64,000 nucleotides of DNA from Longimicrobiales bacterium (GTDB taxonomy: Bacteria; Gemmatimonadota; Gemmatimonadetes; Longimicrobiales; Gaopeijiaceae), in NCBI GenBank assembly GCA_965202805.1, contig OZ241869.1:256001-320000 (forward strand), written 5' to 3'. Every line of letters begins with the position of its first letter. Positions within the stretch are counted from its first letter, which is position 1. The translations under genes and the position numbers were made by a program. The notes under the pieces are model-generated. The model was not told the DNA's origin. It did not search any database and was given only the letters and a program-made list of their open reading frames with translations. Shown one piece after another: positions 1 through 64,000 of this stretch.

Positions 1-140
1 AGAAAACCGGAGGGACGCATGCCACGTCGCCGACCAGGTCGAGGGACCGTGCGTCGCCGGCGGCCGCGGACGATCGTCCAGATGACGCGCTGGAGGGCTC
101 CGGGCGGACGACGGGAGACCGTTGAACCCGTCATGCGATT

Positions 141-157
141 TGTTTACAGTGTTCACA
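141..157. promoter_or_regulatory. Candidate TetR operator (imperfect palindrome TGTTTACAGTGTTCACA)
   Basis: AT-rich TGTnnACA-n-TGTnnACA dyad abutting the TetR start codon. Confidence 0.55.
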
Positions 158-840
158 TGGCAATTCAGCGATCCGACATCAGGAGCCACGCCACCGAGCT
201 CTACCTTTGCGGAGGGCTCAGGGCGCTGTCCATGCGCAACCTGGCGGCCAGGCTGGGCGTGACCGCGCCCGCCCTGTATCGCCACTACGGCAGCAAGGAC
301 GAAGTGCTGCGCGACATGGTGCGCGAGGCCTACCGGCAGTCGGCCACCTATATCCACCGGGCGCTCTCGGCCGCCACGCCCCTGGACCGGTTCCGCCGGG
401 CCGGTGAGGAAAACCTCGATTTCGCCCTGACGCACCCGCGCTGGTACGAGATGATGTACCTCTCCCCGGAGCGGTTCGGGTGGCCGGACTATCCGCCCGA
501 GGTGGCCGCACATGCCCATGCCACGCACCAGTTCTGGATGGATCGGGTGCGCGAGTGCGTGGATGCCGGGTACCTGCGGGCCGAGAACGACATCCGCGAC
601 GTGGGCATGACCATGTGGGCCCATTCCCACGGCCTGATCACGATCTACATGCGAGGACTCCTGGACCTGAGCGAGGCCCGGTTCCGGGATGTCTATCGCG
701 CCTCGGCCAGGCGGATGCTGCTGGGTCTGGGCACCCGGAAGCTGCTGCGTGAGGTGGGGGCGGATGAGCGTGGCGGAGAGGACGGGTCGGGGGAAGCGGA
801 CCATGTGCAGAACACCGAATACAGCGAGGCATACGGATGA
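157..840 (+). CDS. TetR/AcrR family transcriptional regulator (WHG-type C-terminal domain)
   Basis: HTH segment ALSMRNLAARLGVTAPALYRHYGSKD and C-terminal MWAHSHG. First gene of the efflux operon. Start chosen at ATG 157 (133 possible) rather than 19. Confidence 0.9.
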   Translation: MAIQRSDIRSHATELYLCGGLRALSMRNLAARLGVTAPALYRHYGSKDEVLRDMVREAYRQSATYIHRALSAATPLDRFRRAGEENLDFALTHPRWYEMMYLSPERFGWPDYPPEVAAHAHATHQFWMDRVRECVDAGYLRAENDIRDVGMTMWAHSHGLITIYMRGLLDLSEARFRDVYRASARRMLLGLGTRKLLREVGADERGGEDGSGEADHVQNTEYSEAYG

Positions 841-2381
841 TTAGCGATGCAGGGCGAGGGTGGATGGGAATCCTCCGCGGGTCGTGGGGGATGGGAAGGA
901 GAGTGAACGCTGTTCTCGCGATGATGCTGGCGCTGGCCACCATGTCGCCGGCCCTCCTGAGGGCTCAGCAGCCGGGTTCCGGGGCGGCCGCGCCGCCGCC
1001 GGGAGGGACGCTTACGCTCCCGGAGGCGGTCTCCATGGCACTCCGCCGCAACAACGACGTGCGGGACGCCCGGTTCGCGCTGGACCTGGCCAGGGAGCAG
1101 GTGTCGGAAGCGTGGGGGAGCGTCCTGCCGACCATCAGCATGAACGCGGACTACACGCGCAACGTCTCTCCCGCCGTGTCATTCCTTCCGGCCTTCATCT
1201 TCAATCCCGATGCGGGTCCCGACGAGCTCATCCAGGTGCAGTTCGGCGCGGACAACAGCTGGAACACGAGCGTAAGCCTGGAACAACCCCTCTTTGATGC
1301 ACGCGTATTCGTGGGCCTGGGGGCGGCCCAGCGCCTGGCGTCGATCCAGGAGGAGTTCGTGCGCGGGCGCAGCCAAAACCTGGTGACGCGGGTGCGGCTG
1401 GCCTACTACGATCTGCTGCTCGCGCAGGAGCAGGAGCGGCTCACGCGCAACTCGGTCACCCGGGTGCGCCAGTCCCTGAAGGAAACCAGCGCGATGAACC
1501 GGGCCGGGCTGGTGTCGGACTACGACAAGCTCCGCATCGAGGTCGAACTGGCGAACCTGGAGCCCAACCTGCGCCGCGCCGAGAACGCCGCGACCCAGTT
1601 CCGGCGGGTCCTCGCGGTGGAGCTCGCGCTGGAGGACCAGGAAAGCCTGCAGGTGGCCGGGTCGCTGGCCTCGATGGACCTGGAAGATCCGGCGGCCAAC
1701 ACGCCCGCCAACCGGGCGATCCTGGCGTTCGCGAGTTCCGAACCGCAGGAAGGCGCCGCCGAGCAGCGGGTTCAGGAGGCGTGGGAGCGCAGGTCCGATC
1801 TGCGCCAGCTGGAGATGACCGAGCGCCTGCGCCACTCCGAGATGCGGCTGGAGCAGATGCAGTATCTGCCCACGGTCTCGTTCTTCGGCAACTACGTGCT
1901 CCAGGCCCAGCAGAACGGAGCGCCGGACTTCTTCGGCGATCCGATGTCGCGGGCATCGGCCCAGGCGGTGGGGATCTCGGTGAGCGTCCCGATCTTCGAG
2001 GGCTTCCGCAAGGACGCCCGCGTCGACCAGCGCCGCGCGGCGTGGCGGCAGGCCGAGACCCAGTTCCGGTTCGCGCGCGACCAGGCCGCCAGCCAGGTCA
2101 AGTCGCTGGTGGAACTGGCCGAGGAGGCGCGGGCGCGGGCGCGGGGGCAGAGGCTGGCGGTGCAACAGGCGCAGCGCGGCTTCGAGATCGCCTCGGCGCA
2201 GTACCGGGAGGGTCTGAGCGGCCGGCTGGAGCTCACGGATGCCGAGGTGGCGCTCAGGCAGAGCGAGTTCAACTACGCGCAGGCCGTGTACGACTACCTG
2301 GTGGCCTGGGCGCAGCTCGACGAGGCGGTCGGCGCGGTGCCGATGGTGGATTCCGAGTTCACGCTGGCCGACGGCCAGTAG
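837..2381 (+). CDS. TolC family outer membrane efflux protein
   Basis: Signal peptide; LTLPEAVSMALRRN; two OEP-like repeats ending YREGLSGRLELTDAEVALRQ. True start may be about 891-903. Confidence 0.9.
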   Translation: MISDAGRGWMGILRGSWGMGRRVNAVLAMMLALATMSPALLRAQQPGSGAAAPPPGGTLTLPEAVSMALRRNNDVRDARFALDLAREQVSEAWGSVLPTISMNADYTRNVSPAVSFLPAFIFNPDAGPDELIQVQFGADNSWNTSVSLEQPLFDARVFVGLGAAQRLASIQEEFVRGRSQNLVTRVRLAYYDLLLAQEQERLTRNSVTRVRQSLKETSAMNRAGLVSDYDKLRIEVELANLEPNLRRAENAATQFRRVLAVELALEDQESLQVAGSLASMDLEDPAANTPANRAILAFASSEPQEGAAEQRVQEAWERRSDLRQLEMTERLRHSEMRLEQMQYLPTVSFFGNYVLQAQQNGAPDFFGDPMSRASAQAVGISVSVPIFEGFRKDARVDQRRAAWRQAETQFRFARDQAASQVKSLVELAEEARARARGQRLAVQQAQRGFEIASAQYREGLSGRLELTDAEVALRQSEFNYAQAVYDYLVAWAQLDEAVGAVPMVDSEFTLADGQ

Positions 2382-2459
2382 GCGGAGGCCCGCCCGGCGG
2401 ACGCAACAGGACGGCAGGCCCTCTCGACGAACGACACGAAGTCACATAAGGAAACAACG

Positions 2460-3536
2460 ATGAACCGAGCAGTACGGGGGATGACAAGGGGAGTGGCGCT
2501 GGGGCTCGCGGCTGTCGTGGCGGCCTGCAGCAGCAGCGCGGAGGCGGGCGACACCGTGCCGCCCATCATCGAGACCGCCACCCGAGTGATCAACGTCGAG
2601 GTCGATCCGATCGTGGCCGGCGACTTCACCGAGCTGATCCGGCTGACCGGCACCGTGCGCGCGAACCGCGATGTGGTGGTCTCGGCCACCGAGGCCGGGC
2701 TGGTGTCGGCGATCCTGGTGGATCAGGGGAATCCGGTCAGGTCCGGTCAGGCGGTGGCCCGCCTGGACGACACGCAGTTGCGGGCGCAGGTCGAGGAGGC
2801 GCGCGCCCGCGCGGACCTGGCGTGGGAGACCTGGGAGCGGTACAGGCGGCTCTTCGAGGAGGACCAGGTCGGATCCGAGTTGCAGTACCTCGAGGCCCGC
2901 TACGCCGCCGAGCAGTCCGCGGCCAGCCTGACCGCGCTCTCCGCGCGGCTGGACGCGACCATCATCCGCGCGCCCTTCGGAGGGGTGCTCGACTCCCGGG
3001 ACATCGAACTCGGCAGCATGATCATGCCGGGGACGCCGGTGGCGCGCGTGGTCGATCTCGACCCGGTGCGGATCCGCGGCGGCGTGCCCGAGCGGTTCGC
3101 GCTCGACGTGCGGCCCGGCTCGCAGGCCACCGTGACCTTCCAGGTTCTGGAGGGCGAGGTGTTCGAGGGCGACATCACCTACGTCGGCGCCGCGGTGGAT
3201 CCCGAGGACCGCACCTTCCCGGTCGAGCTGACCCTCGCCAACCCCGGCGGGCTGATCAAGCCGGAGATGGTGGCGAATATCGAGATCGTGCGCGAGACCC
3301 GCACGGACGTGGTGGTGGTGCCGCGGGAGGTGCTGCTCAGGGTCGAGGACGGCTACGTCGCGTACGTGGTGGAAGGTGCCGGTGACGATGGAGTGGCGCG
3401 GCTGCGCGAGGTCCGGTTGGGCCCCGCCCAGCGCAACCTCGTCGTCATAGAGGAGGGCCTTCAGGCCGGAGATCGGCTCGTCGTCATCGGCCAGCAGCTG
3501 ATCGCCGACGGCGACCGGGTGCGGGTGGTCAACTGA
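2460..3536 (+). CDS. RND efflux periplasmic adaptor (membrane fusion protein), lipoprotein
   Basis: Lipobox VAAC; IRAPFGG, VDPEDRTF, LIKPEM, GLQAGDRLVVIG motifs; lies between TolC and RND genes. Confidence 0.92.
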   Translation: MNRAVRGMTRGVALGLAAVVAACSSSAEAGDTVPPIIETATRVINVEVDPIVAGDFTELIRLTGTVRANRDVVVSATEAGLVSAILVDQGNPVRSGQAVARLDDTQLRAQVEEARARADLAWETWERYRRLFEEDQVGSELQYLEARYAAEQSAASLTALSARLDATIIRAPFGGVLDSRDIELGSMIMPGTPVARVVDLDPVRIRGGVPERFALDVRPGSQATVTFQVLEGEVFEGDITYVGAAVDPEDRTFPVELTLANPGGLIKPEMVANIEIVRETRTDVVVVPREVLLRVEDGYVAYVVEGAGDDGVARLREVRLGPAQRNLVVIEEGLQAGDRLVVIGQQLIADGDRVRVVN

Positions 3537-3607
3537 GAAGCAGAGTGCACGGGCGGAGCGCCGCGAGGCGGTTCCGCGCCGAAGCCGGGTCTGCACAACC
3601 CGGCTGA

Positions 3608-6600
3608 TTGAACCCGAGAGAGACGGATATGTCAGAGTTCAGGGACGAACGGACGGGCGCAGAGGCGAACGCGAAGGCCCAGGACGTCGGCGCGGGCCGG
3701 CCCCGCGACGACGCGGGCTACCTGGCGCGCTTCAAGGAATTCGTGTTGACCAGCTTCGCCATCAACCACCGCACCAGTTCCGTGGTATTGCTGCTCCTCA
3801 TCACGATCACCGGCCTTGCTTCCTACCGCGTGATTCCAAAGGAGTCGTTTCCGGAGATCGAGATTCCCCTGATTGCCGTGAACACCATCTACCCGGGGGT
3901 GTCGCCGGCCGACATCGAAACGCTGGTCACCCGCCCGATCGAGGAGGAACTCAGCACCATCTCCGACATCAAGGAGCTGTCGTCCACCTCCATCGAAGGG
4001 TATTCCAGCGTTACCGCCGAGTTCGAGACCACGGTCAACATCGAGGAGGCGCTCCAGCAGATCCGCGAGAAGGTCGATCTGGCCAAGCCGGAGCTGCCGG
4101 AGGACGCGGAGGAGCCCGCCATCCTGGAGTTCACCTTCTCCGAACTCCCCATCATGCAGGTGAACCTCGCGGGTGACTTCGACCTGGTCTACCTGAAGGA
4201 GATCGCCGAGGACCTGCAGGACGAACTGGAGAGCGTTCCCGAGATCCTGCGCGTGGATGTGCGGGGCGGGCTCGAGCGCGAGGTCAAGGTGGATGTCCAC
4301 CTGTCGAGGCTCCAGTTCTACAACCTGGCGCTCCAGGACGTCATCGACGCGATCGCGGCCGAGAACGTCAACATCCCGGGCGGCTCCATCGACGTGGGCA
4401 ACCAGAGGTTCCTTGTCCGGGTGGACGGCGAGTTCGACGATCCCGAGCTGATCCAGGATCTGGTCATCACCGCCGACGATGCGGGTCCCATCTACGTCCG
4501 CGACCTGGCGGACGTCGAGTTCGGCTTCGCGGAGCGCGAGAGCTACGCCCGGCTGGACGGGTCGCCGGTCGTGACGCTCGACATCGTCAAGCGCTCGGGA
4601 GAGAACATCATCGAGACCGCGGACCGGGTGAGGGCGGCCATCGACGAGATGACGCCCCTCTTCCCCGCGACCATGACGGTGAAGATCACCGGGGACATGT
4701 CGCGCGACATCTTCTCAATGGTGAGCTCGCTCGAGAACAACATCATCTCCGGCCTCATCCTGATCGTGAGCGTGCTGCTCTTCTTCCTGGGGCTGCGCAC
4801 CTCGCTCTTCGTCGCCATCTCGATCCCCTCCTCGATGTTCCTGTCCTTCGGGGTGCTCAGGCTGCTGGGCGTGTCCATGAACATGGTCGTGCTCTTCTCG
4901 CTCATCCTCGCGCTGGGGATGCTGGTCGACAACGCGATCGTGGTGGTGGAGAACATCTACCGCTACGTGGAGCGCGGGTGGAACCGGAGGCTCGCGGCCA
5001 AGAAGGCCACGGGCGAGGTGGCCGGTCCGGTGATCGCCGCGACGCTCACCACGCTGGCGGCCTTCGCGCCGCTCCTGTTCTGGCCCGGCATCTCGGGCGA
5101 GTTCATGGGCTATCTGCCCACGACCCTCATCGTGACCCTCTCCAGCTCGCTCTTCGTGGCGCTGGTGATCGTTCCGACGCTGTGCTCGATGTTCATCCTG
5201 CGCGAGGGGGAGGAGCCTCCGCCGCTCACGCGGGCGGCGCGCCTCACTCTGGTCGGCGTCAGCGCGGGGGTGATTCTCGGTTTCGCGCTAGCCAATCCGC
5301 TCACGGCTGCGCTGCTGCTCGTCACCGCGGGCCTGCTGTGGGGCCTCTACCACTTCGCGATCAAGCGCGCGGCCGCGGCCTTCCAGCACTGGTGGCTCGA
5401 GCGGGCGATCGTCTTCTACGAAGCCCAGTTGACGCGCGCGCTCAACCACCCCGTCCTGGTGCTGGCCGGTTGCGCGGCGATGCTCGTCGTGACCGTGGTC
5501 CTGTTCGGGCGGTTCAACGCCGGGGTGGAGTACTTCCCCGAAGCCATTCCACCCCGGCAGATCATGATCGACGTGGACGCCCCGACCGGCACCCGCGCCG
5601 ACTTCACCGACCGGCTCGTGCGCCGCATCGAGGACAAACTGCCCGCCTACGAGGGGGTTTCGCTCGATGGCGAGTCGGTGGTGGCCACCGTGGGCGGAGG
5701 TGGCGGAGGCGGTCCGATGGGCGGCGGCCCCGGCGGGCCGGATGCCGGGCTCGTGACCATCTCCATGGTGGAGTTCCAGGACCAGCGGACGGACGCCTTC
5801 CAGACGCTGGCGGCGCTGCAGGAGACCATCGCCGACGACCTCGCGGGAGCCGAGATTTCCGTCGACAAGGCCGAAGAGGGACCCGCCACCGGCCCGCCCG
5901 TGAACGTGGAGCTGATCGGCTCCGACCCCGACCTGCTGAGCGATCTCGCCGACGAGATGATCGCCGCCCTGCAGGCGGATCCCGTCTACGCCAAGCTGGT
6001 TCGCCTCAACTCGAACCTCGACGACGCCCGCCCCGAGCTGGGCGTGCGCGTGGACCGCGAGAGGGCGGCGCTCTACGGGCTCTCGACCTTCCGCGTGGGC
6101 CAGGCCATCCGCGGCGCCATCCAGGGCATCGAAGCCGCGAAGTACCGGACGGGCAACGACGAGTACGACATCATCGTGCGCCTGGCGGAGGAGGACCGGG
6201 ACGAGCTCAGCACCCTGTCCGAACTCACGGTGCTGTCGGAGGGCGACCCCATCCCCCTGCTCTCGGTCGCGTCCTGGGAAGTCGGGGAGGGCGCCGGCTC
6301 CATCCAGCGCCTGGACATGGACCGGTCGGTGACGGTGTCGTCGGAAGTGCGCGCCGGCTTCAACTCGAACGCCGTGCTGGGCGAGGTTCAGCTGGCGCTC
6401 GCCGCCTTCGCGGAGTCGCTCCCTCCGGGATACCAGATCCGCTACACGGGCGAAAACGAGGAGCAGGCCGAGGCCCAGGCCTTCCTCACCACCGCGTTCC
6501 TGATGGCGCTCTTCCTCATCGGCTTCATCCTCATCTCGCAGTTCAACTCGCTGGTCAAGCCCTTCATCATCCTGACCTCGGTGATCATGTCCACGGTCGG

Positions 6601-7069
6601 CGTGCTGCTGGGGCTGATGGTGTTCCGCATGCCCTTCGGCATCATCATGACCGGCGTGGGCATCATCTCGCTTGCCGGGATCGTGGTGAACAACGCCATT
6701 GTGCTCATCGACTACATCGACGTGCTGCGCGGCCGCGACGGGGTGAACCGCCGGGACGCGCTGGTGCTGGGCGGCATGACCCGCTTCCGGCCGGTGGTGC
6801 TGACCGCGGTCACCACGGCGCTCGGTCTGGTGCCGCTCGCGATCGGGCTCAACTTCGACTTCTTCGGCCTGTACGGCAGCCTCACCCCCGACCTGTACTG
6901 GGGAGGAGACCAGGCCGCGTGGTGGGGACCGATGGCGATCGCGGTGATCGCGGGGATCATCTTCGCGACCTTCCTCACCCTGATCGTGGTGCCGGTCATG
7001 TACCAGGTGGTCGACGACATCGGGCGATTCTTCCGCAGGCACTATTCGTCGCGGGCGGCCCATACATGA
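3608..7069 (+). CDS. RND efflux permease (AcrB/AcrD/AcrF family)
   Basis: About 1150 aa; GMLVDNAIVVVENIYR, GIVVNNAIVLID, RFRPVVLT motifs. Start probably ATG 3629. Confidence 0.95.
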   Translation: MNPRETDMSEFRDERTGAEANAKAQDVGAGRPRDDAGYLARFKEFVLTSFAINHRTSSVVLLLLITITGLASYRVIPKESFPEIEIPLIAVNTIYPGVSPADIETLVTRPIEEELSTISDIKELSSTSIEGYSSVTAEFETTVNIEEALQQIREKVDLAKPELPEDAEEPAILEFTFSELPIMQVNLAGDFDLVYLKEIAEDLQDELESVPEILRVDVRGGLEREVKVDVHLSRLQFYNLALQDVIDAIAAENVNIPGGSIDVGNQRFLVRVDGEFDDPELIQDLVITADDAGPIYVRDLADVEFGFAERESYARLDGSPVVTLDIVKRSGENIIETADRVRAAIDEMTPLFPATMTVKITGDMSRDIFSMVSSLENNIISGLILIVSVLLFFLGLRTSLFVAISIPSSMFLSFGVLRLLGVSMNMVVLFSLILALGMLVDNAIVVVENIYRYVERGWNRRLAAKKATGEVAGPVIAATLTTLAAFAPLLFWPGISGEFMGYLPTTLIVTLSSSLFVALVIVPTLCSMFILREGEEPPPLTRAARLTLVGVSAGVILGFALANPLTAALLLVTAGLLWGLYHFAIKRAAAAFQHWWLERAIVFYEAQLTRALNHPVLVLAGCAAMLVVTVVLFGRFNAGVEYFPEAIPPRQIMIDVDAPTGTRADFTDRLVRRIEDKLPAYEGVSLDGESVVATVGGGGGGGPMGGGPGGPDAGLVTISMVEFQDQRTDAFQTLAALQETIADDLAGAEISVDKAEEGPATGPPVNVELIGSDPDLLSDLADEMIAALQADPVYAKLVRLNSNLDDARPELGVRVDRERAALYGLSTFRVGQAIRGAIQGIEAAKYRTGNDEYDIIVRLAEEDRDELSTLSELTVLSEGDPIPLLSVASWEVGEGAGSIQRLDMDRSVTVSSEVRAGFNSNAVLGEVQLALAAFAESLPPGYQIRYTGENEEQAEAQAFLTTAFLMALFLIGFILISQFNSLVKPFIILTSVIMSTVGVLLGLMVFRMPFGIIMTGVGIISLAGIVVNNAIVLIDYIDVLRGRDGVNRRDALVLGGMTRFRPVVLTAVTTALGLVPLAIGLNFDFFGLYGSLTPDLYWGGDQAAWWGPMAIAVIAGIIFATFLTLIVVPVMYQVVDDIGRFFRRHYSSRAAHT

Positions 7070-7230
7070 CGTGGCGCCGCCCGGGCCCATCGGCCCGATG
7101 CCGATCAGTCGCGGCCGGATGCCTGCCTGCCGCCTGCGGGGGTTTGCTTTCGCGCCCCCGCGCGGCCACACTATAGGCAGGAAATCGTACCTTTCGCGTT
7201 CGTCTCGCTCTCATGCCTGAGGAGGTTGCC

Positions 7231-8409
7231 ATGCATTCGAGGAATTCCGTCACCCGCCGCCGCTTCATGGGAGGAGCAGCCGCGGCGCTGGGGTACGCCG
7301 GGCTAAGGCCCACCGGACTGCTGGGGTGGGATTCGCCGCCGCGCTCGCTCCGGCTGACGCCTCAGGAGTACGACTACGATTCGTTCGCCAAGCTCTCTTC
7401 CAACGAGAATCCCTACGGTCCGTCCGACCGCATGATGGAGGCGATGAACGGCGCCTGGAAGTACGCGAACCGGTACGGCTATCCGGACGGCGACATCCAG
7501 GAGAAGATCGCCGAGCACCACGGCGTGGCACCGGAGAACATCCTGATGGGCGCGGGCTCGGGCGAGACCCTCCGGGTGGTGGCGCACACCTACCTCGGGC
7601 ACAAGAAGAAGGTCATCGGCGTCCGGCCGACCTACCTGAGCGTCTTCAGCGTCGCTACCGGGATCGACGCGGACGCCATCATGCTGCCGCTGCTCGACGA
7701 CTACTCGCAGGACATCCCGGCGATGATCGACGCCACCCTCAGGAACTACCGGGACGTCGGGCTCTTCTACCTGTGCAACCCCAACAACCCGACCGGCATG
7801 GTGGTGTCGGCCGACGACATCCGGCGGGTGCTGGACGAAATCCCCGAGGACATCCCCGTTCTCATCGACGAAGCCTACCATCACTTCGTCGAGGATCCCT
7901 CCTACGAGACGGCGGTGCCCTACGTGAACGAAGGGCGCAAGGTCATCGTCGCGCGCACCTTCTCCAAGATCTACGGCATGGCCGGCCTGCGCCTCGGCTA
8001 CGGCATCGCGCCGCCCGACATGATCAGCGACATGCGCACCTATACCACCGGCAGCGTGAACGCACTGGTGAGGTGGGGCGGAGTCGCCGCGCTCGAGGAT
8101 CTGGAGAACGAGCGCTTCGTGCGCGAGACCACGCTGCGCCTGCGCAAGCAGACCACCGAAGAGCTCCAGGCGATGGGCTATGAGGTGCTCCCCTCGGAGA
8201 CCAACTTCTTCATGGTGCACACCGGGCGTCCCGCCGCCGAGGTCCGGGCCGCGTTCCGGGAGAGGGGCGTGCTCGTGGGCCGCGACTTCCCGCCCATGCT
8301 CGACTACCTGCGGGTATCGGTCGGCACCGAAGAGGAGATGGCGCGCTTCATGACGGCGTGGAAGGAGATCCTGCCGCCCAGAACCGCCACCACGACGACC
8401 TCCGGCTGA
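7231..8409 (+). CDS. Histidinol-phosphate aminotransferase-like PLP enzyme with twin-arginine signal peptide
   Basis: LSSNENPYG, CNPNNPTG, IDEAY, RTFSKIYGMAGLRLGY motifs; N-terminal VTRRRFMGGAAAALG. Confidence 0.88.
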   Translation: MHSRNSVTRRRFMGGAAAALGYAGLRPTGLLGWDSPPRSLRLTPQEYDYDSFAKLSSNENPYGPSDRMMEAMNGAWKYANRYGYPDGDIQEKIAEHHGVAPENILMGAGSGETLRVVAHTYLGHKKKVIGVRPTYLSVFSVATGIDADAIMLPLLDDYSQDIPAMIDATLRNYRDVGLFYLCNPNNPTGMVVSADDIRRVLDEIPEDIPVLIDEAYHHFVEDPSYETAVPYVNEGRKVIVARTFSKIYGMAGLRLGYGIAPPDMISDMRTYTTGSVNALVRWGGVAALEDLENERFVRETTLRLRKQTTEELQAMGYEVLPSETNFFMVHTGRPAAEVRAAFRERGVLVGRDFPPMLDYLRVSVGTEEEMARFMTAWKEILPPRTATTTTSG

Positions 8410-8440
8410 TCGCGGCGGCGTCCGCGGCCTCGGAACAGAC

Positions 8441-8477
8441 GGGGCCGGTCCCGGAACAGGGGGCCGGCCCCGCTTTT
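8441..8477 (+). terminator. Probable intrinsic terminator
   Basis: GC-rich hairpin GGGGCCGGTCCC...GGGGCCGGCCCC followed by GCTTTT, about 30 nt after the aminotransferase stop. Confidence 0.6.
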
Positions 8478-8618
8478 CGCCAGAGCGCCTTCGTGCGGGA
8501 CGCCCTGCGCCGGCAGCTTGCCCTCGAGCGCCTCGATGCCCTCCGGCAGCGCATCATGCCCTTCGCCGAAAGCCGCGGTTATCTGACCGATGAGGATGTC
8601 TTCCGCGACGTCTCGTGA
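8478..8618 (+). pseudogene. 5'-truncated ribbon-helix-helix/CopG-type antitoxin
   Basis: SAFVRDALRRQLALERLDALRQRIMPFAESRGYLTDEDVF resembles the C-terminus of PIN-associated antitoxins. No start codon after the terminator. GTGA overlap with the PIN gene. Confidence 0.65.
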
Positions 8619-9029
8619 GGGTCTTCCTCGACACCAGCGTGGTGGTCGGCGCACTGGCCACCAGGGGGATCTGCTCCGACGTCCTGCACATCATCGTCTC
8701 CGAACACGATCTGCTGCTGAGCGAGACCGTCCTTCACGAGCTCGAGCGGGTGCTCGGCGGCAAGTTCGGCGTGCCGGCCGATGCCGTTCAAGAGGCGAAG
8801 AGGTTCCTGCGCGAAGAAGCCGCCACCGTTGTGCAGGTCGGCCAACCTCCAGCGGACGTCACGCTGCGTGACCCGGACGACGTTGCGGTCCTCGCCGAGG
8901 CGGTGGCGTCGAACGCGGACCTCCTTGTGACGGGAGACCGGGACCTGCTCGATGTCGCCGCGAACCTGCCGGTCATCCATCGCGAGTCCGCGCGAGTTCT
9001 GGGCGTTGCTGCGCGAGGAGGACCCGTAA
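8615..9029 (+). pseudogene. PIN-domain toxin with frameshift near its C-terminus
   Basis: MRVFLDTSV, RDPDD, LVTGDRDLL PIN motifs. Canonical tail IASPREFWALL...TAA (9027-9029) lies in another frame after a CATC-CATC duplication at 8974-8981. Confidence 0.75.
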
Positions 9030-9079
9030 TGGCCGGCTCCGAGCCGGGATCCGCCTCTTCCCGCCCAAGGGAGACTGGA

Positions 9080-10057
9080 ATGAACGACTTCTACGATGCC
9101 GTCTCGCCGGTTACGGGCGAAGTCTACAAGCCGCTCGACGATCTGCGTTTCATGGGGGGAACCACCCTCCTGCGCGCACCGCCGGCCACCACCCTGGACG
9201 GGCTCGACATCGCCCTCGTCGGCGTGCCGACGGACCACGGCGTGACCTTCCAGCCGGGCGCGCGGCACGGGCCGCGGGAGATCCGCAACCGGTCCAACGT
9301 GGTGCGCAGGATCAACGCGCTTACGAGGGTCGATCCCTTCTCGCTGTGCCGGATCGCCGATGTCGGCGACGTGCGACTCGACAGCATCTACCGTCTGGAC
9401 GACGTCGTCGCCCGGATCGAAGCCCACTTCACCCGCCTGCACGCGGCGGGCCCGGTGCCGCTGAGCGCGGGGGGAGACCATTCGATCACCTATCCGATCA
9501 TGAAGGCGCTGGGAGCCGGGCGGCCGCTCGGCATGGTGCAGATCGACGCGCATCTCGACACCTGGGACGCGATCGGCGGTTCGAAATACCACCACGGAGC
9601 TCCCTTCCGCCGCGCCGTCGAAGCGGGTGTGCTCGATCCCGAACGCTCGATCCAGATCGGCATCCGCGGCTACCAGAACTTCCTCGACGGCTTCGAGTTC
9701 TCGATGGCGCACGGCATGCGGGTCGTGCAGATCGACGAGTTCCAGCGGCTGGGGGTGGAGGCGGTCGTGGAGGAGGCGCGCCGGGTGGTCGGCGACGGCC
9801 CGGCCTACATCACCCTCGACGTGGACGGGATCGACCCTGCATACACGCCGGGAACCGGAACGCCGGAGATCGGCGGGCTAACCACGCGCGAGGCGATCGC
9901 GCTCCTGCACGGCCTGCGGGGGCTCAACCTCGTGGGAGGCGATGTGGTGGAGGTCGCCCCGCCTCTCGATCCGAGCGGGGGCACGGCGCTGGTCGGCGCA
10001 TCGCTGATGTACGAGATCCTGTGCCTGCTCGCGGAGTGCATCGCTTCCCGCCGATAG
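9080..10057 (+). CDS. Agmatinase/ureohydrolase family protein
   Basis: GARHGP, GGDHSIT, DAHLD, DVDGIDP, GTGTPE and VEVAP metal-binding motifs; RBS AAGGGAG before ATG 9080. Confidence 0.92.
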   Translation: MNDFYDAVSPVTGEVYKPLDDLRFMGGTTLLRAPPATTLDGLDIALVGVPTDHGVTFQPGARHGPREIRNRSNVVRRINALTRVDPFSLCRIADVGDVRLDSIYRLDDVVARIEAHFTRLHAAGPVPLSAGGDHSITYPIMKALGAGRPLGMVQIDAHLDTWDAIGGSKYHHGAPFRRAVEAGVLDPERSIQIGIRGYQNFLDGFEFSMAHGMRVVQIDEFQRLGVEAVVEEARRVVGDGPAYITLDVDGIDPAYTPGTGTPEIGGLTTREAIALLHGLRGLNLVGGDVVEVAPPLDPSGGTALVGASLMYEILCLLAECIASRR

Positions 10058-10585
10058 CACGCAGGTCCGGCTCCCGCCATAATGCCAGTAGACATCAGTA
10101 GATGTCAGTTCGACCGGCTCCCCGGGCGTGAGCTCGGTTCCCACCCAGACGCGGAGCGTCGTGTCGCGGGCCTCGCTCCAGCGTACGTCGATCCGGATCT
10201 GTCCCAGCATGCCGGTCTGGTAGTCGAAGTCCACGGGCTCTCCCGGGACCATGAGGCGCTCGAGGATGACCGGGCCCTCGTCACGGGCCAGGTCGCGCAT
10301 GACGACATGCCAGTTGCCCGTGTGCTCCTCCCAGATGCGCAACTGGCCTCGAAGCTGGATTCCGAGGGTGGGCACGGGCCCGCTCTGGAAGGAGCCGACG
10401 CCGTCCTCGATGGCCAGGGCGACCCAGGCGCCGCCCTGCTGCAGGACCTGGAGGATCTCCGGCGACACCTGAGCCTGCAGGGAAGGGGATCCCGGCGCCA
10501 GCGGGGAAACCGCTGCGAGGACGGAGGTCGCGAGCGCACGAACCCACGCCGACCTGCCGGGGCGGCATCCGGCCCGCGGATTCAA
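9878..10585 (-). CDS. Hypothetical secreted protein (3' end uncertain)
   Basis: Signal-peptide-like N-terminus and a beta-rich body. The C-terminal part runs antisense into the agmatinase gene, so the true end is probably near 10110. Confidence 0.5.
   Translation of the reverse strand: MNPRAGCRPGRSAWVRALATSVLAAVSPLAPGSPSLQAQVSPEILQVLQQGGAWVALAIEDGVGSFQSGPVPTLGIQLRGQLRIWEEHTGNWHVVMRDLARDEGPVILERLMVPGEPVDFDYQTGMLGQIRIDVRWSEARDTTLRVWVGTELTPGEPVELTSTDVYWHYGGSRTCVLSAGSDALREQAQDLVHQRCADQRRAPARIERRGDLHHIASHEVEPPQAVQERDRLARG
10086..10109. repeat. 10-bp tandem repeat CAGTAGAYRT
   Basis: CAGTAGACAT-CAGTAGATGT-CAGT; the same motif recurs at 37899-37934. Confidence 0.75.
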
Positions 10586-10753
10586 CGCCAGTTCCTCACG
10601 CGTGCACGCTGCACTCCACCTCTCCCTTGAAGAGCTCGTTCATGACCGGCATCGCCCGGGCCCCGTTTTCCCGATTCGGGCGCCGGTAGCTATACTCGCT
10701 ACGACCCCTCGCGTTCCGACAAAACCACGAACCGGCATCCAGGAGCGACGCCT

Positions 10754-12493
10754 GTGGAAACCGGCCCCGGAAAGCCGGCAGGAGGGCTTCGCTACGCGGC
10801 CAACGAGTCGCCGCCGCATCCGGCCTCCTTCCTCCTTGGACTGCAGGTCGCCGTGCTGGTATGCACGCCCGTGGTCGTGGTCACCACCATCGTCACGCGC
10901 GCGGCGAATCTGACCGGCGCCTACCTGTCCTGGGCCATCTTCGCCAGCATGGTCATCGGCGGGCTCACCACCATCGTGCAGGCTCGGCGAGTCGCGGGCA
11001 TGGGGGGCGCCAACCTGATGATCATGGGGGCCTCCGGAGCCTCCATCGGGGTCGCGGTGCTGGCGCTGGCCGCGGGTGGTCCCGCGTTGCTCGCCGTGCT
11101 GGTGATCGCTTCGGGGCTCTTCCAGCTCGGTCTGGCGGCGCGCCTGGTCCTGCTCCGGCGAATCATCACGCCGGTCGTGTCGGGCACGCTCATGGCGCTG
11201 ATCGCCGTCACGGTGATGCCCATGGGGTTCGGGCTGCTGACCGAGGTGCCGGCGCAGGCGCCCACGGCCGCCGCGCCTGTCATCACGCTGGTCACCGCGG
11301 CTACCGCGCTGGGCCTGATGCTGCGCGCCCCCCGACTCCTGAGAGCCTGGACGCCGGTGGTTGCCCTCGGCCTGGGATGCGCCACGGCCGGCTTCTTCGG
11401 CATCTTCGATCTCACGGCGGTTCGCGAAGCCGGCTGGTTCGGGGCTCCCGCCGCGGCGTTGCCCGGTTTTGACGTCCGGTTCGACTCGAGCTTCTGGCTG
11501 CTCCTGCCGGCCTTCCTGTTCGTCACCCTGGTCATCACGGTCAGGCAGGTCGGCGACGCCATCGTCATGCAGCGCCTCTCTCGGCGCGAGCAAAAGGCGA
11601 TCGACTTCCGCAGGGTGGAGGGGGCCGTGGCGGCGTGCGGTGCGGGGACCCTGCTGTCGGGGATCGCCGGCGTCCTGCCGATCTGGCCCTATCCGGCCGG
11701 CATCGCCATGGCGGAGGGCATCGGCGTGGCAGCCCGGCGGGTGGGCGTCTACATCGGGGCCATCTTCATCGGCCTGGCGTTCGTTCCCAGGATCACCGCC
11801 CTCGTGCTGTCCATTCCGGGGCCCGTGCTGGGTGCCTATATCGTCGTGGTCATGGGGCTCGTCTTCGCCCGCGGCATGCGCGTGGTCTTCCAGGCGGACG
11901 GAGGGCGTCACAGCTCGCTGATCGCCGGATTCTCCTTCTGGGTCGGCATCGGCATCCAGTTCCAGGCGATCTTCCCGCAGTACCTGGGCACGCCCGCCGC
12001 GCAGATGCTGGCGAACGGGCTTACGGCCGGCGGGGTGACCATCCTCCTGCTGAACCTGTTCCTGGAGCTGACCGGGCCCCGGAGGCGCAGGGTCGAGATG
12101 CGGCTTGGTCAGGACAGCCTGCGCACCCTCGACGCATTCGTGGTCGGATTTGCGGAAAAATACGGGTGGGACGGCGAGGGAAGGGAGCGTCTCAGAGCAG
12201 CATCGGAGGAAGCGCTCCTCAGCCTCGCCCGGCAGGAGGAGGACGCAACCCGGGCCGCGGACCGGCGGCGCCTGCGCGTCGTCGCCCGCAACGACCGCAG
12301 CGGAGCCATCCTGGAGTTCAGCGCAGCCACCGACGCGGGGAATCTGGAGAACCGGATCGTCCTGCTCAGCGACCTTCCGGACTTCGAGAGCAAGCGCGAC
12401 CTGTCGCTGCGGCTCCTCCGCCACTACGCGTCATCCGTGAAGCACCAGCAGTATCACAACGCGGATGTCGTCACGATCCGCGTGGACAGGTAG
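10754..12493 (+). CDS. NCS2/UraA-fold (xanthine/uracil permease-like) membrane protein with C-terminal RsbW/HATPase-like domain
   Basis: Many TM segments with IITPVVSG, VGD, GVAARRVG and SIPGPVLG; about 140 aa soluble tail containing RLRAASEEALLSL...RDLSLRLLRHYASSVKH. Confidence 0.8.
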   Translation: METGPGKPAGGLRYAANESPPHPASFLLGLQVAVLVCTPVVVVTTIVTRAANLTGAYLSWAIFASMVIGGLTTIVQARRVAGMGGANLMIMGASGASIGVAVLALAAGGPALLAVLVIASGLFQLGLAARLVLLRRIITPVVSGTLMALIAVTVMPMGFGLLTEVPAQAPTAAAPVITLVTAATALGLMLRAPRLLRAWTPVVALGLGCATAGFFGIFDLTAVREAGWFGAPAAALPGFDVRFDSSFWLLLPAFLFVTLVITVRQVGDAIVMQRLSRREQKAIDFRRVEGAVAACGAGTLLSGIAGVLPIWPYPAGIAMAEGIGVAARRVGVYIGAIFIGLAFVPRITALVLSIPGPVLGAYIVVVMGLVFARGMRVVFQADGGRHSSLIAGFSFWVGIGIQFQAIFPQYLGTPAAQMLANGLTAGGVTILLLNLFLELTGPRRRRVEMRLGQDSLRTLDAFVVGFAEKYGWDGEGRERLRAASEEALLSLARQEEDATRAADRRRLRVVARNDRSGAILEFSAATDAGNLENRIVLLSDLPDFESKRDLSLRLLRHYASSVKHQQYHNADVVTIRVDR

Positions 12494-12541
12494 CGCCCGC
12501 GGCCGGACATCCCGCCCGGGAGGACGAGGGCGCAAGCCGGC

Positions 12542-14386
12542 TCACAGCAGCCGCCGCACGATCAGCTCGACGCATTCCTCGGGCTCGAGTTTCTCGGTGT
12601 CGAGCCGCAGGTCCGGGTTCCGGGGCTTCTCGTAGGGGCTGTCGATGCCGGTGAAGTTGCCGATCTCGCCCCTCATCGCCTTGGCGTAGAGTCCCTTGGG
12701 ATCGCGCGCCGCGCAGACCTCGAGGGATGCGTCGACGAAGATCTCCCTGAAGTCGCCGGGGTCGAACAGGCCGCGGGCGAAGTCCCGTTCGGACCGGAAG
12801 GGGCTGATGAAGGACACGATCACGACCAGCCCCGCGTCGACCATGAGACGAGCCACCTCGGCAACCCTGCGGATGTTCTCCACCCGGTCCGCCTCGGTGA
12901 AGCCGAGGTCCCGGTTGAGCCCGTGGCGGACATTGTCGCCGTCCAGCAGGTAGGTGTGGTTCCCCTCGGCGTGGAGGCGCTGCTCGAGCAGGTTGGCGAC
13001 CGTGGTCTTGCCGGATGCCGAGAGCCCGGTCAGCCACAGGCAGCGGGCCCGCTGCAGCTTGAGTTCCTGGCGGGCCTCGCGGGTGACGTGGAAATCCTGC
13101 CACCGGATGTTGGATGCGCGCTTGAGCGCGAAGTTGATCGTGCCGGCCCCCGCGGTTTCGTGGGTGGTCCGGTCGATCATGATGAAGCTGCCCAGCCCCC
13201 GGTACCGGTCGAAGGGCGCGTAGGGGATCGGCCGGTTGGTCGAGATGTTGACCGTGGCCAGATCATTGAGGCTCAGCGTGGTGCCCGCCAGCCTGGTCCC
13301 CCGCGACACATCCAGCCGGTACCTGATCCGGGTTACGGTCGCGGTCACTTCCCGCGAATGGATCTTGAGCAGGTAGGAACGGCCGACAACCAGCGGGCGA
13401 TCGTGCATCCAGATCAGATTGGCCTGGAAATGGTCGGTCACGCCCGGGGGGTTGAAGGCTTCCGCGATGACGTCGCCCCGGGTCACATCCACCTCGCTCG
13501 CCAGGGTCAGCGTCACCGAGTCGCCCCGCTCGGCCTGCTCCCGGGTGCCCTGCCACACCACGATCGACTCCACGACGGTCTCCACTCCCGACGGGGATAT
13601 GCGCACGCGGTCCCCCACCGCAACCTTTCCGGCCGCGATCCGGCCGCTGTAGCCGCGAAAGTCGAGGTTGGGGCGGTTGACGTATTGCACGGGCATCCGG
13701 AAGGACTCCCTCTCCATGGACGACTCGACGTCAACCGTCTCCAGGTGCTCGAGCAGCGTGGGGCCGGAATACCATTCCGCGGACGCGCAGCGATGCGTCA
13801 GATTGTCTCCCGCAAGTGAAGATACGGGTATGATTTGCAGGTTCTCGACACCGACCTCGCGCGCCATCGACCGGTACCCGTCCGCGATCGCTTCGAAAGT
13901 GCTCCGATCCCAGAGCACCAGGTCCATCTTGTTGACTGCGAGGACCAGGTGCCGGACCCCGAACATGACCGCGATGCGGGTGTGCCGGGCGGTCTGGGGC
14001 AGGATCCCCTTGCGGGCGTCGGCCAGAACGACCGCCAGATCCGCATTCGAGGCTCCGGTCGCCATGTTTCGGGTGTATTGCTCGTGGCCGGGCGCGTCGG
14101 CGACGATGAACCGGCGCCGGGGCGTCTCGAAGCTGCGGTAGGCGACATCGATGGTGATGCCCTGCTCGCGCTCGTCGCGCAGGCCGTCCACCAGCAGCGC
14201 CAGATCGGTCTCGTCGCCCTGCGTGCCCCAGCGCCGGGAATCCTCCTCCACCTTCCGCAGCTCATCGGCGAAGACCTGCCGGCAATCATGGAGCAGCCGG
14301 CCCAGGAGGGTGCTCTTGCCGTCGTCCACACTGCCGCACAGGACGAAGCGCAGGGGAGGTCGCGCTGGCGGGGGGGAAGGGGCCAT
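12542..14386 (-). CDS. cysNC: Bifunctional sulfate adenylyltransferase subunit 1 / adenylyl-sulfate kinase
   Basis: GSVDDGKST, EREQGITIDVAY, DAPGHEQY and NKMD GTPase motifs; C-terminal APS kinase WLTGLSASGKTT, LDGDNVR, NFTGIDSPYE. TGATG overlap with cysD. Confidence 0.95.
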   Translation of the reverse strand: MAPSPPPARPPLRFVLCGSVDDGKSTLLGRLLHDCRQVFADELRKVEEDSRRWGTQGDETDLALLVDGLRDEREQGITIDVAYRSFETPRRRFIVADAPGHEQYTRNMATGASNADLAVVLADARKGILPQTARHTRIAVMFGVRHLVLAVNKMDLVLWDRSTFEAIADGYRSMAREVGVENLQIIPVSSLAGDNLTHRCASAEWYSGPTLLEHLETVDVESSMERESFRMPVQYVNRPNLDFRGYSGRIAAGKVAVGDRVRISPSGVETVVESIVVWQGTREQAERGDSVTLTLASEVDVTRGDVIAEAFNPPGVTDHFQANLIWMHDRPLVVGRSYLLKIHSREVTATVTRIRYRLDVSRGTRLAGTTLSLNDLATVNISTNRPIPYAPFDRYRGLGSFIMIDRTTHETAGAGTINFALKRASNIRWQDFHVTREARQELKLQRARCLWLTGLSASGKTTVANLLEQRLHAEGNHTYLLDGDNVRHGLNRDLGFTEADRVENIRRVAEVARLMVDAGLVVIVSFISPFRSERDFARGLFDPGDFREIFVDASLEVCAARDPKGLYAKAMRGEIGNFTGIDSPYEKPRNPDLRLDTEKLEPEECVELIVRRLL

Positions 14387-15297
14387 CAGAAGTAGCCCTC
14401 CCTTTTCTTGCGTTCCATGGAGGCGTCGCCGTCGTGGTCGACCAGGCGTCCCCGGCGCTCGGAGTCGCGGGTTGCCAGCGTCTCGGCGAGGATCGCCTCC
14501 AGGGTGTCGGCGTCGCTCTCGACCGCGGCCGTGAGCGGATAGCATCCGAGGGTGCGGAAGCGGATGCGAAGGCGTTGCGGCTCCTCGCGGGCGCCGAGCG
14601 GCATGCGCTCGTCGTCGACCATGATCCACTGCCCTTCGCGTTCGACGACCGGGCGCTTCTTCGCGAAATAGAGCGGGACCACCGGGATCCCCTCGGCCGC
14701 GATGTAGCGCCAGATGTCTGCCTCGGTCCAGTTGGAGAGCGGAGACACGCGGAGCGATTCACCTTGGTGGACGCGTGTATTGTAGAGGTTCCAGAGTTCG
14801 GGGCGCTGCGCCCTGGGGTCCCACTGGTGGGCCGAGTTGCGGAACGAGAACACCCGCTCCTTCGCCCGTGATCCCTCCTCGTCCCGCCGCCCGCCCACGA
14901 AGATGATGTCGTACTTCCCGGCGTTCAGGGCCTGGCGCAGCGCTTCGGTGGTCATGACGTCGGTGTAGCGCTCGGATCCGTGCGAGAACGGGTCCACGCC
15001 GGCCCGCAGCCCCTCCTCGTTCACGTGAACCACGAGCTCGACACCCGCCTCGGCCACCGCGCGGTCACGGAAGGCGATCATCTCGCGGAACTGCCAGGTG
15101 GTCTCGATGTGCAGCAGAGGAAGGGGAGGCGGCGCGGGCCAGAACGCCTTGCGCGCCACATGGAGCAGAACCGACGAGTCCTTGCCCATCGAGTAGAGCA
15201 TGACGGGCCGGGCGGCCGCCGCGATCCCTTCGCGGATGATCTCGATGGCTTCCGATTCGAGGGAGGAAAGCCAGCGGGAGGTGCCTCGCTCGCTCAA
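14386..15297 (-). CDS. cysD: Sulfate adenylyltransferase subunit 2
   Basis: [57 protein letters not shown] start overlaps the P450 stop (TTGA). Confidence 0.95.
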
Positions 15298-16640
15298 GCG
15301 CACCCTCTCTCCCGCACCCGCAGGGGGAGTCCCTCGCTGATGCGATAGACGCCCGTCGAGTTGATCCTGGCCGGCTTCGGGGAAACAGCCTCGACCCGCC
15401 AGCGCTGCGCGATGCTCGTGAGAGTGTAGACGGCCTCCATGGTGGCGAACTTCCACGCGATGCACATGCGGGCGCCGGATCCGAAGGGGAAGCAGGATTG
15501 CTTCATGTGGCGCACCTCCGCGTCGTCCATCCATCGCTCCGGCCTGAACGCCTCGGGGCACTCGAAGTAGTCCGGATGCCGGTGCGGCGGCCGGAAGTAT
15601 GTCTGCACGATCGTACCCCTGGGAATGAAGTACCCGCCGATGGCGCAGTCTTCGATGGCCTCCCGCCCCAGGAAGTAGATCGGCGGAGACTGTCGCAATG
15701 CTTCCTGGAAGAGGGCGGTGGCGTACGGCAGCCTCCCGAAGTCGCCCGGCTCAATGCCGCGGGTCCCGATGACGTCGTCGATTTCCTGCTCGAGCCGGTC
15801 GGCGACACCCGGATTTCGCGAAAGGTAGTCGAGGCAGAAGGTCATCGCGCTGGAGGAGGTGTCGTGGCCCACCATGAGCAGCACGAAGGCCTCGTCCCGC
15901 ACCTCGTCGTCGGAGAAGACCTGATCGACGCCCTCCTCGTCCTCGGCCCGAACGAGCAGTGAGATCAGATCGCTCCTGTCCCGGGAGCGGTCGCGGGCCC
16001 GGCGGATGACCTCGTAGATCACCTCGTCCATGGCCTTCCACGCACGCCTGGCGCGCAGATTCCCGGGCAGGGGCAGAACTCGAAGCAGCCCGGTGAACGG
16101 GAAGAAGCGGAGCGTGAAGTCCCAGATGCAGCCGTCCACGGTGGCCTGCCCGATTTTCGGGTCGACTTCCATGTCGCGCCCGAAGAAAGCCGTGACGGCG
16201 ACGCTCATCGCGAGGTCATGCATCGCCGCCGCCCCGTCGATCACCTGGCCGTCGTGCCAGCTCTCCCGCATTGCGTGGGCCTTCTCCACCATGATCTGCG
16301 CATATGCCGACATGCCCTTCCTGCCGAACGAGGGCTGGTACAGCTTCCGCCGCCTGCGGTGATCATCTCCGTCGCTGCTGGTGATGGTGAGGTTTTTCAT
16401 CGGCCGCATGTCCTTGTAGCCGATCGTCTTGTGAAACGATCGCTGCTTCGTCACAAGAACTTCCCGAATCGCGGCCGGATCCGAGACCGCAACGAACCGC
16501 CGATTCAGGAGACGGTAGGACGCCACACCGCCGTATCGGCTGTGCAGGCCCTCCAGAAAGCGCGGGAAGTCGCGCAGGCGGGCCAGGACGTGCCGGAAGT
16601 GGCCTCCCCGGGGTCCCGGGGGCTGCCGTTCTTCGTTCAT
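15294..16640 (-). CDS. Cytochrome P450 (third in operon)
   Basis: I-helix VGHDT, EALR, FRPERW, heme motif [16 protein letters not shown] overlap with the upstream P450. Confidence 0.95.
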
Positions 16641-18100
16641 TCCCGGTCGGGACGTCGGCGGACCACTACGGGGAGCCCCTTGCGACATTTGTAGAAGAGG
16701 ACGTCCGCGATGGGCGGGAACCCCTCGAAGGTCAGGTCGAACCGCCACCGCTGCGCGAAGACGGAAAGCGCCAGCACCAGCTCGAGCAGCGCAAACCGGA
16801 AACCGCTGCAGAAACGGATGCCGCTGCCGAAGGGCGCATACGCCATTCGCGGCAGCCGGGGCTTCGGCTCCTGCAGCCAGCGCTCCGGCATGAACCGATC
16901 CTGTTCCCCGAAATAGTCGTCATGCCGCATGGGCGTCCGGATGGACAGCTCCACCATCGTGTCCTCGGGGATCCGGTAGCCGCCGATCACGACATCTTCC
17001 GTCGTAACCCGTCCCAGATAGGTGACCGGCGGGGTCATGCGGAGCGATTCGTCCACGACCGCCCTGGCGTACTTCAGCCTGGGGACGTCATGGAAGCCGG
17101 GCAGGCGCCCTCCGAGCACGGTGTCCACTTCCTCTTCCAGCCGGGCACGCACGTCGGGGTTGCGGCCCAGGTGATAGGTGCACCACGTCATCGTGGCCGC
17201 GATGGTGACGTGGGACGCCACGATGATCGCGAGCACTTCGTCTCTCAGCTCGGCTTCGGTGAAGTCCCAATCGGGGCGCTCCGCGTCCCACGCCGTCACC
17301 AGGTGCGAGATGAGATCGCTCCGCCCGCTGCTCCCGCGCGTCCTGCGGATGTTGTCGCAGACCGCTTCGTGGAACTCCGCGATGTGGCGCCGGGCGGAGA
17401 TCGTCCGCGGATGAGGAAACGCCCTGGCCAGTTTCTCGAACGGGATGTGGCTCAGCCCGAACATCCACCTGAACGAGGCCAGATAGTCCTTCATGAGCCG
17501 GGTGCCGATGCCCATGTCGTCTCCGAAGAACGCGCGGCTCGCGATGGAGAGCGACAGGTCGGTGGCCAGGTGGTCCATGTCGATATGCTCGCCGTCGCTC
17601 AGCGCGTCTCTCGCACGCCGGAGCTCGCTGACCATCTTCTCGCTGTAGCCCTGGATGCACCTGGGGGTGAAGGAGGGCTGGATCAGCCTGCGCCGGCGCG
17701 CGTGGTCCTCGCCGTTGGCGGTTATGATGCAGTCGTTCCCCATGGTCTTTCGTTCCTGCGAGCCCTTGCGGAACGATTCGCGCTCCCGGGCGATCACCTC
17801 TTCCATCAGATCGGGCCGGAAGAGCACGCAGAAGCGTTTGTCCATGATGCGGTACGCGACGACATCCCCGTATTCCTCGCGCAGTCCGGCGAAGAATCCG
17901 GTCGTATGACGGACCCTGCGAATCAGGTTGCGCATCCGCTGGCCGCGCGGACCCGGCGGCCTCGGGAAGTCGGATGGATTCGGGGACGGAGCGACGGCGC
18001 GGGCGGCATGCTGCGCAGGACACTCTTCTCGCTGCGCGCCTCCGTTGTGCTCTCTCTTCAAGCTGCTCTCCCCCGGGACATTGTCCCATGTGTGCGCCAT
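16637..18100 (-). CDS. Cytochrome P450 (second in operon; atypical I-helix)
   Basis: ESLR, FMPERW, heme motif APFGSGIRFCSG; I-helix reads ASHVT. Start uncertain. Confidence 0.93.
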   Translation of the reverse strand: MAHTWDNVPGESSLKREHNGGAQREECPAQHAARAVAPSPNPSDFPRPPGPRGQRMRNLIRRVRHTTGFFAGLREEYGDVVAYRIMDKRFCVLFRPDLMEEVIARERESFRKGSQERKTMGNDCIITANGEDHARRRRLIQPSFTPRCIQGYSEKMVSELRRARDALSDGEHIDMDHLATDLSLSIASRAFFGDDMGIGTRLMKDYLASFRWMFGLSHIPFEKLARAFPHPRTISARRHIAEFHEAVCDNIRRTRGSSGRSDLISHLVTAWDAERPDWDFTEAELRDEVLAIIVASHVTIAATMTWCTYHLGRNPDVRARLEEEVDTVLGGRLPGFHDVPRLKYARAVVDESLRMTPPVTYLGRVTTEDVVIGGYRIPEDTMVELSIRTPMRHDDYFGEQDRFMPERWLQEPKPRLPRMAYAPFGSGIRFCSGFRFALLELVLALSVFAQRWRFDLTFEGFPPIADVLFYKCRKGLPVVVRRRPDRE

Positions 18101-18140
18101 TGTATTCCGGGCCTGTCGGGGTGGTCAAGCCGGGTCAAGA

Positions 18141-19178
18141 CTACCGCCGGACCCGGTTGTCGTACCCCAGAATTTCCTGTCCCGGGGCGCAGGCCGCGGC
18201 CAGGCGGGCATGCCGCTCCGGCGAAAGGCGGGTCCGGTTGGGCGGCCTGCGGCGAGGCAGCGCGCTGACTTCCCGCAGCCAGCGGGCATCGACGAAATCG
18301 GCGCCCAGGAAGTCGATGAAGCGACTCATCTCCTCCTCCGGGGACGCCACGATCGATTCGAAGCGCATCGCCAGCACCCGGTCCGCAGGCAGCGCGTTCA
18401 GGTACTCCGTGCCGCGCTCGATCATCCCGCTCCAGAACCATCCCGCCGACTTCAGCCGGATCCCGGCGCGCCGGTAGCGGTCGGCGGAGAAGAAACGGAA
18501 TCGCCAGCGCTCGAAGAGCGGCATCCAGGGACTGGTGCCCAGCCAGTGGGCCGGGTGGAAGGGATCGAGGCCGAACATTCTCAGCAGTTCCGCGGCCTCG
18601 ATCCGCAACCTGAAGAAGTGGTGGCCGTGCATCGACATTGCCGTATCGCGCCCGTCGCGGAAAACGTGTACGAAGCGAGCGCCCGGAAAGAGCCTGTCCA
18701 ACTGCGGAACGAACAGCAGCGAAGCTCCGGAGCGCTCGATCCACGCCCTCTTTCCGAAGTGATCGGCGAGCCATTCGAAGACGAAGCGGTAGTGGGCCGC
18801 CAGCGACGCCTCGCCCCGGGGTCGGAGCGCCGCCGCCAGGTCGTCCCAGAGCCGCTCGGGATCGTCGCTCAGGTGCGGAAGCGTGGCGCACATGATGGCG
18901 GGCACCTCATCCGCCCGATAACGCGCATCGGGACCGAGCCGATAAAGGAATTCCTCCATGAACAGGCCGTTTCCCAGCAGCGCGCGACCGGCCGGCGACA
19001 GCGTGTTCAGCCGCCGGTATGCGGCCTCGCCCGTCATCATGCCGCCCCGCAAGGCTCTGCTCGCCAGCGAGGTGAGGAACTCCGACACGCTCAGGAGGTC
19101 GGGATGCATCCGCACCATGTTGGAGAGCAGTGTGGATCCGCACCGCCCGGTGCTGACGATGAACGTGGGCCGCATCAT
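18141..19178 (-). CDS. PAPS-dependent sulfotransferase
   Basis: 5'-PSB loop STGRCGSTLL, 3'-PB motif FRDGRDTAMS, MRFESIVASP; ATGA overlap with the upstream oxygenase. Confidence 0.9.
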   Translation of the reverse strand: MMRPTFIVSTGRCGSTLLSNMVRMHPDLLSVSEFLTSLASRALRGGMMTGEAAYRRLNTLSPAGRALLGNGLFMEEFLYRLGPDARYRADEVPAIMCATLPHLSDDPERLWDDLAAALRPRGEASLAAHYRFVFEWLADHFGKRAWIERSGASLLFVPQLDRLFPGARFVHVFRDGRDTAMSMHGHHFFRLRIEAAELLRMFGLDPFHPAHWLGTSPWMPLFERWRFRFFSADRYRRAGIRLKSAGWFWSGMIERGTEYLNALPADRVLAMRFESIVASPEEEMSRFIDFLGADFVDARWLREVSALPRRRPPNRTRLSPERHARLAAACAPGQEILGYDNRVRR

Positions 19179-20368
19179 GCGGCGCCATCCCGCCCGCTCG
19201 GGCGGTCCCATGGCAAGGCTCCGTAGTCACCGGTCCTGAGCCAGAACTCCAGACCCATGAAGTTGCGGATCCGGTCGGGGAGCAGCCCCGGCCACCGTTC
19301 CGTCAGGCGGATGAGGGCGATGACGGTGCGGCACAGCAGAGGGCGAGGGCGGCTCCAGTGGCCGAGCCGGTCCGCCATGCCCGGCCCGAGCAGGTAGCGG
19401 GACATGGGACGAACCACGCCGGTGAACATGCGCGCCAGGCGTTCATTCCTGATGTGCATGTACTCCGGGCCCGATTCGATCATGGCGCGGTACAGCTTCC
19501 TGGAGGTCTCGTCGGGATCGAATTCCAGACTGAACGCCACGTCCGCCAGCGCGCGTGCATCGCCCTCGGAACGGAAACCGATGTCCGGACTCACACCGAG
19601 CAGGTGGTTCAGGTAGCGCCACGTCATCATGACGCTGTCGCGTTCACGCCGGTTCAGACGCACGCCCAGTCGCCGAAGGCCATCGACCACATACAGGGAG
19701 AAGAAGACGGAGTTCATGGCCATATGGGACTGGTTCAGGGGCACTCCGTAACCGGCGGCGTCCCATCGGCCGGTGCGGAGGATCTCCAGGCGCACGCGGG
19801 CGTGCATCACCCGCACGATCACGGCCATTCTGAATCCGTCCGCGTCTCTCCGCAGGCCGTCGGGCAGGAACGACTCCAGGACGAAGCGCACCGTCCTGCC
19901 GTACCGCCGGGCCGTCTCCCGCAGCAGCCGCCCGGTGAAGGCCAGCGGCCTGTTCGCCGTCGCCAGATAGGAGTGAGGCAGCGCGTAGGCGGCGAACGCG
20001 AGCCCGGTGAGCATCCCCGAGCGCAGGATCCTCGCGCTCGCGGGGCGCATCTCCTGCCAGTCCACCCACGACGGCACATGATCCAGCTCCTCGAACAGCG
20101 CCGTCAGGGCCGGAGGCGGATCGTCCAGGGCATCCACGCCGTGTGTGATCGCCTGGTGCAGGAGCCGGTCGACCTGATGAGCCGACAGCCCGTTGGTGGG
20201 CAGCATCAGCGCGTCGGCCAGCGGATCGCCCAGGTACAGGTTCGCCAGATACCGGTCGACCGCTTCGTCGCCGTGGATCTCCCTCGCGATGCGGATCCGT
20301 TCCGGGGACAGCGCCGGCGGAAGATCCCCGGGGGAAACCCGCGCGCGGGTCGAGCTAGCGGCCACCAC
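19175..20368 (-). CDS. MpaB/DUF2236 (rubber oxygenase Lcp-like catalytic domain) heme oxygenase
   Basis: GDPLAD, PSWVDW, VRVMHARVR, PLNQSHMA, WRYLNHLLGV motifs typical of the family. Confidence 0.85.
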   Translation of the reverse strand: MVAASSTRARVSPGDLPPALSPERIRIAREIHGDEAVDRYLANLYLGDPLADALMLPTNGLSAHQVDRLLHQAITHGVDALDDPPPALTALFEELDHVPSWVDWQEMRPASARILRSGMLTGLAFAAYALPHSYLATANRPLAFTGRLLRETARRYGRTVRFVLESFLPDGLRRDADGFRMAVIVRVMHARVRLEILRTGRWDAAGYGVPLNQSHMAMNSVFFSLYVVDGLRRLGVRLNRRERDSVMMTWRYLNHLLGVSPDIGFRSEGDARALADVAFSLEFDPDETSRKLYRAMIESGPEYMHIRNERLARMFTGVVRPMSRYLLGPGMADRLGHWSRPRPLLCRTVIALIRLTERWPGLLPDRIRNFMGLEFWLRTGDYGALPWDRPSGRDGAA

Positions 20369-21791
20369 GGCGCCTCCGCGGGATGGCGGGAAGTCCCCCC
20401 TTGCACGCGTAGACCGCCTTCGAGTCCACCTCGGCCGGCTCGCTCGAGACGGCCTCCAGTCTCCAGCGGCGGGCGATGGTGGCCATCACCAGGACGGCCT
20501 CCATGGTCGCAAAACCCCAGGCGATGCAGATGCGCGGACCGTAGCCGAAGGGAAGGAAGGCGTGCCGAGGGTGGCCGGGAGGCTCCTCCAGCCACCGTTC
20601 CGGTCTGAAATCCGATGGCCGCCGGAAGTGTCTCTCGTTCCAGTGGACCACGCGGATGCAGGGCTGCACGACCGTGCCCCTGCGGATCCGGTAGCCGCCG
20701 ATCTCGCAGTCCTCCAGCGCCTCCCGTCCGACGAAGTAGATGGGCGGGGCGATGCGAAGGGCCTCGTTGAAGACGGCTTTCGTGTACGGCAGCTTCGGGT
20801 AGTCTTCCGGCGTCAGCGGCCGGTCGTGCGCGATCTGGTCCACTTCCCGTTCGATCGCGTCGCGCACGCGGGGGTGCCGCATGACGTAGTAGAGGCACCA
20901 CGTCATCGCCGCCGCCGATGTCTCGTGACCGGCCATCAGCAGGATCAGCGCCTCGTCCCGGATCTCGTCGTCGGTGAAGGGGCGCTCGATCCCCTCCTCG
21001 TCCTCCGCCGTCACCAGCAGCGAGACCAGGTCGGCGCGTTCCCGGGAAGGATCCCTCGCCCGGCGAATGACCTCGAAGATCACCTCGTCCATGTCCTTCC
21101 AGGCCCGCCTGGCGCGCAGGTTCGCGGGCAGGGGCAGCCGCCGCAGAAGGTTCGTGCAGGGCAGGATTCCCAGCGCGAAGTCCCAGGTCATGGCATCCAC
21201 AACCGCCTTGCCCACCTTCGGATCCACCCGCATGTCACGTCCGAAGAAGCACGCGACGGCAACGGCGATCGCGATCCGGTGTACCTCGCGGGCGGCGTCG
21301 AGCGGGTGACCGTCGCGCCAGCGTTCCTGCACCTGCCGGGCCTTTTCCAGCATCAGGCCCGCGTATTCGTCCATCCCTTTCTTGCCGAACGATGGCTGGA
21401 CGAGCTTGCGCCGCCGCTGGTGATCGGTGCCGTCACCCGTCAGCAGGGTGGGGTTCCGGACGGGGCGGATGTCCTTGTAGGCAAAGGTCTTCGCGAAGGA
21501 ATGACGCTTCGCCACGAGGATCTCCCGAATCAGGTAGGGATCGAACACCGCGCAGAATCGCCGCGAGAGCAGCCTGTACGACGCGATCGCGCCGTACCGG
21601 GCGTGAAGGGATTCGAGCAACCCGGGGAAATTGCGGATGCGGGCCCAGAGGTGGCGGATGCGGCGCCCGCTGGGCCCCGGGGGCGAAGGCAGCGAGCCGG
21701 ATCGAGCCGGAGTTCGATCTGTCACATCAGCCAGGAGCATCCTGAAGGCATTCATCCGCCCGATGTTACCTTTGCGTCGGGATCGCATCAC
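20355..21791 (-). CDS. Cytochrome P450 (first in operon)
   Basis: AGHET, EALR, FRPERW, heme motif LPFGYGPRICIA. Confidence 0.95.
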   Translation of the reverse strand: MMRSRRKGNIGRMNAFRMLLADVTDRTPARSGSLPSPPGPSGRRIRHLWARIRNFPGLLESLHARYGAIASYRLLSRRFCAVFDPYLIREILVAKRHSFAKTFAYKDIRPVRNPTLLTGDGTDHQRRRKLVQPSFGKKGMDEYAGLMLEKARQVQERWRDGHPLDAAREVHRIAIAVAVACFFGRDMRVDPKVGKAVVDAMTWDFALGILPCTNLLRRLPLPANLRARRAWKDMDEVIFEVIRRARDPSRERADLVSLLVTAEDEEGIERPFTDDEIRDEALILLMAGHETSAAAMTWCLYYVMRHPRVRDAIEREVDQIAHDRPLTPEDYPKLPYTKAVFNEALRIAPPIYFVGREALEDCEIGGYRIRRGTVVQPCIRVVHWNERHFRRPSDFRPERWLEEPPGHPRHAFLPFGYGPRICIAWGFATMEAVLVMATIARRWRLEAVSSEPAEVDSKAVYACKGGLPAIPRRRRGGR

Positions 21792-21893
21792 GGTTCCTCA
21801 ACCGGTTCAACCTCGCAATCGGGTTGGAATTCGCAGCTTGGTCCTACTGTAAGATGAGCCTGAAAACGGTCGGGCGGGCAAGTCCGATTCTTG

Positions 21894-21922
21894 TTGACAC
21901 CCGGCGACCGGGCAATCAGTTT
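21894..21922 (+). promoter_or_regulatory. Possible sigma70 promoter for the STAS genes
   Basis: Perfect TTGACA, 17-nt spacer, weak -10 CAGTTT, in the divergent intergenic region. Confidence 0.4.
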
Positions 21923-21981
21923 CTGTCGGTGTCGTTGCTTTCTCGGTCCAAGTGAATGGCTCACCACTTGGGAGCACGGTC

Positions 21982-22644
21982 ATGAGTATACAGGTAGGCT
22001 TTTCCCGGAAAGCAGGAGTCCTGATCGCTTCGCCGGCGGGTCGCGTCGACAGCGCAAACAGCCGGACATTTCGCGAAGCGCTGGAGGCCGGCATCCCGTC
22101 CGGAGAACGAGCTCTGCTCCTGGATCTGGGGCGGCTCACCTACATGAGCAGCGCCGGTCTGCGCGTCCTGCTGATGGTTGCAAGAAGATTCCAGGGACCC
22201 GACAACGCGATCGGCGTATGCAGCCTCTCGGCGATGCTGCACTCGATCATTTCGTTGACCGGCTTCGACAAGATCATGCCGGTCTACGAGACCATGGACG
22301 ATGCCCTGCGGTCGATCTCCGAAGAGGAGGACGCGGGTGCCGTCTACGCCGCCGTCCGGGAGCCGAGATCGCAGGAGGAGCTTCTGGGACAGCTTCCGAA
22401 CTCGCTCGACATGAACACCCTGGGAGAGAACATCACCGACATCGCCGAGTTCACGATCGAGAAGCACGAGTTCACCCACGACCGCCTCGACCCGGATGTG
22501 CGCGATCAGGCGCTTTCCGCGATCAAGGGCACACTCTGGGAGTTCGTCGAGGATCAGATGAAGCGCCGCCACGAGATCCTTACGCAGATGTTCGCGAGCG
22601 CGGCGGCGACGTTCGGCGAGGTGATGAAGGGGAACGCCCGCTGA
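21982..22644 (+). CDS. STAS-domain anti-sigma factor antagonist with C-terminal helical extension
   Basis: GRVDSANS, LLLDLGRLTYMSSAGLRVLL, LTGFDKI; about 110 extra acidic/helical residues. Confidence 0.88.
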   Translation: MSIQVGFSRKAGVLIASPAGRVDSANSRTFREALEAGIPSGERALLLDLGRLTYMSSAGLRVLLMVARRFQGPDNAIGVCSLSAMLHSIISLTGFDKIMPVYETMDDALRSISEEEDAGAVYAAVREPRSQEELLGQLPNSLDMNTLGENITDIAEFTIEKHEFTHDRLDPDVRDQALSAIKGTLWEFVEDQMKRRHEILTQMFASAAATFGEVMKGNAR

Positions 22645-22747
22645 GCGGGATCCGCGGAAGGACCGGGGCGTCTGCGCCACCGCAGCGGGCCGGGGCCCAT
22701 ACCGGCAACGGGTCCGCTTCCGCCTCATCGGCACCGTGAGGGAATCC

Positions 22748-23197
22748 ATGGATTTGCAGGTTGGCTGGGAGAGAGTGGCCGGTGTGCTGATTGCGTCGCC
22801 CGCGGGGCGGGTCGACAGCGTGAACAGCGCGGACTTCCGTGCGGCCATGGAGTCGGGAATCCCGCAGGGGGAAAGGGCCCTGCTGCTTGATCTGCAGGAT
22901 CTTTCCTACATGAGCAGCGCGGGGCTGAGCGTCATTCTGATGGTCGCCAGAAAGTTCAGTCAGGCCGACCAGACGATTGCCATGTGCGGACTGTCGGGAC
23001 CGATCCGCTCGGTCGTGTCCCTGAGCGGCTTCGACAAGATCATCCCGGTCCACGAGTCCCGTGCCGCGGCCCTCGAGGCGTTTCCCGCGGTCGATGAGAC
23101 CGATGCCGGCCAAATCGATGCCGAGGCGGCGCGGCCCGCTCCGGACGAGAGTCGATCGGATCGTCCGTCGTGGTCCTTCAAGAGGCACTCGATGTGA
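22748..23197 (+). CDS. STAS-domain anti-sigma factor antagonist
   Basis: GRVDSVNS, LDLQDLSYMSSAGL, LSGFDKII; paralog of the upstream gene. Confidence 0.9.
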   Translation: MDLQVGWERVAGVLIASPAGRVDSVNSADFRAAMESGIPQGERALLLDLQDLSYMSSAGLSVILMVARKFSQADQTIAMCGLSGPIRSVVSLSGFDKIIPVHESRAAALEAFPAVDETDAGQIDAEAARPAPDESRSDRPSWSFKRHSM

Positions 23198-23294
23198 GCG
23201 TCGGGGAGTTGTGAAGTAGTCCTCGGTGAACGACATTCGCTGGCATGCGCCCGCGCGCCCCATGGTGGCCCGTACCCGCAGCCGGGAGTCCCCG

Positions 23295-25319
23295 ATGCAC
23301 GAAGCCGTGAATCGCAGTCGCTGCAGCCCCCGTCGACCCCCCTCCCCCCGCCGCATCCTCCCCGCCGTGGTGATCTTCGCCGCCGGGGTGCTGGCAGGCC
23401 CGGCTGCGGCGCCGGCACTCGTTGCGCAGCAGGGGGCGGCCGGCGGCAACTGGCTCCACTACGGGGGTGACGCGGGGAGCACCAAGTACTCGCCGCTCGA
23501 CCAGATCACCGCGGACAACGTCGCCGACCTGGAGATCGCGTGGCGCTGGGAGTCGCGCAACTTCGGCGACCGGCCCGAGTTCAACTACCGGGTAACCCCC
23601 CTCGCGGTGAACGGCACCCTGTACGTCACCGCGGGCTACCGGCGGGCGGTGGTCGCCATCGACGGCGCCACCGGCGAGACCATGTGGATGTACCGCATGG
23701 ACGAAGGGGTGCGCGCCGAGACCGCGCCGCGCGCCAACTCCGGCCGCGGGGTCGCGTACTGGACAGACGGCCAGGCGGAGCGCGTCCTCGTGATCACCCC
23801 GGCCTACCACATGGTCTCGCTGGATGCGAGGACCGGACGGCCGGACCCGGCCTTCGGCCAGGACGGGATCGTCGACCTGCGCAGGGACTTCGGGCCCCGC
23901 GAGGTCGACATCGACAACGACCCGCTGGGTTCGAGCTCCCCGCCGGTGATCGTGGGAGATGTGGCGGTGGTGGGGACGGCGCTGCCGTCCGGAAGCTCGC
24001 CCCCGAAGCCCGACATGCCGCCCGGCCACGTGCGCGGCTACGACGTGCGCACCGGCGAGCGTCTCTGGATCTTCCACACCATCCCCCAGGAGGGCGAATA
24101 CGGGAACGACACCTGGCTGGACGGGTCCTGGCGCTACACCGGCAACGCGGCCGTCTGGACGCCCTTCTCGGCGGACCTCGAGCGCGGCTACGTCTACCTG
24201 CCCATCGAAGCCCCGACGGGTGACTACTACGGCGGCCACCACCCCGGCAACAACCTCTTTTCCCAGAGCCTGGTGTGCCTCGACGCGCGTACCGGCGAGC
24301 GGGTGTGGCACTTCCAGATGGTCCATCACGGCATCTGGGACTACGACCCGCCCGCGCCTCCCATCCTGCTAGACATCACCGTGGACGGGCGCACCATCCC
24401 GGCGGTGGCGCAGGTCAGCAAGCAGGCGTTCACCTACGTCTTCGACCGCTACACGGGCGAGCCGGTCTGGCCCATCGAGGAGCGGCCGGTGGCGCTCAGC
24501 GAGGTGCCCGGCGAGTGGACCGCGCCCACCCAGCCGTTCCCTACCCGCCCCGCCCCCTTCGACCGCCAGGGGGTATCGGTGGACGACCTCATCGACTTCA
24601 CCCCGGAACTGCGCGCGGAAGCGCTGGACATGGTCTCCCGGCTGGTGATCGGGCCGCTCTACACCCCGCCCTCGGTCATCGACCTGGACGACCCGAACGG
24701 CACCCTGGGCACGCTGGTGCTGCCCGGGTCGCTGGGCGGAGCCAACTGGCCGGGCGGTGCGGTCGACGTGGAGACGGGCATCCTGTACGTCACCTCCGTC
24801 ACGTCGCCGTCGGTGCACGGCCTCATCAACGACCCGGAGATCTCCAGCATGGACTATATCTCCGGGCGCGCCTTCCGCCGGGTGCGCGGCGGCGGTCCGC
24901 AGGGGCTCCCGCTCATCAAGCCGCCCTGGGGGCGCATCACCGCCATCGACCTGAACACCGGCGACCATGTCTGGATGAGGCCCAACGGCGACACCCCCGA
25001 CTATGTGCGCGAGCACCCGGCACTGGCCGGGGTGGACATTCCCCCGACCGGGAAGCCCGACCGGGGCGGCACCATGGTGACCCGGACCCTGCTCTTCGCC
25101 GGGGAGGGGGGCGGGATGTTCGCGGCCTTCGGGTCGGGCGGCAACAGACTGCGCGCCCACGACAAGGCCACCGGCGAGATCGTGCACGAGTTCGAGCTCC
25201 CCGCCAACCAGACCGGGGTGCCGATGACCTACCTGGCCGACGGACGCCAGTTCATCGTGGTGGCGGTGGGCGACCGCGGCCACGCCGCCGAGCTGGTGGC
25301 GCTCGCGCTTCCGCGGTAG
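23295..25319 (+). CDS. PQQ-dependent dehydrogenase (glucose/quinate/shikimate-like, secreted)
   Basis: WLHYGGD...YSPLDQIT, WHFQMVHHGIWDYD, GGANWPG, PMTY..DGRQFIVVA. Start uncertain (23226-23295). Confidence 0.9.
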   Translation: MHEAVNRSRCSPRRPPSPRRILPAVVIFAAGVLAGPAAAPALVAQQGAAGGNWLHYGGDAGSTKYSPLDQITADNVADLEIAWRWESRNFGDRPEFNYRVTPLAVNGTLYVTAGYRRAVVAIDGATGETMWMYRMDEGVRAETAPRANSGRGVAYWTDGQAERVLVITPAYHMVSLDARTGRPDPAFGQDGIVDLRRDFGPREVDIDNDPLGSSSPPVIVGDVAVVGTALPSGSSPPKPDMPPGHVRGYDVRTGERLWIFHTIPQEGEYGNDTWLDGSWRYTGNAAVWTPFSADLERGYVYLPIEAPTGDYYGGHHPGNNLFSQSLVCLDARTGERVWHFQMVHHGIWDYDPPAPPILLDITVDGRTIPAVAQVSKQAFTYVFDRYTGEPVWPIEERPVALSEVPGEWTAPTQPFPTRPAPFDRQGVSVDDLIDFTPELRAEALDMVSRLVIGPLYTPPSVIDLDDPNGTLGTLVLPGSLGGANWPGGAVDVETGILYVTSVTSPSVHGLINDPEISSMDYISGRAFRRVRGGGPQGLPLIKPPWGRITAIDLNTGDHVWMRPNGDTPDYVREHPALAGVDIPPTGKPDRGGTMVTRTLLFAGEGGGMFAAFGSGGNRLRAHDKATGEIVHEFELPANQTGVPMTYLADGRQFIVVAVGDRGHAAELVALALPR

Positions 25320-25594
25320 GGTCCGCGCCTCAACGGCAGCGCACCGCGGCAGAGGAAGCCCGCATCGCCCGGGCGGCGTGCCTGCCACCGGTGCGGCGCG
25401 ATCCGTTCACGTGCCGCGCGCGGGTCCAACTCCCCCCGGGGCCGCCGCGACCTCACCATCTCGCCGACCCGGTGCAACCTTCCCGCCCGCCGCCGCGTCT
25501 GATGGTCTGATGGCGCGCGCCAGGGGCTCTCCGGAGTCCGGCCCGGCACGCGACATCCCGGACGACGACGAGTGGGGCAACGGAGGAGGATCGC

Positions 25595-26716
25595 ATGTTG
25601 AGGAAGAAGCGGAAGACGGGAAGCGGACGAACGAGAAGGATTGGCGCGGCATTCTGGACGGCCGGCCTGCTGCTCGCGCTGACGGCGCCGTCGGTGCTGG
25701 AGGCCCAGGAGCGCAACCGCCGCGGGCGGGGTGGCCCCGACCGCGGGCTGTTTCGCATTCAGGGCAATCTGACGTCCCGGGCGCTGCTCGGGATCCAGCT
25801 GAGCATGGGTTCGGCGGACACGGACGCGCAGGGCGCCGAGGTGCGGGGGGTCACCGAAAACGGCCCGGCCGACGAAGCGGGACTTCGGGAAGGTGACATC
25901 ATCACCTCGCTCGACGGTCACAGCCTGCTCGAACCCCTCGCCGACCCCGACCTGGAGGAGCGTGTCGATGCCGACCGGTCCGCGCCCGGTCAGCGGCTGC
26001 TGTTCCTGGCGCGTGAACTGGAGCCCGGCGAGGAAGTGGAGGTGGAGTACCTGCGCGACGGCACGGCGGCATCGGCAACCGTCGAGCCCCGCCCGGCCTG
26101 GATGGCCATGGGGTTCGACGCGGACCGGGTGGAGGAGGTGATGGACGAGGTGCGGGCGCGGATGGAAGAAGTGCGGGAACGCAGCCAGGAAGCCGGCGAA
26201 CGGGCGCGCGAGATGGCGGAGCAGATGCGTGAGCAGTGGGACGACTACGCCTGGTTCCCGGAGGGTGGCTCGGCGATCGCGGTGATGGGGCTGCGCGCAT
26301 CGCACGGCATCAGCCTGGTGACGCTGAACCCCGAGCTGGGCCGCTACTTCAACACCGAGGCGGGGGCCCTGGTCACGGAAGCCGACGAGGACAACCCGCT
26401 GGGTCTCGAGGGCGGCGACGTGGTTCTGGCCATCGACGGGCGCACCATAGACTCGGCGGGTGACGTGCGCCGCATCCTGCGCTCCTACGAGGAGGGCGAG
26501 GCCATGACGCTCACGATCATGCGCGATGGCGGCGAGATGCAGGTGAGCGGCTCGGTGGAGGATCAGGCGCGCCTGCGGCGGGGCGGGGTCGTGCGCGGGG
26601 CGCCCGCCGGCCCGCCGGGGCGAAGGATGTCGGTCCGGCGCAGCGCCCCCGGGCGCGGGGTGTCGTGGCGGACGTCGAACCGCGTCAGGCGGCCCTGGAG
26701 GGGCATGAGCCTGTAG
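25595..26716 (+). CDS. Secreted tandem PDZ-domain protein
   Basis: Signal peptide; GPADEAGLREGDIITSLDG and LGLEGGDVVLAIDG PDZ motifs separated by a coiled segment; no protease domain. Confidence 0.8.
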   Translation: MLRKKRKTGSGRTRRIGAAFWTAGLLLALTAPSVLEAQERNRRGRGGPDRGLFRIQGNLTSRALLGIQLSMGSADTDAQGAEVRGVTENGPADEAGLREGDIITSLDGHSLLEPLADPDLEERVDADRSAPGQRLLFLARELEPGEEVEVEYLRDGTAASATVEPRPAWMAMGFDADRVEEVMDEVRARMEEVRERSQEAGERAREMAEQMREQWDDYAWFPEGGSAIAVMGLRASHGISLVTLNPELGRYFNTEAGALVTEADEDNPLGLEGGDVVLAIDGRTIDSAGDVRRILRSYEEGEAMTLTIMRDGGEMQVSGSVEDQARLRRGGVVRGAPAGPPGRRMSVRRSAPGRGVSWRTSNRVRRPWRGMSL

Positions 26717-26911
26717 GCCTGCAACGGGGCGGAGGGGCGGCGAGGGGGGGATCGGCGCCGGGCGCGGAAGCGTTCCGGCGCCGGTTGCACTTGTGCGCGC
26801 GCGGTCCCTTGTCCAATCTGTAGGGGAGCAGTATCGAAGTATCTCCGTTTCGCGGCCGCGCTCCAGGGGCCGCGAGAGCCCGTCGCACCCCGGCAACCCC
26901 TACCTGTTATC

Positions 26912-28054
26912 GTGTCGGACAGGCAACCCCTAGGTGTTCTTCAGGTCCTCGGCAGCGGATCCGGATTCATCCGTCTGCGCAAGTTCGGCTACACCGCCTC
27001 GAAGCAGGACGTGTACGTCGGCCCCAAGGTCATCCGGCGCTTCGGACTGCGCACCGGAGACGAGATCGCCGGCGACGTCGGCAACCGGCCCCGCAACGGC
27101 AAGGCGCCCCCGCTCACGCGGGTCGTCACGGTCAACGGCGAGCCGCCCGATTCCCTGCGCGACCGCCCCGAGTTCACCCGCCTGAGCGCGCTCCACCCCA
27201 GGAACCAGCTCAAGCTCGAGTGCGAGATCATGCACCTCGGACAGCCCGACTTCACCAACCGCGTCATCGACCTCTTCTGCCCCTTCGGCAAGGGACAGCG
27301 GGCGATGATCGTGGCTCCGGCGAAGGCGGGGAAGACGACCATCCTCCAGCGCGTCGCACAGGGCGTCGTCGCCAACCATCCGGGCTGCCATCTCTTCATC
27401 CTGCTGGTCGACGAGCGTCCGGAAGAGATCACCGAGATGGAGATGTGCGGCTACGGCGAAGTCGTCGCTTCGAGCTTCGACTATCCGGCCGAACGCCACG
27501 TGGCCGTGGCCGAGATCACCATGGAGCGTGCACGCCGGCGGGTCGAGATGGGTCAGGACGTCGTGGTGATCCTGGACTCCATCACGCGCCTCGCCCGCGC
27601 CCACAACAACGTCGAGGAGGGGAGCGGACGCACGCTATCGGGCGGCCTGGACGCCAGCGTCATGGAAAAGCCGAAGCGGTTCCTGGGCAGCGCGCGCAAC
27701 ATCGGCGACGCACAGGGCGGAGGGTCGCTGACCATCGTCGCGACCGCGCTCGTGGACACCGGCTCGCGCATGGACCAGGTCATCTTCGAGGAGTTCAAGG
27801 GCACGGGCAACAGCGAACTGCTCCTCTCCCGCGAGTTGGCCGACCGGCGCATCTTCCCGGCCATCGACCTTGTGGCCTCCGCCACCCGGCGCGAGGAACT
27901 CCTGCTCTCACCCGAGGCGCTCACCCTCTCGCGGGCCTTCCGCCGCCAGCTGTCGCACAAGCCTCCCGCGGAAGCCATGAGCGAGCTGCTCGGCCTGATG
28001 GGCCGGACCCGGAGCAACGACGAGCTGCTGGAGATGGCGCGCCAGTTGAACTAG
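26912..28054 (+). CDS. rho: Transcription termination factor Rho (short form)
   Basis: LRTGD, GKGQRAMIVAPAKAGKT, DERPEE, LDSITRLARA, GRTLSGG, EEFKGTGNSEL, ATRREELL. Confidence 0.93.
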   Translation: MSDRQPLGVLQVLGSGSGFIRLRKFGYTASKQDVYVGPKVIRRFGLRTGDEIAGDVGNRPRNGKAPPLTRVVTVNGEPPDSLRDRPEFTRLSALHPRNQLKLECEIMHLGQPDFTNRVIDLFCPFGKGQRAMIVAPAKAGKTTILQRVAQGVVANHPGCHLFILLVDERPEEITEMEMCGYGEVVASSFDYPAERHVAVAEITMERARRRVEMGQDVVVILDSITRLARAHNNVEEGSGRTLSGGLDASVMEKPKRFLGSARNIGDAQGGGSLTIVATALVDTGSRMDQVIFEEFKGTGNSELLLSRELADRRIFPAIDLVASATRREELLLSPEALTLSRAFRRQLSHKPPAEAMSELLGLMGRTRSNDELLEMARQLN

Positions 28055-28124
28055 TCCCGGCCCGCGTCGCGATCCGGAATCGATCCCCGGCCGGCCGTTC
28101 AGACCCGCCGTTCAGACCCGGAGG

Positions 28125-28634
28125 TCAGGAGGAACTCGCCTCGCTCAGGCGTTCCAGCCCCACCTCCATCTCCCGTCCCTGCAGGCGATCCATGGCGCGC
28201 GCCACGTAGCCCAGGATGGGATTCCACCCGAAGTCGCCGGTCTCGCGCCAGGTCACCCGGGTGCCGTCCTCGAGCCGGTCCAGGGCGATGGTTCCCTCGG
28301 TAATCATCGACCCGTCCTCTACCTCAACCCGGTAGCGAACCCGCTCCGCGGCGACGCTCTCCACGATGGTGAAGACGCCGTCGCCGAACTCCGGATCGTC
28401 CCAGCTGCGGCCCGCGCCGACCCCGCTGGAAGGGCCGAAGCGCTCCGCGGCGGCTTCGGGCCAGTCGGTCCACGCATCCCAGAGCGACACGTCGTTGACG
28501 TAGGCGAACACCCGTTCCGGGACCGCGGGCATCTCCAGCGAGCGTTCGACCGCCCAGGTGCCGGGGAGGATGAGCCCGATGAGCAGCAGGGAGATGAAGA
28601 CCACCGCGAGGAAACTGAAGAATTTCACCGCCAT
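28125..28634 (-). CDS. SRPBCC/START-like family protein
   Basis: N-terminal TM, VERSLEMPAVPERVFAYVND..WDAW, GTRVTW, GLERL. Confidence 0.8.
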   Translation of the reverse strand: MAVKFFSFLAVVFISLLLIGLILPGTWAVERSLEMPAVPERVFAYVNDVSLWDAWTDWPEAAAERFGPSSGVGAGRSWDDPEFGDGVFTIVESVAAERVRYRVEVEDGSMITEGTIALDRLEDGTRVTWRETGDFGWNPILGYVARAMDRLQGREMEVGLERLSEASSS

Positions 28635-28667
28635 CGGGCGCTCCTGGGTGGGGAGGGGGATTCGCGG

Positions 28668-29429
28668 TCAGCGGGCATCGATGCGCCTCAGCACCGGCTC
28701 CAGGCTGGCCCAGACGGTCTCGGCGATGATCTCATGGCCGTCCACCGAGGGGTGGATCCCGTCGGCCTGGTTGAGCTCGCGGACGCCGCCCACGCCTTCG
28801 AGGAGGAAGGGGATGAGGGTGACCTCCGCTTCGCGGGCCACCTCGGGGAAGACGGCGCTGAAGCTTGCGGTGTAGCGCTCGCCCAGGTTGGGGGGCGCCT
28901 GCATGCCCGCCAGCAGGACTTCGACCTCCGCGTACCGGGCCCGGGTCCGGCGGATGACGGCGAGCAGGTTGTTGCGCAGGGCATCGACATCCAGTCCCCG
29001 CAGGCCATCGTTGGCCCCCAGTTCGATCACGAGCACGCGCACCGGCGTGCGCAGCAGCCACTCCAGCCGCCGCAGGCCCCCCGCGCTGGTGTCGCCGCCG
29101 ACGCCCGCGTTTACCACACGGAAAGGAAGTCCGGCCCGGTCGATGCGCGTCCGGACCCTCGCGGGAAAGGCGTGCTCCCGGGCGTTGCCCAGGCCGTAGC
29201 CTTCGGTGAGGCTCGTGCCCAGGAAGAGGACAACACCGCGCTCGGGCGAGGTGTCCGTCGTAGAGGTGGCGGACTGTGACGGGGCCGGCGAGGAGGACGA
29301 GGCGGCCTTCGTGGCGGCGTCCGTTGCCGCAACTTCCCCATCCGGCGAACGTAACGCTTCGGGGTCTTCTGCTCCCCCGCACGCGGGCAGGAACGTGAGC
29401 AGGCCGATTGCCGCGAGGCGTCTCCACAT
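28668..29429 (-). CDS. SGNH/GDSL arylesterase (TesA-like) lipoprotein
   Basis: Lipobox LPAC; GTSLTEGYG, NAGVGGDTS, ELGANDG, DGIHP blocks. Confidence 0.9.
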   Translation of the reverse strand: MWRRLAAIGLLTFLPACGGAEDPEALRSPDGEVAATDAATKAASSSSPAPSQSATSTTDTSPERGVVLFLGTSLTEGYGLGNAREHAFPARVRTRIDRAGLPFRVVNAGVGGDTSAGGLRRLEWLLRTPVRVLVIELGANDGLRGLDVDALRNNLLAVIRRTRARYAEVEVLLAGMQAPPNLGERYTASFSAVFPEVAREAEVTLIPFLLEGVGGVRELNQADGIHPSVDGHEIIAETVWASLEPVLRRIDAR

Positions 29430-30255
29430 GATGATCGTCGCTGAAGGTGTGAGCAAAGCGTACGGGCGCGGCAGCCGCTCGCTGGTCGTCTTGCGCGACA
29501 TCGACCTGAGCGTCCCCGAAGAGGACTTTATCGCCCTAGTGGGTCCCTCGGGAAGCGGCAAGACCACCCTGCTGGGGCTGCTCGCGGGGCTCGATGCGCC
29601 AACGACCGGCTCCGTCAGCCTGGGCGGCGAGCGGCTGTCGGCCCTTACCGCCGACGAGCGGGCCGCGTTCCGGGCGGAGAAGGTAGGCTTTGTCTTCCAG
29701 ACCTTCCACCTCCTGCCCACGCTCACGGCGCTGGAGAACGTCATGGTGCCGCTGGAGCTGGCGCCGCGCGGGACGGTGCCGGGGGGCGCGGGGCGCCGGC
29801 CGGGGTCCCGCGTCAAGCCGCGTGTGCGGGCCCGCGAGCTGCTCGAGCGGGTGGGGCTCGTGGAGCGCATGCACCACTATCCGGCGCAGCTCTCCGGGGG
29901 CGAGCAGCAGCGGGTGGCGCTCGCCCGCGCCTTCGCCAACCAGCCGCTGGTGCTCTTCGCCGACGAGCCCACGGGCAACCTGGATTCCGCGGCCGGGGCG
30001 GTGGTGGTCGAGCTGATGGAGGAGCTCAACCGGGAGTGCCGCACCACCATCGTGCTCGCCACCCACGACCTGGAACTGGCCGCGCGCGCCCGGCGCATCG
30101 TCACCCTGAGGGACGGGCGCATCGCGTCGGACCGCCGCAACGGCGGGGCCGGCGTCGCCGAAGACCGCTCGGGCCGCGGAAACAGCCGATTCGGCGATCC
30201 GCCCCGTGACGAAGACGGCCCCTCCGGCGGCCCGCGCGGCCCCGCGCCGCCGTGA
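29428..30255 (+). CDS. ABC transporter ATP-binding protein (YbbA/LolD-like)
   Basis: GPSGSGKTT, LSGGEQQRV, FADEPTGNLD. Confidence 0.93.
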   Translation: MMIVAEGVSKAYGRGSRSLVVLRDIDLSVPEEDFIALVGPSGSGKTTLLGLLAGLDAPTTGSVSLGGERLSALTADERAAFRAEKVGFVFQTFHLLPTLTALENVMVPLELAPRGTVPGGAGRRPGSRVKPRVRARELLERVGLVERMHHYPAQLSGGEQQRVALARAFANQPLVLFADEPTGNLDSAAGAVVVELMEELNRECRTTIVLATHDLELAARARRIVTLRDGRIASDRRNGGAGVAEDRSGRGNSRFGDPPRDEDGPSGGPRGPAPP

Positions 30256-32810
30256 TCCCCTTCTCGCTGCGGCTCGCGTGGCGCGAGGGAAGGGCGGGCA
30301 TGCGCCGCATCGGAGGCTACGCAGCTTCGGTGGCGCTCGGGGTCGCCGCGCTGGTGGCGGTGCACTCGTTCAGCGGCGACGTGATCCGCTCCATACGGGA
30401 GGAGTCGCAGCTCCTCCTGGGCGCCGACCTGCGCCTCACCTCCAACGCGGCCATCTCCGACAGCGTGGGCGCCATCGCCGACTCGGTCGTGGCCGAGGGG
30501 GGGCGCCTCTCGCGGGTGACCGGGCTGGTGTCCATGGTGTACGCGCCTGGGAGCGGGGCCACCCGGCTGACCCAGGTGAGGGGGGTGGAGGGGGGCTTTC
30601 CGCTCTACGGGCGGGTGGAGACGGCGCCCCCGGGGATCTGGTCGCGGCTGGGCGAGCCCGGAGTCGCGATCGTGGACGAGGCGATTCCCATCCAGCTGGG
30701 CGTGGGCGCGGGCGACACCCTGCAGGTGGGTTCCTCTTCCTTCGTCATCCTGGGCACCGTGCGCGGCCTGCCGACCGACATCGGCTTCCAGAGCGCCATC
30801 GGGCCGCGCGTGTTCGTCGCCCGGAGCGATCTCGCCGCCAGCGGGCTGTTCGAGTTCGGCAGCGTGGCCCGCCACCACATCTACCTGCGCATGCCCGCGG
30901 GGGAGGACCCGGAGGACGTGGAGGACCGCCACTGGCGCTTCCTCCGCAACCAGGCCGTGACCTCGGTGACCGCGCAGGACCAGGCCCGGAGGCTCACCCG
31001 GGGCACGCGCGTGCTCGCCTGGTTCCTGCGGGTCGTGGGGCTGACCGCGCTGCTGCTCGGGGGCATCGGCGCCGCCAGCGCAATCCACGTGTACGTGAAG
31101 GAGAAGACCGCTTCGGTCGCGGTGCTGCGCTGCATCGGCGCGCGCGAACGGAGCGTCTTCAACGCCTACCTCCTGCAGGCGCTGGCGCTCGGCCTGGTCG
31201 GCTCGGTCGCGGGGGTGGCGGGGGGGATCGGGCTGCAGCGCCTCCTGCCGCTGCTGATCACGGACGTGCTGCCCGTCACCGTGGAGGCGCGGGTGGACCG
31301 CACGGCCGTGGTCGCGGGGCTGGTGACGGGGATGGCGGCGGCCGCGCTGTTCGCGCTCCTCCCGCTCCTGCGCATCCGCGGCATCGCGCCCCTCCAGGCC
31401 CTGCGCGCCGACTTCGAGCCGGAGGCCACGGCGAAGTCGCGGCTGGATCGCGTGTTCGCGTTCGGCGCTCTGGTCGGCGGGATGCTGCTGCTCAGCCTCT
31501 GGCAGGCCCCCGAGCCCGAGCACGGCCTCGGCTTCGCCGGCGGACTCAGCGCCGCCCTGCTGCTGCTCTACGGAACCGCGGTCGCCCTGACCCGCCTCAC
31601 CCGGCGCTACTTCCCGGCGCGCGCGTCGTACGCCATCCGCCAGGGGGTCGCCAACCTCTTCCGGCCCCAGAACCAGACCGCGGCGGTCATGCTCGCGCTC
31701 GGCCTGGGCTCCTTCCTCATCACCACGGTGCTCGTGGTGGAGGCCAGCCTGGACCGCGCCCTCTCGACGGACGCCGGCGAGGACCGGCCCAACCTGCTCT
31801 TCTTCGATGTCCAGCCCGACCAGCGGGACGGCGTGACCGAGCTGGTGGCGGAGGCGGGCGGCGGCCCGGTCGACCTGACCGCCGTGGTGCCGGCGCGCAT
31901 CTCCAGCGTGAACGGGCGTCCGGCCGCGGAGATCCTGCGCGACCGCTCCGACGGGGGCCCGGCCCGCTGGGCGGTGCGGCGCCTCTACCGCAACACCTCG
32001 CGCGCCGAACTCTCCGACACGGAGGAGCTGGTGGCCGGTCGCTGGTGGGATGACGATGCCGCCGCGGGCGACAACGGCGACGGCCCGCCCGACGGCCTCT
32101 CCCTCGACGCCGGTCTGGCCGACGACCTGAGGGTAGGGATCGGCGACCGCATCACCTGGGATGTCCAGGGCGTCCCCGTCACCACCACGGTGGAGAACCT
32201 CCGCCGCGTCGACTGGGAGCGCTTCGACATCAACTTCCTGGCTGTCGCCGAGCCCGGCGTCTTCGACCAGGCCCCGCGCAGCTACCTGGGCCTCGCACGC
32301 ATCGTCGACCCCCAGGCCCGCGCGCGCATGCAGCGCAACCTGGTCCTCAGCCTCCCGAACGTCTCGGTGCTCGACCTGGCGCTCGTCCAGGAAGCCCTCG
32401 ACACCATCCTCGGCCGCGTGGGCGGGGCCATCCGCTTCCTCGCCCTCTTCATCGCCCTCGCCGGCGTGGTCGTGCTCGTGGGCTCCCTCTCCACGTCCCG
32501 CTATCAGAGGATGCGCGAGAGCGCCCTCCTGAAGACGCTCGGCGCGCGCCGCTCGCTCGTCCGCCAGGTCCTGCTCGCGGAGTACACCAGCCTCGGGGTG
32601 CTCGCCGGGCTGACGGGCGCGTTGCTCGGCGTCTGCTCCGCGTGGGCGCTGGTCGAGCTCTTCTTCGAGCTCGACTTCCAGCTGCCGCTCGGGCGCGTGG
32701 CGGCCGTCTGGCTGGTGGTGGTCGCGCTGACCGTGGTTACCGGGTTCGCCAACAGCCGGGGCGTCCTCCGCCGCACGCCGCTGGAGACCCTGCGGGAGGT
32801 GGTGGAGTAG
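30252..32810 (+). CDS. ABC transporter permease (YbbP/FtsX-like)
   Basis: LRLAWRE, two FtsX-like TM blocks, PNLLFFDVQPDQ, RESALLKTLGA; GTGA overlap. Confidence 0.9.
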   Translation: MIPFSLRLAWREGRAGMRRIGGYAASVALGVAALVAVHSFSGDVIRSIREESQLLLGADLRLTSNAAISDSVGAIADSVVAEGGRLSRVTGLVSMVYAPGSGATRLTQVRGVEGGFPLYGRVETAPPGIWSRLGEPGVAIVDEAIPIQLGVGAGDTLQVGSSSFVILGTVRGLPTDIGFQSAIGPRVFVARSDLAASGLFEFGSVARHHIYLRMPAGEDPEDVEDRHWRFLRNQAVTSVTAQDQARRLTRGTRVLAWFLRVVGLTALLLGGIGAASAIHVYVKEKTASVAVLRCIGARERSVFNAYLLQALALGLVGSVAGVAGGIGLQRLLPLLITDVLPVTVEARVDRTAVVAGLVTGMAAAALFALLPLLRIRGIAPLQALRADFEPEATAKSRLDRVFAFGALVGGMLLLSLWQAPEPEHGLGFAGGLSAALLLLYGTAVALTRLTRRYFPARASYAIRQGVANLFRPQNQTAAVMLALGLGSFLITTVLVVEASLDRALSTDAGEDRPNLLFFDVQPDQRDGVTELVAEAGGGPVDLTAVVPARISSVNGRPAAEILRDRSDGGPARWAVRRLYRNTSRAELSDTEELVAGRWWDDDAAAGDNGDGPPDGLSLDAGLADDLRVGIGDRITWDVQGVPVTTTVENLRRVDWERFDINFLAVAEPGVFDQAPRSYLGLARIVDPQARARMQRNLVLSLPNVSVLDLALVQEALDTILGRVGGAIRFLALFIALAGVVVLVGSLSTSRYQRMRESALLKTLGARRSLVRQVLLAEYTSLGVLAGLTGALLGVCSAWALVELFFELDFQLPLGRVAAVWLVVVALTVVTGFANSRGVLRRTPLETLREVVE

Positions 32811-32828
32811 ACCAGCCGATTTCCGCGC

Positions 32829-34046
32829 TCAACCCCACTCCAGCTCCAGCATCCGGTTCCAGGGGATCACCTCCGTATCGTTCCGCCGATACCGGGAATC
32901 ACCGCCGTACACCAGGCGTTGCTCGACGCTCTGTCCAGCTTCGTCCAGAGAGGCGGCAAGACTCCTCAACCCGGAAAAGAAACGGGGGACGATGGTCGTC
33001 GCCGACTTGGCCTCCGCGAGGATCGCCCGCAACCCGAGGGCGGCGACGAGATCGACCTCCGTCCCCGGGGCTCGATAATGTCCCAGGCGGGGCTCGCGGC
33101 CCCGATGCGCGATGGCCTTGAACACCTCCGATGCCACCCAGCTCTCGAAGACCTGGCCGCGCAGCGGATGGTGGCGCAGCTCCTCCGGAGATCTGATGCC
33201 CAGCAGGTGACAGACGAGCCCGGAGTCGAGGAAGTGCAACTTGGGCGCCTTGATCTGGCGCTTGCGGAGGTTGCGGCGGAAGGCGGGGACCCGGATGACC
33301 AGGAAGCTCGCCTCGAGAACCGACAGCCATGCGCGGGCGGTATTGTGGCGGATGCCCGCATCTGCGGCGAGCGCGGACAGGTTGACCTCGGTCGCGGTAC
33401 GCCCCGCTGCCAGCCGCACGAATGCCGAGAACGCCTCGAGGTCGGTGACGTTTCGCAGGGACCGCACATCGCGCTCGATGTAGGTGGTGAAATAGTCGCG
33501 CAGCCACACGTCCGGCGGGATTCCCCGGTGATGGATGCGCGGGTAGGCACCGGTCCAGAGGCAATCCAGGAGTTCCGGGCCGGGCCCTCCGAAGCGGGCC
33601 AGTTCGTTGAATCCCGGAGGCAGCAGGTGAAGCACGCCGACCCGTCCGGCGAGTGACTGGCTCACCGCCTCGCTCAGCCCGAAGTGCTGCGAACCGGTCA
33701 ACACGAAACGTCCGGGAGCGGGATCGCGGTCGACCTCCTCCTGCAGGTACGATGTCAGGTCGGGCGCGCGCTGCACCTCGTCGATGACCGCTCCGCCGCG
33801 GTACTCATGCAGAAAGCCGCGCGGATCTTCCCGGGCATGGGCACGCACGTCCATGCCCTCGAGGGAGATGTACGGTCGGTCGGAGAGAAGCGTGCGGCAA
33901 AGCGTGGTCTTGCCCGATTGCCGGGGGCCGGTGACGGTGGCGACCGGGTAGTGGCGCAGTCGCTCGCGCAGAGGTCCGGCCAGGTCGCGCTCGATGAATG
34001 GCGGCTCACGCGGAGGAGCGACCGGATCGCGCTCGATGGACGGCAC
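32829..34046 (-). CDS. AAA+ ATPase with DUF4143 domain
   Basis: TGPRQSGKTT, IDEVQRAP, LTGSQ, SQSLAGR, KAPKLHFLDSG, EVDLV, EAK, VYGG. Confidence 0.92.
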   Translation of the reverse strand: MPSIERDPVAPPREPPFIERDLAGPLRERLRHYPVATVTGPRQSGKTTLCRTLLSDRPYISLEGMDVRAHAREDPRGFLHEYRGGAVIDEVQRAPDLTSYLQEEVDRDPAPGRFVLTGSQHFGLSEAVSQSLAGRVGVLHLLPPGFNELARFGGPGPELLDCLWTGAYPRIHHRGIPPDVWLRDYFTTYIERDVRSLRNVTDLEAFSAFVRLAAGRTATEVNLSALAADAGIRHNTARAWLSVLEASFLVIRVPAFRRNLRKRQIKAPKLHFLDSGLVCHLLGIRSPEELRHHPLRGQVFESWVASEVFKAIAHRGREPRLGHYRAPGTEVDLVAALGLRAILAEAKSATTIVPRFFSGLRSLAASLDEAGQSVEQRLVYGGDSRYRRNDTEVIPWNRMLELEWG

Positions 34047-34130
34047 CTGGAGGCCTCCTGTTTCGGCAACGGGTCGCGGCCTCTTGACGAGGATCGGAGG
34101 AGATGTCCGAGAGAATCGTGGCGAGTCGGA

Positions 34131-34161
34131 TGCAGATTGTCAATCAAAATGACAATCTGCA
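34131..34161. promoter_or_regulatory. Perfect 12-bp inverted repeat upstream of the DUF4143 ATPase
   Basis: TGCAGATTGTCA-ATCAAAA-TGACAATCTGCA, AT-rich in a GC-rich background. Confidence 0.65.
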
Positions 34162-34227
34162 ATTTGCGCGAATCTCCGAGTGTCTGCCTCTCGGTCCACG
34201 CGCTACCTGAGCCCTGTCGGCGGGTTG

Positions 34228-35403
34228 CTACGCCCCCGCCCGCGCGTACGCCCGCAGCCGGTCGCTCGCCGTCTCCAGGCTGGCGATGCGCTTGCAGAAG
34301 ACGAAGCGCACGTAGGTGCTGTCCCCGGCCTCCACGTTGAAGAAGCTCGACCCCGGCACCGGAATCACTCCCGCGTCCCGCGCCAGCGAGCGCGAGAAGG
34401 TGTCGTCGTCCTCGTCCGAGAGATCCGAGAAGTCGGCCATGATGTAGTACGCGCCTTCGGGAGCCGAACAGCGGAAGCCACCTTCGAGCAATCCCTGGTA
34501 CAGGACTTCCCGCTTCGCCAGGTAGCTCTGCTTCAGCTCGTCGTAGAACTCGGGCCCCAGCGCGTTCATCGCCGCCGCGACCCCCTCCTGCAGCGGGGCG
34601 GGTGCGCCCACGGTCAGGAAGTCGTGCACCTTGCGGATCTCGTCGGTGAGGTCGGCGGGGGCCACGATGGTGCCCAGCCGCCAGCCGGTCACGCTGTAGG
34701 TCTTGGAGGCGCCGGATACGGTGACGGTGCGCTCGCGCATGTCCGGGAGGGTGGCCAGCGGGATGTGCTCGCCCTCGTAGTAGATGTGCTCGTAGATCTC
34801 GTCGGTGAAGGCGAGGATGTCGTGACGCCGGCAGATGTCGGCAACCCCCTCCAGTTCCGCTCGGTCGAAGACGCGTCCGGTGGGGTTGTTGGGGGTGTTG
34901 AGGATGATGGCGCGGGTGCGCGGGGTGACGTCCGCCTCGAGGCGTGCAGGGTCCAGCCGGAACTCCGGCGGCTCAAGCCGATGGAACACGGGCGTGGCTT
35001 CGCACAGGATGGCGTCCGGGCCGTAGTTCTCGTAGAACGGCTCCAGCACGATCACCTCGTCGCCCGGGTTGATGACGGCGAGCATGATGGACGCCATCGC
35101 CTCGGTGGCCCCGCAGGTGACGGTGATCTCGCGCTCGCCGTTCACCTCCATCCCGTACCACTCGCGGTACTTGCGCACCAGCGCATCGCGGTAGCGCGGC
35201 GATCCCCAGGTGATCGCGTACTGATTGATGTCCTCCTGGATGGCCTGGCAGGCGGCGTCCTTGATGACCTGCGGCGCCGGGAAGTCCGGGAATCCCTGGG
35301 CCAGATTCAGCGCCCCGCACTCCTGCGCGACGCGCGTCATCTCGCGGATTACCGACTCGGTGAAGAGGCGCGTCCGGCGCGCCGTGCGTGGCTTCTGGGT
35401 CAT
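34228..35403 (-). CDS. Class I/II PLP-dependent aminotransferase (YbdL/DapC-like)
   Basis: NLAQGFPDF, TCGATEA, NTPNNPTG, TDEIYEH, SKTYSVTGWRLG. Confidence 0.92.
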   Translation of the reverse strand: MTQKPRTARRTRLFTESVIREMTRVAQECGALNLAQGFPDFPAPQVIKDAACQAIQEDINQYAITWGSPRYRDALVRKYREWYGMEVNGEREITVTCGATEAMASIMLAVINPGDEVIVLEPFYENYGPDAILCEATPVFHRLEPPEFRLDPARLEADVTPRTRAIILNTPNNPTGRVFDRAELEGVADICRRHDILAFTDEIYEHIYYEGEHIPLATLPDMRERTVTVSGASKTYSVTGWRLGTIVAPADLTDEIRKVHDFLTVGAPAPLQEGVAAAMNALGPEFYDELKQSYLAKREVLYQGLLEGGFRCSAPEGAYYIMADFSDLSDEDDDTFSRSLARDAGVIPVPGSSFFNVEAGDSTYVRFVFCKRIASLETASDRLRAYARAGA

Positions 35404-35547
35404 GGTGCCTGACTGCTCGCTGGAGTGTGCCGTATCCCGGTCCCGTGGGGCGCCCGTCCCGGCCTGGCGGGCACCCCTCCGCGCACATCGGCATCAGCCT
35501 TCACGCGGCGACGCTGCAAGCTCTGTGGCGAGCGGTGGATGGGCAAG

Positions 35548-35692
35548 GGCAGACGAGGCAGACGAGGCGTTTCTCGTGTACGGCGGCGAGGAGCGCTACC
35601 CGGCAAAGGGCGGCATCGAGGCCATCGGACTGCGCGAAATGGCGGCGGAACTGGCGGGCCCGGGTTCGTCCGCCTCCCGCTTGCAGCCCTGA
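35548..35692 (+). pseudogene. C-terminal remnant of a DUF4143 AAA ATPase
   Basis: EAFLVYGGEERYPAKGGIEAIGLREMAAEL parallels the C-termini of the two intact paralogs here (RLVYGGDSRY, LLYRGSERL). Confidence 0.55.
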
Positions 35693-35804
35693 TCCCGCAC
35701 CGGGCATATTGCCAGCACCGCCGGAGGCGTCGGGGAAGCCCGTCACACCCGCGCGGCAACGGGTCCGCCAGCCGGATCCGGTCCACCTTCGGCAGGTCGG
35801 GAAC

Positions 35805-37889
35805 ATGTTCGGTCTACGGATCATTCGGGCTCAGGAAGGCGCGCACGGAGTTGCCGTTCTCGCGCTCTTCGCCATCGTCTTCATCCTCGGCGGCGCTCCG
35901 GCTGCCGCGCAGCAGACCCCCTTCGGGGTCGACGACGCCATCAACCTCACGCGGGTGTCCGACCCGCGCATGTCACCGGACGGGGAACGTGTGCTGTTCT
36001 CGCGCTCCGAGCTGGACTGGGACGAGAACGAGCGCATCACGTCGCTCTGGATCGTGAACGCGGACGGCACGGACGCCCGGCGCTTCACCGGGGAGGACGG
36101 CGACTCCGGAGCGCGCTGGTCCCCGGACGGCCGCTGGGTGGCGTTCCTGCGGTCGAGCGGCGACGGGGAGGAGCGCAGGCGGCAGGTATTCCTCATCCGC
36201 ACGGACGGCGGGGAGGCGCGGGCGCTGACCGGGCACGCCACCTCGGTGCGGTCGTTCGAGTGGGGCGATGCGGGCTCGATCTTCTTCCTCGCCAACGACT
36301 CCCTCCCCGACGACGAGGAGGAGCGCCGCGAGGACGGCTACGACGCCATCTTCGTCGACGAGGCGCCCAACGGGCAGACGCGCGGCGAGTGGTCAAGCCT
36401 CTGGCGCATCGGCCTGGACGCGGCCGGGGAAGCGGACGCCGAGGCGCGCCGGCTCACCAGCGGCAACCTGCGCATCGGCCAGTTCGCGGTCGCGCCCGGG
36501 GCGGAGCGCGTCGCCTACACCTACCGCCACGAGAACAGGCGCAACGACGGCTATCTCTCCGAGATCGCGCTGCTCGACGTGGCCAGCGGCGAGACCCGCG
36601 ACCTGACCGACAACGAGGCGCCGGAGAGTTCGCTGGCGTGGTCTCCCGACGGGACCCGGCTCGCCTTCGGCGCGCCCGACCTCGAGACCTGGGAGCTCGA
36701 CCAGGGCAACCTGTACGTCATGGACGTCGAGAGCGGCGACGTGCGCCAGATGGCGCCCGACATGATGGTGGACATCCGGGGTACGCCGCAGTGGCATCCC
36801 TCCGGCGAGGCCTTCTATTTCGCGGGGCTGGACCGGACGGTCGCCCACCTGTACCGGCTTGACGCCGAATCGGGAGCGTTGGAGGCCGTCTCCTCGGGGG
36901 ACGGCATCCTCTCCGCGCCCAGCTTCTCGGCGGACTTCACGCGCTATGCCTTCACGCACAACACGCCTACCGCTCCGGGCGACATCTATTCCGCGCAAGT
37001 GGACGGGGGCGCCCACACCCGCCTCACCGAAGCCAACCCGTGGATGGCGGAGCGCCAACTGGCCGAGCCCGAGGTGGTCCGGTGGACCAGCCGCGACGGG
37101 CTCCCCATCGAGGGCATCCTCTACCGCAGCCTCAATCCCGAGGCGCAGTCGCTGGTGCTCGAGATCCACGGCGGGCCGGCGGGCGTCTTCACCCGCGGCT
37201 TCGACGCCGACGCACAGATCCTGGCCGCCGCGGGATACTCGATCATCCAGCCCAACGTGCGCGGCTCCTCCGGCTACGGCGATGAATTGCTGCGCGGCAA
37301 CATGAACGACATCGGGGGCGGGGACTACGACGACGTCATGACCGGGGTCGACCACGTGCTGGGGACCGGCGTCGCCCACGCCGACTCGCTGGCGGTGAAA
37401 GGCTGGAGCTACGGCGGCATCCTGGGCGGCTGGACCATCACCCAGACCGACCGCTTCAAGGCGGCGAGCCTGGGGGCGATGGTGTCGGACTGGCAGAGCG
37501 AGTTCGGGACCGGCTTCCACTTCGACGTCCTGCGCTGGTACCTGGGCGGCGACCCGTGGTCGAACCGGAACCACTGGCTCGAGCGCTCGGCCTACTCCCA
37601 CCTCGACCAGGTGACCACCCCGACCATCCTCTTCCACGGGGAGCGGGATCGGACGGACACCATGGCGCAGTCGATGAACTTCTTCGCGGGGCTGACGCAT
37701 CTCGGCGTGGAGAGCCGCTTCATCCTCTTCCCGCGCGAGGGCCACGGCATCTCCGAGCCCCGGCATCATCGCACGCGCCTGGTCGAGGAGCTGCGCTGGC
37801 TCGAACTCTATGTGCGCGGCAACGCGGACTGGGAGGCGCCGGAGCGTCCCGAGGAAGAAGGGAAGCCGCTTCCCGTGACGGATGATTGA
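35805..37889 (+). CDS. S9 family (prolyl oligopeptidase/acylaminoacyl) peptidase, secreted
   Basis: Signal peptide, WSPDG propeller repeats, IHGGP, GWSYGG, HGERD, PREGHG triad. Confidence 0.93.
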   Translation: MFGLRIIRAQEGAHGVAVLALFAIVFILGGAPAAAQQTPFGVDDAINLTRVSDPRMSPDGERVLFSRSELDWDENERITSLWIVNADGTDARRFTGEDGDSGARWSPDGRWVAFLRSSGDGEERRRQVFLIRTDGGEARALTGHATSVRSFEWGDAGSIFFLANDSLPDDEEERREDGYDAIFVDEAPNGQTRGEWSSLWRIGLDAAGEADAEARRLTSGNLRIGQFAVAPGAERVAYTYRHENRRNDGYLSEIALLDVASGETRDLTDNEAPESSLAWSPDGTRLAFGAPDLETWELDQGNLYVMDVESGDVRQMAPDMMVDIRGTPQWHPSGEAFYFAGLDRTVAHLYRLDAESGALEAVSSGDGILSAPSFSADFTRYAFTHNTPTAPGDIYSAQVDGGAHTRLTEANPWMAERQLAEPEVVRWTSRDGLPIEGILYRSLNPEAQSLVLEIHGGPAGVFTRGFDADAQILAAAGYSIIQPNVRGSSGYGDELLRGNMNDIGGGDYDDVMTGVDHVLGTGVAHADSLAVKGWSYGGILGGWTITQTDRFKAASLGAMVSDWQSEFGTGFHFDVLRWYLGGDPWSNRNHWLERSAYSHLDQVTTPTILFHGERDRTDTMAQSMNFFAGLTHLGVESRFILFPREGHGISEPRHHRTRLVEELRWLELYVRGNADWEAPERPEEEGKPLPVTDD

Positions 37890-37898
37890 GCTAGTATA

Positions 37899-37934
37899 CA
37901 GTAGATGTCAGTAGAGTTACCAGTAGATGTCAGT
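37899..37934. repeat. CAGTAGATGT tandem repeat (second site)
   Basis: CAGTAGATGT-CAGTAGAGTTAC-CAGTAGATGT-CAGT in an intergenic region. Confidence 0.75.
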
Positions 37935-37977
37935 CACGCTTGTCTCCCGCTCTCCCGCGCCAAGTAGAGGTACCGCG

Positions 37978-40900
37978 ATGTTTCGCATGAGATGGATCAA
38001 CCTGACGTTCCTTTCGGCAACGATCATCAGCACCATGCCGGCAAGCGCCCAGAGCGTCGCCCCGGAGCACTTCGCCGTTATGCAGGCGCGTCCCATCGGG
38101 CCCGCGGGGATGAGCGGACGCGTGTCCGACGTAGAGGTGGTGCTCTCGAACCGGAACGTCATCTTCGTCGGCTCCGCCAGCGGAGGGGTGTGGAAGTCCG
38201 ACGACGGGGGCCACGTCTGGCGTCCCGTCTTCGACGACCAGCCCGTGGGCAGCATCGGGGCCGTGGCCGTCTTCCAGCCCAACCCGGAGATCGTCTGGGC
38301 GGGCACCGGGGAAGGGAATCCGCGCAACAGCGCCGGGGTCGGCAACGGCATCTACAAGAGCGGCGACGGCGGCGAGAGCTGGGCCCACATGGGGCTCGAG
38401 GACTCGGGGAAGATCCATCGCGTGCTCACGCACCCGTCCGATCCCGACATCGTGTATGTCGCGGCGCTCGGGCCCACGTGGCGCACGGGCGGGGAGCGTG
38501 GGGTCTACCGCACGCGCGACGGGGGCGAGACCTGGGAGGCGGTCCTCGAGTCGAACGAGCGCAGCGGCGCGGGCGAGCTGATCATGGATCCGGTCAACCC
38601 GGACAAGCTCTTCGCGGCGCTCTGGGAGCATCAGCGCTGGCCCTGGGCCTTCGAGTCGGGAGGGCCCGGAAGCGGGCTCCATGTCACCCGCGACGGGGGC
38701 GACACTTGGACGCAGCTCACTGCGGAGGACGGGTTGCCGTCCGGGAACCTCGGCCGCATGGGGCTCGCGATCCCCACGGAGCATCCCTCGGTGGTGTACG
38801 CGCTGGTGGAGGCCGAGCGGAGCGAGCTGCTGCGCTCCGACGACGGCGGCCGCAGCTGGAGGACCATCTCCGACGCGCCCGGGGTGGCGCCCCGGCCCTT
38901 CTACTACGCGGACCTGCGCGCCCACCCGTCCAACGAGAACCGCATCTATTCGCTCCACGGAGCCGTGACGATGTCCGAGGACGCGGGCCGCACCTTCACC
39001 ACCGTGGTGCCCAGCGCCATCATCCACGGCGACATCCACGAGCTCTGGATCGACCCCGACGACCCGAGCCGGATGATCCTGGGCAACGACGGCGGCATCG
39101 CCTTCACGTATGACCGCGGGAGGAATTGGCGCTTCGTCGAGAACCTGCCGCTCGCCCAGTTCTACCACATCGAGGTCGACGACGAGATCCCGTTCAACGT
39201 CTACGGCGGCCTCCAGGACAACGGTTCCTGGTGGGGACCGTCGGACGTCTGGGGCGGGCGCGGGGTCATGAACGCGCACTGGCACCGGGTGGTGAGCGGG
39301 GACGGCTTCGTGGGGGCGCCGGATCCGAGCGATCCCCGTTACGGCTACTCGTCGTCGCAGCGCGGCAACCTCCAGCGCTTCGACAGGGTCACCGGCCAGC
39401 GCAAGGCCATCCGTCCCGCGCATCCCGAGGGCGAGACGCTCCGCTTCCACTGGAACGCGGCCTTCGCCACCGACCCCTTCGACTCGACCACCATCTACAT
39501 CGGCAGCCAGTTCGTGCACCGGAGCCGGGACCGGGGCTCGAGCTGGGAGATCATCTCGGGCGACCTGACCACCAACGACCCGTCCAAGCAGCAGGCCCAC
39601 CTGAGCGGCGGCCTCACCATCGACGCGTCGGGGGCCGAGGAACACACGACCCTCCTGACCATCGCGCCCAGCGCGCTGGAGGAGGGGCTGATCTGGGTGG
39701 GGAGCGACGACGGCCGCGTGCACGTGACCCGCGACGGCGGCGGTTCGTGGACCAGCCTCGAGGCCAACGTGCCGGGCGTGCCCGAGGCCACCTGGATCCC
39801 GCACATCGAGCCCGGCAAGCACGATCCCGCCACCGCCTACATGGTCTACGACGACCATCGCCGCGGCAACTGGACGCCCTACGTCTACCGCACCGGGGAC
39901 TACGGGGCATCGTGGCAGTCGATCGCGAGCGACGACATCTTCGGCTTCGTACACGTCATCGAGGAGGACCCGGAGGAGCCCAACCTGCTCTTCACGGGGA
40001 CGGAGTTCGGGCTGTACGTGAGCCTCGACCGCGGCGCGAGCTGGTGGAAGCACCCCGGCGTGCCTCCCACCCCGGTGCGCGACATCGTGGTGCATCCGCG
40101 CGACGGCGACCTGGCGCTGGGCACGCACGGGCGCGCGGCGCTGGTGGTCGACGACGTGCGTCCCCTGCGGGCGCTGGCGGCCGATCCCGCGGTGGCGGCG
40201 CGGCCGGTGGAGGTGATGCCGGTCGCCCCGGTGCGCCAGCACACCCAGTCGGAGGGGATGGGGCTCACGGGATACCGTTCGGTCGGCCACACCATGTTCA
40301 TCGGGCCCAGGCGGCCGTACGGCGCCCTGATCCACTACTGGCTGGCGCCGGGCGAGATGGTGGCGGGCGCCGAGGTGCAGATCGCCGACGGCGGCGGGGC
40401 GGTGGTGCGGACCCTCATGGGCACGACCGACCCCGGCCTCAACCGGGTGGTGTGGGACCTGCGCGACGAGACCGGAGGCGGCGGCATCGAGGTGATGCCG
40501 GGCACCTACTCGGTGCGGGTCAACGCCGGCCCCGGTTCGGGCGCGCAGACGCTCGAGGTGCTCCCCGACCACCGCTTCCCGTACGATCCGGACGCGCGCG
40601 CGGCCAAGATCGCGGCGCGCAGGGAGGTCGTCGGCTGGATCACCACCGCGAACGAGGCGCAGGACCGCCTGGAGCGCGCCCTCGACGGGCTGGACGTGGT
40701 GCTCGCCACCCTGGCGGACGACGACGCCCTGAGCAGCGAGGGCCGCACCGTGTCCGAGGTCGTGCGCGGGCTGCTGGAGCTCCACTTCACCGGCCCCGAG
40801 TGCCAAGGCGGATGCGGCGGTCAGGCGACGGTGCGCCACGTGCAGGCCGCCGCCGGCCCGCTCGCCAGCTCCTGGGACCTTCCCACCCCCAACGAGCGTC

Positions 40901-41052
40901 AGGCGATGAACAACGCCCTGACCGCGCTGGAGACCATCCTCGACGACGTCAACGCCGTATTCCAGGGCGACGTGGCGCGCTTCCGCCAGCGGCTGGAGGC
41001 GGTCGGGTTCACGCTGTTCCCGCCTGAGGGGCCGCTGAGGCTGATGCGGTAG
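37978..41052 (+). CDS. VPS10/BNR (Asp-box) repeat beta-propeller glycosyl hydrolase-like secreted protein
   Basis: IGPAGMSGR, repeated SxDGGxxW Asp-boxes, GGLQDNGSW, GTHGR, C-terminal helical region. Confidence 0.9.
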   Translation: MFRMRWINLTFLSATIISTMPASAQSVAPEHFAVMQARPIGPAGMSGRVSDVEVVLSNRNVIFVGSASGGVWKSDDGGHVWRPVFDDQPVGSIGAVAVFQPNPEIVWAGTGEGNPRNSAGVGNGIYKSGDGGESWAHMGLEDSGKIHRVLTHPSDPDIVYVAALGPTWRTGGERGVYRTRDGGETWEAVLESNERSGAGELIMDPVNPDKLFAALWEHQRWPWAFESGGPGSGLHVTRDGGDTWTQLTAEDGLPSGNLGRMGLAIPTEHPSVVYALVEAERSELLRSDDGGRSWRTISDAPGVAPRPFYYADLRAHPSNENRIYSLHGAVTMSEDAGRTFTTVVPSAIIHGDIHELWIDPDDPSRMILGNDGGIAFTYDRGRNWRFVENLPLAQFYHIEVDDEIPFNVYGGLQDNGSWWGPSDVWGGRGVMNAHWHRVVSGDGFVGAPDPSDPRYGYSSSQRGNLQRFDRVTGQRKAIRPAHPEGETLRFHWNAAFATDPFDSTTIYIGSQFVHRSRDRGSSWEIISGDLTTNDPSKQQAHLSGGLTIDASGAEEHTTLLTIAPSALEEGLIWVGSDDGRVHVTRDGGGSWTSLEANVPGVPEATWIPHIEPGKHDPATAYMVYDDHRRGNWTPYVYRTGDYGASWQSIASDDIFGFVHVIEEDPEEPNLLFTGTEFGLYVSLDRGASWWKHPGVPPTPVRDIVVHPRDGDLALGTHGRAALVVDDVRPLRALAADPAVAARPVEVMPVAPVRQHTQSEGMGLTGYRSVGHTMFIGPRRPYGALIHYWLAPGEMVAGAEVQIADGGGAVVRTLMGTTDPGLNRVVWDLRDETGGGGIEVMPGTYSVRVNAGPGSGAQTLEVLPDHRFPYDPDARAAKIAARREVVGWITTANEAQDRLERALDGLDVVLATLADDDALSSEGRTVSEVVRGLLELHFTGPECQGGCGGQATVRHVQAAAGPLASSWDLPTPNERQAMNNALTALETILDDVNAVFQGDVARFRQRLEAVGFTLFPPEGPLRLMR

Positions 41053-41170
41053 GGGGGGAGGGGGCAGGGAGCCAATGCGCAACGACAGGTAGACACAGGG
41101 AAAAGACAACGCTACGGCAGCACGGTTTGCCTATCTTTCGCTCCGCGTCCAAGGCAAACTGAGACGCGAG

Positions 41171-41212
41171 AGAGGAAATTCCTCTTGACGGAGCAGGAGG
41201 GCGGCCCATTAT
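41171..41212 (+). promoter_or_regulatory. Palindrome overlapping a putative promoter of the AraC-like gene
   Basis: AGAGGAA-A-TTCCTCT dyad overlapping TTGACG (41185-41190), with CATTAT 16 nt downstream. Confidence 0.45.
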
Positions 41213-41259
41213 CGGCTAAATCCTGCTCTGGCTTCGCGAACCAGTCCTAGCGAGATGTC

Positions 41260-41832
41260 GTGAGTGATCGTAGCGTTCTCACGGAGGGAGTATCGTGCCA
41301 AGAAGACGTTGAGTCCTATCTGCGCGCCTGTCCCGGACCCGCTCTGGCTGAGAAAGGTCTTCGCTTGGCAGCTTATCAGCGAGTCACAGGAATCCCCTGG
41401 CTGCAACCGCCCGCCCTCTCACGCGATGGGAACGACAGAAACGTCAGGCTGCGGGGAAGTGCCGGACGATACCTACGGTCCATCTCGGATGTCGCCACCA
41501 GGCTTCACTGTCAGCCCCGCTATCTGTCGGATGCCGCGTTGCGACGCGGCTACTCCTACTCGAGGGCTTTGCGATGGCTGCGATTCTTCCACGGTTTGTG
41601 TTTGAGAGATGCCCAGACTCCCGTGCTCGACATGGTGTGGTCGCTCGGGTTCAGCGACCCTGCCGGTTGGACCCGCTTTACGAAGGCGTTGGTCGGCAAG
41701 ACTCCCCGCCAGATTCCCAGGGCGCCGATGGAGTTCTGGGCCAGAATGGCCATCGAGGATGTCTACTTGGCTAGGAGAATCCGGATCGGTAGAGACCAGA
41801 GAGAGCGCCAATTCATGGGAGACGACAAGTAG
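41260..41832 (+). CDS. AraC/XylS-type HTH regulator (short)
   Basis: SISDVATRLHCQPRYLS and LGFSDPAGWTRFTKALVGKTP match the two AraC HTH signatures. Confidence 0.7.
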   Translation: MSDRSVLTEGVSCQEDVESYLRACPGPALAEKGLRLAAYQRVTGIPWLQPPALSRDGNDRNVRLRGSAGRYLRSISDVATRLHCQPRYLSDAALRRGYSYSRALRWLRFFHGLCLRDAQTPVLDMVWSLGFSDPAGWTRFTKALVGKTPRQIPRAPMEFWARMAIEDVYLARRIRIGRDQRERQFMGDDK

Positions 41833-42039
41833 TCAGGAAGGTGGCGACGCGCGAGATTCGAGCGAGGTGGGGTGCATTAGCCCCGCCTACTCACTGCAGA
41901 AAACCGGTTGGACCTCCCAATTCAAGCGGGGGCCCGCGGCTGGTAGCGTATCAGCGCATTGCGGGAATGCCCGGCCTAGACTGTCTGCCGGTGGCGGGTC
42001 GCATCTGATCGGGCAAGCGATTGCCACGCTTACTGGCCG

Positions 42040-42310
42040 TTGACCGCGAGGGTTGCCGCGCGGGTGTGCTGCTCGCCCACCTACCTGTCGGATGTCGCGC
42101 TGCGACTGACTATTCCAGCTCGAGTGCGCTTCGGTGGCTGCGGTTCCTCCGCAAGGTTGGCACCGCCGAACGCTGACCCTTTCAGTGCTTTACGGGCTAC
42201 GGTCACCTGGGTTCACCGATTACGCTGGCCGGAGCCGTTTGACCAGGGCTGCTGATCGGGAAGGGCCAACTCATGGGTGACGACAAGTATTCACGGCAAG
42301 ATGACAACGC
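42040..42310 (+). pseudogene. Frameshifted duplicate of the AraC-like gene
   Basis: VAARVCCSPTYLSDVALR, ALRWLRFL, LGFTDYAG and QLMGDDK appear in shifting frames, colinear with 41260-41832. Confidence 0.7.
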
Positions 42311-42444
42311 GGCGGGGTGCGAGTGTGAATTATCATTGAGAGGTAGGCACGCTGTCCGGCGTTTCAGCCGTAGTCCGTAAGGCTTCCTGTTCGCCGGCAT
42401 AATGAGTCGCGGTTTATCATTCACTTCTATGCTGAGAGGCACCG

Positions 42445-42768
42445 ATGCGCTACTTCTTCTCACCTCGCTTTCTACTCCCCGTGATGCTGCTCGCAGCCGG
42501 GCTCGGCACGATCCCGTTCCTGACGAAGGGGGTCCGGGCGCAAGCCAGTTGCGCGAACTACATTACGTCGCAGCAAGGCGACCAACCCTTCGATGGTGTG
42601 TTGCAAGGCAGCAGCCTGGTTACGGAGGAAATCGGAGGGTCCATCGGCCTTGACGGAACGAGCATCTCTGGTGGCAAAACGGTGAGTTACGAAGTCGGAA
42701 CATACCGAGACTATTCGACCGGCGAGACGGTCACCGTCCGGTGCGACACGTACGCGGAAAACGGGTGA
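42445..42768 (+). CDS. Small secreted protein with two cysteines
   Basis: RBS GAGAGG; signal peptide ending VRA-Q; Cys36 and Cys100; TGATG overlap with the next gene. Confidence 0.75.
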   Translation: MRYFFSPRFLLPVMLLAAGLGTIPFLTKGVRAQASCANYITSQQGDQPFDGVLQGSSLVTEEIGGSIGLDGTSISGGKTVSYEVGTYRDYSTGETVTVRCDTYAENG

Positions 42769-43820
42769 TGGTCCGTCAGCGGGCGCGAGTTCGCGTTGCA
42801 GCTCTCGTGGCTGCGGTAGCCGCTACGCTCTGCCTTGGCGGCTGCGACGACGTTCCCCATGCGCTGCCAGGAAGCGGCACCTTGTCCTTCACCGTCAGCG
42901 GTCCCGGCTACGTCGTGGGACCCGTCCTGTTCCAGACCGCAGACGCGGAGTTGTTCGGCGCGGACGACATCGTCGGAACCGGCGCAGGCTATCTGCTTAC
43001 CGATTCGCGTAACGACCGTCTAATGATCTACGATCGACAGCTCGCGCTTGTGCACCAAGTAGGCCAGACGGGCAGCGGCCCGGGGGAGTATCAGTTCCCC
43101 ACGGCCCTGGCGAGCGGAGGAGACCGGGTCGCGGTATTGGACCAGAATCTGGCTCGCGTATCCTACCTGACGCCAACAGGTGAGTTCATGTCGAGCCAGC
43201 AGGTGCGCAACAACCCATCAGATCTCGCGCTACACCCGAGACTCGGGCTTCTCGTTGTGGAGAACGCATCGCCCGTGCATTATCTCAACCGCTATGACGT
43301 TGGAGAACCTAACGTGTTCGGCGAAATGCCGACTTGGCTTGCGGGCGATTCAGAGGGCGCGTTTCGCCTGCGTCAGGATCTGGTCGCGGTCACACCCGAC
43401 GGCTCCGTTCACGTGCTGGACAGCCGGCAACTGGTGTTGGTCAGCTACGCCGAGAGCGGGGCTTTCGACCAAGCGGCCTTCCTTCCTGAACAGATGCGGA
43501 AGGGAGTCATCGATCGGCGTAACGGCCTTGTCGGTGAATTCGGCGGTCCAGGTCGGGTGTTCGGATATCAGGCGGCTTCACAGCTCCAGCCTCTGCCCGA
43601 CGGCCGGCTGTTCGTGCGCATCACATGGGGTCGGGTGATCGGATACGTACTCGACCCGGGAAGCCTGGAGGCGGAGCCAGTCGTGGTTCCGGCTGGCCGC
43701 GGGCTCGACTGGATGAGCGGCAGCAGCGTGTACCTTGAAGGGGAACGGCAACTGCGCATCTTCGCGGCACTCGATGAGGAAATGGCGATCGCCCCTCTTG
43801 TGTCTGCCCAGGAGAGCTGA
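42768..43820 (+). CDS. 6-bladed beta-propeller (NHL/TolB-like) lipoprotein
   Basis: Lipobox LGGC; VGQTGSGPGEYQFP signature; repeated beta blades. Confidence 0.8.
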   Translation: MVRQRARVRVAALVAAVAATLCLGGCDDVPHALPGSGTLSFTVSGPGYVVGPVLFQTADAELFGADDIVGTGAGYLLTDSRNDRLMIYDRQLALVHQVGQTGSGPGEYQFPTALASGGDRVAVLDQNLARVSYLTPTGEFMSSQQVRNNPSDLALHPRLGLLVVENASPVHYLNRYDVGEPNVFGEMPTWLAGDSEGAFRLRQDLVAVTPDGSVHVLDSRQLVLVSYAESGAFDQAAFLPEQMRKGVIDRRNGLVGEFGGPGRVFGYQAASQLQPLPDGRLFVRITWGRVIGYVLDPGSLEAEPVVVPAGRGLDWMSGSSVYLEGERQLRIFAALDEEMAIAPLVSAQES

Positions 43821-44024
43821 CGCCGGTTGGAGTCGCTTCATGGGAGATGCTCGAAAACGGGTTTTCCCGGTGGGCAGCGCTTAATTGCGAGCCCCCGGGG
43901 AGTTCCGCAGCCCCCGTTTGTTGAACGCGGACAACCAGGATCGCCTGTGGGTCGCCAACCACGCGTGACCGGGACGCGTTTTCCTACTTCGATGTGTGGA
44001 TCGGCGCGGATTACGCCGGCACCG

Positions 44025-44780
44025 TCAGCATTCGCGAGCGCCTTCTGGGATTTGACCTTCTCGGTTCGACGTTGGTGGCCCTGGTGGAGCGACGCCCCGG
44101 TCCGGATGGAATCGCGTTGCGAGCGATCGACTGGTATCAGATCGACGGGCTGCAGTTGGGGAGTTGACACCGTCCCCTCCCGGACACTCCGGCACTCTGG
44201 ACACGCTTCGCGGCACCATCCCCATCACCCGGCCTCGGCGGTCCATCTCGAACTCACAGCAGGCGAGCAGCCGCCGTTTCAGTTCCGCGCGTGCCCGCTG
44301 GACACGCGATTTCATGCCCGAGACGCTGAGCCCGAGGCGGCGGGCAGCCTCTGCCTGGCTGAGGCCCTGGAACGAGGTCAGGAGCAGGGCTTCCGCCTGT
44401 TGCGGCGATAGATCAAGGATGAATGGCATCAGGCACGCCTCGATTCGCCGCCGCTCCGCTTTCCGCTCCTTCGCATCCGCGGCCGGAGCCGGGGATGTGG
44501 CTTCAGCTTGAGCCCGTGCCAGGGCCCGTGACTCGACGGCGCGCCGCCGGTAGTGATCCGTGATTGTGTTGGCGGCGACCCGGTAGGCCCAGGCGAGCGG
44601 GTTGCGGGCCTGTTCCAGACGCTCCTTTTTCTCGAGCAGCCGCAGCAGGATGTCGCCGGTCACGTCGTCGGTCCAGGCGGGGTCGACGCGGCTGGCCACG
44701 TAGCCGCGCAGCCGACTCTGGAACTCGGACCAGCGCAGTCCCTCGTCGCCATCGCCTGCCGCGGTCGACCGACGGTTCAT
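44025..44780 (-). CDS. sigZ: ECF sigma factor, SigZ-like
   Basis: LRGYVASRV, AWAYRVAANTITDHYR, GLSQAEAARRLGLSVSGMKSRVQRAR and the SigZ-type CCEFEMDRRG tail. Confidence 0.8.
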   Translation of the reverse strand: MNRRSTAAGDGDEGLRWSEFQSRLRGYVASRVDPAWTDDVTGDILLRLLEKKERLEQARNPLAWAYRVAANTITDHYRRRAVESRALARAQAEATSPAPAADAKERKAERRRIEACLMPFILDLSPQQAEALLLTSFQGLSQAEAARRLGLSVSGMKSRVQRARAELKRRLLACCEFEMDRRGRVMGMVPRSVSRVPECPGGDGVNSPTAARRSDTSRSLATRFHPDRGVAPPGPPTSNREGQIPEGAREC

Positions 44781-44811
44781 GCCGTGGGGTCGGCCACCTT
44801 GGCGCTGGCTG

Positions 44812-45282
44812 TCAGGCGTCACAGCATGCCGGCGCGGAGACTTCGGCCGAGGCGCCAGTCGCGGCAATGGCCGCCTCCGCGGCCGGCCCGTCGCAGCAAG
44901 CCTGGGCCGAGACGACTTCCGGGGCATCGTCGGTGATCACGTACCATTCCCAGCGCAGTCCCTGAGGTTCGTCGGACCAGACCTTCGTCTGCTCGGCGTG
45001 ACAGCAGACAGCCTGCTCCTCGCGCTCGGTGAGGATGTCGGCCGCTTCCAGCCGGGCCCCCGCCTCCCGCACATGGGCTTTGTCGAACACCTCTACGCCG
45101 AGATGGTTGATGCGCTCCCGCGCGTCGGGGTTCTCGAAGAGCACGAGCTTCAGCGGCGGCTTGTCGAGGGCGAAGTTGGCGTATCCGGGACGGCGCTTAT
45201 GGGGCAGGGCGCCGAAGAGCCTGCCGTAGTAGTCGACGGCTTCGTCGATGTCGCGCACGTTGAGGGCGAGCTGGATTCGCAT
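44812..45282 (-). CDS. ArsI/CadI family VOC metalloenzyme
   Basis: MRIQLALNV, PGYANF, PPLKLVL, NHLGVEV, vicinal CC in CCHAEQTKVW, WEWY; extra C-terminal CC pairs. Confidence 0.88.
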   Translation of the reverse strand: MRIQLALNVRDIDEAVDYYGRLFGALPHKRRPGYANFALDKPPLKLVLFENPDARERINHLGVEVFDKAHVREAGARLEAADILTEREEQAVCCHAEQTKVWSDEPQGLRWEWYVITDDAPEVVSAQACCDGPAAEAAIAATGASAEVSAPACCDA

Positions 45283-45360
45283 GGTGCGTTCTCCCTGGGG
45301 ATCGTGTCGGCGATGGCGCCGCGCGGTGCCGCGCCCGTTCGCCGGTTGGCTTCTGACTGA

Positions 45361-45390
45361 ATAGACGCACGAGCCGGCGAAAGGACGCAA
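45361..45390 (-). promoter_or_regulatory. Candidate ECF promoter TGCGTC-N16-CGTCTA
   Basis: Minus strand TTGCGTCC-TTTCGCCGGCTCG-TGCGTCTAT, about 80 nt upstream of the ArsI/CadI start. Confidence 0.5.
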
Positions 45391-45550
45391 CCGGCCAGGG
45401 GAAACCCCGGCGGACGACACCGGGCGGCCGACACTCCGTGGCGGAAGGCAGCGCATCGCGGTAGGCTTGGGAGTCGTCAGAGAACCTGGACGCGGGATCG
45501 GCGCAACCAGATCCCCGGGTTCCTCGCCACATCTCCGCAAGCGACTCCGC

Positions 45551-46903
45551 ATGGCCCGAATCTCCCGCCGCGCCTGGAGCACCCTCGCCCTGCTGGCGGT
45601 GGCCGAGCTCATGGGGATGTCGCTCTGGTTCACCGCCAGCGCGCTGTCGCCGGAGCTGGCCACGCAGTGGGGGCTGAGCGAGGCGCAAGCGGGGTGGCTG
45701 ACCACGGTCGTGCAACTGGGGTTCGTGGCGGGGACGGCGGTCGCGGCCTTCCTCAACCTCGCGGACATCTTCCCGGCGGCGCGCTACTTCTGCGTTTCGG
45801 CGCTGCTGGGGGCGGGTGTGAACGCGGCGGTGCTGGTCGCCCCGGACTACGGCTCGGCGCTGGTCCTGCGCTTCCTCACGGGCTTCTTCCTGGCCGGGGT
45901 CTATCCGCCGGCGATGAAGATGATCGCGACCTGGTTCCGGGACGCGCGCGGCTTCGCCATCGGCACGATCGTGGGGGCGCTCACGGTGGGTAAGGCGGTT
46001 CCGTATCTGCTGACGTCGGTCGAGGGTGGGGGCGCGGCGCTCGTCCTCGCGGGCGCGTCGCTGGCCTGCGCGGCGAGCGGACTGCTGGTGTTGGCCACGT
46101 ATCGTGACGGGCCCTACGGCTTCGAGCGCCGTCCCTTCTCGTGGCGGCTCGCCGGGGTGGTGCTGCGCCACCGCGAGACCCGGCTCGCCATCGCTGGCTA
46201 CCTGGGGCACATGTGGGAGCTCTACCCGATGTGGGCGACGATCACGCTCTTCTTCGGGGATTACTTCGCGGGCGGCGGTCTTGCCGGCGGAGGCGGGGGT
46301 GGCCTCATCGGCGGGGGTGGAGATGCGCTTCCCGGCGCGGGCGGGGTCATTTCGACCGGCACGGTCGGGGTCGTTCCCGCCGGCACGGTCGCGGGCAGCG
46401 CAGTCGCCGCGGACGCCGGTGGACTCTCCGCCGCGGCCCTCGCGGGGGTTGCCGGGTTCGGCGCGATCGCGATCGGCGGGGCGGGAGCGGTGTTGGCGGG
46501 CACCTGGGCCGACCGCCTCGGCCGCGAGCGCGTGACGATCTGGTCGATGGCGGTGAGCGGGGCGTGCGCGGCCGTGATGGGCTGGCTGCTCGCCGCTCCG
46601 CTCTGGCTGGTGGTGGTGGTCGCGGGGGTGTGGGGGTTTGCGGTGGTCGCCGACAGTGCACAGTTCAGCGCGGTGGTCACCGAGGTGGCGCCCCGGCACG
46701 CGGTCGGCACCGCCCTCACCCTCCAGACCTCGCTCGGCTTCCTGCTCACCGCCGCCACGATCTGGATGACCGTCGAACTCGAGATCCGCTTCGGCTGGCG
46801 CGTCGCCTTCGGCGTCCTGGCGCTGGGCCCGTGGGCCGGTATCCTGGCGATGCGCCGACTGCAGCGGCTGCGGCGGTTGCGCGCGGATGCGCCGCCGCCG
46901 TGA
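45551..46903 (+). CDS. MFS transporter with Gly-rich loop insertion
   Basis: SLWF, GYLGHMWELY, GTWADRLGR, VADSAQFS motifs; about 12 TM segments. Confidence 0.9.
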   Translation: MARISRRAWSTLALLAVAELMGMSLWFTASALSPELATQWGLSEAQAGWLTTVVQLGFVAGTAVAAFLNLADIFPAARYFCVSALLGAGVNAAVLVAPDYGSALVLRFLTGFFLAGVYPPAMKMIATWFRDARGFAIGTIVGALTVGKAVPYLLTSVEGGGAALVLAGASLACAASGLLVLATYRDGPYGFERRPFSWRLAGVVLRHRETRLAIAGYLGHMWELYPMWATITLFFGDYFAGGGLAGGGGGGLIGGGGDALPGAGGVISTGTVGVVPAGTVAGSAVAADAGGLSAAALAGVAGFGAIAIGGAGAVLAGTWADRLGRERVTIWSMAVSGACAAVMGWLLAAPLWLVVVVAGVWGFAVVADSAQFSAVVTEVAPRHAVGTALTLQTSLGFLLTAATIWMTVELEIRFGWRVAFGVLALGPWAGILAMRRLQRLRRLRADAPPP

Positions 46904-47060
46904 TGGCGTCCGTCGGGCACTTCGGCGCACCTGCAGGGGCTCATCGTCATTGCGGTGTCATCCATGTCCGCGAACATCATCCAAATCGCCAAGCGCTCCA
47001 CGTGACCCGGCCCGGCTGGGCGCCATCGTCGTGGGCACGCACCTGCACACGGAGAACGCA

Positions 47061-47489
47061 ATGAAGAATCCCCCCGAAGGCTGGCCCAGAATCACGCCCG
47101 CCGTGTTCTACGACGACGCCGCAGCCGCGATCGACTGGCTGACCCGCGCCTTCGGATTCACGGTTCGCGTACGCGTCGAGAACGAGGAAGGACAGATCGT
47201 CCACTCGCAGCTAGCCATGAACGGCGGCCTCATCATGGTCGGGCAGGCGGGCCTGACGCCCGGCCGCACGTATCCCCGATCTCCGCAGGCCGCCGGGGGA
47301 GCCAACACGCAGGCGCTGTGCGTCTTTGTGGACGATGTCGACGCCCACTGCGAGCACGCTCGCGAGGCGGGCGCCACAATCACGACCGAGCCGGCGACCC
47401 AGGACTACGGCGAGGGCTACTGGACGGAACGCACCTGCGAGGCCCGCGACCCCGAGGGGCATCACTGGTGGTTCCTGCAGCGACTGTGA
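47061..47489 (+). CDS. VOC/glyoxalase family protein
   Basis: YDDAAAAIDWLTRAFGF, VDDVDAHC..AREAGA, RDPEGHHW; RBS GGAGA. Confidence 0.88.
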   Translation: MKNPPEGWPRITPAVFYDDAAAAIDWLTRAFGFTVRVRVENEEGQIVHSQLAMNGGLIMVGQAGLTPGRTYPRSPQAAGGANTQALCVFVDDVDAHCEHAREAGATITTEPATQDYGEGYWTERTCEARDPEGHHWWFLQRL

Positions 47490-47895
47490 GAGCGGCGAGG
47501 CTCTAGATGTTTCCCCCCGCGACGGCTACAAGGTCTGCTCCACGGTTTCCCGCGCCGCTGCCTTGATCGCCCAGGGAACATCTGAATCCCGATGCAGGGC
47601 GGCTCCGTTGGAGAGAGCCGCCGAGCAAACCGCGGAAGAAGTCGCCCGAGCGCGGGCAAGGCTCGCCTGGGCGCGGGAACGTCCGGCAGTAGGTTCTCCT
47701 ACAACCGGGATTCCTACCGGCCATTCCCTTTCATCCGCGAGATACGCTGGAGCCGGATCGGAACCCGACCCAGCTAGACACGAGGGGAAACGGGCTACCG
47801 TCAGTGGGTAGAAAACTTCGCTCGCCCGGTCACAGCCGACTACCTTGGGGGTTGTACGCGCAACTCCTTGAGACGCATCCGAACCTGGAAGCGAG

Positions 47896-48561
47896 GTGAG
47901 CATGGAGGGTCACTCCGTAGCACCGGAACAGACCGACGGCTTCAGGGACACCACCCGGCTTGCCAAGTGGACGCGGGGGTTTCTGTACGCGAATATCGCC
48001 TCGGCACTCCTGGGGGTATGGTCCAATGCCAGCAATCTGCTGAGCGGTGCAGGGGTAGAAGAGTCGGCAGGCACCGGGCTCGGAGCGATCTTCTGGGTGA
48101 CGGGGATGCCGATCTGGCTCATCACCGCCGTCCTGGTGCTCATCTGGATTCATCGGGCCAATCACAATGCCCGGCAACTGGGCGCGGCGGACATGCGGTT
48201 CACGCGGGGGTGGGCGGTGGGGTGGTACTTCGTGCCCATCGCATGGTTCTGGAAGCCATATCAGGTCATGAGCGAGATCTGGCGCACCTCCCGGAACCCT
48301 TCCTACTGGCGTGAGCAACCGGTATCCCTGCTACTGCCTTGGTGGTGGGCCCTCTGGATCGTGCCGTTCTGGGGCTCTTCCATGGTGGCCTTGACGGTCG
48401 GCCGTAACCTCGATGAGGCAGGTGCGAAAGCCCTTGAGGCGACTTCCGGGCTTGCGTACTGGACCTTGGAAATTCCGCTGACCTTCGTTCTGCTCGCCAT
48501 CATCGCGGGAGTCCACCGGATGCAGGCCGAGCATCACCGGAGGCAGATGGCCGAGGGCTGA
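47896..48561 (+). CDS. DUF4328-like membrane protein
   Basis: WIHRANHNA, GWAVGWYFVPI...KPYQVMSEIW, WWWALW. Confidence 0.78.
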   Translation: MSMEGHSVAPEQTDGFRDTTRLAKWTRGFLYANIASALLGVWSNASNLLSGAGVEESAGTGLGAIFWVTGMPIWLITAVLVLIWIHRANHNARQLGAADMRFTRGWAVGWYFVPIAWFWKPYQVMSEIWRTSRNPSYWREQPVSLLLPWWWALWIVPFWGSSMVALTVGRNLDEAGAKALEATSGLAYWTLEIPLTFVLLAIIAGVHRMQAEHHRRQMAEG

Positions 48562-48942
48562 CCGCAGCCGAGTGCGGCGACAGGTTCCCGGCTTAGCTGG
48601 GCTGCCTGAGTGGGGGGGCCGGGGGACTCGAAGGGGGCGCAGCACCCCTCGCCGGCGCTCCTGTCGCGCGATTCATATTCTCCGGCCCGCGAGATGCGCT
48701 ACTTGGCCTATGACCTGCTATCACCCGCCAAAGATGGTCCGCTGCTGCGAGACTCGGAGGTGTCCGTTGGCTGGGAGGTGTATTCAGCGGGACGCCTACA
48801 TGGGGTCCGTGCCGAAGTGGTTCGACGAGGGGCGGCGTGGATGCCGGTTGGAGAGACCGCAAGGAATCCTGTGGCGACAGGCAGGGTAGGATCCAAGGTG
48901 ACTGCCGGAGACCGCAAACAGCATAGAGCGTACAGAGGCGCG

Positions 48943-49437
48943 ATGAGAAAGCTGATTCTGGCATTCGCGCTGTTAGGCTGTGAGAACGCACCCGATCCAG
49001 CGGATCAGGACATCGTGGTCAAGGACGAGACGGTGGCACGTCTGTCGCGTCAACTCGGCCAGCAAGACAACGTCGACGATGCGCACAGGGCGTTCCGACT
49101 CCTGGTGCAGGCAGGCCAGAAAGGTATTGATGTCATCATGGCGCTTGATAGCGCCGGAGCCATGAACGAGAGAGTTTGGCGCGGTGTCCGCCGGGGCTCG
49201 CGGCTCACGGATGAGGTTTGCCCTCAACTGCCTGGGTTTACGGCTTGTGTGCAGAATGCTTGCCGCAGAAAGTTGGGGATTACTGGTCACGGAACGTTCC
49301 AGTTCAGTTGCCGGGATCTTCCACGGATACGTGGGGCATTTCGGCCAGAGGAGTTAGAGGGGTTCGCGGCGCAGTGTGGCGCAGACACCTTGGCAACACC
49401 CTTCGGTGATGAAAGACAGGGGGGTGTCTGCCCGTGA
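48943..49437 (+). CDS. Hypothetical Cys-rich lipoprotein
   Basis: MRKLILAFALLGC lipobox with RBS GAGG; six further Cys; AT-richer codon use. Confidence 0.55.
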   Translation: MRKLILAFALLGCENAPDPADQDIVVKDETVARLSRQLGQQDNVDDAHRAFRLLVQAGQKGIDVIMALDSAGAMNERVWRGVRRGSRLTDEVCPQLPGFTACVQNACRRKLGITGHGTFQFSCRDLPRIRGAFRPEELEGFAAQCGADTLATPFGDERQGGVCP

Positions 49438-49654
49438 GGGACACGTTAGATATAACAGCCACATATTCGACTCTCTCAAATGCCCCGGAAGGCGAAACGT
49501 CAAGGCCACTGATCATTCAAGGAAGAGAATGCTGACAAACGCTTTCGAGGGGCTTCCCAAGCGCGTCTGAACATCTTTCCACTACAGATCTCGGGTTCTA
49601 TCGAGGCTTGGTCCCGAAAGTCGGGGCGTTGGACGCGCTCTCCCGCGCCGGTCT

Positions 49655-51424
49655 TCACTCGACCGCCACCCCTCCCGGGGCCACCCTCCTCTCCGCGAGA
49701 CCGAGGGCCCCGTCGACCAGCAGTGCCAGCGCCGCGGCCGGGACCGCCCCCGACAGGATCATGCGTGTGTCGGAGAGGGCGAGTCCGGCGACGATGGGGT
49801 CGCCCAGGCCGCCGGCGCCGATGAACGCGGCGATGGTGGCGGTGCCGACGTTGATCACGGCCGCGGTGCGAAGGCCCGCCATGATCACCGGGGCCGCGAG
49901 CGGGAGGCGCACGTGCCTGAGCAGTTGCGCGGGAGTCATGCCCAGTGCGCGCGCCGCATCCACCGCGGCCGGGTTGGCGTCGCGCACCCCCGTGTAGGTG
50001 TTGCGCAGGATCGGGAAGAGGGAATAGAGGAAGAGGGCGACCACGGCCGGCACCACCCCGATCCCGAGCGCCGGGATCATGAAGGCGAGCAGGGCGAGGC
50101 TGGGGATGGTCTGTACCAGGCCGATGCCGCGGATCACGCCTTCCGCTCCTCCTGCGACGCGCACCAGCATCAACCCCACGGGAATGGCGAGCAGCGCGGC
50201 GGCCCCGAGGGAGACGATCACCAATAGGATGTGCCGGCGCGCATGGCCCAGGATGTCCGTGCGATTCTGCCACATGTACCACGCGAAGCCGACGACCGGG
50301 CTCCGGGCGAACTCCGCGGCCGCGGCTGATCCTCGCTCCGCCTCTCGAGCCGGGAACGATTCCGCCCGGTCCGATTCCACGGTCTCTCCGCCATCGGAGA
50401 CCATCAGGCCCAGCTCCACCAGGGCATCACGAGCGATGTCGGGCACGGGATCGCCGTCCGATTCGGCGCGGCGGTTCCACTCCCGCACGCGTTCTTCGTC
50501 GAGCAGGCCCGAGAGCTCGCTCAGCGCGGCGATCGCGTCCGGTCGTCGGCGCCAGAAATCCCCGTTGACGAGCCCGGCGGCCTCGTAGGGCGGGAAGAAA
50601 CCGCGGTCGTCCTCGAGCACTACCAGGTCGTAGCGCGCGATCAGCCCATCCGTCGAGTACCCGTCGATGACGTCGACGCCGGATTCGACCAGCGCCTCGT
50701 ACTTCACCGCCTGCAGCAGCGGCAGGACTTCGGCCGCCTGGAAGCCATAGGCCGCGCGCAGTCCCGGCAGCCCATCCGAGCGCCCGATGAAGTCCGGTGT
50801 GAAGCCCGCCCGGAGCCCTCCGGCCTCGCGCGCCAGATCGCTCAGCGTCGCGAGCCCCAACTCCTCCGCGGTCTCGCGGCGGACGGCGATGGCATAGGTG
50901 TTTTCGAACCCGAGGGGCGCGAGCCAGCGGGCGTCCCACCGCTCGCGAAAGGTCCCCGCTACACGGCGATAGACGGCCTCGGCATCGGCCTGCATTTCCT
51001 CTCCGAGGATGGCCGCGAGTGCGGTGCCCGTGTACTCGGGATAGATGTCGATGGCGCCTTCGCGCAGTGCTCCGAAGGCGATTTCGGTGGCTCCGAGGCC
51101 AAAGCGCCGGTCGACGGCGATGCCGCGAGCCTCCAGGAGCTGCGCGAAGATCTCGGCCAGAACGTAGGATTCGGCGAAGGGCTTGGAGGCGATGATGACG
51201 GGTGCACCGTCCTCCTGGGTGGATTGGATCGCGCGGACCGGCGACGTGGGCAGGCCGGCGGATGGCCCGGGCAGGTCCGCGGATGGCCCGGGCAGGTCCG
51301 CGGATGACCCAGGCAGGCCGGCGGATGACCCGGGCAGGTCCGCGGTTGGCCCCGCCCTCGCCGCCGCGGCCCCCCCGACCGCGGCGACCGCTACGGCCAG
51401 CAGCATCACGCGTACCATTCTCAC
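49655..51424 (-). CDS. Fused substrate-binding protein + permease of a glycine betaine/ergothioneine-type ABC importer
   Basis: IASKPFAESYVL, IDIYPEYTGT, GFENTYAI, DDRGFFPPY (OpuAC-type domain); QTIPSLALL and AARALGMT (permease). Confidence 0.92.
   Translation of the reverse strand: MRMVRVMLLAVAVAAVGGAAAARAGPTADLPGSSAGLPGSSADLPGPSADLPGPSAGLPTSPVRAIQSTQEDGAPVIIASKPFAESYVLAEIFAQLLEARGIAVDRRFGLGATEIAFGALREGAIDIYPEYTGTALAAILGEEMQADAEAVYRRVAGTFRERWDARWLAPLGFENTYAIAVRRETAEELGLATLSDLAREAGGLRAGFTPDFIGRSDGLPGLRAAYGFQAAEVLPLLQAVKYEALVESGVDVIDGYSTDGLIARYDLVVLEDDRGFFPPYEAAGLVNGDFWRRRPDAIAALSELSGLLDEERVREWNRRAESDGDPVPDIARDALVELGLMVSDGGETVESDRAESFPAREAERGSAAAAEFARSPVVGFAWYMWQNRTDILGHARRHILLVIVSLGAAALLAIPVGLMLVRVAGGAEGVIRGIGLVQTIPSLALLAFMIPALGIGVVPAVVALFLYSLFPILRNTYTGVRDANPAAVDAARALGMTPAQLLRHVRLPLAAPVIMAGLRTAAVINVGTATIAAFIGAGGLGDPIVAGLALSDTRMILSGAVPAAALALLVDGALGLAERRVAPGGVAVE
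51248..51352. repeat. 21-bp coding tandem repeat, about 5 copies
   Basis: Unit about GGGCAGGTCCGCGGATGGCCC; encodes (A[DG]LPG[SP]S)n after the signal peptide. Confidence 0.85.
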
Positions 51425-52164
51425 CCAACCCCCGCCCGCTCGAGCAGCTCTTCCACGTACTCGTGCGCGGGAGCGTCGCGCAACGCCTGCGGCGGGCCGA
51501 CCTGCATGAGCGCGCCGCCCTTCATGACCGCGATCTCATCCGCCAGCTCGACGGCCTCGTGGAGGTCGTGGGTTACCAGAAGAGCCGTCACCCCCATCCC
51601 CGCGCGCAGTTGGCGGAAGCTCCGTCGCAGCTCGCTGCGCGTGATGGCGTCCAGGGCGCCGAAAGGCTCGTCCAGCAGGATGATCTCCGGGCTTCCCGCC
51701 AGCGCCCGCGCGATAGCCACGCGCTGGCGCTGACCTCCCGAGAGGTCCCGGGGCCAGCGGTCCCCGAAGCGCGCCGGGGGCAGCCCCACCCGGTCCAGCG
51801 CTCCGCGGGCCCGCTCTTCGGCATCCGCTTCGCCCCTCAGCCAGGGCACCAGCCCCACGTTGCGGAGCACCGACCAGTGCGGGAGCAGCCCGCCCTCCTG
51901 CTGCACGTAGCCGATGCCGCGTCGAAGAACCACCGGATCGAACGACTCGACGGGTCGGCCGCCGACGTCCACGGAGCCGGCGTCGGGCCTGACCATGGCG
52001 TTGAAGCAGCGGAGCAGCGTCGTCTTCCCGGACCCGCTCTCGCCCACCAGCGCCACGCACGAGCCGCGCGCCACCTCCAGCGAAACCCGGTCGAGCGCGA
52101 TTGTGGCGCCATATCGCTTGACGGCTTCGTGCGCGCGCAACGCCGGATCCGATCGCGTGGTCAC
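51421..52164 (-). CDS. ABC importer ATP-binding subunit (ProV/OpuA-like)
   Basis: GESGSGKTT, LRRGIGYVQQ, LSGGQRQRV, LDEPFGALD; overlaps the fused SBP-permease gene. Confidence 0.93.
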   Translation of the reverse strand: MTTRSDPALRAHEAVKRYGATIALDRVSLEVARGSCVALVGESGSGKTTLLRCFNAMVRPDAGSVDVGGRPVESFDPVVLRRGIGYVQQEGGLLPHWSVLRNVGLVPWLRGEADAEERARGALDRVGLPPARFGDRWPRDLSGGQRQRVAIARALAGSPEIILLDEPFGALDAITRSELRRSFRQLRAGMGVTALLVTHDLHEAVELADEIAVMKGGALMQVGPPQALRDAPAHEYVEELLERAGVG

Positions 52165-52297
52165 GCGCCGTTTCCCGCAGGTTCCGGGTCGCATCCGGCA
52201 TCAACTTGCGTTCGCGCTCGGCAACCGCACCTTATGGTGCGGCGCGGTCCCGGACTGCCTGAGCGACGTCTCAACCGCGGATCGAAGGGGTTGAATT

Positions 52298-52351
52298 CAT
52301 CAAGAGGGCCGTATCCATCAAGCGGGCCGTATCCATCAAGCGGGTTGCATC
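52298..52351. repeat. 18-bp tandem repeat, 3 copies, in the divergent intergenic region
   Basis: CATCAAGAGGGCCGTATC / CATCAAGCGGGCCGTATC / CATCAAGCGGGTTGCATC. Confidence 0.85.
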
Positions 52352-52414
52352 CCATGACGCGCATCCTCCCTGGCACGGGCGCTCCATGGTAGCCGGGGAA
52401 CTAGGTCCGGGACA

Positions 52415-53746
52415 ATGACGGCGCCCGCCCTCGAACCTCGGGTGCTGCGCGACCGGCTGCGCGAGGCCCGCGACCGCACGCTCCAACTGGTCGCGCCGCT
52501 GGCCGACGCGGATGTGACCCGCCAGCACAATCCGCTCATGTCGCCCATCGTCTGGGATCTGGGCCACATCGCGCACTTCGAGGAAGTGTGGCTGCTTGAG
52601 AACGTCGACGGCGCGGGCCCCGGGACCGAGGGACTGCGCGGCATCTACGACGCGTTCCGTCATCCCCGCGCCAGCCGCGACCGGCTGCCGCTCCCGGACC
52701 GGGCGACCTGCCTCGACTACCTGGCCGACGTGCGGCGCGCGGTGCTTCGCAAGATGGAAGGGATCGACCCGCGCGCGGACACCCCGCTCCTCCGCGGTGG
52801 CTACGTCTTCAACATGGTGTTGCAGCACGAGTACCAGCACAACGAGACCATCATGCAGACGCTGCAGCTGATGGACGGGGAGCCGTACGCGGGACTTGGA
52901 GGGAAACGGTGTGGGGCGGCTACGGGCGATGGGGTCGAGAATCAGCCACAGACTGAAGACATGGTCCACTTCCCGGGCGGAGACGTCTTCGTCGGCACCG
53001 GTGACCGGTCGCACGCCTACGACAACGAGCGCCCGCGCACCCGCCTGCGGGTGGAGCCCTTCCGCATCGACCGCCATCCCGTCGACAACGCCGCCTTCAT
53101 GGACTTCATCGCGTCGGGCGGCTACCGGACAGACGCGCACTGGAGCGAAGCGGGGCTCGCCTGGCGCGCCGGCGAGCGTGCCCGGGCCCCCCTCTTCTGG
53201 TTCAGGCGGGACGGCGCGTGGTGGACCCGCACGCTGGGGCGCGAGGCCCCGGTCGACCCCGCGCTTCCGGTGTGCCACGTCTCCTGGTACGAGGCCGACG
53301 CCTTCGCGCGCCGCGCCGGCAAGCGGCTCCCCACCGAAGCGGAGTGGGAGGTGGCGGCCGGCTGGGATCCGGCCCGGAAGCGCACGCTCCTCTATCCATG
53401 GGGCGACGAGCCCGCCACGCCATCGCGCGCCAACCTGGACGCCGTCCACCCCGGACCGGCTCCTCCGGGGAGCCATCCCGGCAACGTCTCGCCGCTCGGC
53501 TGCTACGGAATGATCGGCGACGTCTGGGAATGGACATCGTCCCACTTCCGCCCCTATCCCGGATTCGAGGCCTTCCCGTATCCGGAATACTCGGAGGTCT
53601 TCTTCGGGGACGAGTACCGGGTGCTGCGCGGCGGATCCTGGGCGACCCGCCCGGGCGCCATCCGCAACACCTTCCGCAACTGGGATTATCCGCAGCGCAG
53701 ACAGATCTTCTCGGGGTTCAGGTGCGCGAGCGACGCGAGGAGCTGA
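52415..53746 (+). CDS. egtB: Ergothioneine biosynthesis sulfoxide synthase EgtB
   Basis: DinB domain WDLGHIAHFEE and QHEYQHNET, RASR motif, FGE-like domain RLPTEAEWE, YPEYS, RNWDYPQRRQIFSGFRCA; adjacent to egtD. Confidence 0.9.
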   Translation: MTAPALEPRVLRDRLREARDRTLQLVAPLADADVTRQHNPLMSPIVWDLGHIAHFEEVWLLENVDGAGPGTEGLRGIYDAFRHPRASRDRLPLPDRATCLDYLADVRRAVLRKMEGIDPRADTPLLRGGYVFNMVLQHEYQHNETIMQTLQLMDGEPYAGLGGKRCGAATGDGVENQPQTEDMVHFPGGDVFVGTGDRSHAYDNERPRTRLRVEPFRIDRHPVDNAAFMDFIASGGYRTDAHWSEAGLAWRAGERARAPLFWFRRDGAWWTRTLGREAPVDPALPVCHVSWYEADAFARRAGKRLPTEAEWEVAAGWDPARKRTLLYPWGDEPATPSRANLDAVHPGPAPPGSHPGNVSPLGCYGMIGDVWEWTSSHFRPYPGFEAFPYPEYSEVFFGDEYRVLRGGSWATRPGAIRNTFRNWDYPQRRQIFSGFRCASDARS

Positions 53747-54687
53747 GCGAACTGGCGCGCGGTCTGGCGCGCACGCCGAAGACCGTCTCGTCGCGCTACT
53801 TCTACGACGAGCGCGGATCAGAGCTCTTCGAGGCCATCACCCGGCTCCCCGAGTACTATCTCACCCGCGCCGAGCGGGGTCTGCTGACGCACATCGCACC
53901 CGCGCTGATCGAGGAGGTGCAGCCACGCGCGCTGGTCGAGCTCGGAGCAGGAAGCGCGCGCAAGACGCGGATCCTCCTGGACGCGATGACCGAGGGCGGG
54001 AGAGCCGCGGTCTACGTTCCGGTCGATGTCAGCGAGGATTTCCTGCTCGAGACGGCCGGTCGGCTGCGCGAGGAATATCCCGCGCTGGAGGTGCGGCCCG
54101 AAGTGGCGGACATGGAGCGCGGTCTCCGGCTTGCCGTCCGGCCGCCGACGCCCTGCATCCATGCGCTGCTAGGGAGCACCATCGGCAACTTCACTCATGA
54201 GGAGGCGGTGCGCATGATCGCCGGGCTCACCTCCGGAATGCGCGACGGGGACGTATTTCTGCTGGGCGCCGATCTGCGGCCCGGTCCGGGCAAGTCGCTC
54301 GAGGTTCTCGAGGCCGCCTATAACGATGCCGTGGGGCTGACCGCGGAATTCAACCGCAATCTGCTGCGGGTGCTGAATGCCCGTTTCGGCACCGATTTCG
54401 ATCCCTCGCGCTTTCGCCACCTCGCCTCGTATCATACAGGCAAAACGCGCATCGAGATGCACTTGGAGGCTCTCACGGCGCATGCGGTGGCCTTGCCCGG
54501 CGGTCCCGTGATATCCTTTCAGGAAGGCGAGAAGCTGCGCACGGAAATCAGTTGCAAGTACGATCGGGCTGCGGTGCGCTCGCTGCTCGGTCAGGCGGGA
54601 TTGAAGATGGTGCGCTGGTGGACCGACGAGAGGGAACGATTCGCGCTGGCGCTGGGCGCCATGACCTCGGAAGGAGGCTCTCGGTGA
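53722..54687 (+). CDS. egtD: L-histidine N-alpha-methyltransferase EgtD
   Basis: YFYDERGSELFEAITRLPEYY, ELGAGSARKT, LGSTIGN, AAYND..G.TAEFNRN, RTEISCKY. Confidence 0.93.
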   Translation: MRERREELSELARGLARTPKTVSSRYFYDERGSELFEAITRLPEYYLTRAERGLLTHIAPALIEEVQPRALVELGAGSARKTRILLDAMTEGGRAAVYVPVDVSEDFLLETAGRLREEYPALEVRPEVADMERGLRLAVRPPTPCIHALLGSTIGNFTHEEAVRMIAGLTSGMRDGDVFLLGADLRPGPGKSLEVLEAAYNDAVGLTAEFNRNLLRVLNARFGTDFDPSRFRHLASYHTGKTRIEMHLEALTAHAVALPGGPVISFQEGEKLRTEISCKYDRAAVRSLLGQAGLKMVRWWTDERERFALALGAMTSEGGSR

Positions 54688-55646
54688 AGAGGATCGGGTT
54701 GGTGGGTGTCGGGGTGTTGTCGCTGTTCGTGGTGACGAGAATCTTCTTCGGGGGTGAGGCGTCGGCTGCGGGAGGGAGTTCGGTGGACGAGACCGAGCCG
54801 ACCCGCGAGGTCGCCGCGCCAACCCCGGTTGCCGAGGTGGTGGGCCCGACCGCCGCGGTTCCGCAACCGGCGGCGGAGAACGGCGCATCGCTCGCCACCC
54901 CGCCACGCCCCGCGCCCCCGGCCACGCCGACCGTGCAGGAAGCCCGGGCGGCCCCGCCGCAGGAGGCTCCGCGCCGCCGCCGCTGGCGGAACTACAACCG
55001 CTACCCCGGGCCCATCCCCACCCCGGAGGAGTGGCGCGCCCCCGACGGACCGGTGCGCATTGCCCTGCAGGTGGGTCACTGGCGGACCGAGGAGGCCCCC
55101 CGCGAGCTCTCGGGACTGCGGCGCAACGGGGCCAACTGGAACGGGCTCGCGGAGTGGGAGGTGAACCTGGAGATCGCGCGCCACGCCGGCGCCATGCTGG
55201 AAGAGCTGGGCTATCTGGTCGACATCCTGCCCGCCGTGGTGCCTCCCGACTACCGCGCGCACCTCTTCATCGCCATCCATGCCGACGCGAGCGCCGACCC
55301 CGGCGTGGACGGCTACCGGGTGGCGGCCCCGAGCCGCGACGCCACCGGTCGCGCCGCCGACTTCGTCGCCCTGCTCAACCGCACCTACGGCGAGGTGACC
55401 GGCCTCAGGCGGCTCCCGACCGTAACCCGGCGCATGCGCAACTACTACGCGTTCAACTTCCGCCGCTACGAACACGCCCTCCACCCCATGACCATCGCGA
55501 CGATCATCGAAACCGGCTTCCTCACCAACGCCGGCGACCGCGAAACCATCGTGGCGCAGCCCGAGCGGGTCGCGCGCGGGATCGTCGAGGCCATCACCGC
55601 GTTCCCCATCACGCCCCCGCCCGGACGGGCCAGCACGTCGCCGTAA
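54684..55646 (+). CDS. N-acetylmuramoyl-L-alanine amidase (Amidase_3)
   Basis: TM anchor and Pro-rich linker; IALQVGH, EWEVNLEIA, FIAIHAD, IETGFLTN; RBS AAGGAGG. Confidence 0.85.
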   Translation: MKRIGLVGVGVLSLFVVTRIFFGGEASAAGGSSVDETEPTREVAAPTPVAEVVGPTAAVPQPAAENGASLATPPRPAPPATPTVQEARAAPPQEAPRRRRWRNYNRYPGPIPTPEEWRAPDGPVRIALQVGHWRTEEAPRELSGLRRNGANWNGLAEWEVNLEIARHAGAMLEELGYLVDILPAVVPPDYRAHLFIAIHADASADPGVDGYRVAAPSRDATGRAADFVALLNRTYGEVTGLRRLPTVTRRMRNYYAFNFRRYEHALHPMTIATIIETGFLTNAGDRETIVAQPERVARGIVEAITAFPITPPPGRASTSP

Positions 55647-55679
55647 CCGGCCACCCTCCAGTCCAGCCCCGAAGCGTCC

Positions 55680-56381
55680 ATGGAACTCAACAATGCTGTC
55701 GCGCTGGTCACCGGCGGGTCCGAGGGGATCGGGCGCGCCATCGCCGAAGCGCTCATCGCGGAGGGCTCGAGGGTCACCATAACGGGCCGCCGGAAGGACT
55801 TCCTTTCCGTGATCGCCGACGAGATCGGAGCGGACTGGATCGCGGGCGACGTGGGCGTCGAGGAGGATGCGGTGCGCACCGTGCAGGAGGTGATCGCCAG
55901 GAACGGCCACCTCGACATCCTCGTCAACAACGCGGGCTTCGGCCTCTTCAAGCCGCTGGTGGACATGACGCTCGAGGAACTCGAGAAGGTGTATCGCACC
56001 AACGTCTTCGGAGCTTTTCTGATGGCGCGCGAGGCCGCCCGTCACTTCATCGACCAGGGCAGCGGCGAGCTGATCAACATCGCGTCCACTTCGGGGCTCC
56101 GGGGAAGCGGCGGACGCACCGCCTACGCCTCCTCCAAGTTCGCCTTGCGCGGCATGACCGAATGCTGGCGCGACGAGCTCCGCCGCCACGACATCCGGGT
56201 CACGCTCGTGAATCCGAGCGAGGTCATGACCAACTTCGCGGCCAAGGCGGGCGTCGAGCGCGAGCGCTCCGACAAGAAACTCACCCCCACGGAAATCGCC
56301 ACCGCGGTGGTGGGCGCGCTCAAGGTGGATGCGCGCGGCTTCGTGCCCGAGTTCTCGGTGTTCGCGACGAATCCGTTCTGA
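55680..56381 (+). CDS. Short-chain dehydrogenase/reductase
   Basis: TGGSEGIG, NNAG, YASSK. Confidence 0.93.
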   Translation: MELNNAVALVTGGSEGIGRAIAEALIAEGSRVTITGRRKDFLSVIADEIGADWIAGDVGVEEDAVRTVQEVIARNGHLDILVNNAGFGLFKPLVDMTLEELEKVYRTNVFGAFLMAREAARHFIDQGSGELINIASTSGLRGSGGRTAYASSKFALRGMTECWRDELRRHDIRVTLVNPSEVMTNFAAKAGVERERSDKKLTPTEIATAVVGALKVDARGFVPEFSVFATNPF

Positions 56382-56461
56382 GAATCCCGAAGGTGGGCGC
56401 GAAGGTTGGCAACAGCGCCGCAAGCGGGATTCCCGTTGGGGACACACGACTTGCGCGCACA

Positions 56462-56522
56462 TTGACTCATGCCACCCTGATCCGTACGTTTTGGCATCGT
56501 AACCGCCAGTTTGCGACGCAAA
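56462..56522 (+). promoter_or_regulatory. sigma70-like promoter plus palindrome before the second DUF4143 ATPase
   Basis: TTGACT-N17-TACGTT; TTTGCG-A-CGCAAA dyad (56510-56522) abutting ATG 56523. Confidence 0.55.
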
Positions 56523-57680
56523 ATGGAATTTGTACGTCGATTTTTCCGCATTCCCGAGCAGAGCTTCTTCCTGTTCGGTCCCCGTGGAACCGGCAAGTCT
56601 ACATGGCTGCGCGCGCAATTGCCCGACTCCCTGTACCTCGATCTGCTGGAACCGCCCCTCCACCGCAGGTTGCTGGCGCGGCCGGAACGGCTCCGGCGGC
56701 TGCTGGCCGGTTCCCCGCAGGCGCGCACCGTCGTAATCGACGAGATTCAGAGGGTGCCGGAACTGCTCTCCGTTGTGCACGCAATCCTGGAGAGCCCGTC
56801 GCCACCGCGCTTCGTGCTGACCGGGTCGAGCGCCCGCAAGCTGAGGCGCGGTGATGTCAACCTGTTGGGAGGCCGGGCCTTGCACTGCACCCTTCATCCC
56901 TTCATGGCTGCCGAGTTGCCCACTTTCGATCTTGAGCGCGCACTTGCGACCGGCCTGGTCCCCCTCGTCGTCGATGCGCGCGATCCCGAAAGGAGCCTGG
57001 GCGCCTATGCCAGCGTCTACATCGATCAGGAGGTGCGCGCCGAGGGACTTACCCGCAACGTCGGCGGCTTTGCGCGGTTTCTGGAAGCGATCAGCTTTTC
57101 CCACGGCGGGCAGCTGAACATCTCGTCCATCGCCAGGGAGTGCGAAGTGGAGCGCAAGGCGGTCGCCGGGTACGTCAGTATCCTGGAGGACCTCCTGGTC
57201 GCGTTTCGGCTGCCGGTGTTCCGTAAGCGCGCCAAACGGGCGACCGTAGCCCGCGACAAGGTCTACCTGTTCGACACGGGCGTCTTCCGTTCCTTGCGTC
57301 CCACCGGACCACTCGACCGCCCCGGCGAGATCGACGGCCAGGCGCTCGAAGGGCTGGTGGCTCAGCATCTGCGGGCCTGGGCCGCGTATTCGCCTGGCGA
57401 CGCGTCCGTGTATTTCTGGCGCACCCGAGGAGGGTCCGAGGTCGATTTCGTTGTCTATGGAGAAGCCGGCTTCCACGCATTCGAAGTCAAGAACGCCCGT
57501 CGCGTGCATGCCTCCGACCTCCGAGCCCTGCGGACATTCCGAGGCGATTACCCGGAGGCGACCGCGGCACTCTTGTACCGTGGCTCCGAACGGTTGAGAA
57601 TCGACGGTATCTGGTGTCTGCCGGTGGAGGCCTTTCTGGCGCGGATCGTACCGGAAGAAGGCCTGCTGGACTGGCTTTGA
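56523..57680 (+). CDS. AAA+ ATPase with DUF4143 domain (second paralog)
   Basis: FGPRGTGKST, IDEIQRVP, LTGSSARKL, KVYLFDTG, YFWRT..GSEVDFV, FEVK. Confidence 0.92.
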   Translation: MEFVRRFFRIPEQSFFLFGPRGTGKSTWLRAQLPDSLYLDLLEPPLHRRLLARPERLRRLLAGSPQARTVVIDEIQRVPELLSVVHAILESPSPPRFVLTGSSARKLRRGDVNLLGGRALHCTLHPFMAAELPTFDLERALATGLVPLVVDARDPERSLGAYASVYIDQEVRAEGLTRNVGGFARFLEAISFSHGGQLNISSIARECEVERKAVAGYVSILEDLLVAFRLPVFRKRAKRATVARDKVYLFDTGVFRSLRPTGPLDRPGEIDGQALEGLVAQHLRAWAAYSPGDASVYFWRTRGGSEVDFVVYGEAGFHAFEVKNARRVHASDLRALRTFRGDYPEATAALLYRGSERLRIDGIWCLPVEAFLARIVPEEGLLDWL

Positions 57681-57694
57681 ACGCGAGTGCCGAT

Positions 57695-58897
57695 ATGACA
57701 GAAGCCTGCCCCAACTGCGGATCGTATCGCCCCGACCGCTTCTGCAGCCACTGCGGCCAGAACGACCGCGACTACATGCGCGGCCTCTGGTCGGTGGTGT
57801 ACGAGTTCTTCCGCGAGATGTTCGAGCTGGACTCGAGGCTCTTCCGCACCCTGAAGTCGCTGCTCTTCAGGCCCGGACACCTGTCGAGGGAATTCTCCCG
57901 CAACCGCCGCGCCGCCTACATGTCGCCGGTCCGGCTCTACCTCTTCACCAGCTTCCTGTTCTTCCTGGTGCTGTCGATTTCAGCGGGGGGTTGGCTGCGG
58001 AATCTGGATATGTCGGATGCGGATGTGCAGATGGGCGCCGGCGACGATCCCGCGGCAGCGGACAGCGCGCGTGCGGTGGCCGACAGCCTGCTGGCGGCGG
58101 TGGACAGCGCTCTGGCCGATAGCGGGCTTCCGGCTGGACTCGGGCTTGGCGCGCTTGTGGATGGCGTACTGGCGGATAGTACGCTGGCGGCGGACACACC
58201 GGCGGACAGTACCCTTGCCGAGGGTGCGCCGGCAGCCCCGGCGAGAGCACCGGGGGCCGCGGCGGAAGCGCAGATGGGCGCCGGGGATGATCAGGGGAGC
58301 GAAGCGGTGGATTCCGTCCAGCTCGAAGTCCTCAAGGCCCGGCTGCTCCCCGAACACGCCCGCAAGGTGGATGACATCCTGGGCCGACCGGGCGAGTCGC
58401 CCGCGAAGCTGGTGGTCCGCGTACTTGCCGGATCGGTGGACCCGGACGAGCGCGCCAGCGGTGTGCCCGGATGGCTCATCCGGTACGGGCGCAGCCTCCT
58501 GATCGATGCCGCCCACAGCCCCGAGGCCTTCCTGCAGCGGGCCATCGGCAACCTGCCGATCACGATGTTCTTCCTGCTTCCGGTCTTCGCCATGATCCTC
58601 GGGGTCTGCTACTTCCGGAGGAAGAGGTTCTTCGTCGAGCATCTGGTGTTCGGCATGCACATCCACACCTTCGCCTTTCTGATGCTGGCAGCGGCGCTGC
58701 TGGTACCCGGCGAAACCACCGGCAACTGGGTGAAGCTGTTCCTGATCGTGGTACCCCCGCTCTATGTCCTCATCGCCATGCGCAGGTTCTATGGCGAGGG
58801 ATGGGGCCGGACGCTGGTCAAGGGGTTCGTGGTGTGGAACCTGTACTCGTTCGTGCTCGTCCCCGGTCTCCTGCTGGCGTTTCTCATCAGAACCTGA
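57695..58897 (+). CDS. DUF3667 domain membrane protein
   Basis: CPNCG...FCSHCGQ zinc ribbon, LLFRPGHLS, YMSPVRLY, FVEHLVF..H.H.F. Confidence 0.85.
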   Translation: MTEACPNCGSYRPDRFCSHCGQNDRDYMRGLWSVVYEFFREMFELDSRLFRTLKSLLFRPGHLSREFSRNRRAAYMSPVRLYLFTSFLFFLVLSISAGGWLRNLDMSDADVQMGAGDDPAAADSARAVADSLLAAVDSALADSGLPAGLGLGALVDGVLADSTLAADTPADSTLAEGAPAAPARAPGAAAEAQMGAGDDQGSEAVDSVQLEVLKARLLPEHARKVDDILGRPGESPAKLVVRVLAGSVDPDERASGVPGWLIRYGRSLLIDAAHSPEAFLQRAIGNLPITMFFLLPVFAMILGVCYFRRKRFFVEHLVFGMHIHTFAFLMLAAALLVPGETTGNWVKLFLIVVPPLYVLIAMRRFYGEGWGRTLVKGFVVWNLYSFVLVPGLLLAFLIRT

Positions 58898-58954
58898 GCG
58901 AAGTCTTTTCCTTCAGTTGGGCGTAGTATCAGTTGTGGATGTGCGATAGTATCA

Positions 58955-60991
58955 TCACCGCACCCGCCCGAAGCGCACGTCGCGCGTTCGCCCGTTCGAG
59001 AGGTAGAAGCCGATCACCTGACCGTTGCGGTCGCGCTCGAAGCGGAAGGTGAACCCGCTTCCCGAGAAGGTGTCCGGCTGGCCCGGCTCGAGCGCAGCGT
59101 CGTCGAGCCGGCGCTGCTTCATCACCAGCTCGCCGTCCTCCAAGGCGATGTCGTAGAAGGTCTCGACTTCCTCGCTGAAGTAGCGGCCGGCGTACTCGGC
59201 CGGATCCGGGGCCCCTTCCGCCGACTCGTCCGCCAGCCGCGTGGCGGGATGCTCGCCGTTCTGGTGCAGCGTGAGGCCGCTGACCGCGCCGTCCTCGTCG
59301 CGGTGGAAGGTGACCGAGGCCACCACCGCGGTCAGGCTGAAGGTCGAGTCCGAGGTGGGCACGATCCCGACTCGCGGCTGGCCGGTCGCCTGGACGTGGA
59401 GATCGTCGTCCTCGCGCGTGAAGGTGAGGATGAAGTTCGGGGCCTCGTCGAGGGCATAGCGGCCGACGAACTCGTCGAAGTCCTCGGGATCGTAGTCGTC
59501 GGGATCGAAGCCGCCTTCGTCGCCTTGCTCGACCAAGGCCTCCTCGGGCTCCATCGCGTCCGCGAAGAAGGCCGCCGCGAGCTCGTACGCCACCGCGCTG
59601 CTGAACTCGGCGTTGTTGCTCTGCGTGGTCAGGCCGGCGTTGATCTCCGGGTAGTAGGCCAGCATCGAACGGTGCGCGACGTCCGCGCCCCCGTGATGCA
59701 CCCGCCTGAGCCCGCGTTGCTCGTCTACGGAGAGACCGTACCCGTAGCCGGTCTCCTCGCCGTCCGAGAGGACGTAGGAGGTCATCATCTCGTCGAAGAT
59801 CCCGGCGCTGCCCAGCCGCGGGCTGGCGTAGTTCTCGACCCAGGTCTGCAGGTCTCCCACCGTCGAGTACATGCCGCCCGCACCCGCGGCGCCGCCCAGG
59901 TCGCCGACCTGGAGGAAGCCGTCGGGCCCGGGCGTGTAGCCCTCCGACATCTCCGGGACGATGTGGAGGGGCGAGGGGCGCACCATCGTGCGGGTCATCC
60001 CCAGGGGCTCGAAGACGTTCTCGCGCATGAAGGTGGGGAAGTCCTGGCCGGATGTGCGTTCGACGATGACCGCGGCCAGCCCGAAGGCCGTGTTGTTGTA
60101 GTTCCACTCGGCGCCGGGCTCGTTCTGCAGCGCGGGCTGGCGCTGCACGATGTCGATGAGCTCCGAGCGATCGATCCAGTCGCCGCGGTCCAGCCGGCGC
60201 CCGGTCATGCGGATCAGGTTCAGAAACTCGCGCAGGCCGGAGGTATGGGTGATGAGATGGCGCACGTTGATGGTCTGATCGAATTCCGGAAGCTCGGGGA
60301 TGTGCTTGCGGATGTCGTCATCGAGGGAGAGCAGCCCCCACTCGGCCTGGAGCATGATCGCGAAGGCGGTGAACTGCTTCGAGGTCGAGCCGATGTTGGT
60401 GCGCGTGTCGGTGGCGAAGGGGATGCCGTAGCCGAGGTTGGCCATGCCGTAGGCCTGCGAGTAGAGCGTCTCGCCGTCGCGCCAGACCTGGACCGCCGCC
60501 CCAGGGGTGTCCTCGCCGTCGAACCGCGCCATGAGCTGGTCCGTGAGCTTCTTCGGGTCGGTCTCGAGCGGCTCCAGGCGGAGCAGGGTGATCTCGTACT
60601 CGCCTGATTCGTCGTCGACCAGCGTCAGCTCCACGATGTGCGTGCCGGCTTCGGAAGAGCGTGCGTCGAAGCGCTCGATGCCCCGGCCGGGGCCGCTCGA
60701 GTCGCCCAGACGTTCTCCGTTGGGGGCGCGCACGTGCACGCGCAGATTCGCCGAGAGCTGGTCCACCTCGCCGAGCACGAAGTAGTCCTCGCCGGCCTCG
60801 AAGGTGTAGTGGACGGTGTCGCCTTCCGAGAGGGAGCCGGACAGCGTACGGCCGAGGGAGAGGGGCGTCGCGTCCTGAGCGGCGAGATGGCGGGGCAGGG
60901 GCGCCGCGCAGGCGACGGCCGCGAGCAGGGTGAGCGCGGCGAGCCGGACGACGCGGGAGGGGATCAGGATCGCTTCGGGTTGTTCACGCAT
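58955..60991 (-). CDS. Serine hydrolase (beta-lactamase/AmpC-like) with N-terminal PPC-like and C-terminal DUF3471-like domains
   Basis: GSTSKQF (SxxK), LITHTSG, YNN, HGG motifs; signal peptide. Confidence 0.9.
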   Translation of the reverse strand: MREQPEAILIPSRVVRLAALTLLAAVACAAPLPRHLAAQDATPLSLGRTLSGSLSEGDTVHYTFEAGEDYFVLGEVDQLSANLRVHVRAPNGERLGDSSGPGRGIERFDARSSEAGTHIVELTLVDDESGEYEITLLRLEPLETDPKKLTDQLMARFDGEDTPGAAVQVWRDGETLYSQAYGMANLGYGIPFATDTRTNIGSTSKQFTAFAIMLQAEWGLLSLDDDIRKHIPELPEFDQTINVRHLITHTSGLREFLNLIRMTGRRLDRGDWIDRSELIDIVQRQPALQNEPGAEWNYNNTAFGLAAVIVERTSGQDFPTFMRENVFEPLGMTRTMVRPSPLHIVPEMSEGYTPGPDGFLQVGDLGGAAGAGGMYSTVGDLQTWVENYASPRLGSAGIFDEMMTSYVLSDGEETGYGYGLSVDEQRGLRRVHHGGADVAHRSMLAYYPEINAGLTTQSNNAEFSSAVAYELAAAFFADAMEPEEALVEQGDEGGFDPDDYDPEDFDEFVGRYALDEAPNFILTFTREDDDLHVQATGQPRVGIVPTSDSTFSLTAVVASVTFHRDEDGAVSGLTLHQNGEHPATRLADESAEGAPDPAEYAGRYFSEEVETFYDIALEDGELVMKQRRLDDAALEPGQPDTFSGSGFTFRFERDRNGQVIGFYLSNGRTRDVRFGRVR

Positions 60992-61013
60992 GGATTCTTC
61001 TCGGGAAGGGGTC

Positions 61014-61724
61014 TCACCTGGAACGTGCGCCGCTTCGTCGCGGCGGTACCCGGGATCGGCGTGGAGATGCCGGCGTGACGGGCGACCGATCCTCCCCCAG
61101 CTCCCGCCAGACCAGATACGAGTAGGCGGTCGGAATCATGACCATGGCAATGAACACCAGCGCGGAGACCCACAATCGCGCGGGATGGGGCAGGAAGCCG
61201 GTGGCCACGATCAGGAGGCCGGCGGCCGCGCACGTGCGGGCGCCCAGTCGGTGCGTTCGACGCCAGACGGTGTCGCTCGAGAGGGTCCAGGGCGTCCGAA
61301 TGCCGGTCCACCGATTCGGGGAGAGGCGGCGCAGGATGGGGCTGATTCCCGCGAACAGGAGGCCCATTCCGATGAGCATCGCCTGCATGGGGTCGACCTC
61401 CCATCCGAGACCCAGCCCCAGCATGAGAACGTGCGCGGCCGCCAGGAAGATCAGGACGAGGTTGCAAAGCAGCCAGTAGTTCTTCAGGGACTCGGCATGG
61501 CGATGGCGGCGCGGGCCGATGCGCGGCAGACCGAGGAAGAGAAGCCAGACGCCAACTCCGACGAACACCATGAGAAACGCGCCAATGGCCTTCGACATCG
61601 TGCCGTCGGGCTCGCCGGCCAGATTCCAGTGGATCGGGATCTCGGCCGGGAGTGCGGGGAGGACCAGAAGGGAATAGGCGGCCATTCCGGCCACGATGAG
61701 GAATCCGAACCACTTGCGCGTCAT
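61014..61724 (-). CDS. SdpI/DUF1648 family membrane (immunity-like) protein
   Basis: LPAEIPIHWNLAGEPDG, PNRWTGIRTPWTLSSDTVWRRTHR. Confidence 0.88.
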   Translation of the reverse strand: MTRKWFGFLIVAGMAAYSLLVLPALPAEIPIHWNLAGEPDGTMSKAIGAFLMVFVGVGVWLLFLGLPRIGPRRHRHAESLKNYWLLCNLVLIFLAAAHVLMLGLGLGWEVDPMQAMLIGMGLLFAGISPILRRLSPNRWTGIRTPWTLSSDTVWRRTHRLGARTCAAAGLLIVATGFLPHPARLWVSALVFIAMVMIPTAYSYLVWRELGEDRSPVTPASPRRSRVPPRRSGARSR

Positions 61725-63061
61725 CTCGCACCTCCTGCAGGGGCTTGACCCGATTCCGTCCCTACGATCCGGAATACTTGAACTGTTTCCGTATCGAGCG
61801 AGTCCCTGGCTACGCCGAGCAGGCGATCCCCGTCGATGTCATGAAGGTCGAACCGGTCGGGGAGGGTGAGATTGCCCAGCCAGGCCCCGGTCGGGTCGAA
61901 CACCGTCCACGTCTCCGTGAAGACGATGGGGCCGGGGAGGCGCGTGTCGAAGGGGCCGAAGGATTCTTCCGGGAAGGCGCGTGCCCAGATGCCGCCCCGG
62001 TCATCCAGCAGGAGCCGGTCGAAGAGCGGCTTGTGCGTCGGATCCTCGGGATACTCGTCGAGCGCCGGGAAGAGCAGCCTGGTTTCCGGCTCGCCGGCCG
62101 GTGCCCAGGCGAGAAATTCCATCCGTCGCTCGGAATAGCGCTGCCGGTCCCTGGCCGACACCGGTTGGGGCCGACCGGCCCATCGAACAATCGACCGGAG
62201 GCCGCCGCCGGAATCGTAGCGTCGGAGTTCCGGGATTCGTCCATTCCCGACAACAAACCGGTCCTTGCGTGTCGCGTGCGTGCGACCGGATGTCCCCCAG
62301 GGGATGACCCACGGACGCGCGCCTCCGTCGAATGTCCGGGTCCATGCCTCGAGCAACCCGGCTGTGGCAACGGTGTCGACGGCTTCCGAGAATGCGTCGA
62401 CCCACGCGAAGGCATCCTCGATGAAGCCCTGACGGCCGACGGGGGGCATCCGGCTGCGCTGCTGCACGAGAGCTCGCCGGCAGCTGGTGGAGATACCCTG
62501 CACCGGTGCCGGCTGTCCGCCCAACCGATACTCCGCCCGCCGCGCGAACGTCCCATCCCGGTCGAAGAGGTGGAGCGTCAGCCGGGAGTGGACCGCGATG
62601 GAATCGCCGCCGCATACGTGAACGCCGACGATGTTCCGAAGTTCTCCCGGGCCCTCGCCCCGCCCCCCGAAGCGACGGGAAAGCGTGCCGGCGGCGTCGA
62701 AGACCAGCACTTCGGAAGTGCCCGCGCTGGCGACGACGATTCCGTCCTCCGGGAGGAATCGGGCGCCCTGCACGCGGTACAGTGGAATCTCGTCCCGACC
62801 TTCGTCCGGGCTCGAGGATGCACCGATCACCACTTCGGGCATGGACGCGACCTGCCAACCTTGTCCTTCGCCCCACACGGGCGCTGCGCTCTCGACGATC
62901 CGGATGGCGGCGCTGTCGCGCTCGACGGTCGAACGAAAGTCGGAAGCCGTCTCATCCCCGGAGCCGCATCCCGCGAGCGCCGCCGCCGTGATGGCGAGGG
63001 ATGCCCTCCGGATCCGGAAGCCGCGATCCGGATGCCGGCTACATCCCCTTCTCGCCTCCAT
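61721..63061 (-). CDS. 6-bladed beta-propeller lipoprotein, hypothetical
   Basis: Lipobox LAGC; FGGRGEGPGE; C-terminal WTVFDPTGAWLG...GVARDSLDTETV. Confidence 0.8.
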   Translation of the reverse strand: MEARRGCSRHPDRGFRIRRASLAITAAALAGCGSGDETASDFRSTVERDSAAIRIVESAAPVWGEGQGWQVASMPEVVIGASSSPDEGRDEIPLYRVQGARFLPEDGIVVASAGTSEVLVFDAAGTLSRRFGGRGEGPGELRNIVGVHVCGGDSIAVHSRLTLHLFDRDGTFARRAEYRLGGQPAPVQGISTSCRRALVQQRSRMPPVGRQGFIEDAFAWVDAFSEAVDTVATAGLLEAWTRTFDGGARPWVIPWGTSGRTHATRKDRFVVGNGRIPELRRYDSGGGLRSIVRWAGRPQPVSARDRQRYSERRMEFLAWAPAGEPETRLLFPALDEYPEDPTHKPLFDRLLLDDRGGIWARAFPEESFGPFDTRLPGPIVFTETWTVFDPTGAWLGNLTLPDRFDLHDIDGDRLLGVARDSLDTETVQVFRIVGTESGQAPAGGAR

Positions 63062-64000
63062 AATCGATCTCCGTCACCAGAAACTCCTCGAAGAAGTCCA
63101 GCATGTCGTGGAGTTTCTCGATCGTATTGTCGCGCCCATATACGTAGTACCCCTCGCCGGGATATGCCTTATATCGCACGATCTTGTAATGCTGATCGAG
63201 TTTGCGGGCGAAGTCGAGGGCGGCGGGCGCACCCCCTTCCGCCAGGCGCCAGTCGGCCGCGATGCCCTCGCCCTGAATCACGAACGTGGGCGTGGTTACC
63301 TGATGCGCCTTGAATATCGCGGAACTGTTGAGATAGACGTCGCGATTCTCCGGATACGGGCCCAGTTCATATTCGACCAGCTTGATGTGCTGCAGTTCGT
63401 GGACCTCGGTGTGGAAGTCGGTCATGTCGCCGTAGCCCGAGAGCGAAATCGCGGCCTGGAAGACATCCGGGGCGAAGGCCACCGCGGCCATGGTCATGAT
63501 GCCGCCGTAGCTGGTGCCGGTGACCGCGATCCTGTCGGGGTCCACGTAGGGCAGGGTCTTCAGGTAGTCGACGCCCGCCAGAACGTCCTCCAGGTCGCAG
63601 TGCCCCCAGCATTCGTTGTTCAGGTCCTCGAACTCGAGGCCGTAGCCGGAGCTGCCGCGGATGTTGGGCATGAGCACGACGTAGCCGCGCTGGGCGAAGA
63701 AGTGGACCTGCTGGTGGCGGCGGAACTGGTCGTCGAACTGGGACGTGGGGCCGCCGTGGATCCACATCACGCCGGGGAAGCGCTCGCCCGGGGCCGCGTC
63801 CGGGGGCCCGTGCAGGTAGGCCTCGATCGTGAGACCGTCGGTGCTCGGGTAGCGCACCTTTTCGGGCATGTGGAGCCCGTCCGCCTCTCCCGCCGGAATC
63901 TCGCTGTGCAGGAGCCGCTTCTCGCCCGACGCCACGTCGATGACGAAGAGCTCCGCGGGCCGCACCGGGGTCTCGAAGGTATAGCTGATGCGCGTTCCGT
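63039..64000 (-). CDS. S9 family alpha/beta hydrolase (partial; 5' end outside window)
   Basis: WIHGGP, PNIRGSSGYG, GTSYGG nucleophile motif; atypical C-terminal triad region. Confidence 0.85.
   Translation of the reverse strand, partial: GTRISYTFETPVRPAELFVIDVASGEKRLLHSEIPAGEADGLHMPEKVRYPSTDGLTIEAYLHGPPDAAPGERFPGVMWIHGGPTSQFDDQFRRHQQVHFFAQRGYVVLMPNIRGSSGYGLEFEDLNNECWGHCDLEDVLAGVDYLKTLPYVDPDRIAVTGTSYGGIMTMAAVAFAPDVFQAAISLSGYGDMTDFHTEVHELQHIKLVEYELGPYPENRDVYLNSSAIFKAHQVTTPTFVIQGEGIAADWRLAEGGAPAALDFARKLDQHYKIVRYKAYPGEGYYVYGRDNTIEKLHDMLDFFEEFLVTEIDYGGEKGM

What the first reader, a model, noticed from the sequence alone, without database searches (positions are those of the whole stretch)
12542..21791. 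Scaffold-less oxidise-and-sulfate operon: 3 P450s, MpaB/Lcp-like oxygenase, sulfotransferase and dedicated PAPS synthesis
Seen: seven minus-strand genes in the order P450, MpaB-like, sulfotransferase, P450, P450, cysD, cysNC. Five of six junctions overlap (14 nt, ATGA, ATGA, TTGA, TGATG). No PKS, NRPS, terpene cyclase or redox-partner gene is present, and none of cysH/cysI/cysJ. Established: CysD/CysNC make PAPS; without reductases, PAPS serves sulfotransferases as in nodPQ-nodH or mycobacterial sulfolipid loci. Inference: a self-contained bacterial phase I/phase II pathway that multiply oxidises a lipophilic molecule obtained elsewhere (isoprenoid, sterol or host metabolite) and then sulfates it. 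It could be a source of sulfated marine natural products or a detoxification system. I do not recognise this arrangement as a described cluster.
Basis: partly seen in the sequence, partly recalled or inferred. Interest (0 to 1): 0.85.

Follow-up and report, generated by a model that had tools for sequence, protein, structure and literature searches.

The report
Sponge-symbiont lipid oxidise-cleave-sulfate cassette
Bacteria living in sponges share a mobile set of genes that probably oxidises, shortens and sulfates a fatty molecule they do not build themselves, most likely a sterol, which could explain where some sulfated sponge steroids come from.

Summary
The seven genes, their order and junctions are as described. 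The locus is intact, under purifying selection, and present in independent sponge metagenomes. The conserved unit is sulfotransferase + Lcp/MpaB-fold oxygenase + a P450 of an uncharacterised family. It lies beside cysD in 6 of 18 congeners and recurs in Acidobacteriota and Nitrospirota. Relatives add a 3β-HSD-like reductase, fused to the P450 in two proteins, and a second sulfotransferase.

Correction: cysD/cysNC are the genome's only copies and are not assimilatory, but not dedicated either; two swf polyketide clusters also need PAPS.

Best reading (0.4): an imported sterol is hydroxylated, cut at its side-chain double bond, reduced and sulfated. The genome has a sterol methyltransferase but no cyclase, and a sister oxygenase clade sits in that sterol locus. 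Main rival: a linear isoprenoid (0.27). No substrate is shown.

It works like Bacteroides BT_0411-0416 and mycobacterial cyp128-stf3. Five literature searches found no description of this combination. The scan earlier noted a sibling GPP34-P450 + sulfotransferase cassette in other genomes.

The parts
20355..21791 (-). P450a, cytochrome P450 of an uncharacterised family (start GTG 21791 or ATG 21755); canonical I-helix AGHET, ExxR and heme-Cys motifs
   Evidence: PF00067 E 5e-76; motifs; 90% identical to the G006 copy, dN/dS 0.11
19175..20368 (-). Lcp/MpaB-fold (DUF2236) heme oxygenase, clade I; keeps the equivalents of Lcp His198, Arg164, Thr168, Arg195 and Arg202, lacks an acid at Glu148
   Evidence: PF09995 E 1e-24; alignment to Lcp 5O1L; invariant columns; model pLDDT 83, Z 26.5 to Lcp and 17.3 to t-anethole oxygenase
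18141..19178 (-). PAPS-dependent sulfotransferase (Sulfotransfer_3) with both PAPS-binding motifs
   Evidence: PF13469 E 2e-19; conserved TGRCGST and RDGRDTAMS; nearest folds are the CurM and OLS sulfotransferases, TM 0.50 and 0.46
18099..18128 (-). Possible internal sigma70-type promoter before P450b; if real, P450b starts at the in-frame TTG at 18061
   Evidence: 1 found, 0.9 expected; hexamers kept in G006 only, 1 of 7 loci; weak
16637..18100 (-). P450b, same clade, 38% identical to P450a; I-helix reads ASHVT, lacking the usual acidic residue
   Evidence: PF00067 E 5e-66; A/S-S-H-V-T in 5 of 6 members of its subclade; dN/dS 0.25
15294..16640 (-). P450c, paralogue of P450a (58%); its G009 relative is fused to an N-terminal 3β-HSD-like reductase
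   Evidence: PF00067 E 6e-69
14386..15297 (-). cysD, ATP sulfurylase small subunit; only copy in the genome
   Evidence: TIGR02039 over cut-off; single copy
12542..14386 (-). cysNC, ATP sulfurylase large subunit fused to APS kinase; only copy in the genome
   Evidence: PRK05506 over cut-off
21952..23197 (+). Two STAS-domain genes, upstream boundary (divergent); STAS genes also lie inside or beside the cassette in G009, L031 and L021
10754..12493 (+). NCS2-family permease, convergent downstream boundary; kept in congeners that lack the cassette, so not part of it

Best explanation
This is a tailoring-only cassette of sponge-associated bacteria acting on a sterol taken from the host or community. 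Shown: CysD/CysNC homologues for PAPS synthesis, a sulfotransferase with intact PAPS motifs, three P450s with heme ligands, and an oxygenase with the fold and heme residues of Lcp. Inferred: (1) the P450s hydroxylate the ring system and side chain, using a stand-alone ferredoxin encoded elsewhere; P450b, lacking the I-helix acid, may do a non-standard step. (2) The Lcp-fold enzyme cuts a side-chain double bond such as Δ24(25), as MpaB' cuts the terminal double bond of a farnesyl chain with loss of three carbons, leaving an aldehyde or ketone. (3) A 3β-HSD-like reductase (in the cassette in relatives, elsewhere in this genome) turns carbonyls into alcohols or inverts C3. (4) The sulfotransferase sulfates the hydroxyls. 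The product would be a short-chain, hydroxylated sterol sulfate, made to detoxify or export a membrane-active lipid or to act on the host.
For: Conserved linkage: ST + cassette-clade P450 + MpaB-like gene beside cysD in 6 of 18 congeners. An MpaB-like gene lies within 10 kb of the ST in 9 of 17 genome loci and a cassette-clade P450 in 8 of 17. An ST lies beside the oxygenase in 9 of 11 close metagenome loci. Two separate oxygenase clades fill the same slot, so the function matters, not one gene history. Sterol handling without synthesis: this genome and 13 of 18 congeners carry a Sterol_MT_C methyltransferase, 0 of 22 other relatives do; no cyclase in this genome or 16 of 18 congeners. Sponge-symbiont SMTs methylate Δ24 sterols in vitro (PMC10070321, passages). 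The clade II oxygenases used by the cassette in G007, G009, G010, G004, L029 and L030 fall in one 100/100 clade with MpaB2, which sits in the SMT / GPP34-P450 / KshA-like Rieske / RND locus in G008, G016, G017 and G018. A reductase with PF01073, HpnA and SdmB-type hits is in or beside the cassette in G006, G004, L031/L086, L034 and L077, and fused to the P450 in G009 and P0204. Chemistry precedent: MpaB' removes three carbons at the terminal double bond (bioRxiv 10.1101/524025, passages); solomonsterol A is a 25,26,27-trinor-cholestane 2β,3α,24-trisulfate from the sponge Theonella swinhoei (PMC6278499 and PMC4926076, passages). A gut symbiont sulfates host cholesterol with an ST next to PAPS genes (PMC9417993, passages).
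Against: No enzyme here is close to a characterised sterol enzyme. The best P450 matches are terpene oxygenases far below their cut-offs (222 of 700, 210 of 800 bits), and CYP51 scores lower. The ST's nearest folds act on acyl chains and peptides at 15-20% identity. The cassette does not track the SMT: 4 of the 6 cassette-bearing congeners (G002, G007, G009, G010) have no SMT hit, while all 9 cassette-less congeners whose slot was read have one. Only 1 of 5 cassette genomes from other phyla has an SMT hit. This window's own oxygenase is clade I, not the clade linked to the SMT locus. The reductase is multi-copy in the genus, and this genome's copy lies head-to-head with a swf PKS; G007, G010 and G012 have the cassette but no close copy. 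The Lcp catalytic base Glu148 has no acidic equivalent, so double-bond cleavage is not assured. Sterol uptake was not tested.
Confidence: 0.4

Rival explanations
1. Same chemistry, but on a linear or prenylated isoprenoid: the cell's own squalene, carotenoid or prenylquinone, or a sponge terpenoid or polyprenyl hydroquinone. It would give sulfated nor-isoprenoids, as cyp128-stf3 gives sulfomenaquinone.
For: Lcp and MpaB' both cut isoprenoid double bonds. All 18 congeners have a squalene/phytoene-synthase-family hit; this genome has a squalene-synthase-like gene and a crtB-crtI-like pair but no cyclase. Squalene-synthase-like genes (best model TIGR01559, below cut-off) flank the cassette in L078 and L031/L086, and MpaB2 lies 4 kb from one in G010. 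The nearest named P450 models oxidise terpenes. Mycobacterial precedent: PMC6469627, passages.
Against: The genome of L035 carries the triad but gave no squalene/phytoene synthase hit (completeness not given). The crtB-like gene is missing from cassette-bearing G002, G006 and G010. The squalene-synthase-like neighbour occurs in only 2 independent cassette loci.
Confidence: 0.27
2. Detoxification of small aromatic or alkenyl host metabolites: aryl-alkene cleavage as in t-anethole oxygenase, P450 hydroxylation, and phenol or alcohol sulfation, followed by efflux.
For: The second-best fold match of the oxygenase is t-anethole oxygenase (Z 17.3; its alkene-cleaving activity is recalled, only the PDB title was seen). 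MATE or RND transporters lie in or near the cassette in L034, L029 and L030. A p-hydroxybenzoate hydroxylase is near it in L077.
Against: The oxygenase is closer to Lcp (Z 26.5 over 337 residues). No aromatic-pathway gene recurs across loci. Phenol sulfotransferases score weakest in the profile search (E above 0.002).
Confidence: 0.13
3. The substrate is a long-chain fatty or alkyl lipid, and sulfation may serve as activation for elimination (CurM/OLS type) rather than as the final tag.
For: The nearest ST folds are the CurM and OLS domains. G006 has a fabH between cysD and cysNC. Distant (35%) ST relatives on Paracoccaceae plasmids lie beside FabH-like, epimerase or hydrolase genes. One reductase paralogue is head-to-head with swfA.
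Against: G007, G009 and G012 have the cassette but no SwfB-like hit, so swf products are not required. No thioesterase, ACP or PKS recurs in the cassette loci. The fold match is weak (TM at most 0.5, rmsd 8-9).
Confidence: 0.1
4. A chance assembly of unrelated oxygenases next to a housekeeping cysD-cysNC pair, with no shared pathway.
For: Gene order and orientation vary widely, and cysD-cysNC stays put where the cassette is absent.
Against: The triad recurs in three phyla in different surroundings; the genes overlap; dN/dS is 0.11-0.30; no assimilatory reductases were found.
Confidence: 0.04

Closest known systems
Bacteroides thetaiotaomicron BT_0411-BT_0416 cholesterol sulfation cluster (PMC9417993, passages)
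   Same: A host-associated bacterium; a sulfotransferase next to PAPS-synthesis genes; the scaffold comes from outside.
   Different: No P450 or cleaving oxygenase appears in the passages read; this cassette has no sulfate importer; homology of the two sulfotransferases was not tested.
Mycobacterial cyp128-stf3 sulfomenaquinone (S881) operon (PMC6469627, passages)
   Same: Scaffold-less P450 plus sulfotransferase operon acting on an isoprenoid lipid made elsewhere.
   Different: One P450, no Lcp-fold oxygenase, no PAPS genes in the three-gene operon; orthology was not tested.
Lcp rubber oxygenase, fungal MpaB' and t-anethole oxygenase (DUF2236/PF09995) (PMC5522427 and 10.1101/524025, passages)
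   Same: Fold, proximal His, Arg164/Thr168/Arg195/Arg202 equivalents.
   Different: 18-20% structural identity to Lcp; no acid at Glu148; Lys167 is Arg or variable; encoded with a sulfotransferase and P450s.
GPP34-P450 fusions of sponge symbionts (PMC11706023, passages)
   Same: The same sulfotransferase family pairs with these P450s in 6 of 17 loci; this genome has one such fusion beside its sterol methyltransferase.
   Different: The three P450s here have no GPP34 domain and are about 20-27% identical to that family; the paper has 0 occurrences of sulfotransferase, sterol or MpaB.
Clusters of steroid genes in Ircinia symbionts (ERG24-CYP51-LSS) (PMC9531527, passages)
   Same: Cross-phylum, horizontally moved steroid-related genes in sponge symbionts, with a DFR-type reductase and SMT nearby.
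   Different: Those build sterols; this cassette has no cyclase and adds sulfation. The paper has 0 occurrences of sulfotransferase.
swf clusters (SwfA PKS, SwfB reductase-sulfotransferase, SwfC radical SAM) (PMC3908369, passages)
   Same: Sponge-symbiont pathway proposed to end in reduction and sulfation; shares the PAPS supply in this genome.
   Different: swf makes its own acyl scaffold; its sulfotransferase gave no tblastn match to the cassette enzyme.

Membership tests
Cytochrome P450 (PF00067) | Heme-ligand Cys motif and ExxR | tested here: met
   All three have FxxGxRxC and ExxR; Pfam over cut-off
Cytochrome P450, standard monooxygenase | I-helix acid-alcohol pair (A/G-G-x-E/D-T) | tested here: met
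   P450a AGHET and P450c VGHDT
Cytochrome P450, standard monooxygenase (P450b) | I-helix acid-alcohol pair | tested here: not met
   P450b reads ASHVT; no acid in 5 of 6 subclade members
Albaflavenone monooxygenase / pentalenene oxygenase / ApyO equivalogs | Curated NCBIfam score cut-off | tested here: not met
   At best 222 of 700, 210 of 800 and 147 of 525 bits
Lcp / MpaB' / DUF2236 heme oxygenases | Globin-based Lcp fold and PF09995 domain | tested here: met
   Z 26.5, rmsd 3.8, 337 aligned; TM 0.67; Pfam 88 bits
Lcp / MpaB' / DUF2236 heme oxygenases | His198, Arg164, Thr168 (and Arg195, Arg202) | tested here: met
   H189, R155, T159, R186, R193; four invariant and T159 in at least 90% of 28 sequences
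Lcp rubber oxygenase proper | Catalytic base Glu148 in the substrate tunnel | tested here: not met
   Aligns to A138/N139; no acid in that stretch in clade I
Lcp / MpaB' / DUF2236 heme oxygenases | O2-dependent C=C cleavage activity | not testable with these tools
   Needs an assay
PAPS-dependent sulfotransferases | 5'-phosphosulfate loop and 3'-phosphate-binding motif | tested here: met
   TGRCGST and RDGRDTAMS conserved across 40 sequences; fold matches
CysD / CysNC PAPS synthesis | Curated family cut-offs, including the APS kinase domain | tested here: met
Assimilatory sulfate reduction operon | APS/PAPS reductase and sulfite reductase genes | tested here: not met
   No NIR_SIR in 5 of 5 genomes; the only PF01507 match in G000 is cysD; genome 98% complete
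Bacteroides cholesterol sulfation cluster | Sulfotransferase adjacent to PAPS-synthesis genes | tested here: met
Bacteroides cholesterol sulfation cluster | Homology to BT_0416 and sterol sulfation | not tested
   No BT_0416 sequence was returned by any search
cyp128-stf3 operon | Orthology to CYP128 and Stf3 | not tested
   No sequences returned; only the P450 + ST layout is shared
Ircinia clusters of steroid genes | Oxidosqualene cyclase in the cluster | tested here: not met
   No PF13243 match in G000
GPP34-P450 fusions | N-terminal GPP34 domain | tested here: not met
   Only PF00067 in the three P450s
swf cluster | Type I PKS and reductase-sulfotransferase fusion | tested here: not met
   None in the window; present 1.2 Mb away

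The most novel reading that the evidence does not exclude
The cassette is the bacterial source of short-chain polysulfated sponge sterols of the solomonsterol type. An Lcp-fold enzyme would act as a sterol side-chain-cleaving oxygenase, a new P450 family would hydroxylate the A/B rings, the reductase would invert C3, and one or two sulfotransferases would add ring and side-chain sulfates. Symbionts of several phyla would thereby convert host sterols into nuclear-receptor-active steroids.
Probability: 0.2. Interest if true: 0.85.

Novelty: new variant of a known kind. Interest (0 to 1): 0.62.

Why it matters
The origin of sulfated sterols and other sulfated lipids in sponges is open; one search for sulfated sterol, sponge, biosynthesis and symbiont together returned 8 papers, by their titles reviews and one metabolomics study (listing only). 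This cassette names a short, testable enzyme set. Tailoring-only clusters lack a core synthase, so standard cluster finders tend to miss them (own knowledge). It would also give a function to a branch of the Lcp/MpaB family that lacks the known catalytic base, and to a P450 family with no characterised member above about 40% identity. A close sulfotransferase (63%) occurs in Tistlia consotensis, a cultured species (recalled), which offers a way in.

Tried and rejected
Core synthase nearby: none among window genes scanned. No cyclase in G000. The swf PKS clusters are 1.2 Mb away and not needed, since G007, G009 and G012 lack SwfB-like hits.

'Dedicated PAPS supply': rejected for this genome.

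My notebook reading that the cassette is a late insert beside an older cysD-cysNC pair is not established. Quick, midpoint-rooted trees of the flanking PQQ gene and of cysD put cassette-bearing genomes on the early branches and eight cassette-less ones in one derived group (support 94 and 89), which fits loss at least as well.

Sterol ring degradation: no TIGR03213 (HsaC/BphC-type) match in 5 of 5 genomes; other catabolic genes were not searched.

Expression: no RNA holder listed. ESM Atlas gave only generic names. Rfam: 0 matches in the window. Terminator scan: 6 found against 3.5 expected, uninformative. The plasmid collection held only 34-36% relatives.

Literature: 0 papers for sponge symbiont + sulfotransferase + P450 + Gemmatimonadota. 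Searches listed none that describes this gene set by title or abstract start. Two preprints checked by passage had no sulfotransferase mention (10.64898/2025.12.11.692455; 10.64898/2026.08.03.742642). No t-anethole oxygenase structure paper was found. antiSMASH and MIBiG were not available, the library lacks most subscription papers, and no supplements were read; supplementary gene tables of PMC10070321, PMC9531527 and PMC11706023 could list these neighbours. The neighbourhood of the Tistlia gene could not be fetched. Look-ups of earlier findings by place and by sequence were empty.

Full report
**Observation.** The finding is correct as a description. Seven minus-strand ORFs run P450a (21791/21755-20355), MpaB-like (20368-19175), sulfotransferase (ST, 19178-18141), P450b (18100-16637), P450c (16640-15294), cysD (15297-14386) and cysNC (14386-12542). 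All pass family cut-offs, and five of six junctions overlap as stated. The sixth, a 40-nt gap, holds a sigma70-like site that is at chance frequency in the region (1 against 0.9) and is kept in 1 of 7 related loci. Against the G006 orthologues dN/dS is 0.11-0.30, similar to flanking genes at 0.09-0.23. Twenty public runs from 10 studies hold the stretch or part of it, 14 hold at least half of its words, and 8 are labelled sponge metagenome (2 studies). The two best holders may be the source sample. Contigs of other runs bridge most of the locus without gaps.

**Host.** G000 is one 4.02-Mb contig, 98% complete. Records of three congeners are titled Longimicrobiales bacterium (phylum Gemmatimonadota). 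The genome carries a GPP34-P450 fusion, an architecture reported only from sponge symbionts (PMC11706023, passages). A sponge symbiont is therefore the likely host; this is inference.

**What is conserved.** The ST has matches in 8 of 18 congeners and only one weak fragment among 22 other relatives. In 6 of the 18 (G002, G006, G007, G009, G010, G012) it lies with a cassette-clade P450 and an MpaB-like gene next to cysD. G004 is fragmented, and G016 has a lone 38% relative. Content varies: one to three P450s, one or two STs, and cysNC is not within the 20-kb locus in G002, G010 or G012. A genome-wide scan gave 17 loci, 4 of them congeners already counted. An MpaB-like gene is within 10 kb in 9 of 17 and a cassette-clade P450 in 8 of 17. 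A distant P450, about 680 residues where complete and GPP34-fused where scanned, is near in 6 of 17, and 2 have no oxygenase. These loci include Acidobacteriota (L029, L035, L036) and Nitrospirota (L030, L034); cysD-cysNC is linked in L029, L030 and L031. A metagenome scan with the oxygenase alignment gave 23 loci. Of the 11 at 46% identity or more, 9 have the ST and 8 the P450; L079-L082 are near-copies and L086 matches L031, so these are fewer than 11 independent cases. Of the 12 distant loci, 1 has an ST (ST-SDR-MpaB, L089). Integrases or transposases flank several loci (G010, G012, L034, L035, L036, L084). With the mixed-phylum trees this suggests horizontal spread; no formal test was run.

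**The enzymes.** The P450s form one clade of 26 rows against two outside P450s (FastTree). In the protein database 59 clusters lie at 41% identity or more, none with a name beyond 'cytochrome P450', before a drop to 40% and below (only 8000 candidates scored). The nearest named models are terpene oxygenases, far under cut-off. P450b lacks the I-helix acid (ASHVT), as does a second subclade (AS-L/V-TT), which hints at non-standard chemistry. The oxygenase has the Lcp fold and keeps the heme and active-site residues named in PMC5522427 (passages) except Glu148 and Lys167. Two distinct oxygenase clades serve the cassette: clade I (this window, G002, G006, G012, L031, L034-L036) and clade II (G004, G007, G009, G010, L029, L030). 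The ST keeps both PAPS motifs; its nearest structures are distant and do not indicate a substrate. A reductase of the 3β-HSD/HpnA/SdmB type is in the cassette in several relatives and fused to the P450 in two proteins. In G000 its homologue (68% to the G006 copy) lies at C1:1.486 Mb beside a swf cluster. A stand-alone ferredoxin exists elsewhere.

**PAPS supply.** cysD and cysNC are single-copy, and no assimilatory reductases were found, so the PAPS feeds sulfotransferases. It is shared: G000 has two swf-type clusters with reductase-ST fusions (compare PMC3908369, passages). Nine congeners keep STAS-cysD-cysNC-NCS2 without this cassette, and all nine have a SwfB-like hit of at least 55% identity. 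In G007 and G009 the cassette ST is the only PF13469 gene. Whether the cassette was gained beside cysD or lost from a derived group is unresolved; quick trees favour loss.

**Substrate.** This is inference. For a sterol: the genus has a sterol C24-methyltransferase (G000 and 13 of 18; 0 of 22 others) but mostly no cyclase (2 of 18). The sister group of clade II sits in the methyltransferase locus in four congeners. MpaB' cuts a terminal isoprenoid double bond with loss of three carbons (10.1101/524025, passages), the change that would separate a Δ24 sterol from solomonsterol A, a trinor 2β,3α,24-trisulfate from a sponge (PMC6278499 and PMC4926076, passages). Against it: the cassette does not co-occur with the methyltransferase (absent in 4 of 6 cassette-bearing congeners and 4 of 5 genomes of other phyla), this window's oxygenase is clade I, and no enzyme resembles a known sterol enzyme closely. 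For a linear isoprenoid: squalene/phytoene-synthase-family genes in 18 of 18 congeners, squalene-synthase-like neighbours in two cassette loci, and the sulfomenaquinone precedent (PMC6469627, passages). I put sterol at 0.4, linear or prenylated isoprenoid at 0.27, small aromatic at 0.13, fatty-acyl or elimination chemistry at 0.1 and no shared pathway at 0.04. An isoprenoid-derived lipid of either kind is thus about two in three.

**Comparison and novelty.** It works like two known tailoring-only systems, Bacteroides BT_0411-0416 (PMC9417993, passages) and cyp128-stf3; orthology to either was not tested, so membership is not claimed. It is not an Ircinia steroid-gene cluster, a swf cluster or a GPP34-P450 locus. 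Searches found no description of an ST with an Lcp-fold oxygenase and P450s, within a library that lacks most subscription papers and without MIBiG. Two earlier notes of this scan describe the sibling GPP34-P450 + ST cassette in other genomes with a similar sterol guess; they are unchecked and not independent support. Tallies over 41 genomes include G025, which is flagged unpublished; no specific claim rests on it.

**Verdict.** A real, conserved and mobile cassette; a new variant of a known kind; interest 0.62.

Noticed in passing
window 8615-10057 (+): A PIN-domain gene and an arginase-family gene are fused in one frame. All four independent runs laid here lack one base at 8977, which would separate them, so the fusion is probably an assembly error or a strain quirk.
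   Followed up: partly
L026 (G000:C1 1,918,000-1,925,400): RND transporter, GPP34-P450 fusion, sterol C24-methyltransferase and a KshA/SdmA-like Rieske oxygenase in one locus, conserved and reshuffled in congeners, with the MpaB2 oxygenase inside it in five of them. A candidate sterol-modification locus in a genus mostly without cyclase.
   Followed up: partly
L115-L116 (G000:C1 1,461,000-1,487,000): Two tandem swf-type clusters (type I PKS, reductase-sulfotransferase, B12 radical SAM), with a 3β-HSD-like reductase head-to-head with one PKS.
   Followed up: partly
L056 (G018), L015 (G006), L060 (G001): The gap between cysD and cysNC takes different inserts: GPP34-P450 plus a second sulfotransferase family in G018, fabH in G006, and an IscB-like ORF in G001.
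   Followed up: no
L113 (G000:C1 2,215,858-2,216,901): A squalene-synthase-like gene coupled to a class V aminotransferase, with similar-scoring hits in 17 of 18 congeners although only 2 have a cyclase; the use of the squalene is unexplained.
   Followed up: partly
L123 (G013), L124 (G014): Squalene epoxidase fused to a triterpene cyclase in G013 and adjacent to one in G014.
   Followed up: no
L078-L084, L079, L082: A P450 subclade with I-helix AS-L/V-TT lacking the acid; a sulfatase lies downstream of the cassette in L079 and L082, with a TonB-dependent receptor between them in L082.
   Followed up: no
window 21952-23197 and 10754-12493: Two STAS (anti-sigma antagonist) genes and an NCS2 permease with a C-terminal extension of about 140 residues without a Pfam match flank the cassette; NCS2 paralogues also flank the sterol-methyltransferase locus.
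   Followed up: partly
G000:C1 2,827,836-2,830,698: An array of 17 tRNA genes within 3 kb, and a selenocysteine tRNA at 987,331.
   Followed up: no
window 52415-54687: EgtB-like and EgtD-like genes (ergothioneine-type pathway; names recalled).
   Followed up: no
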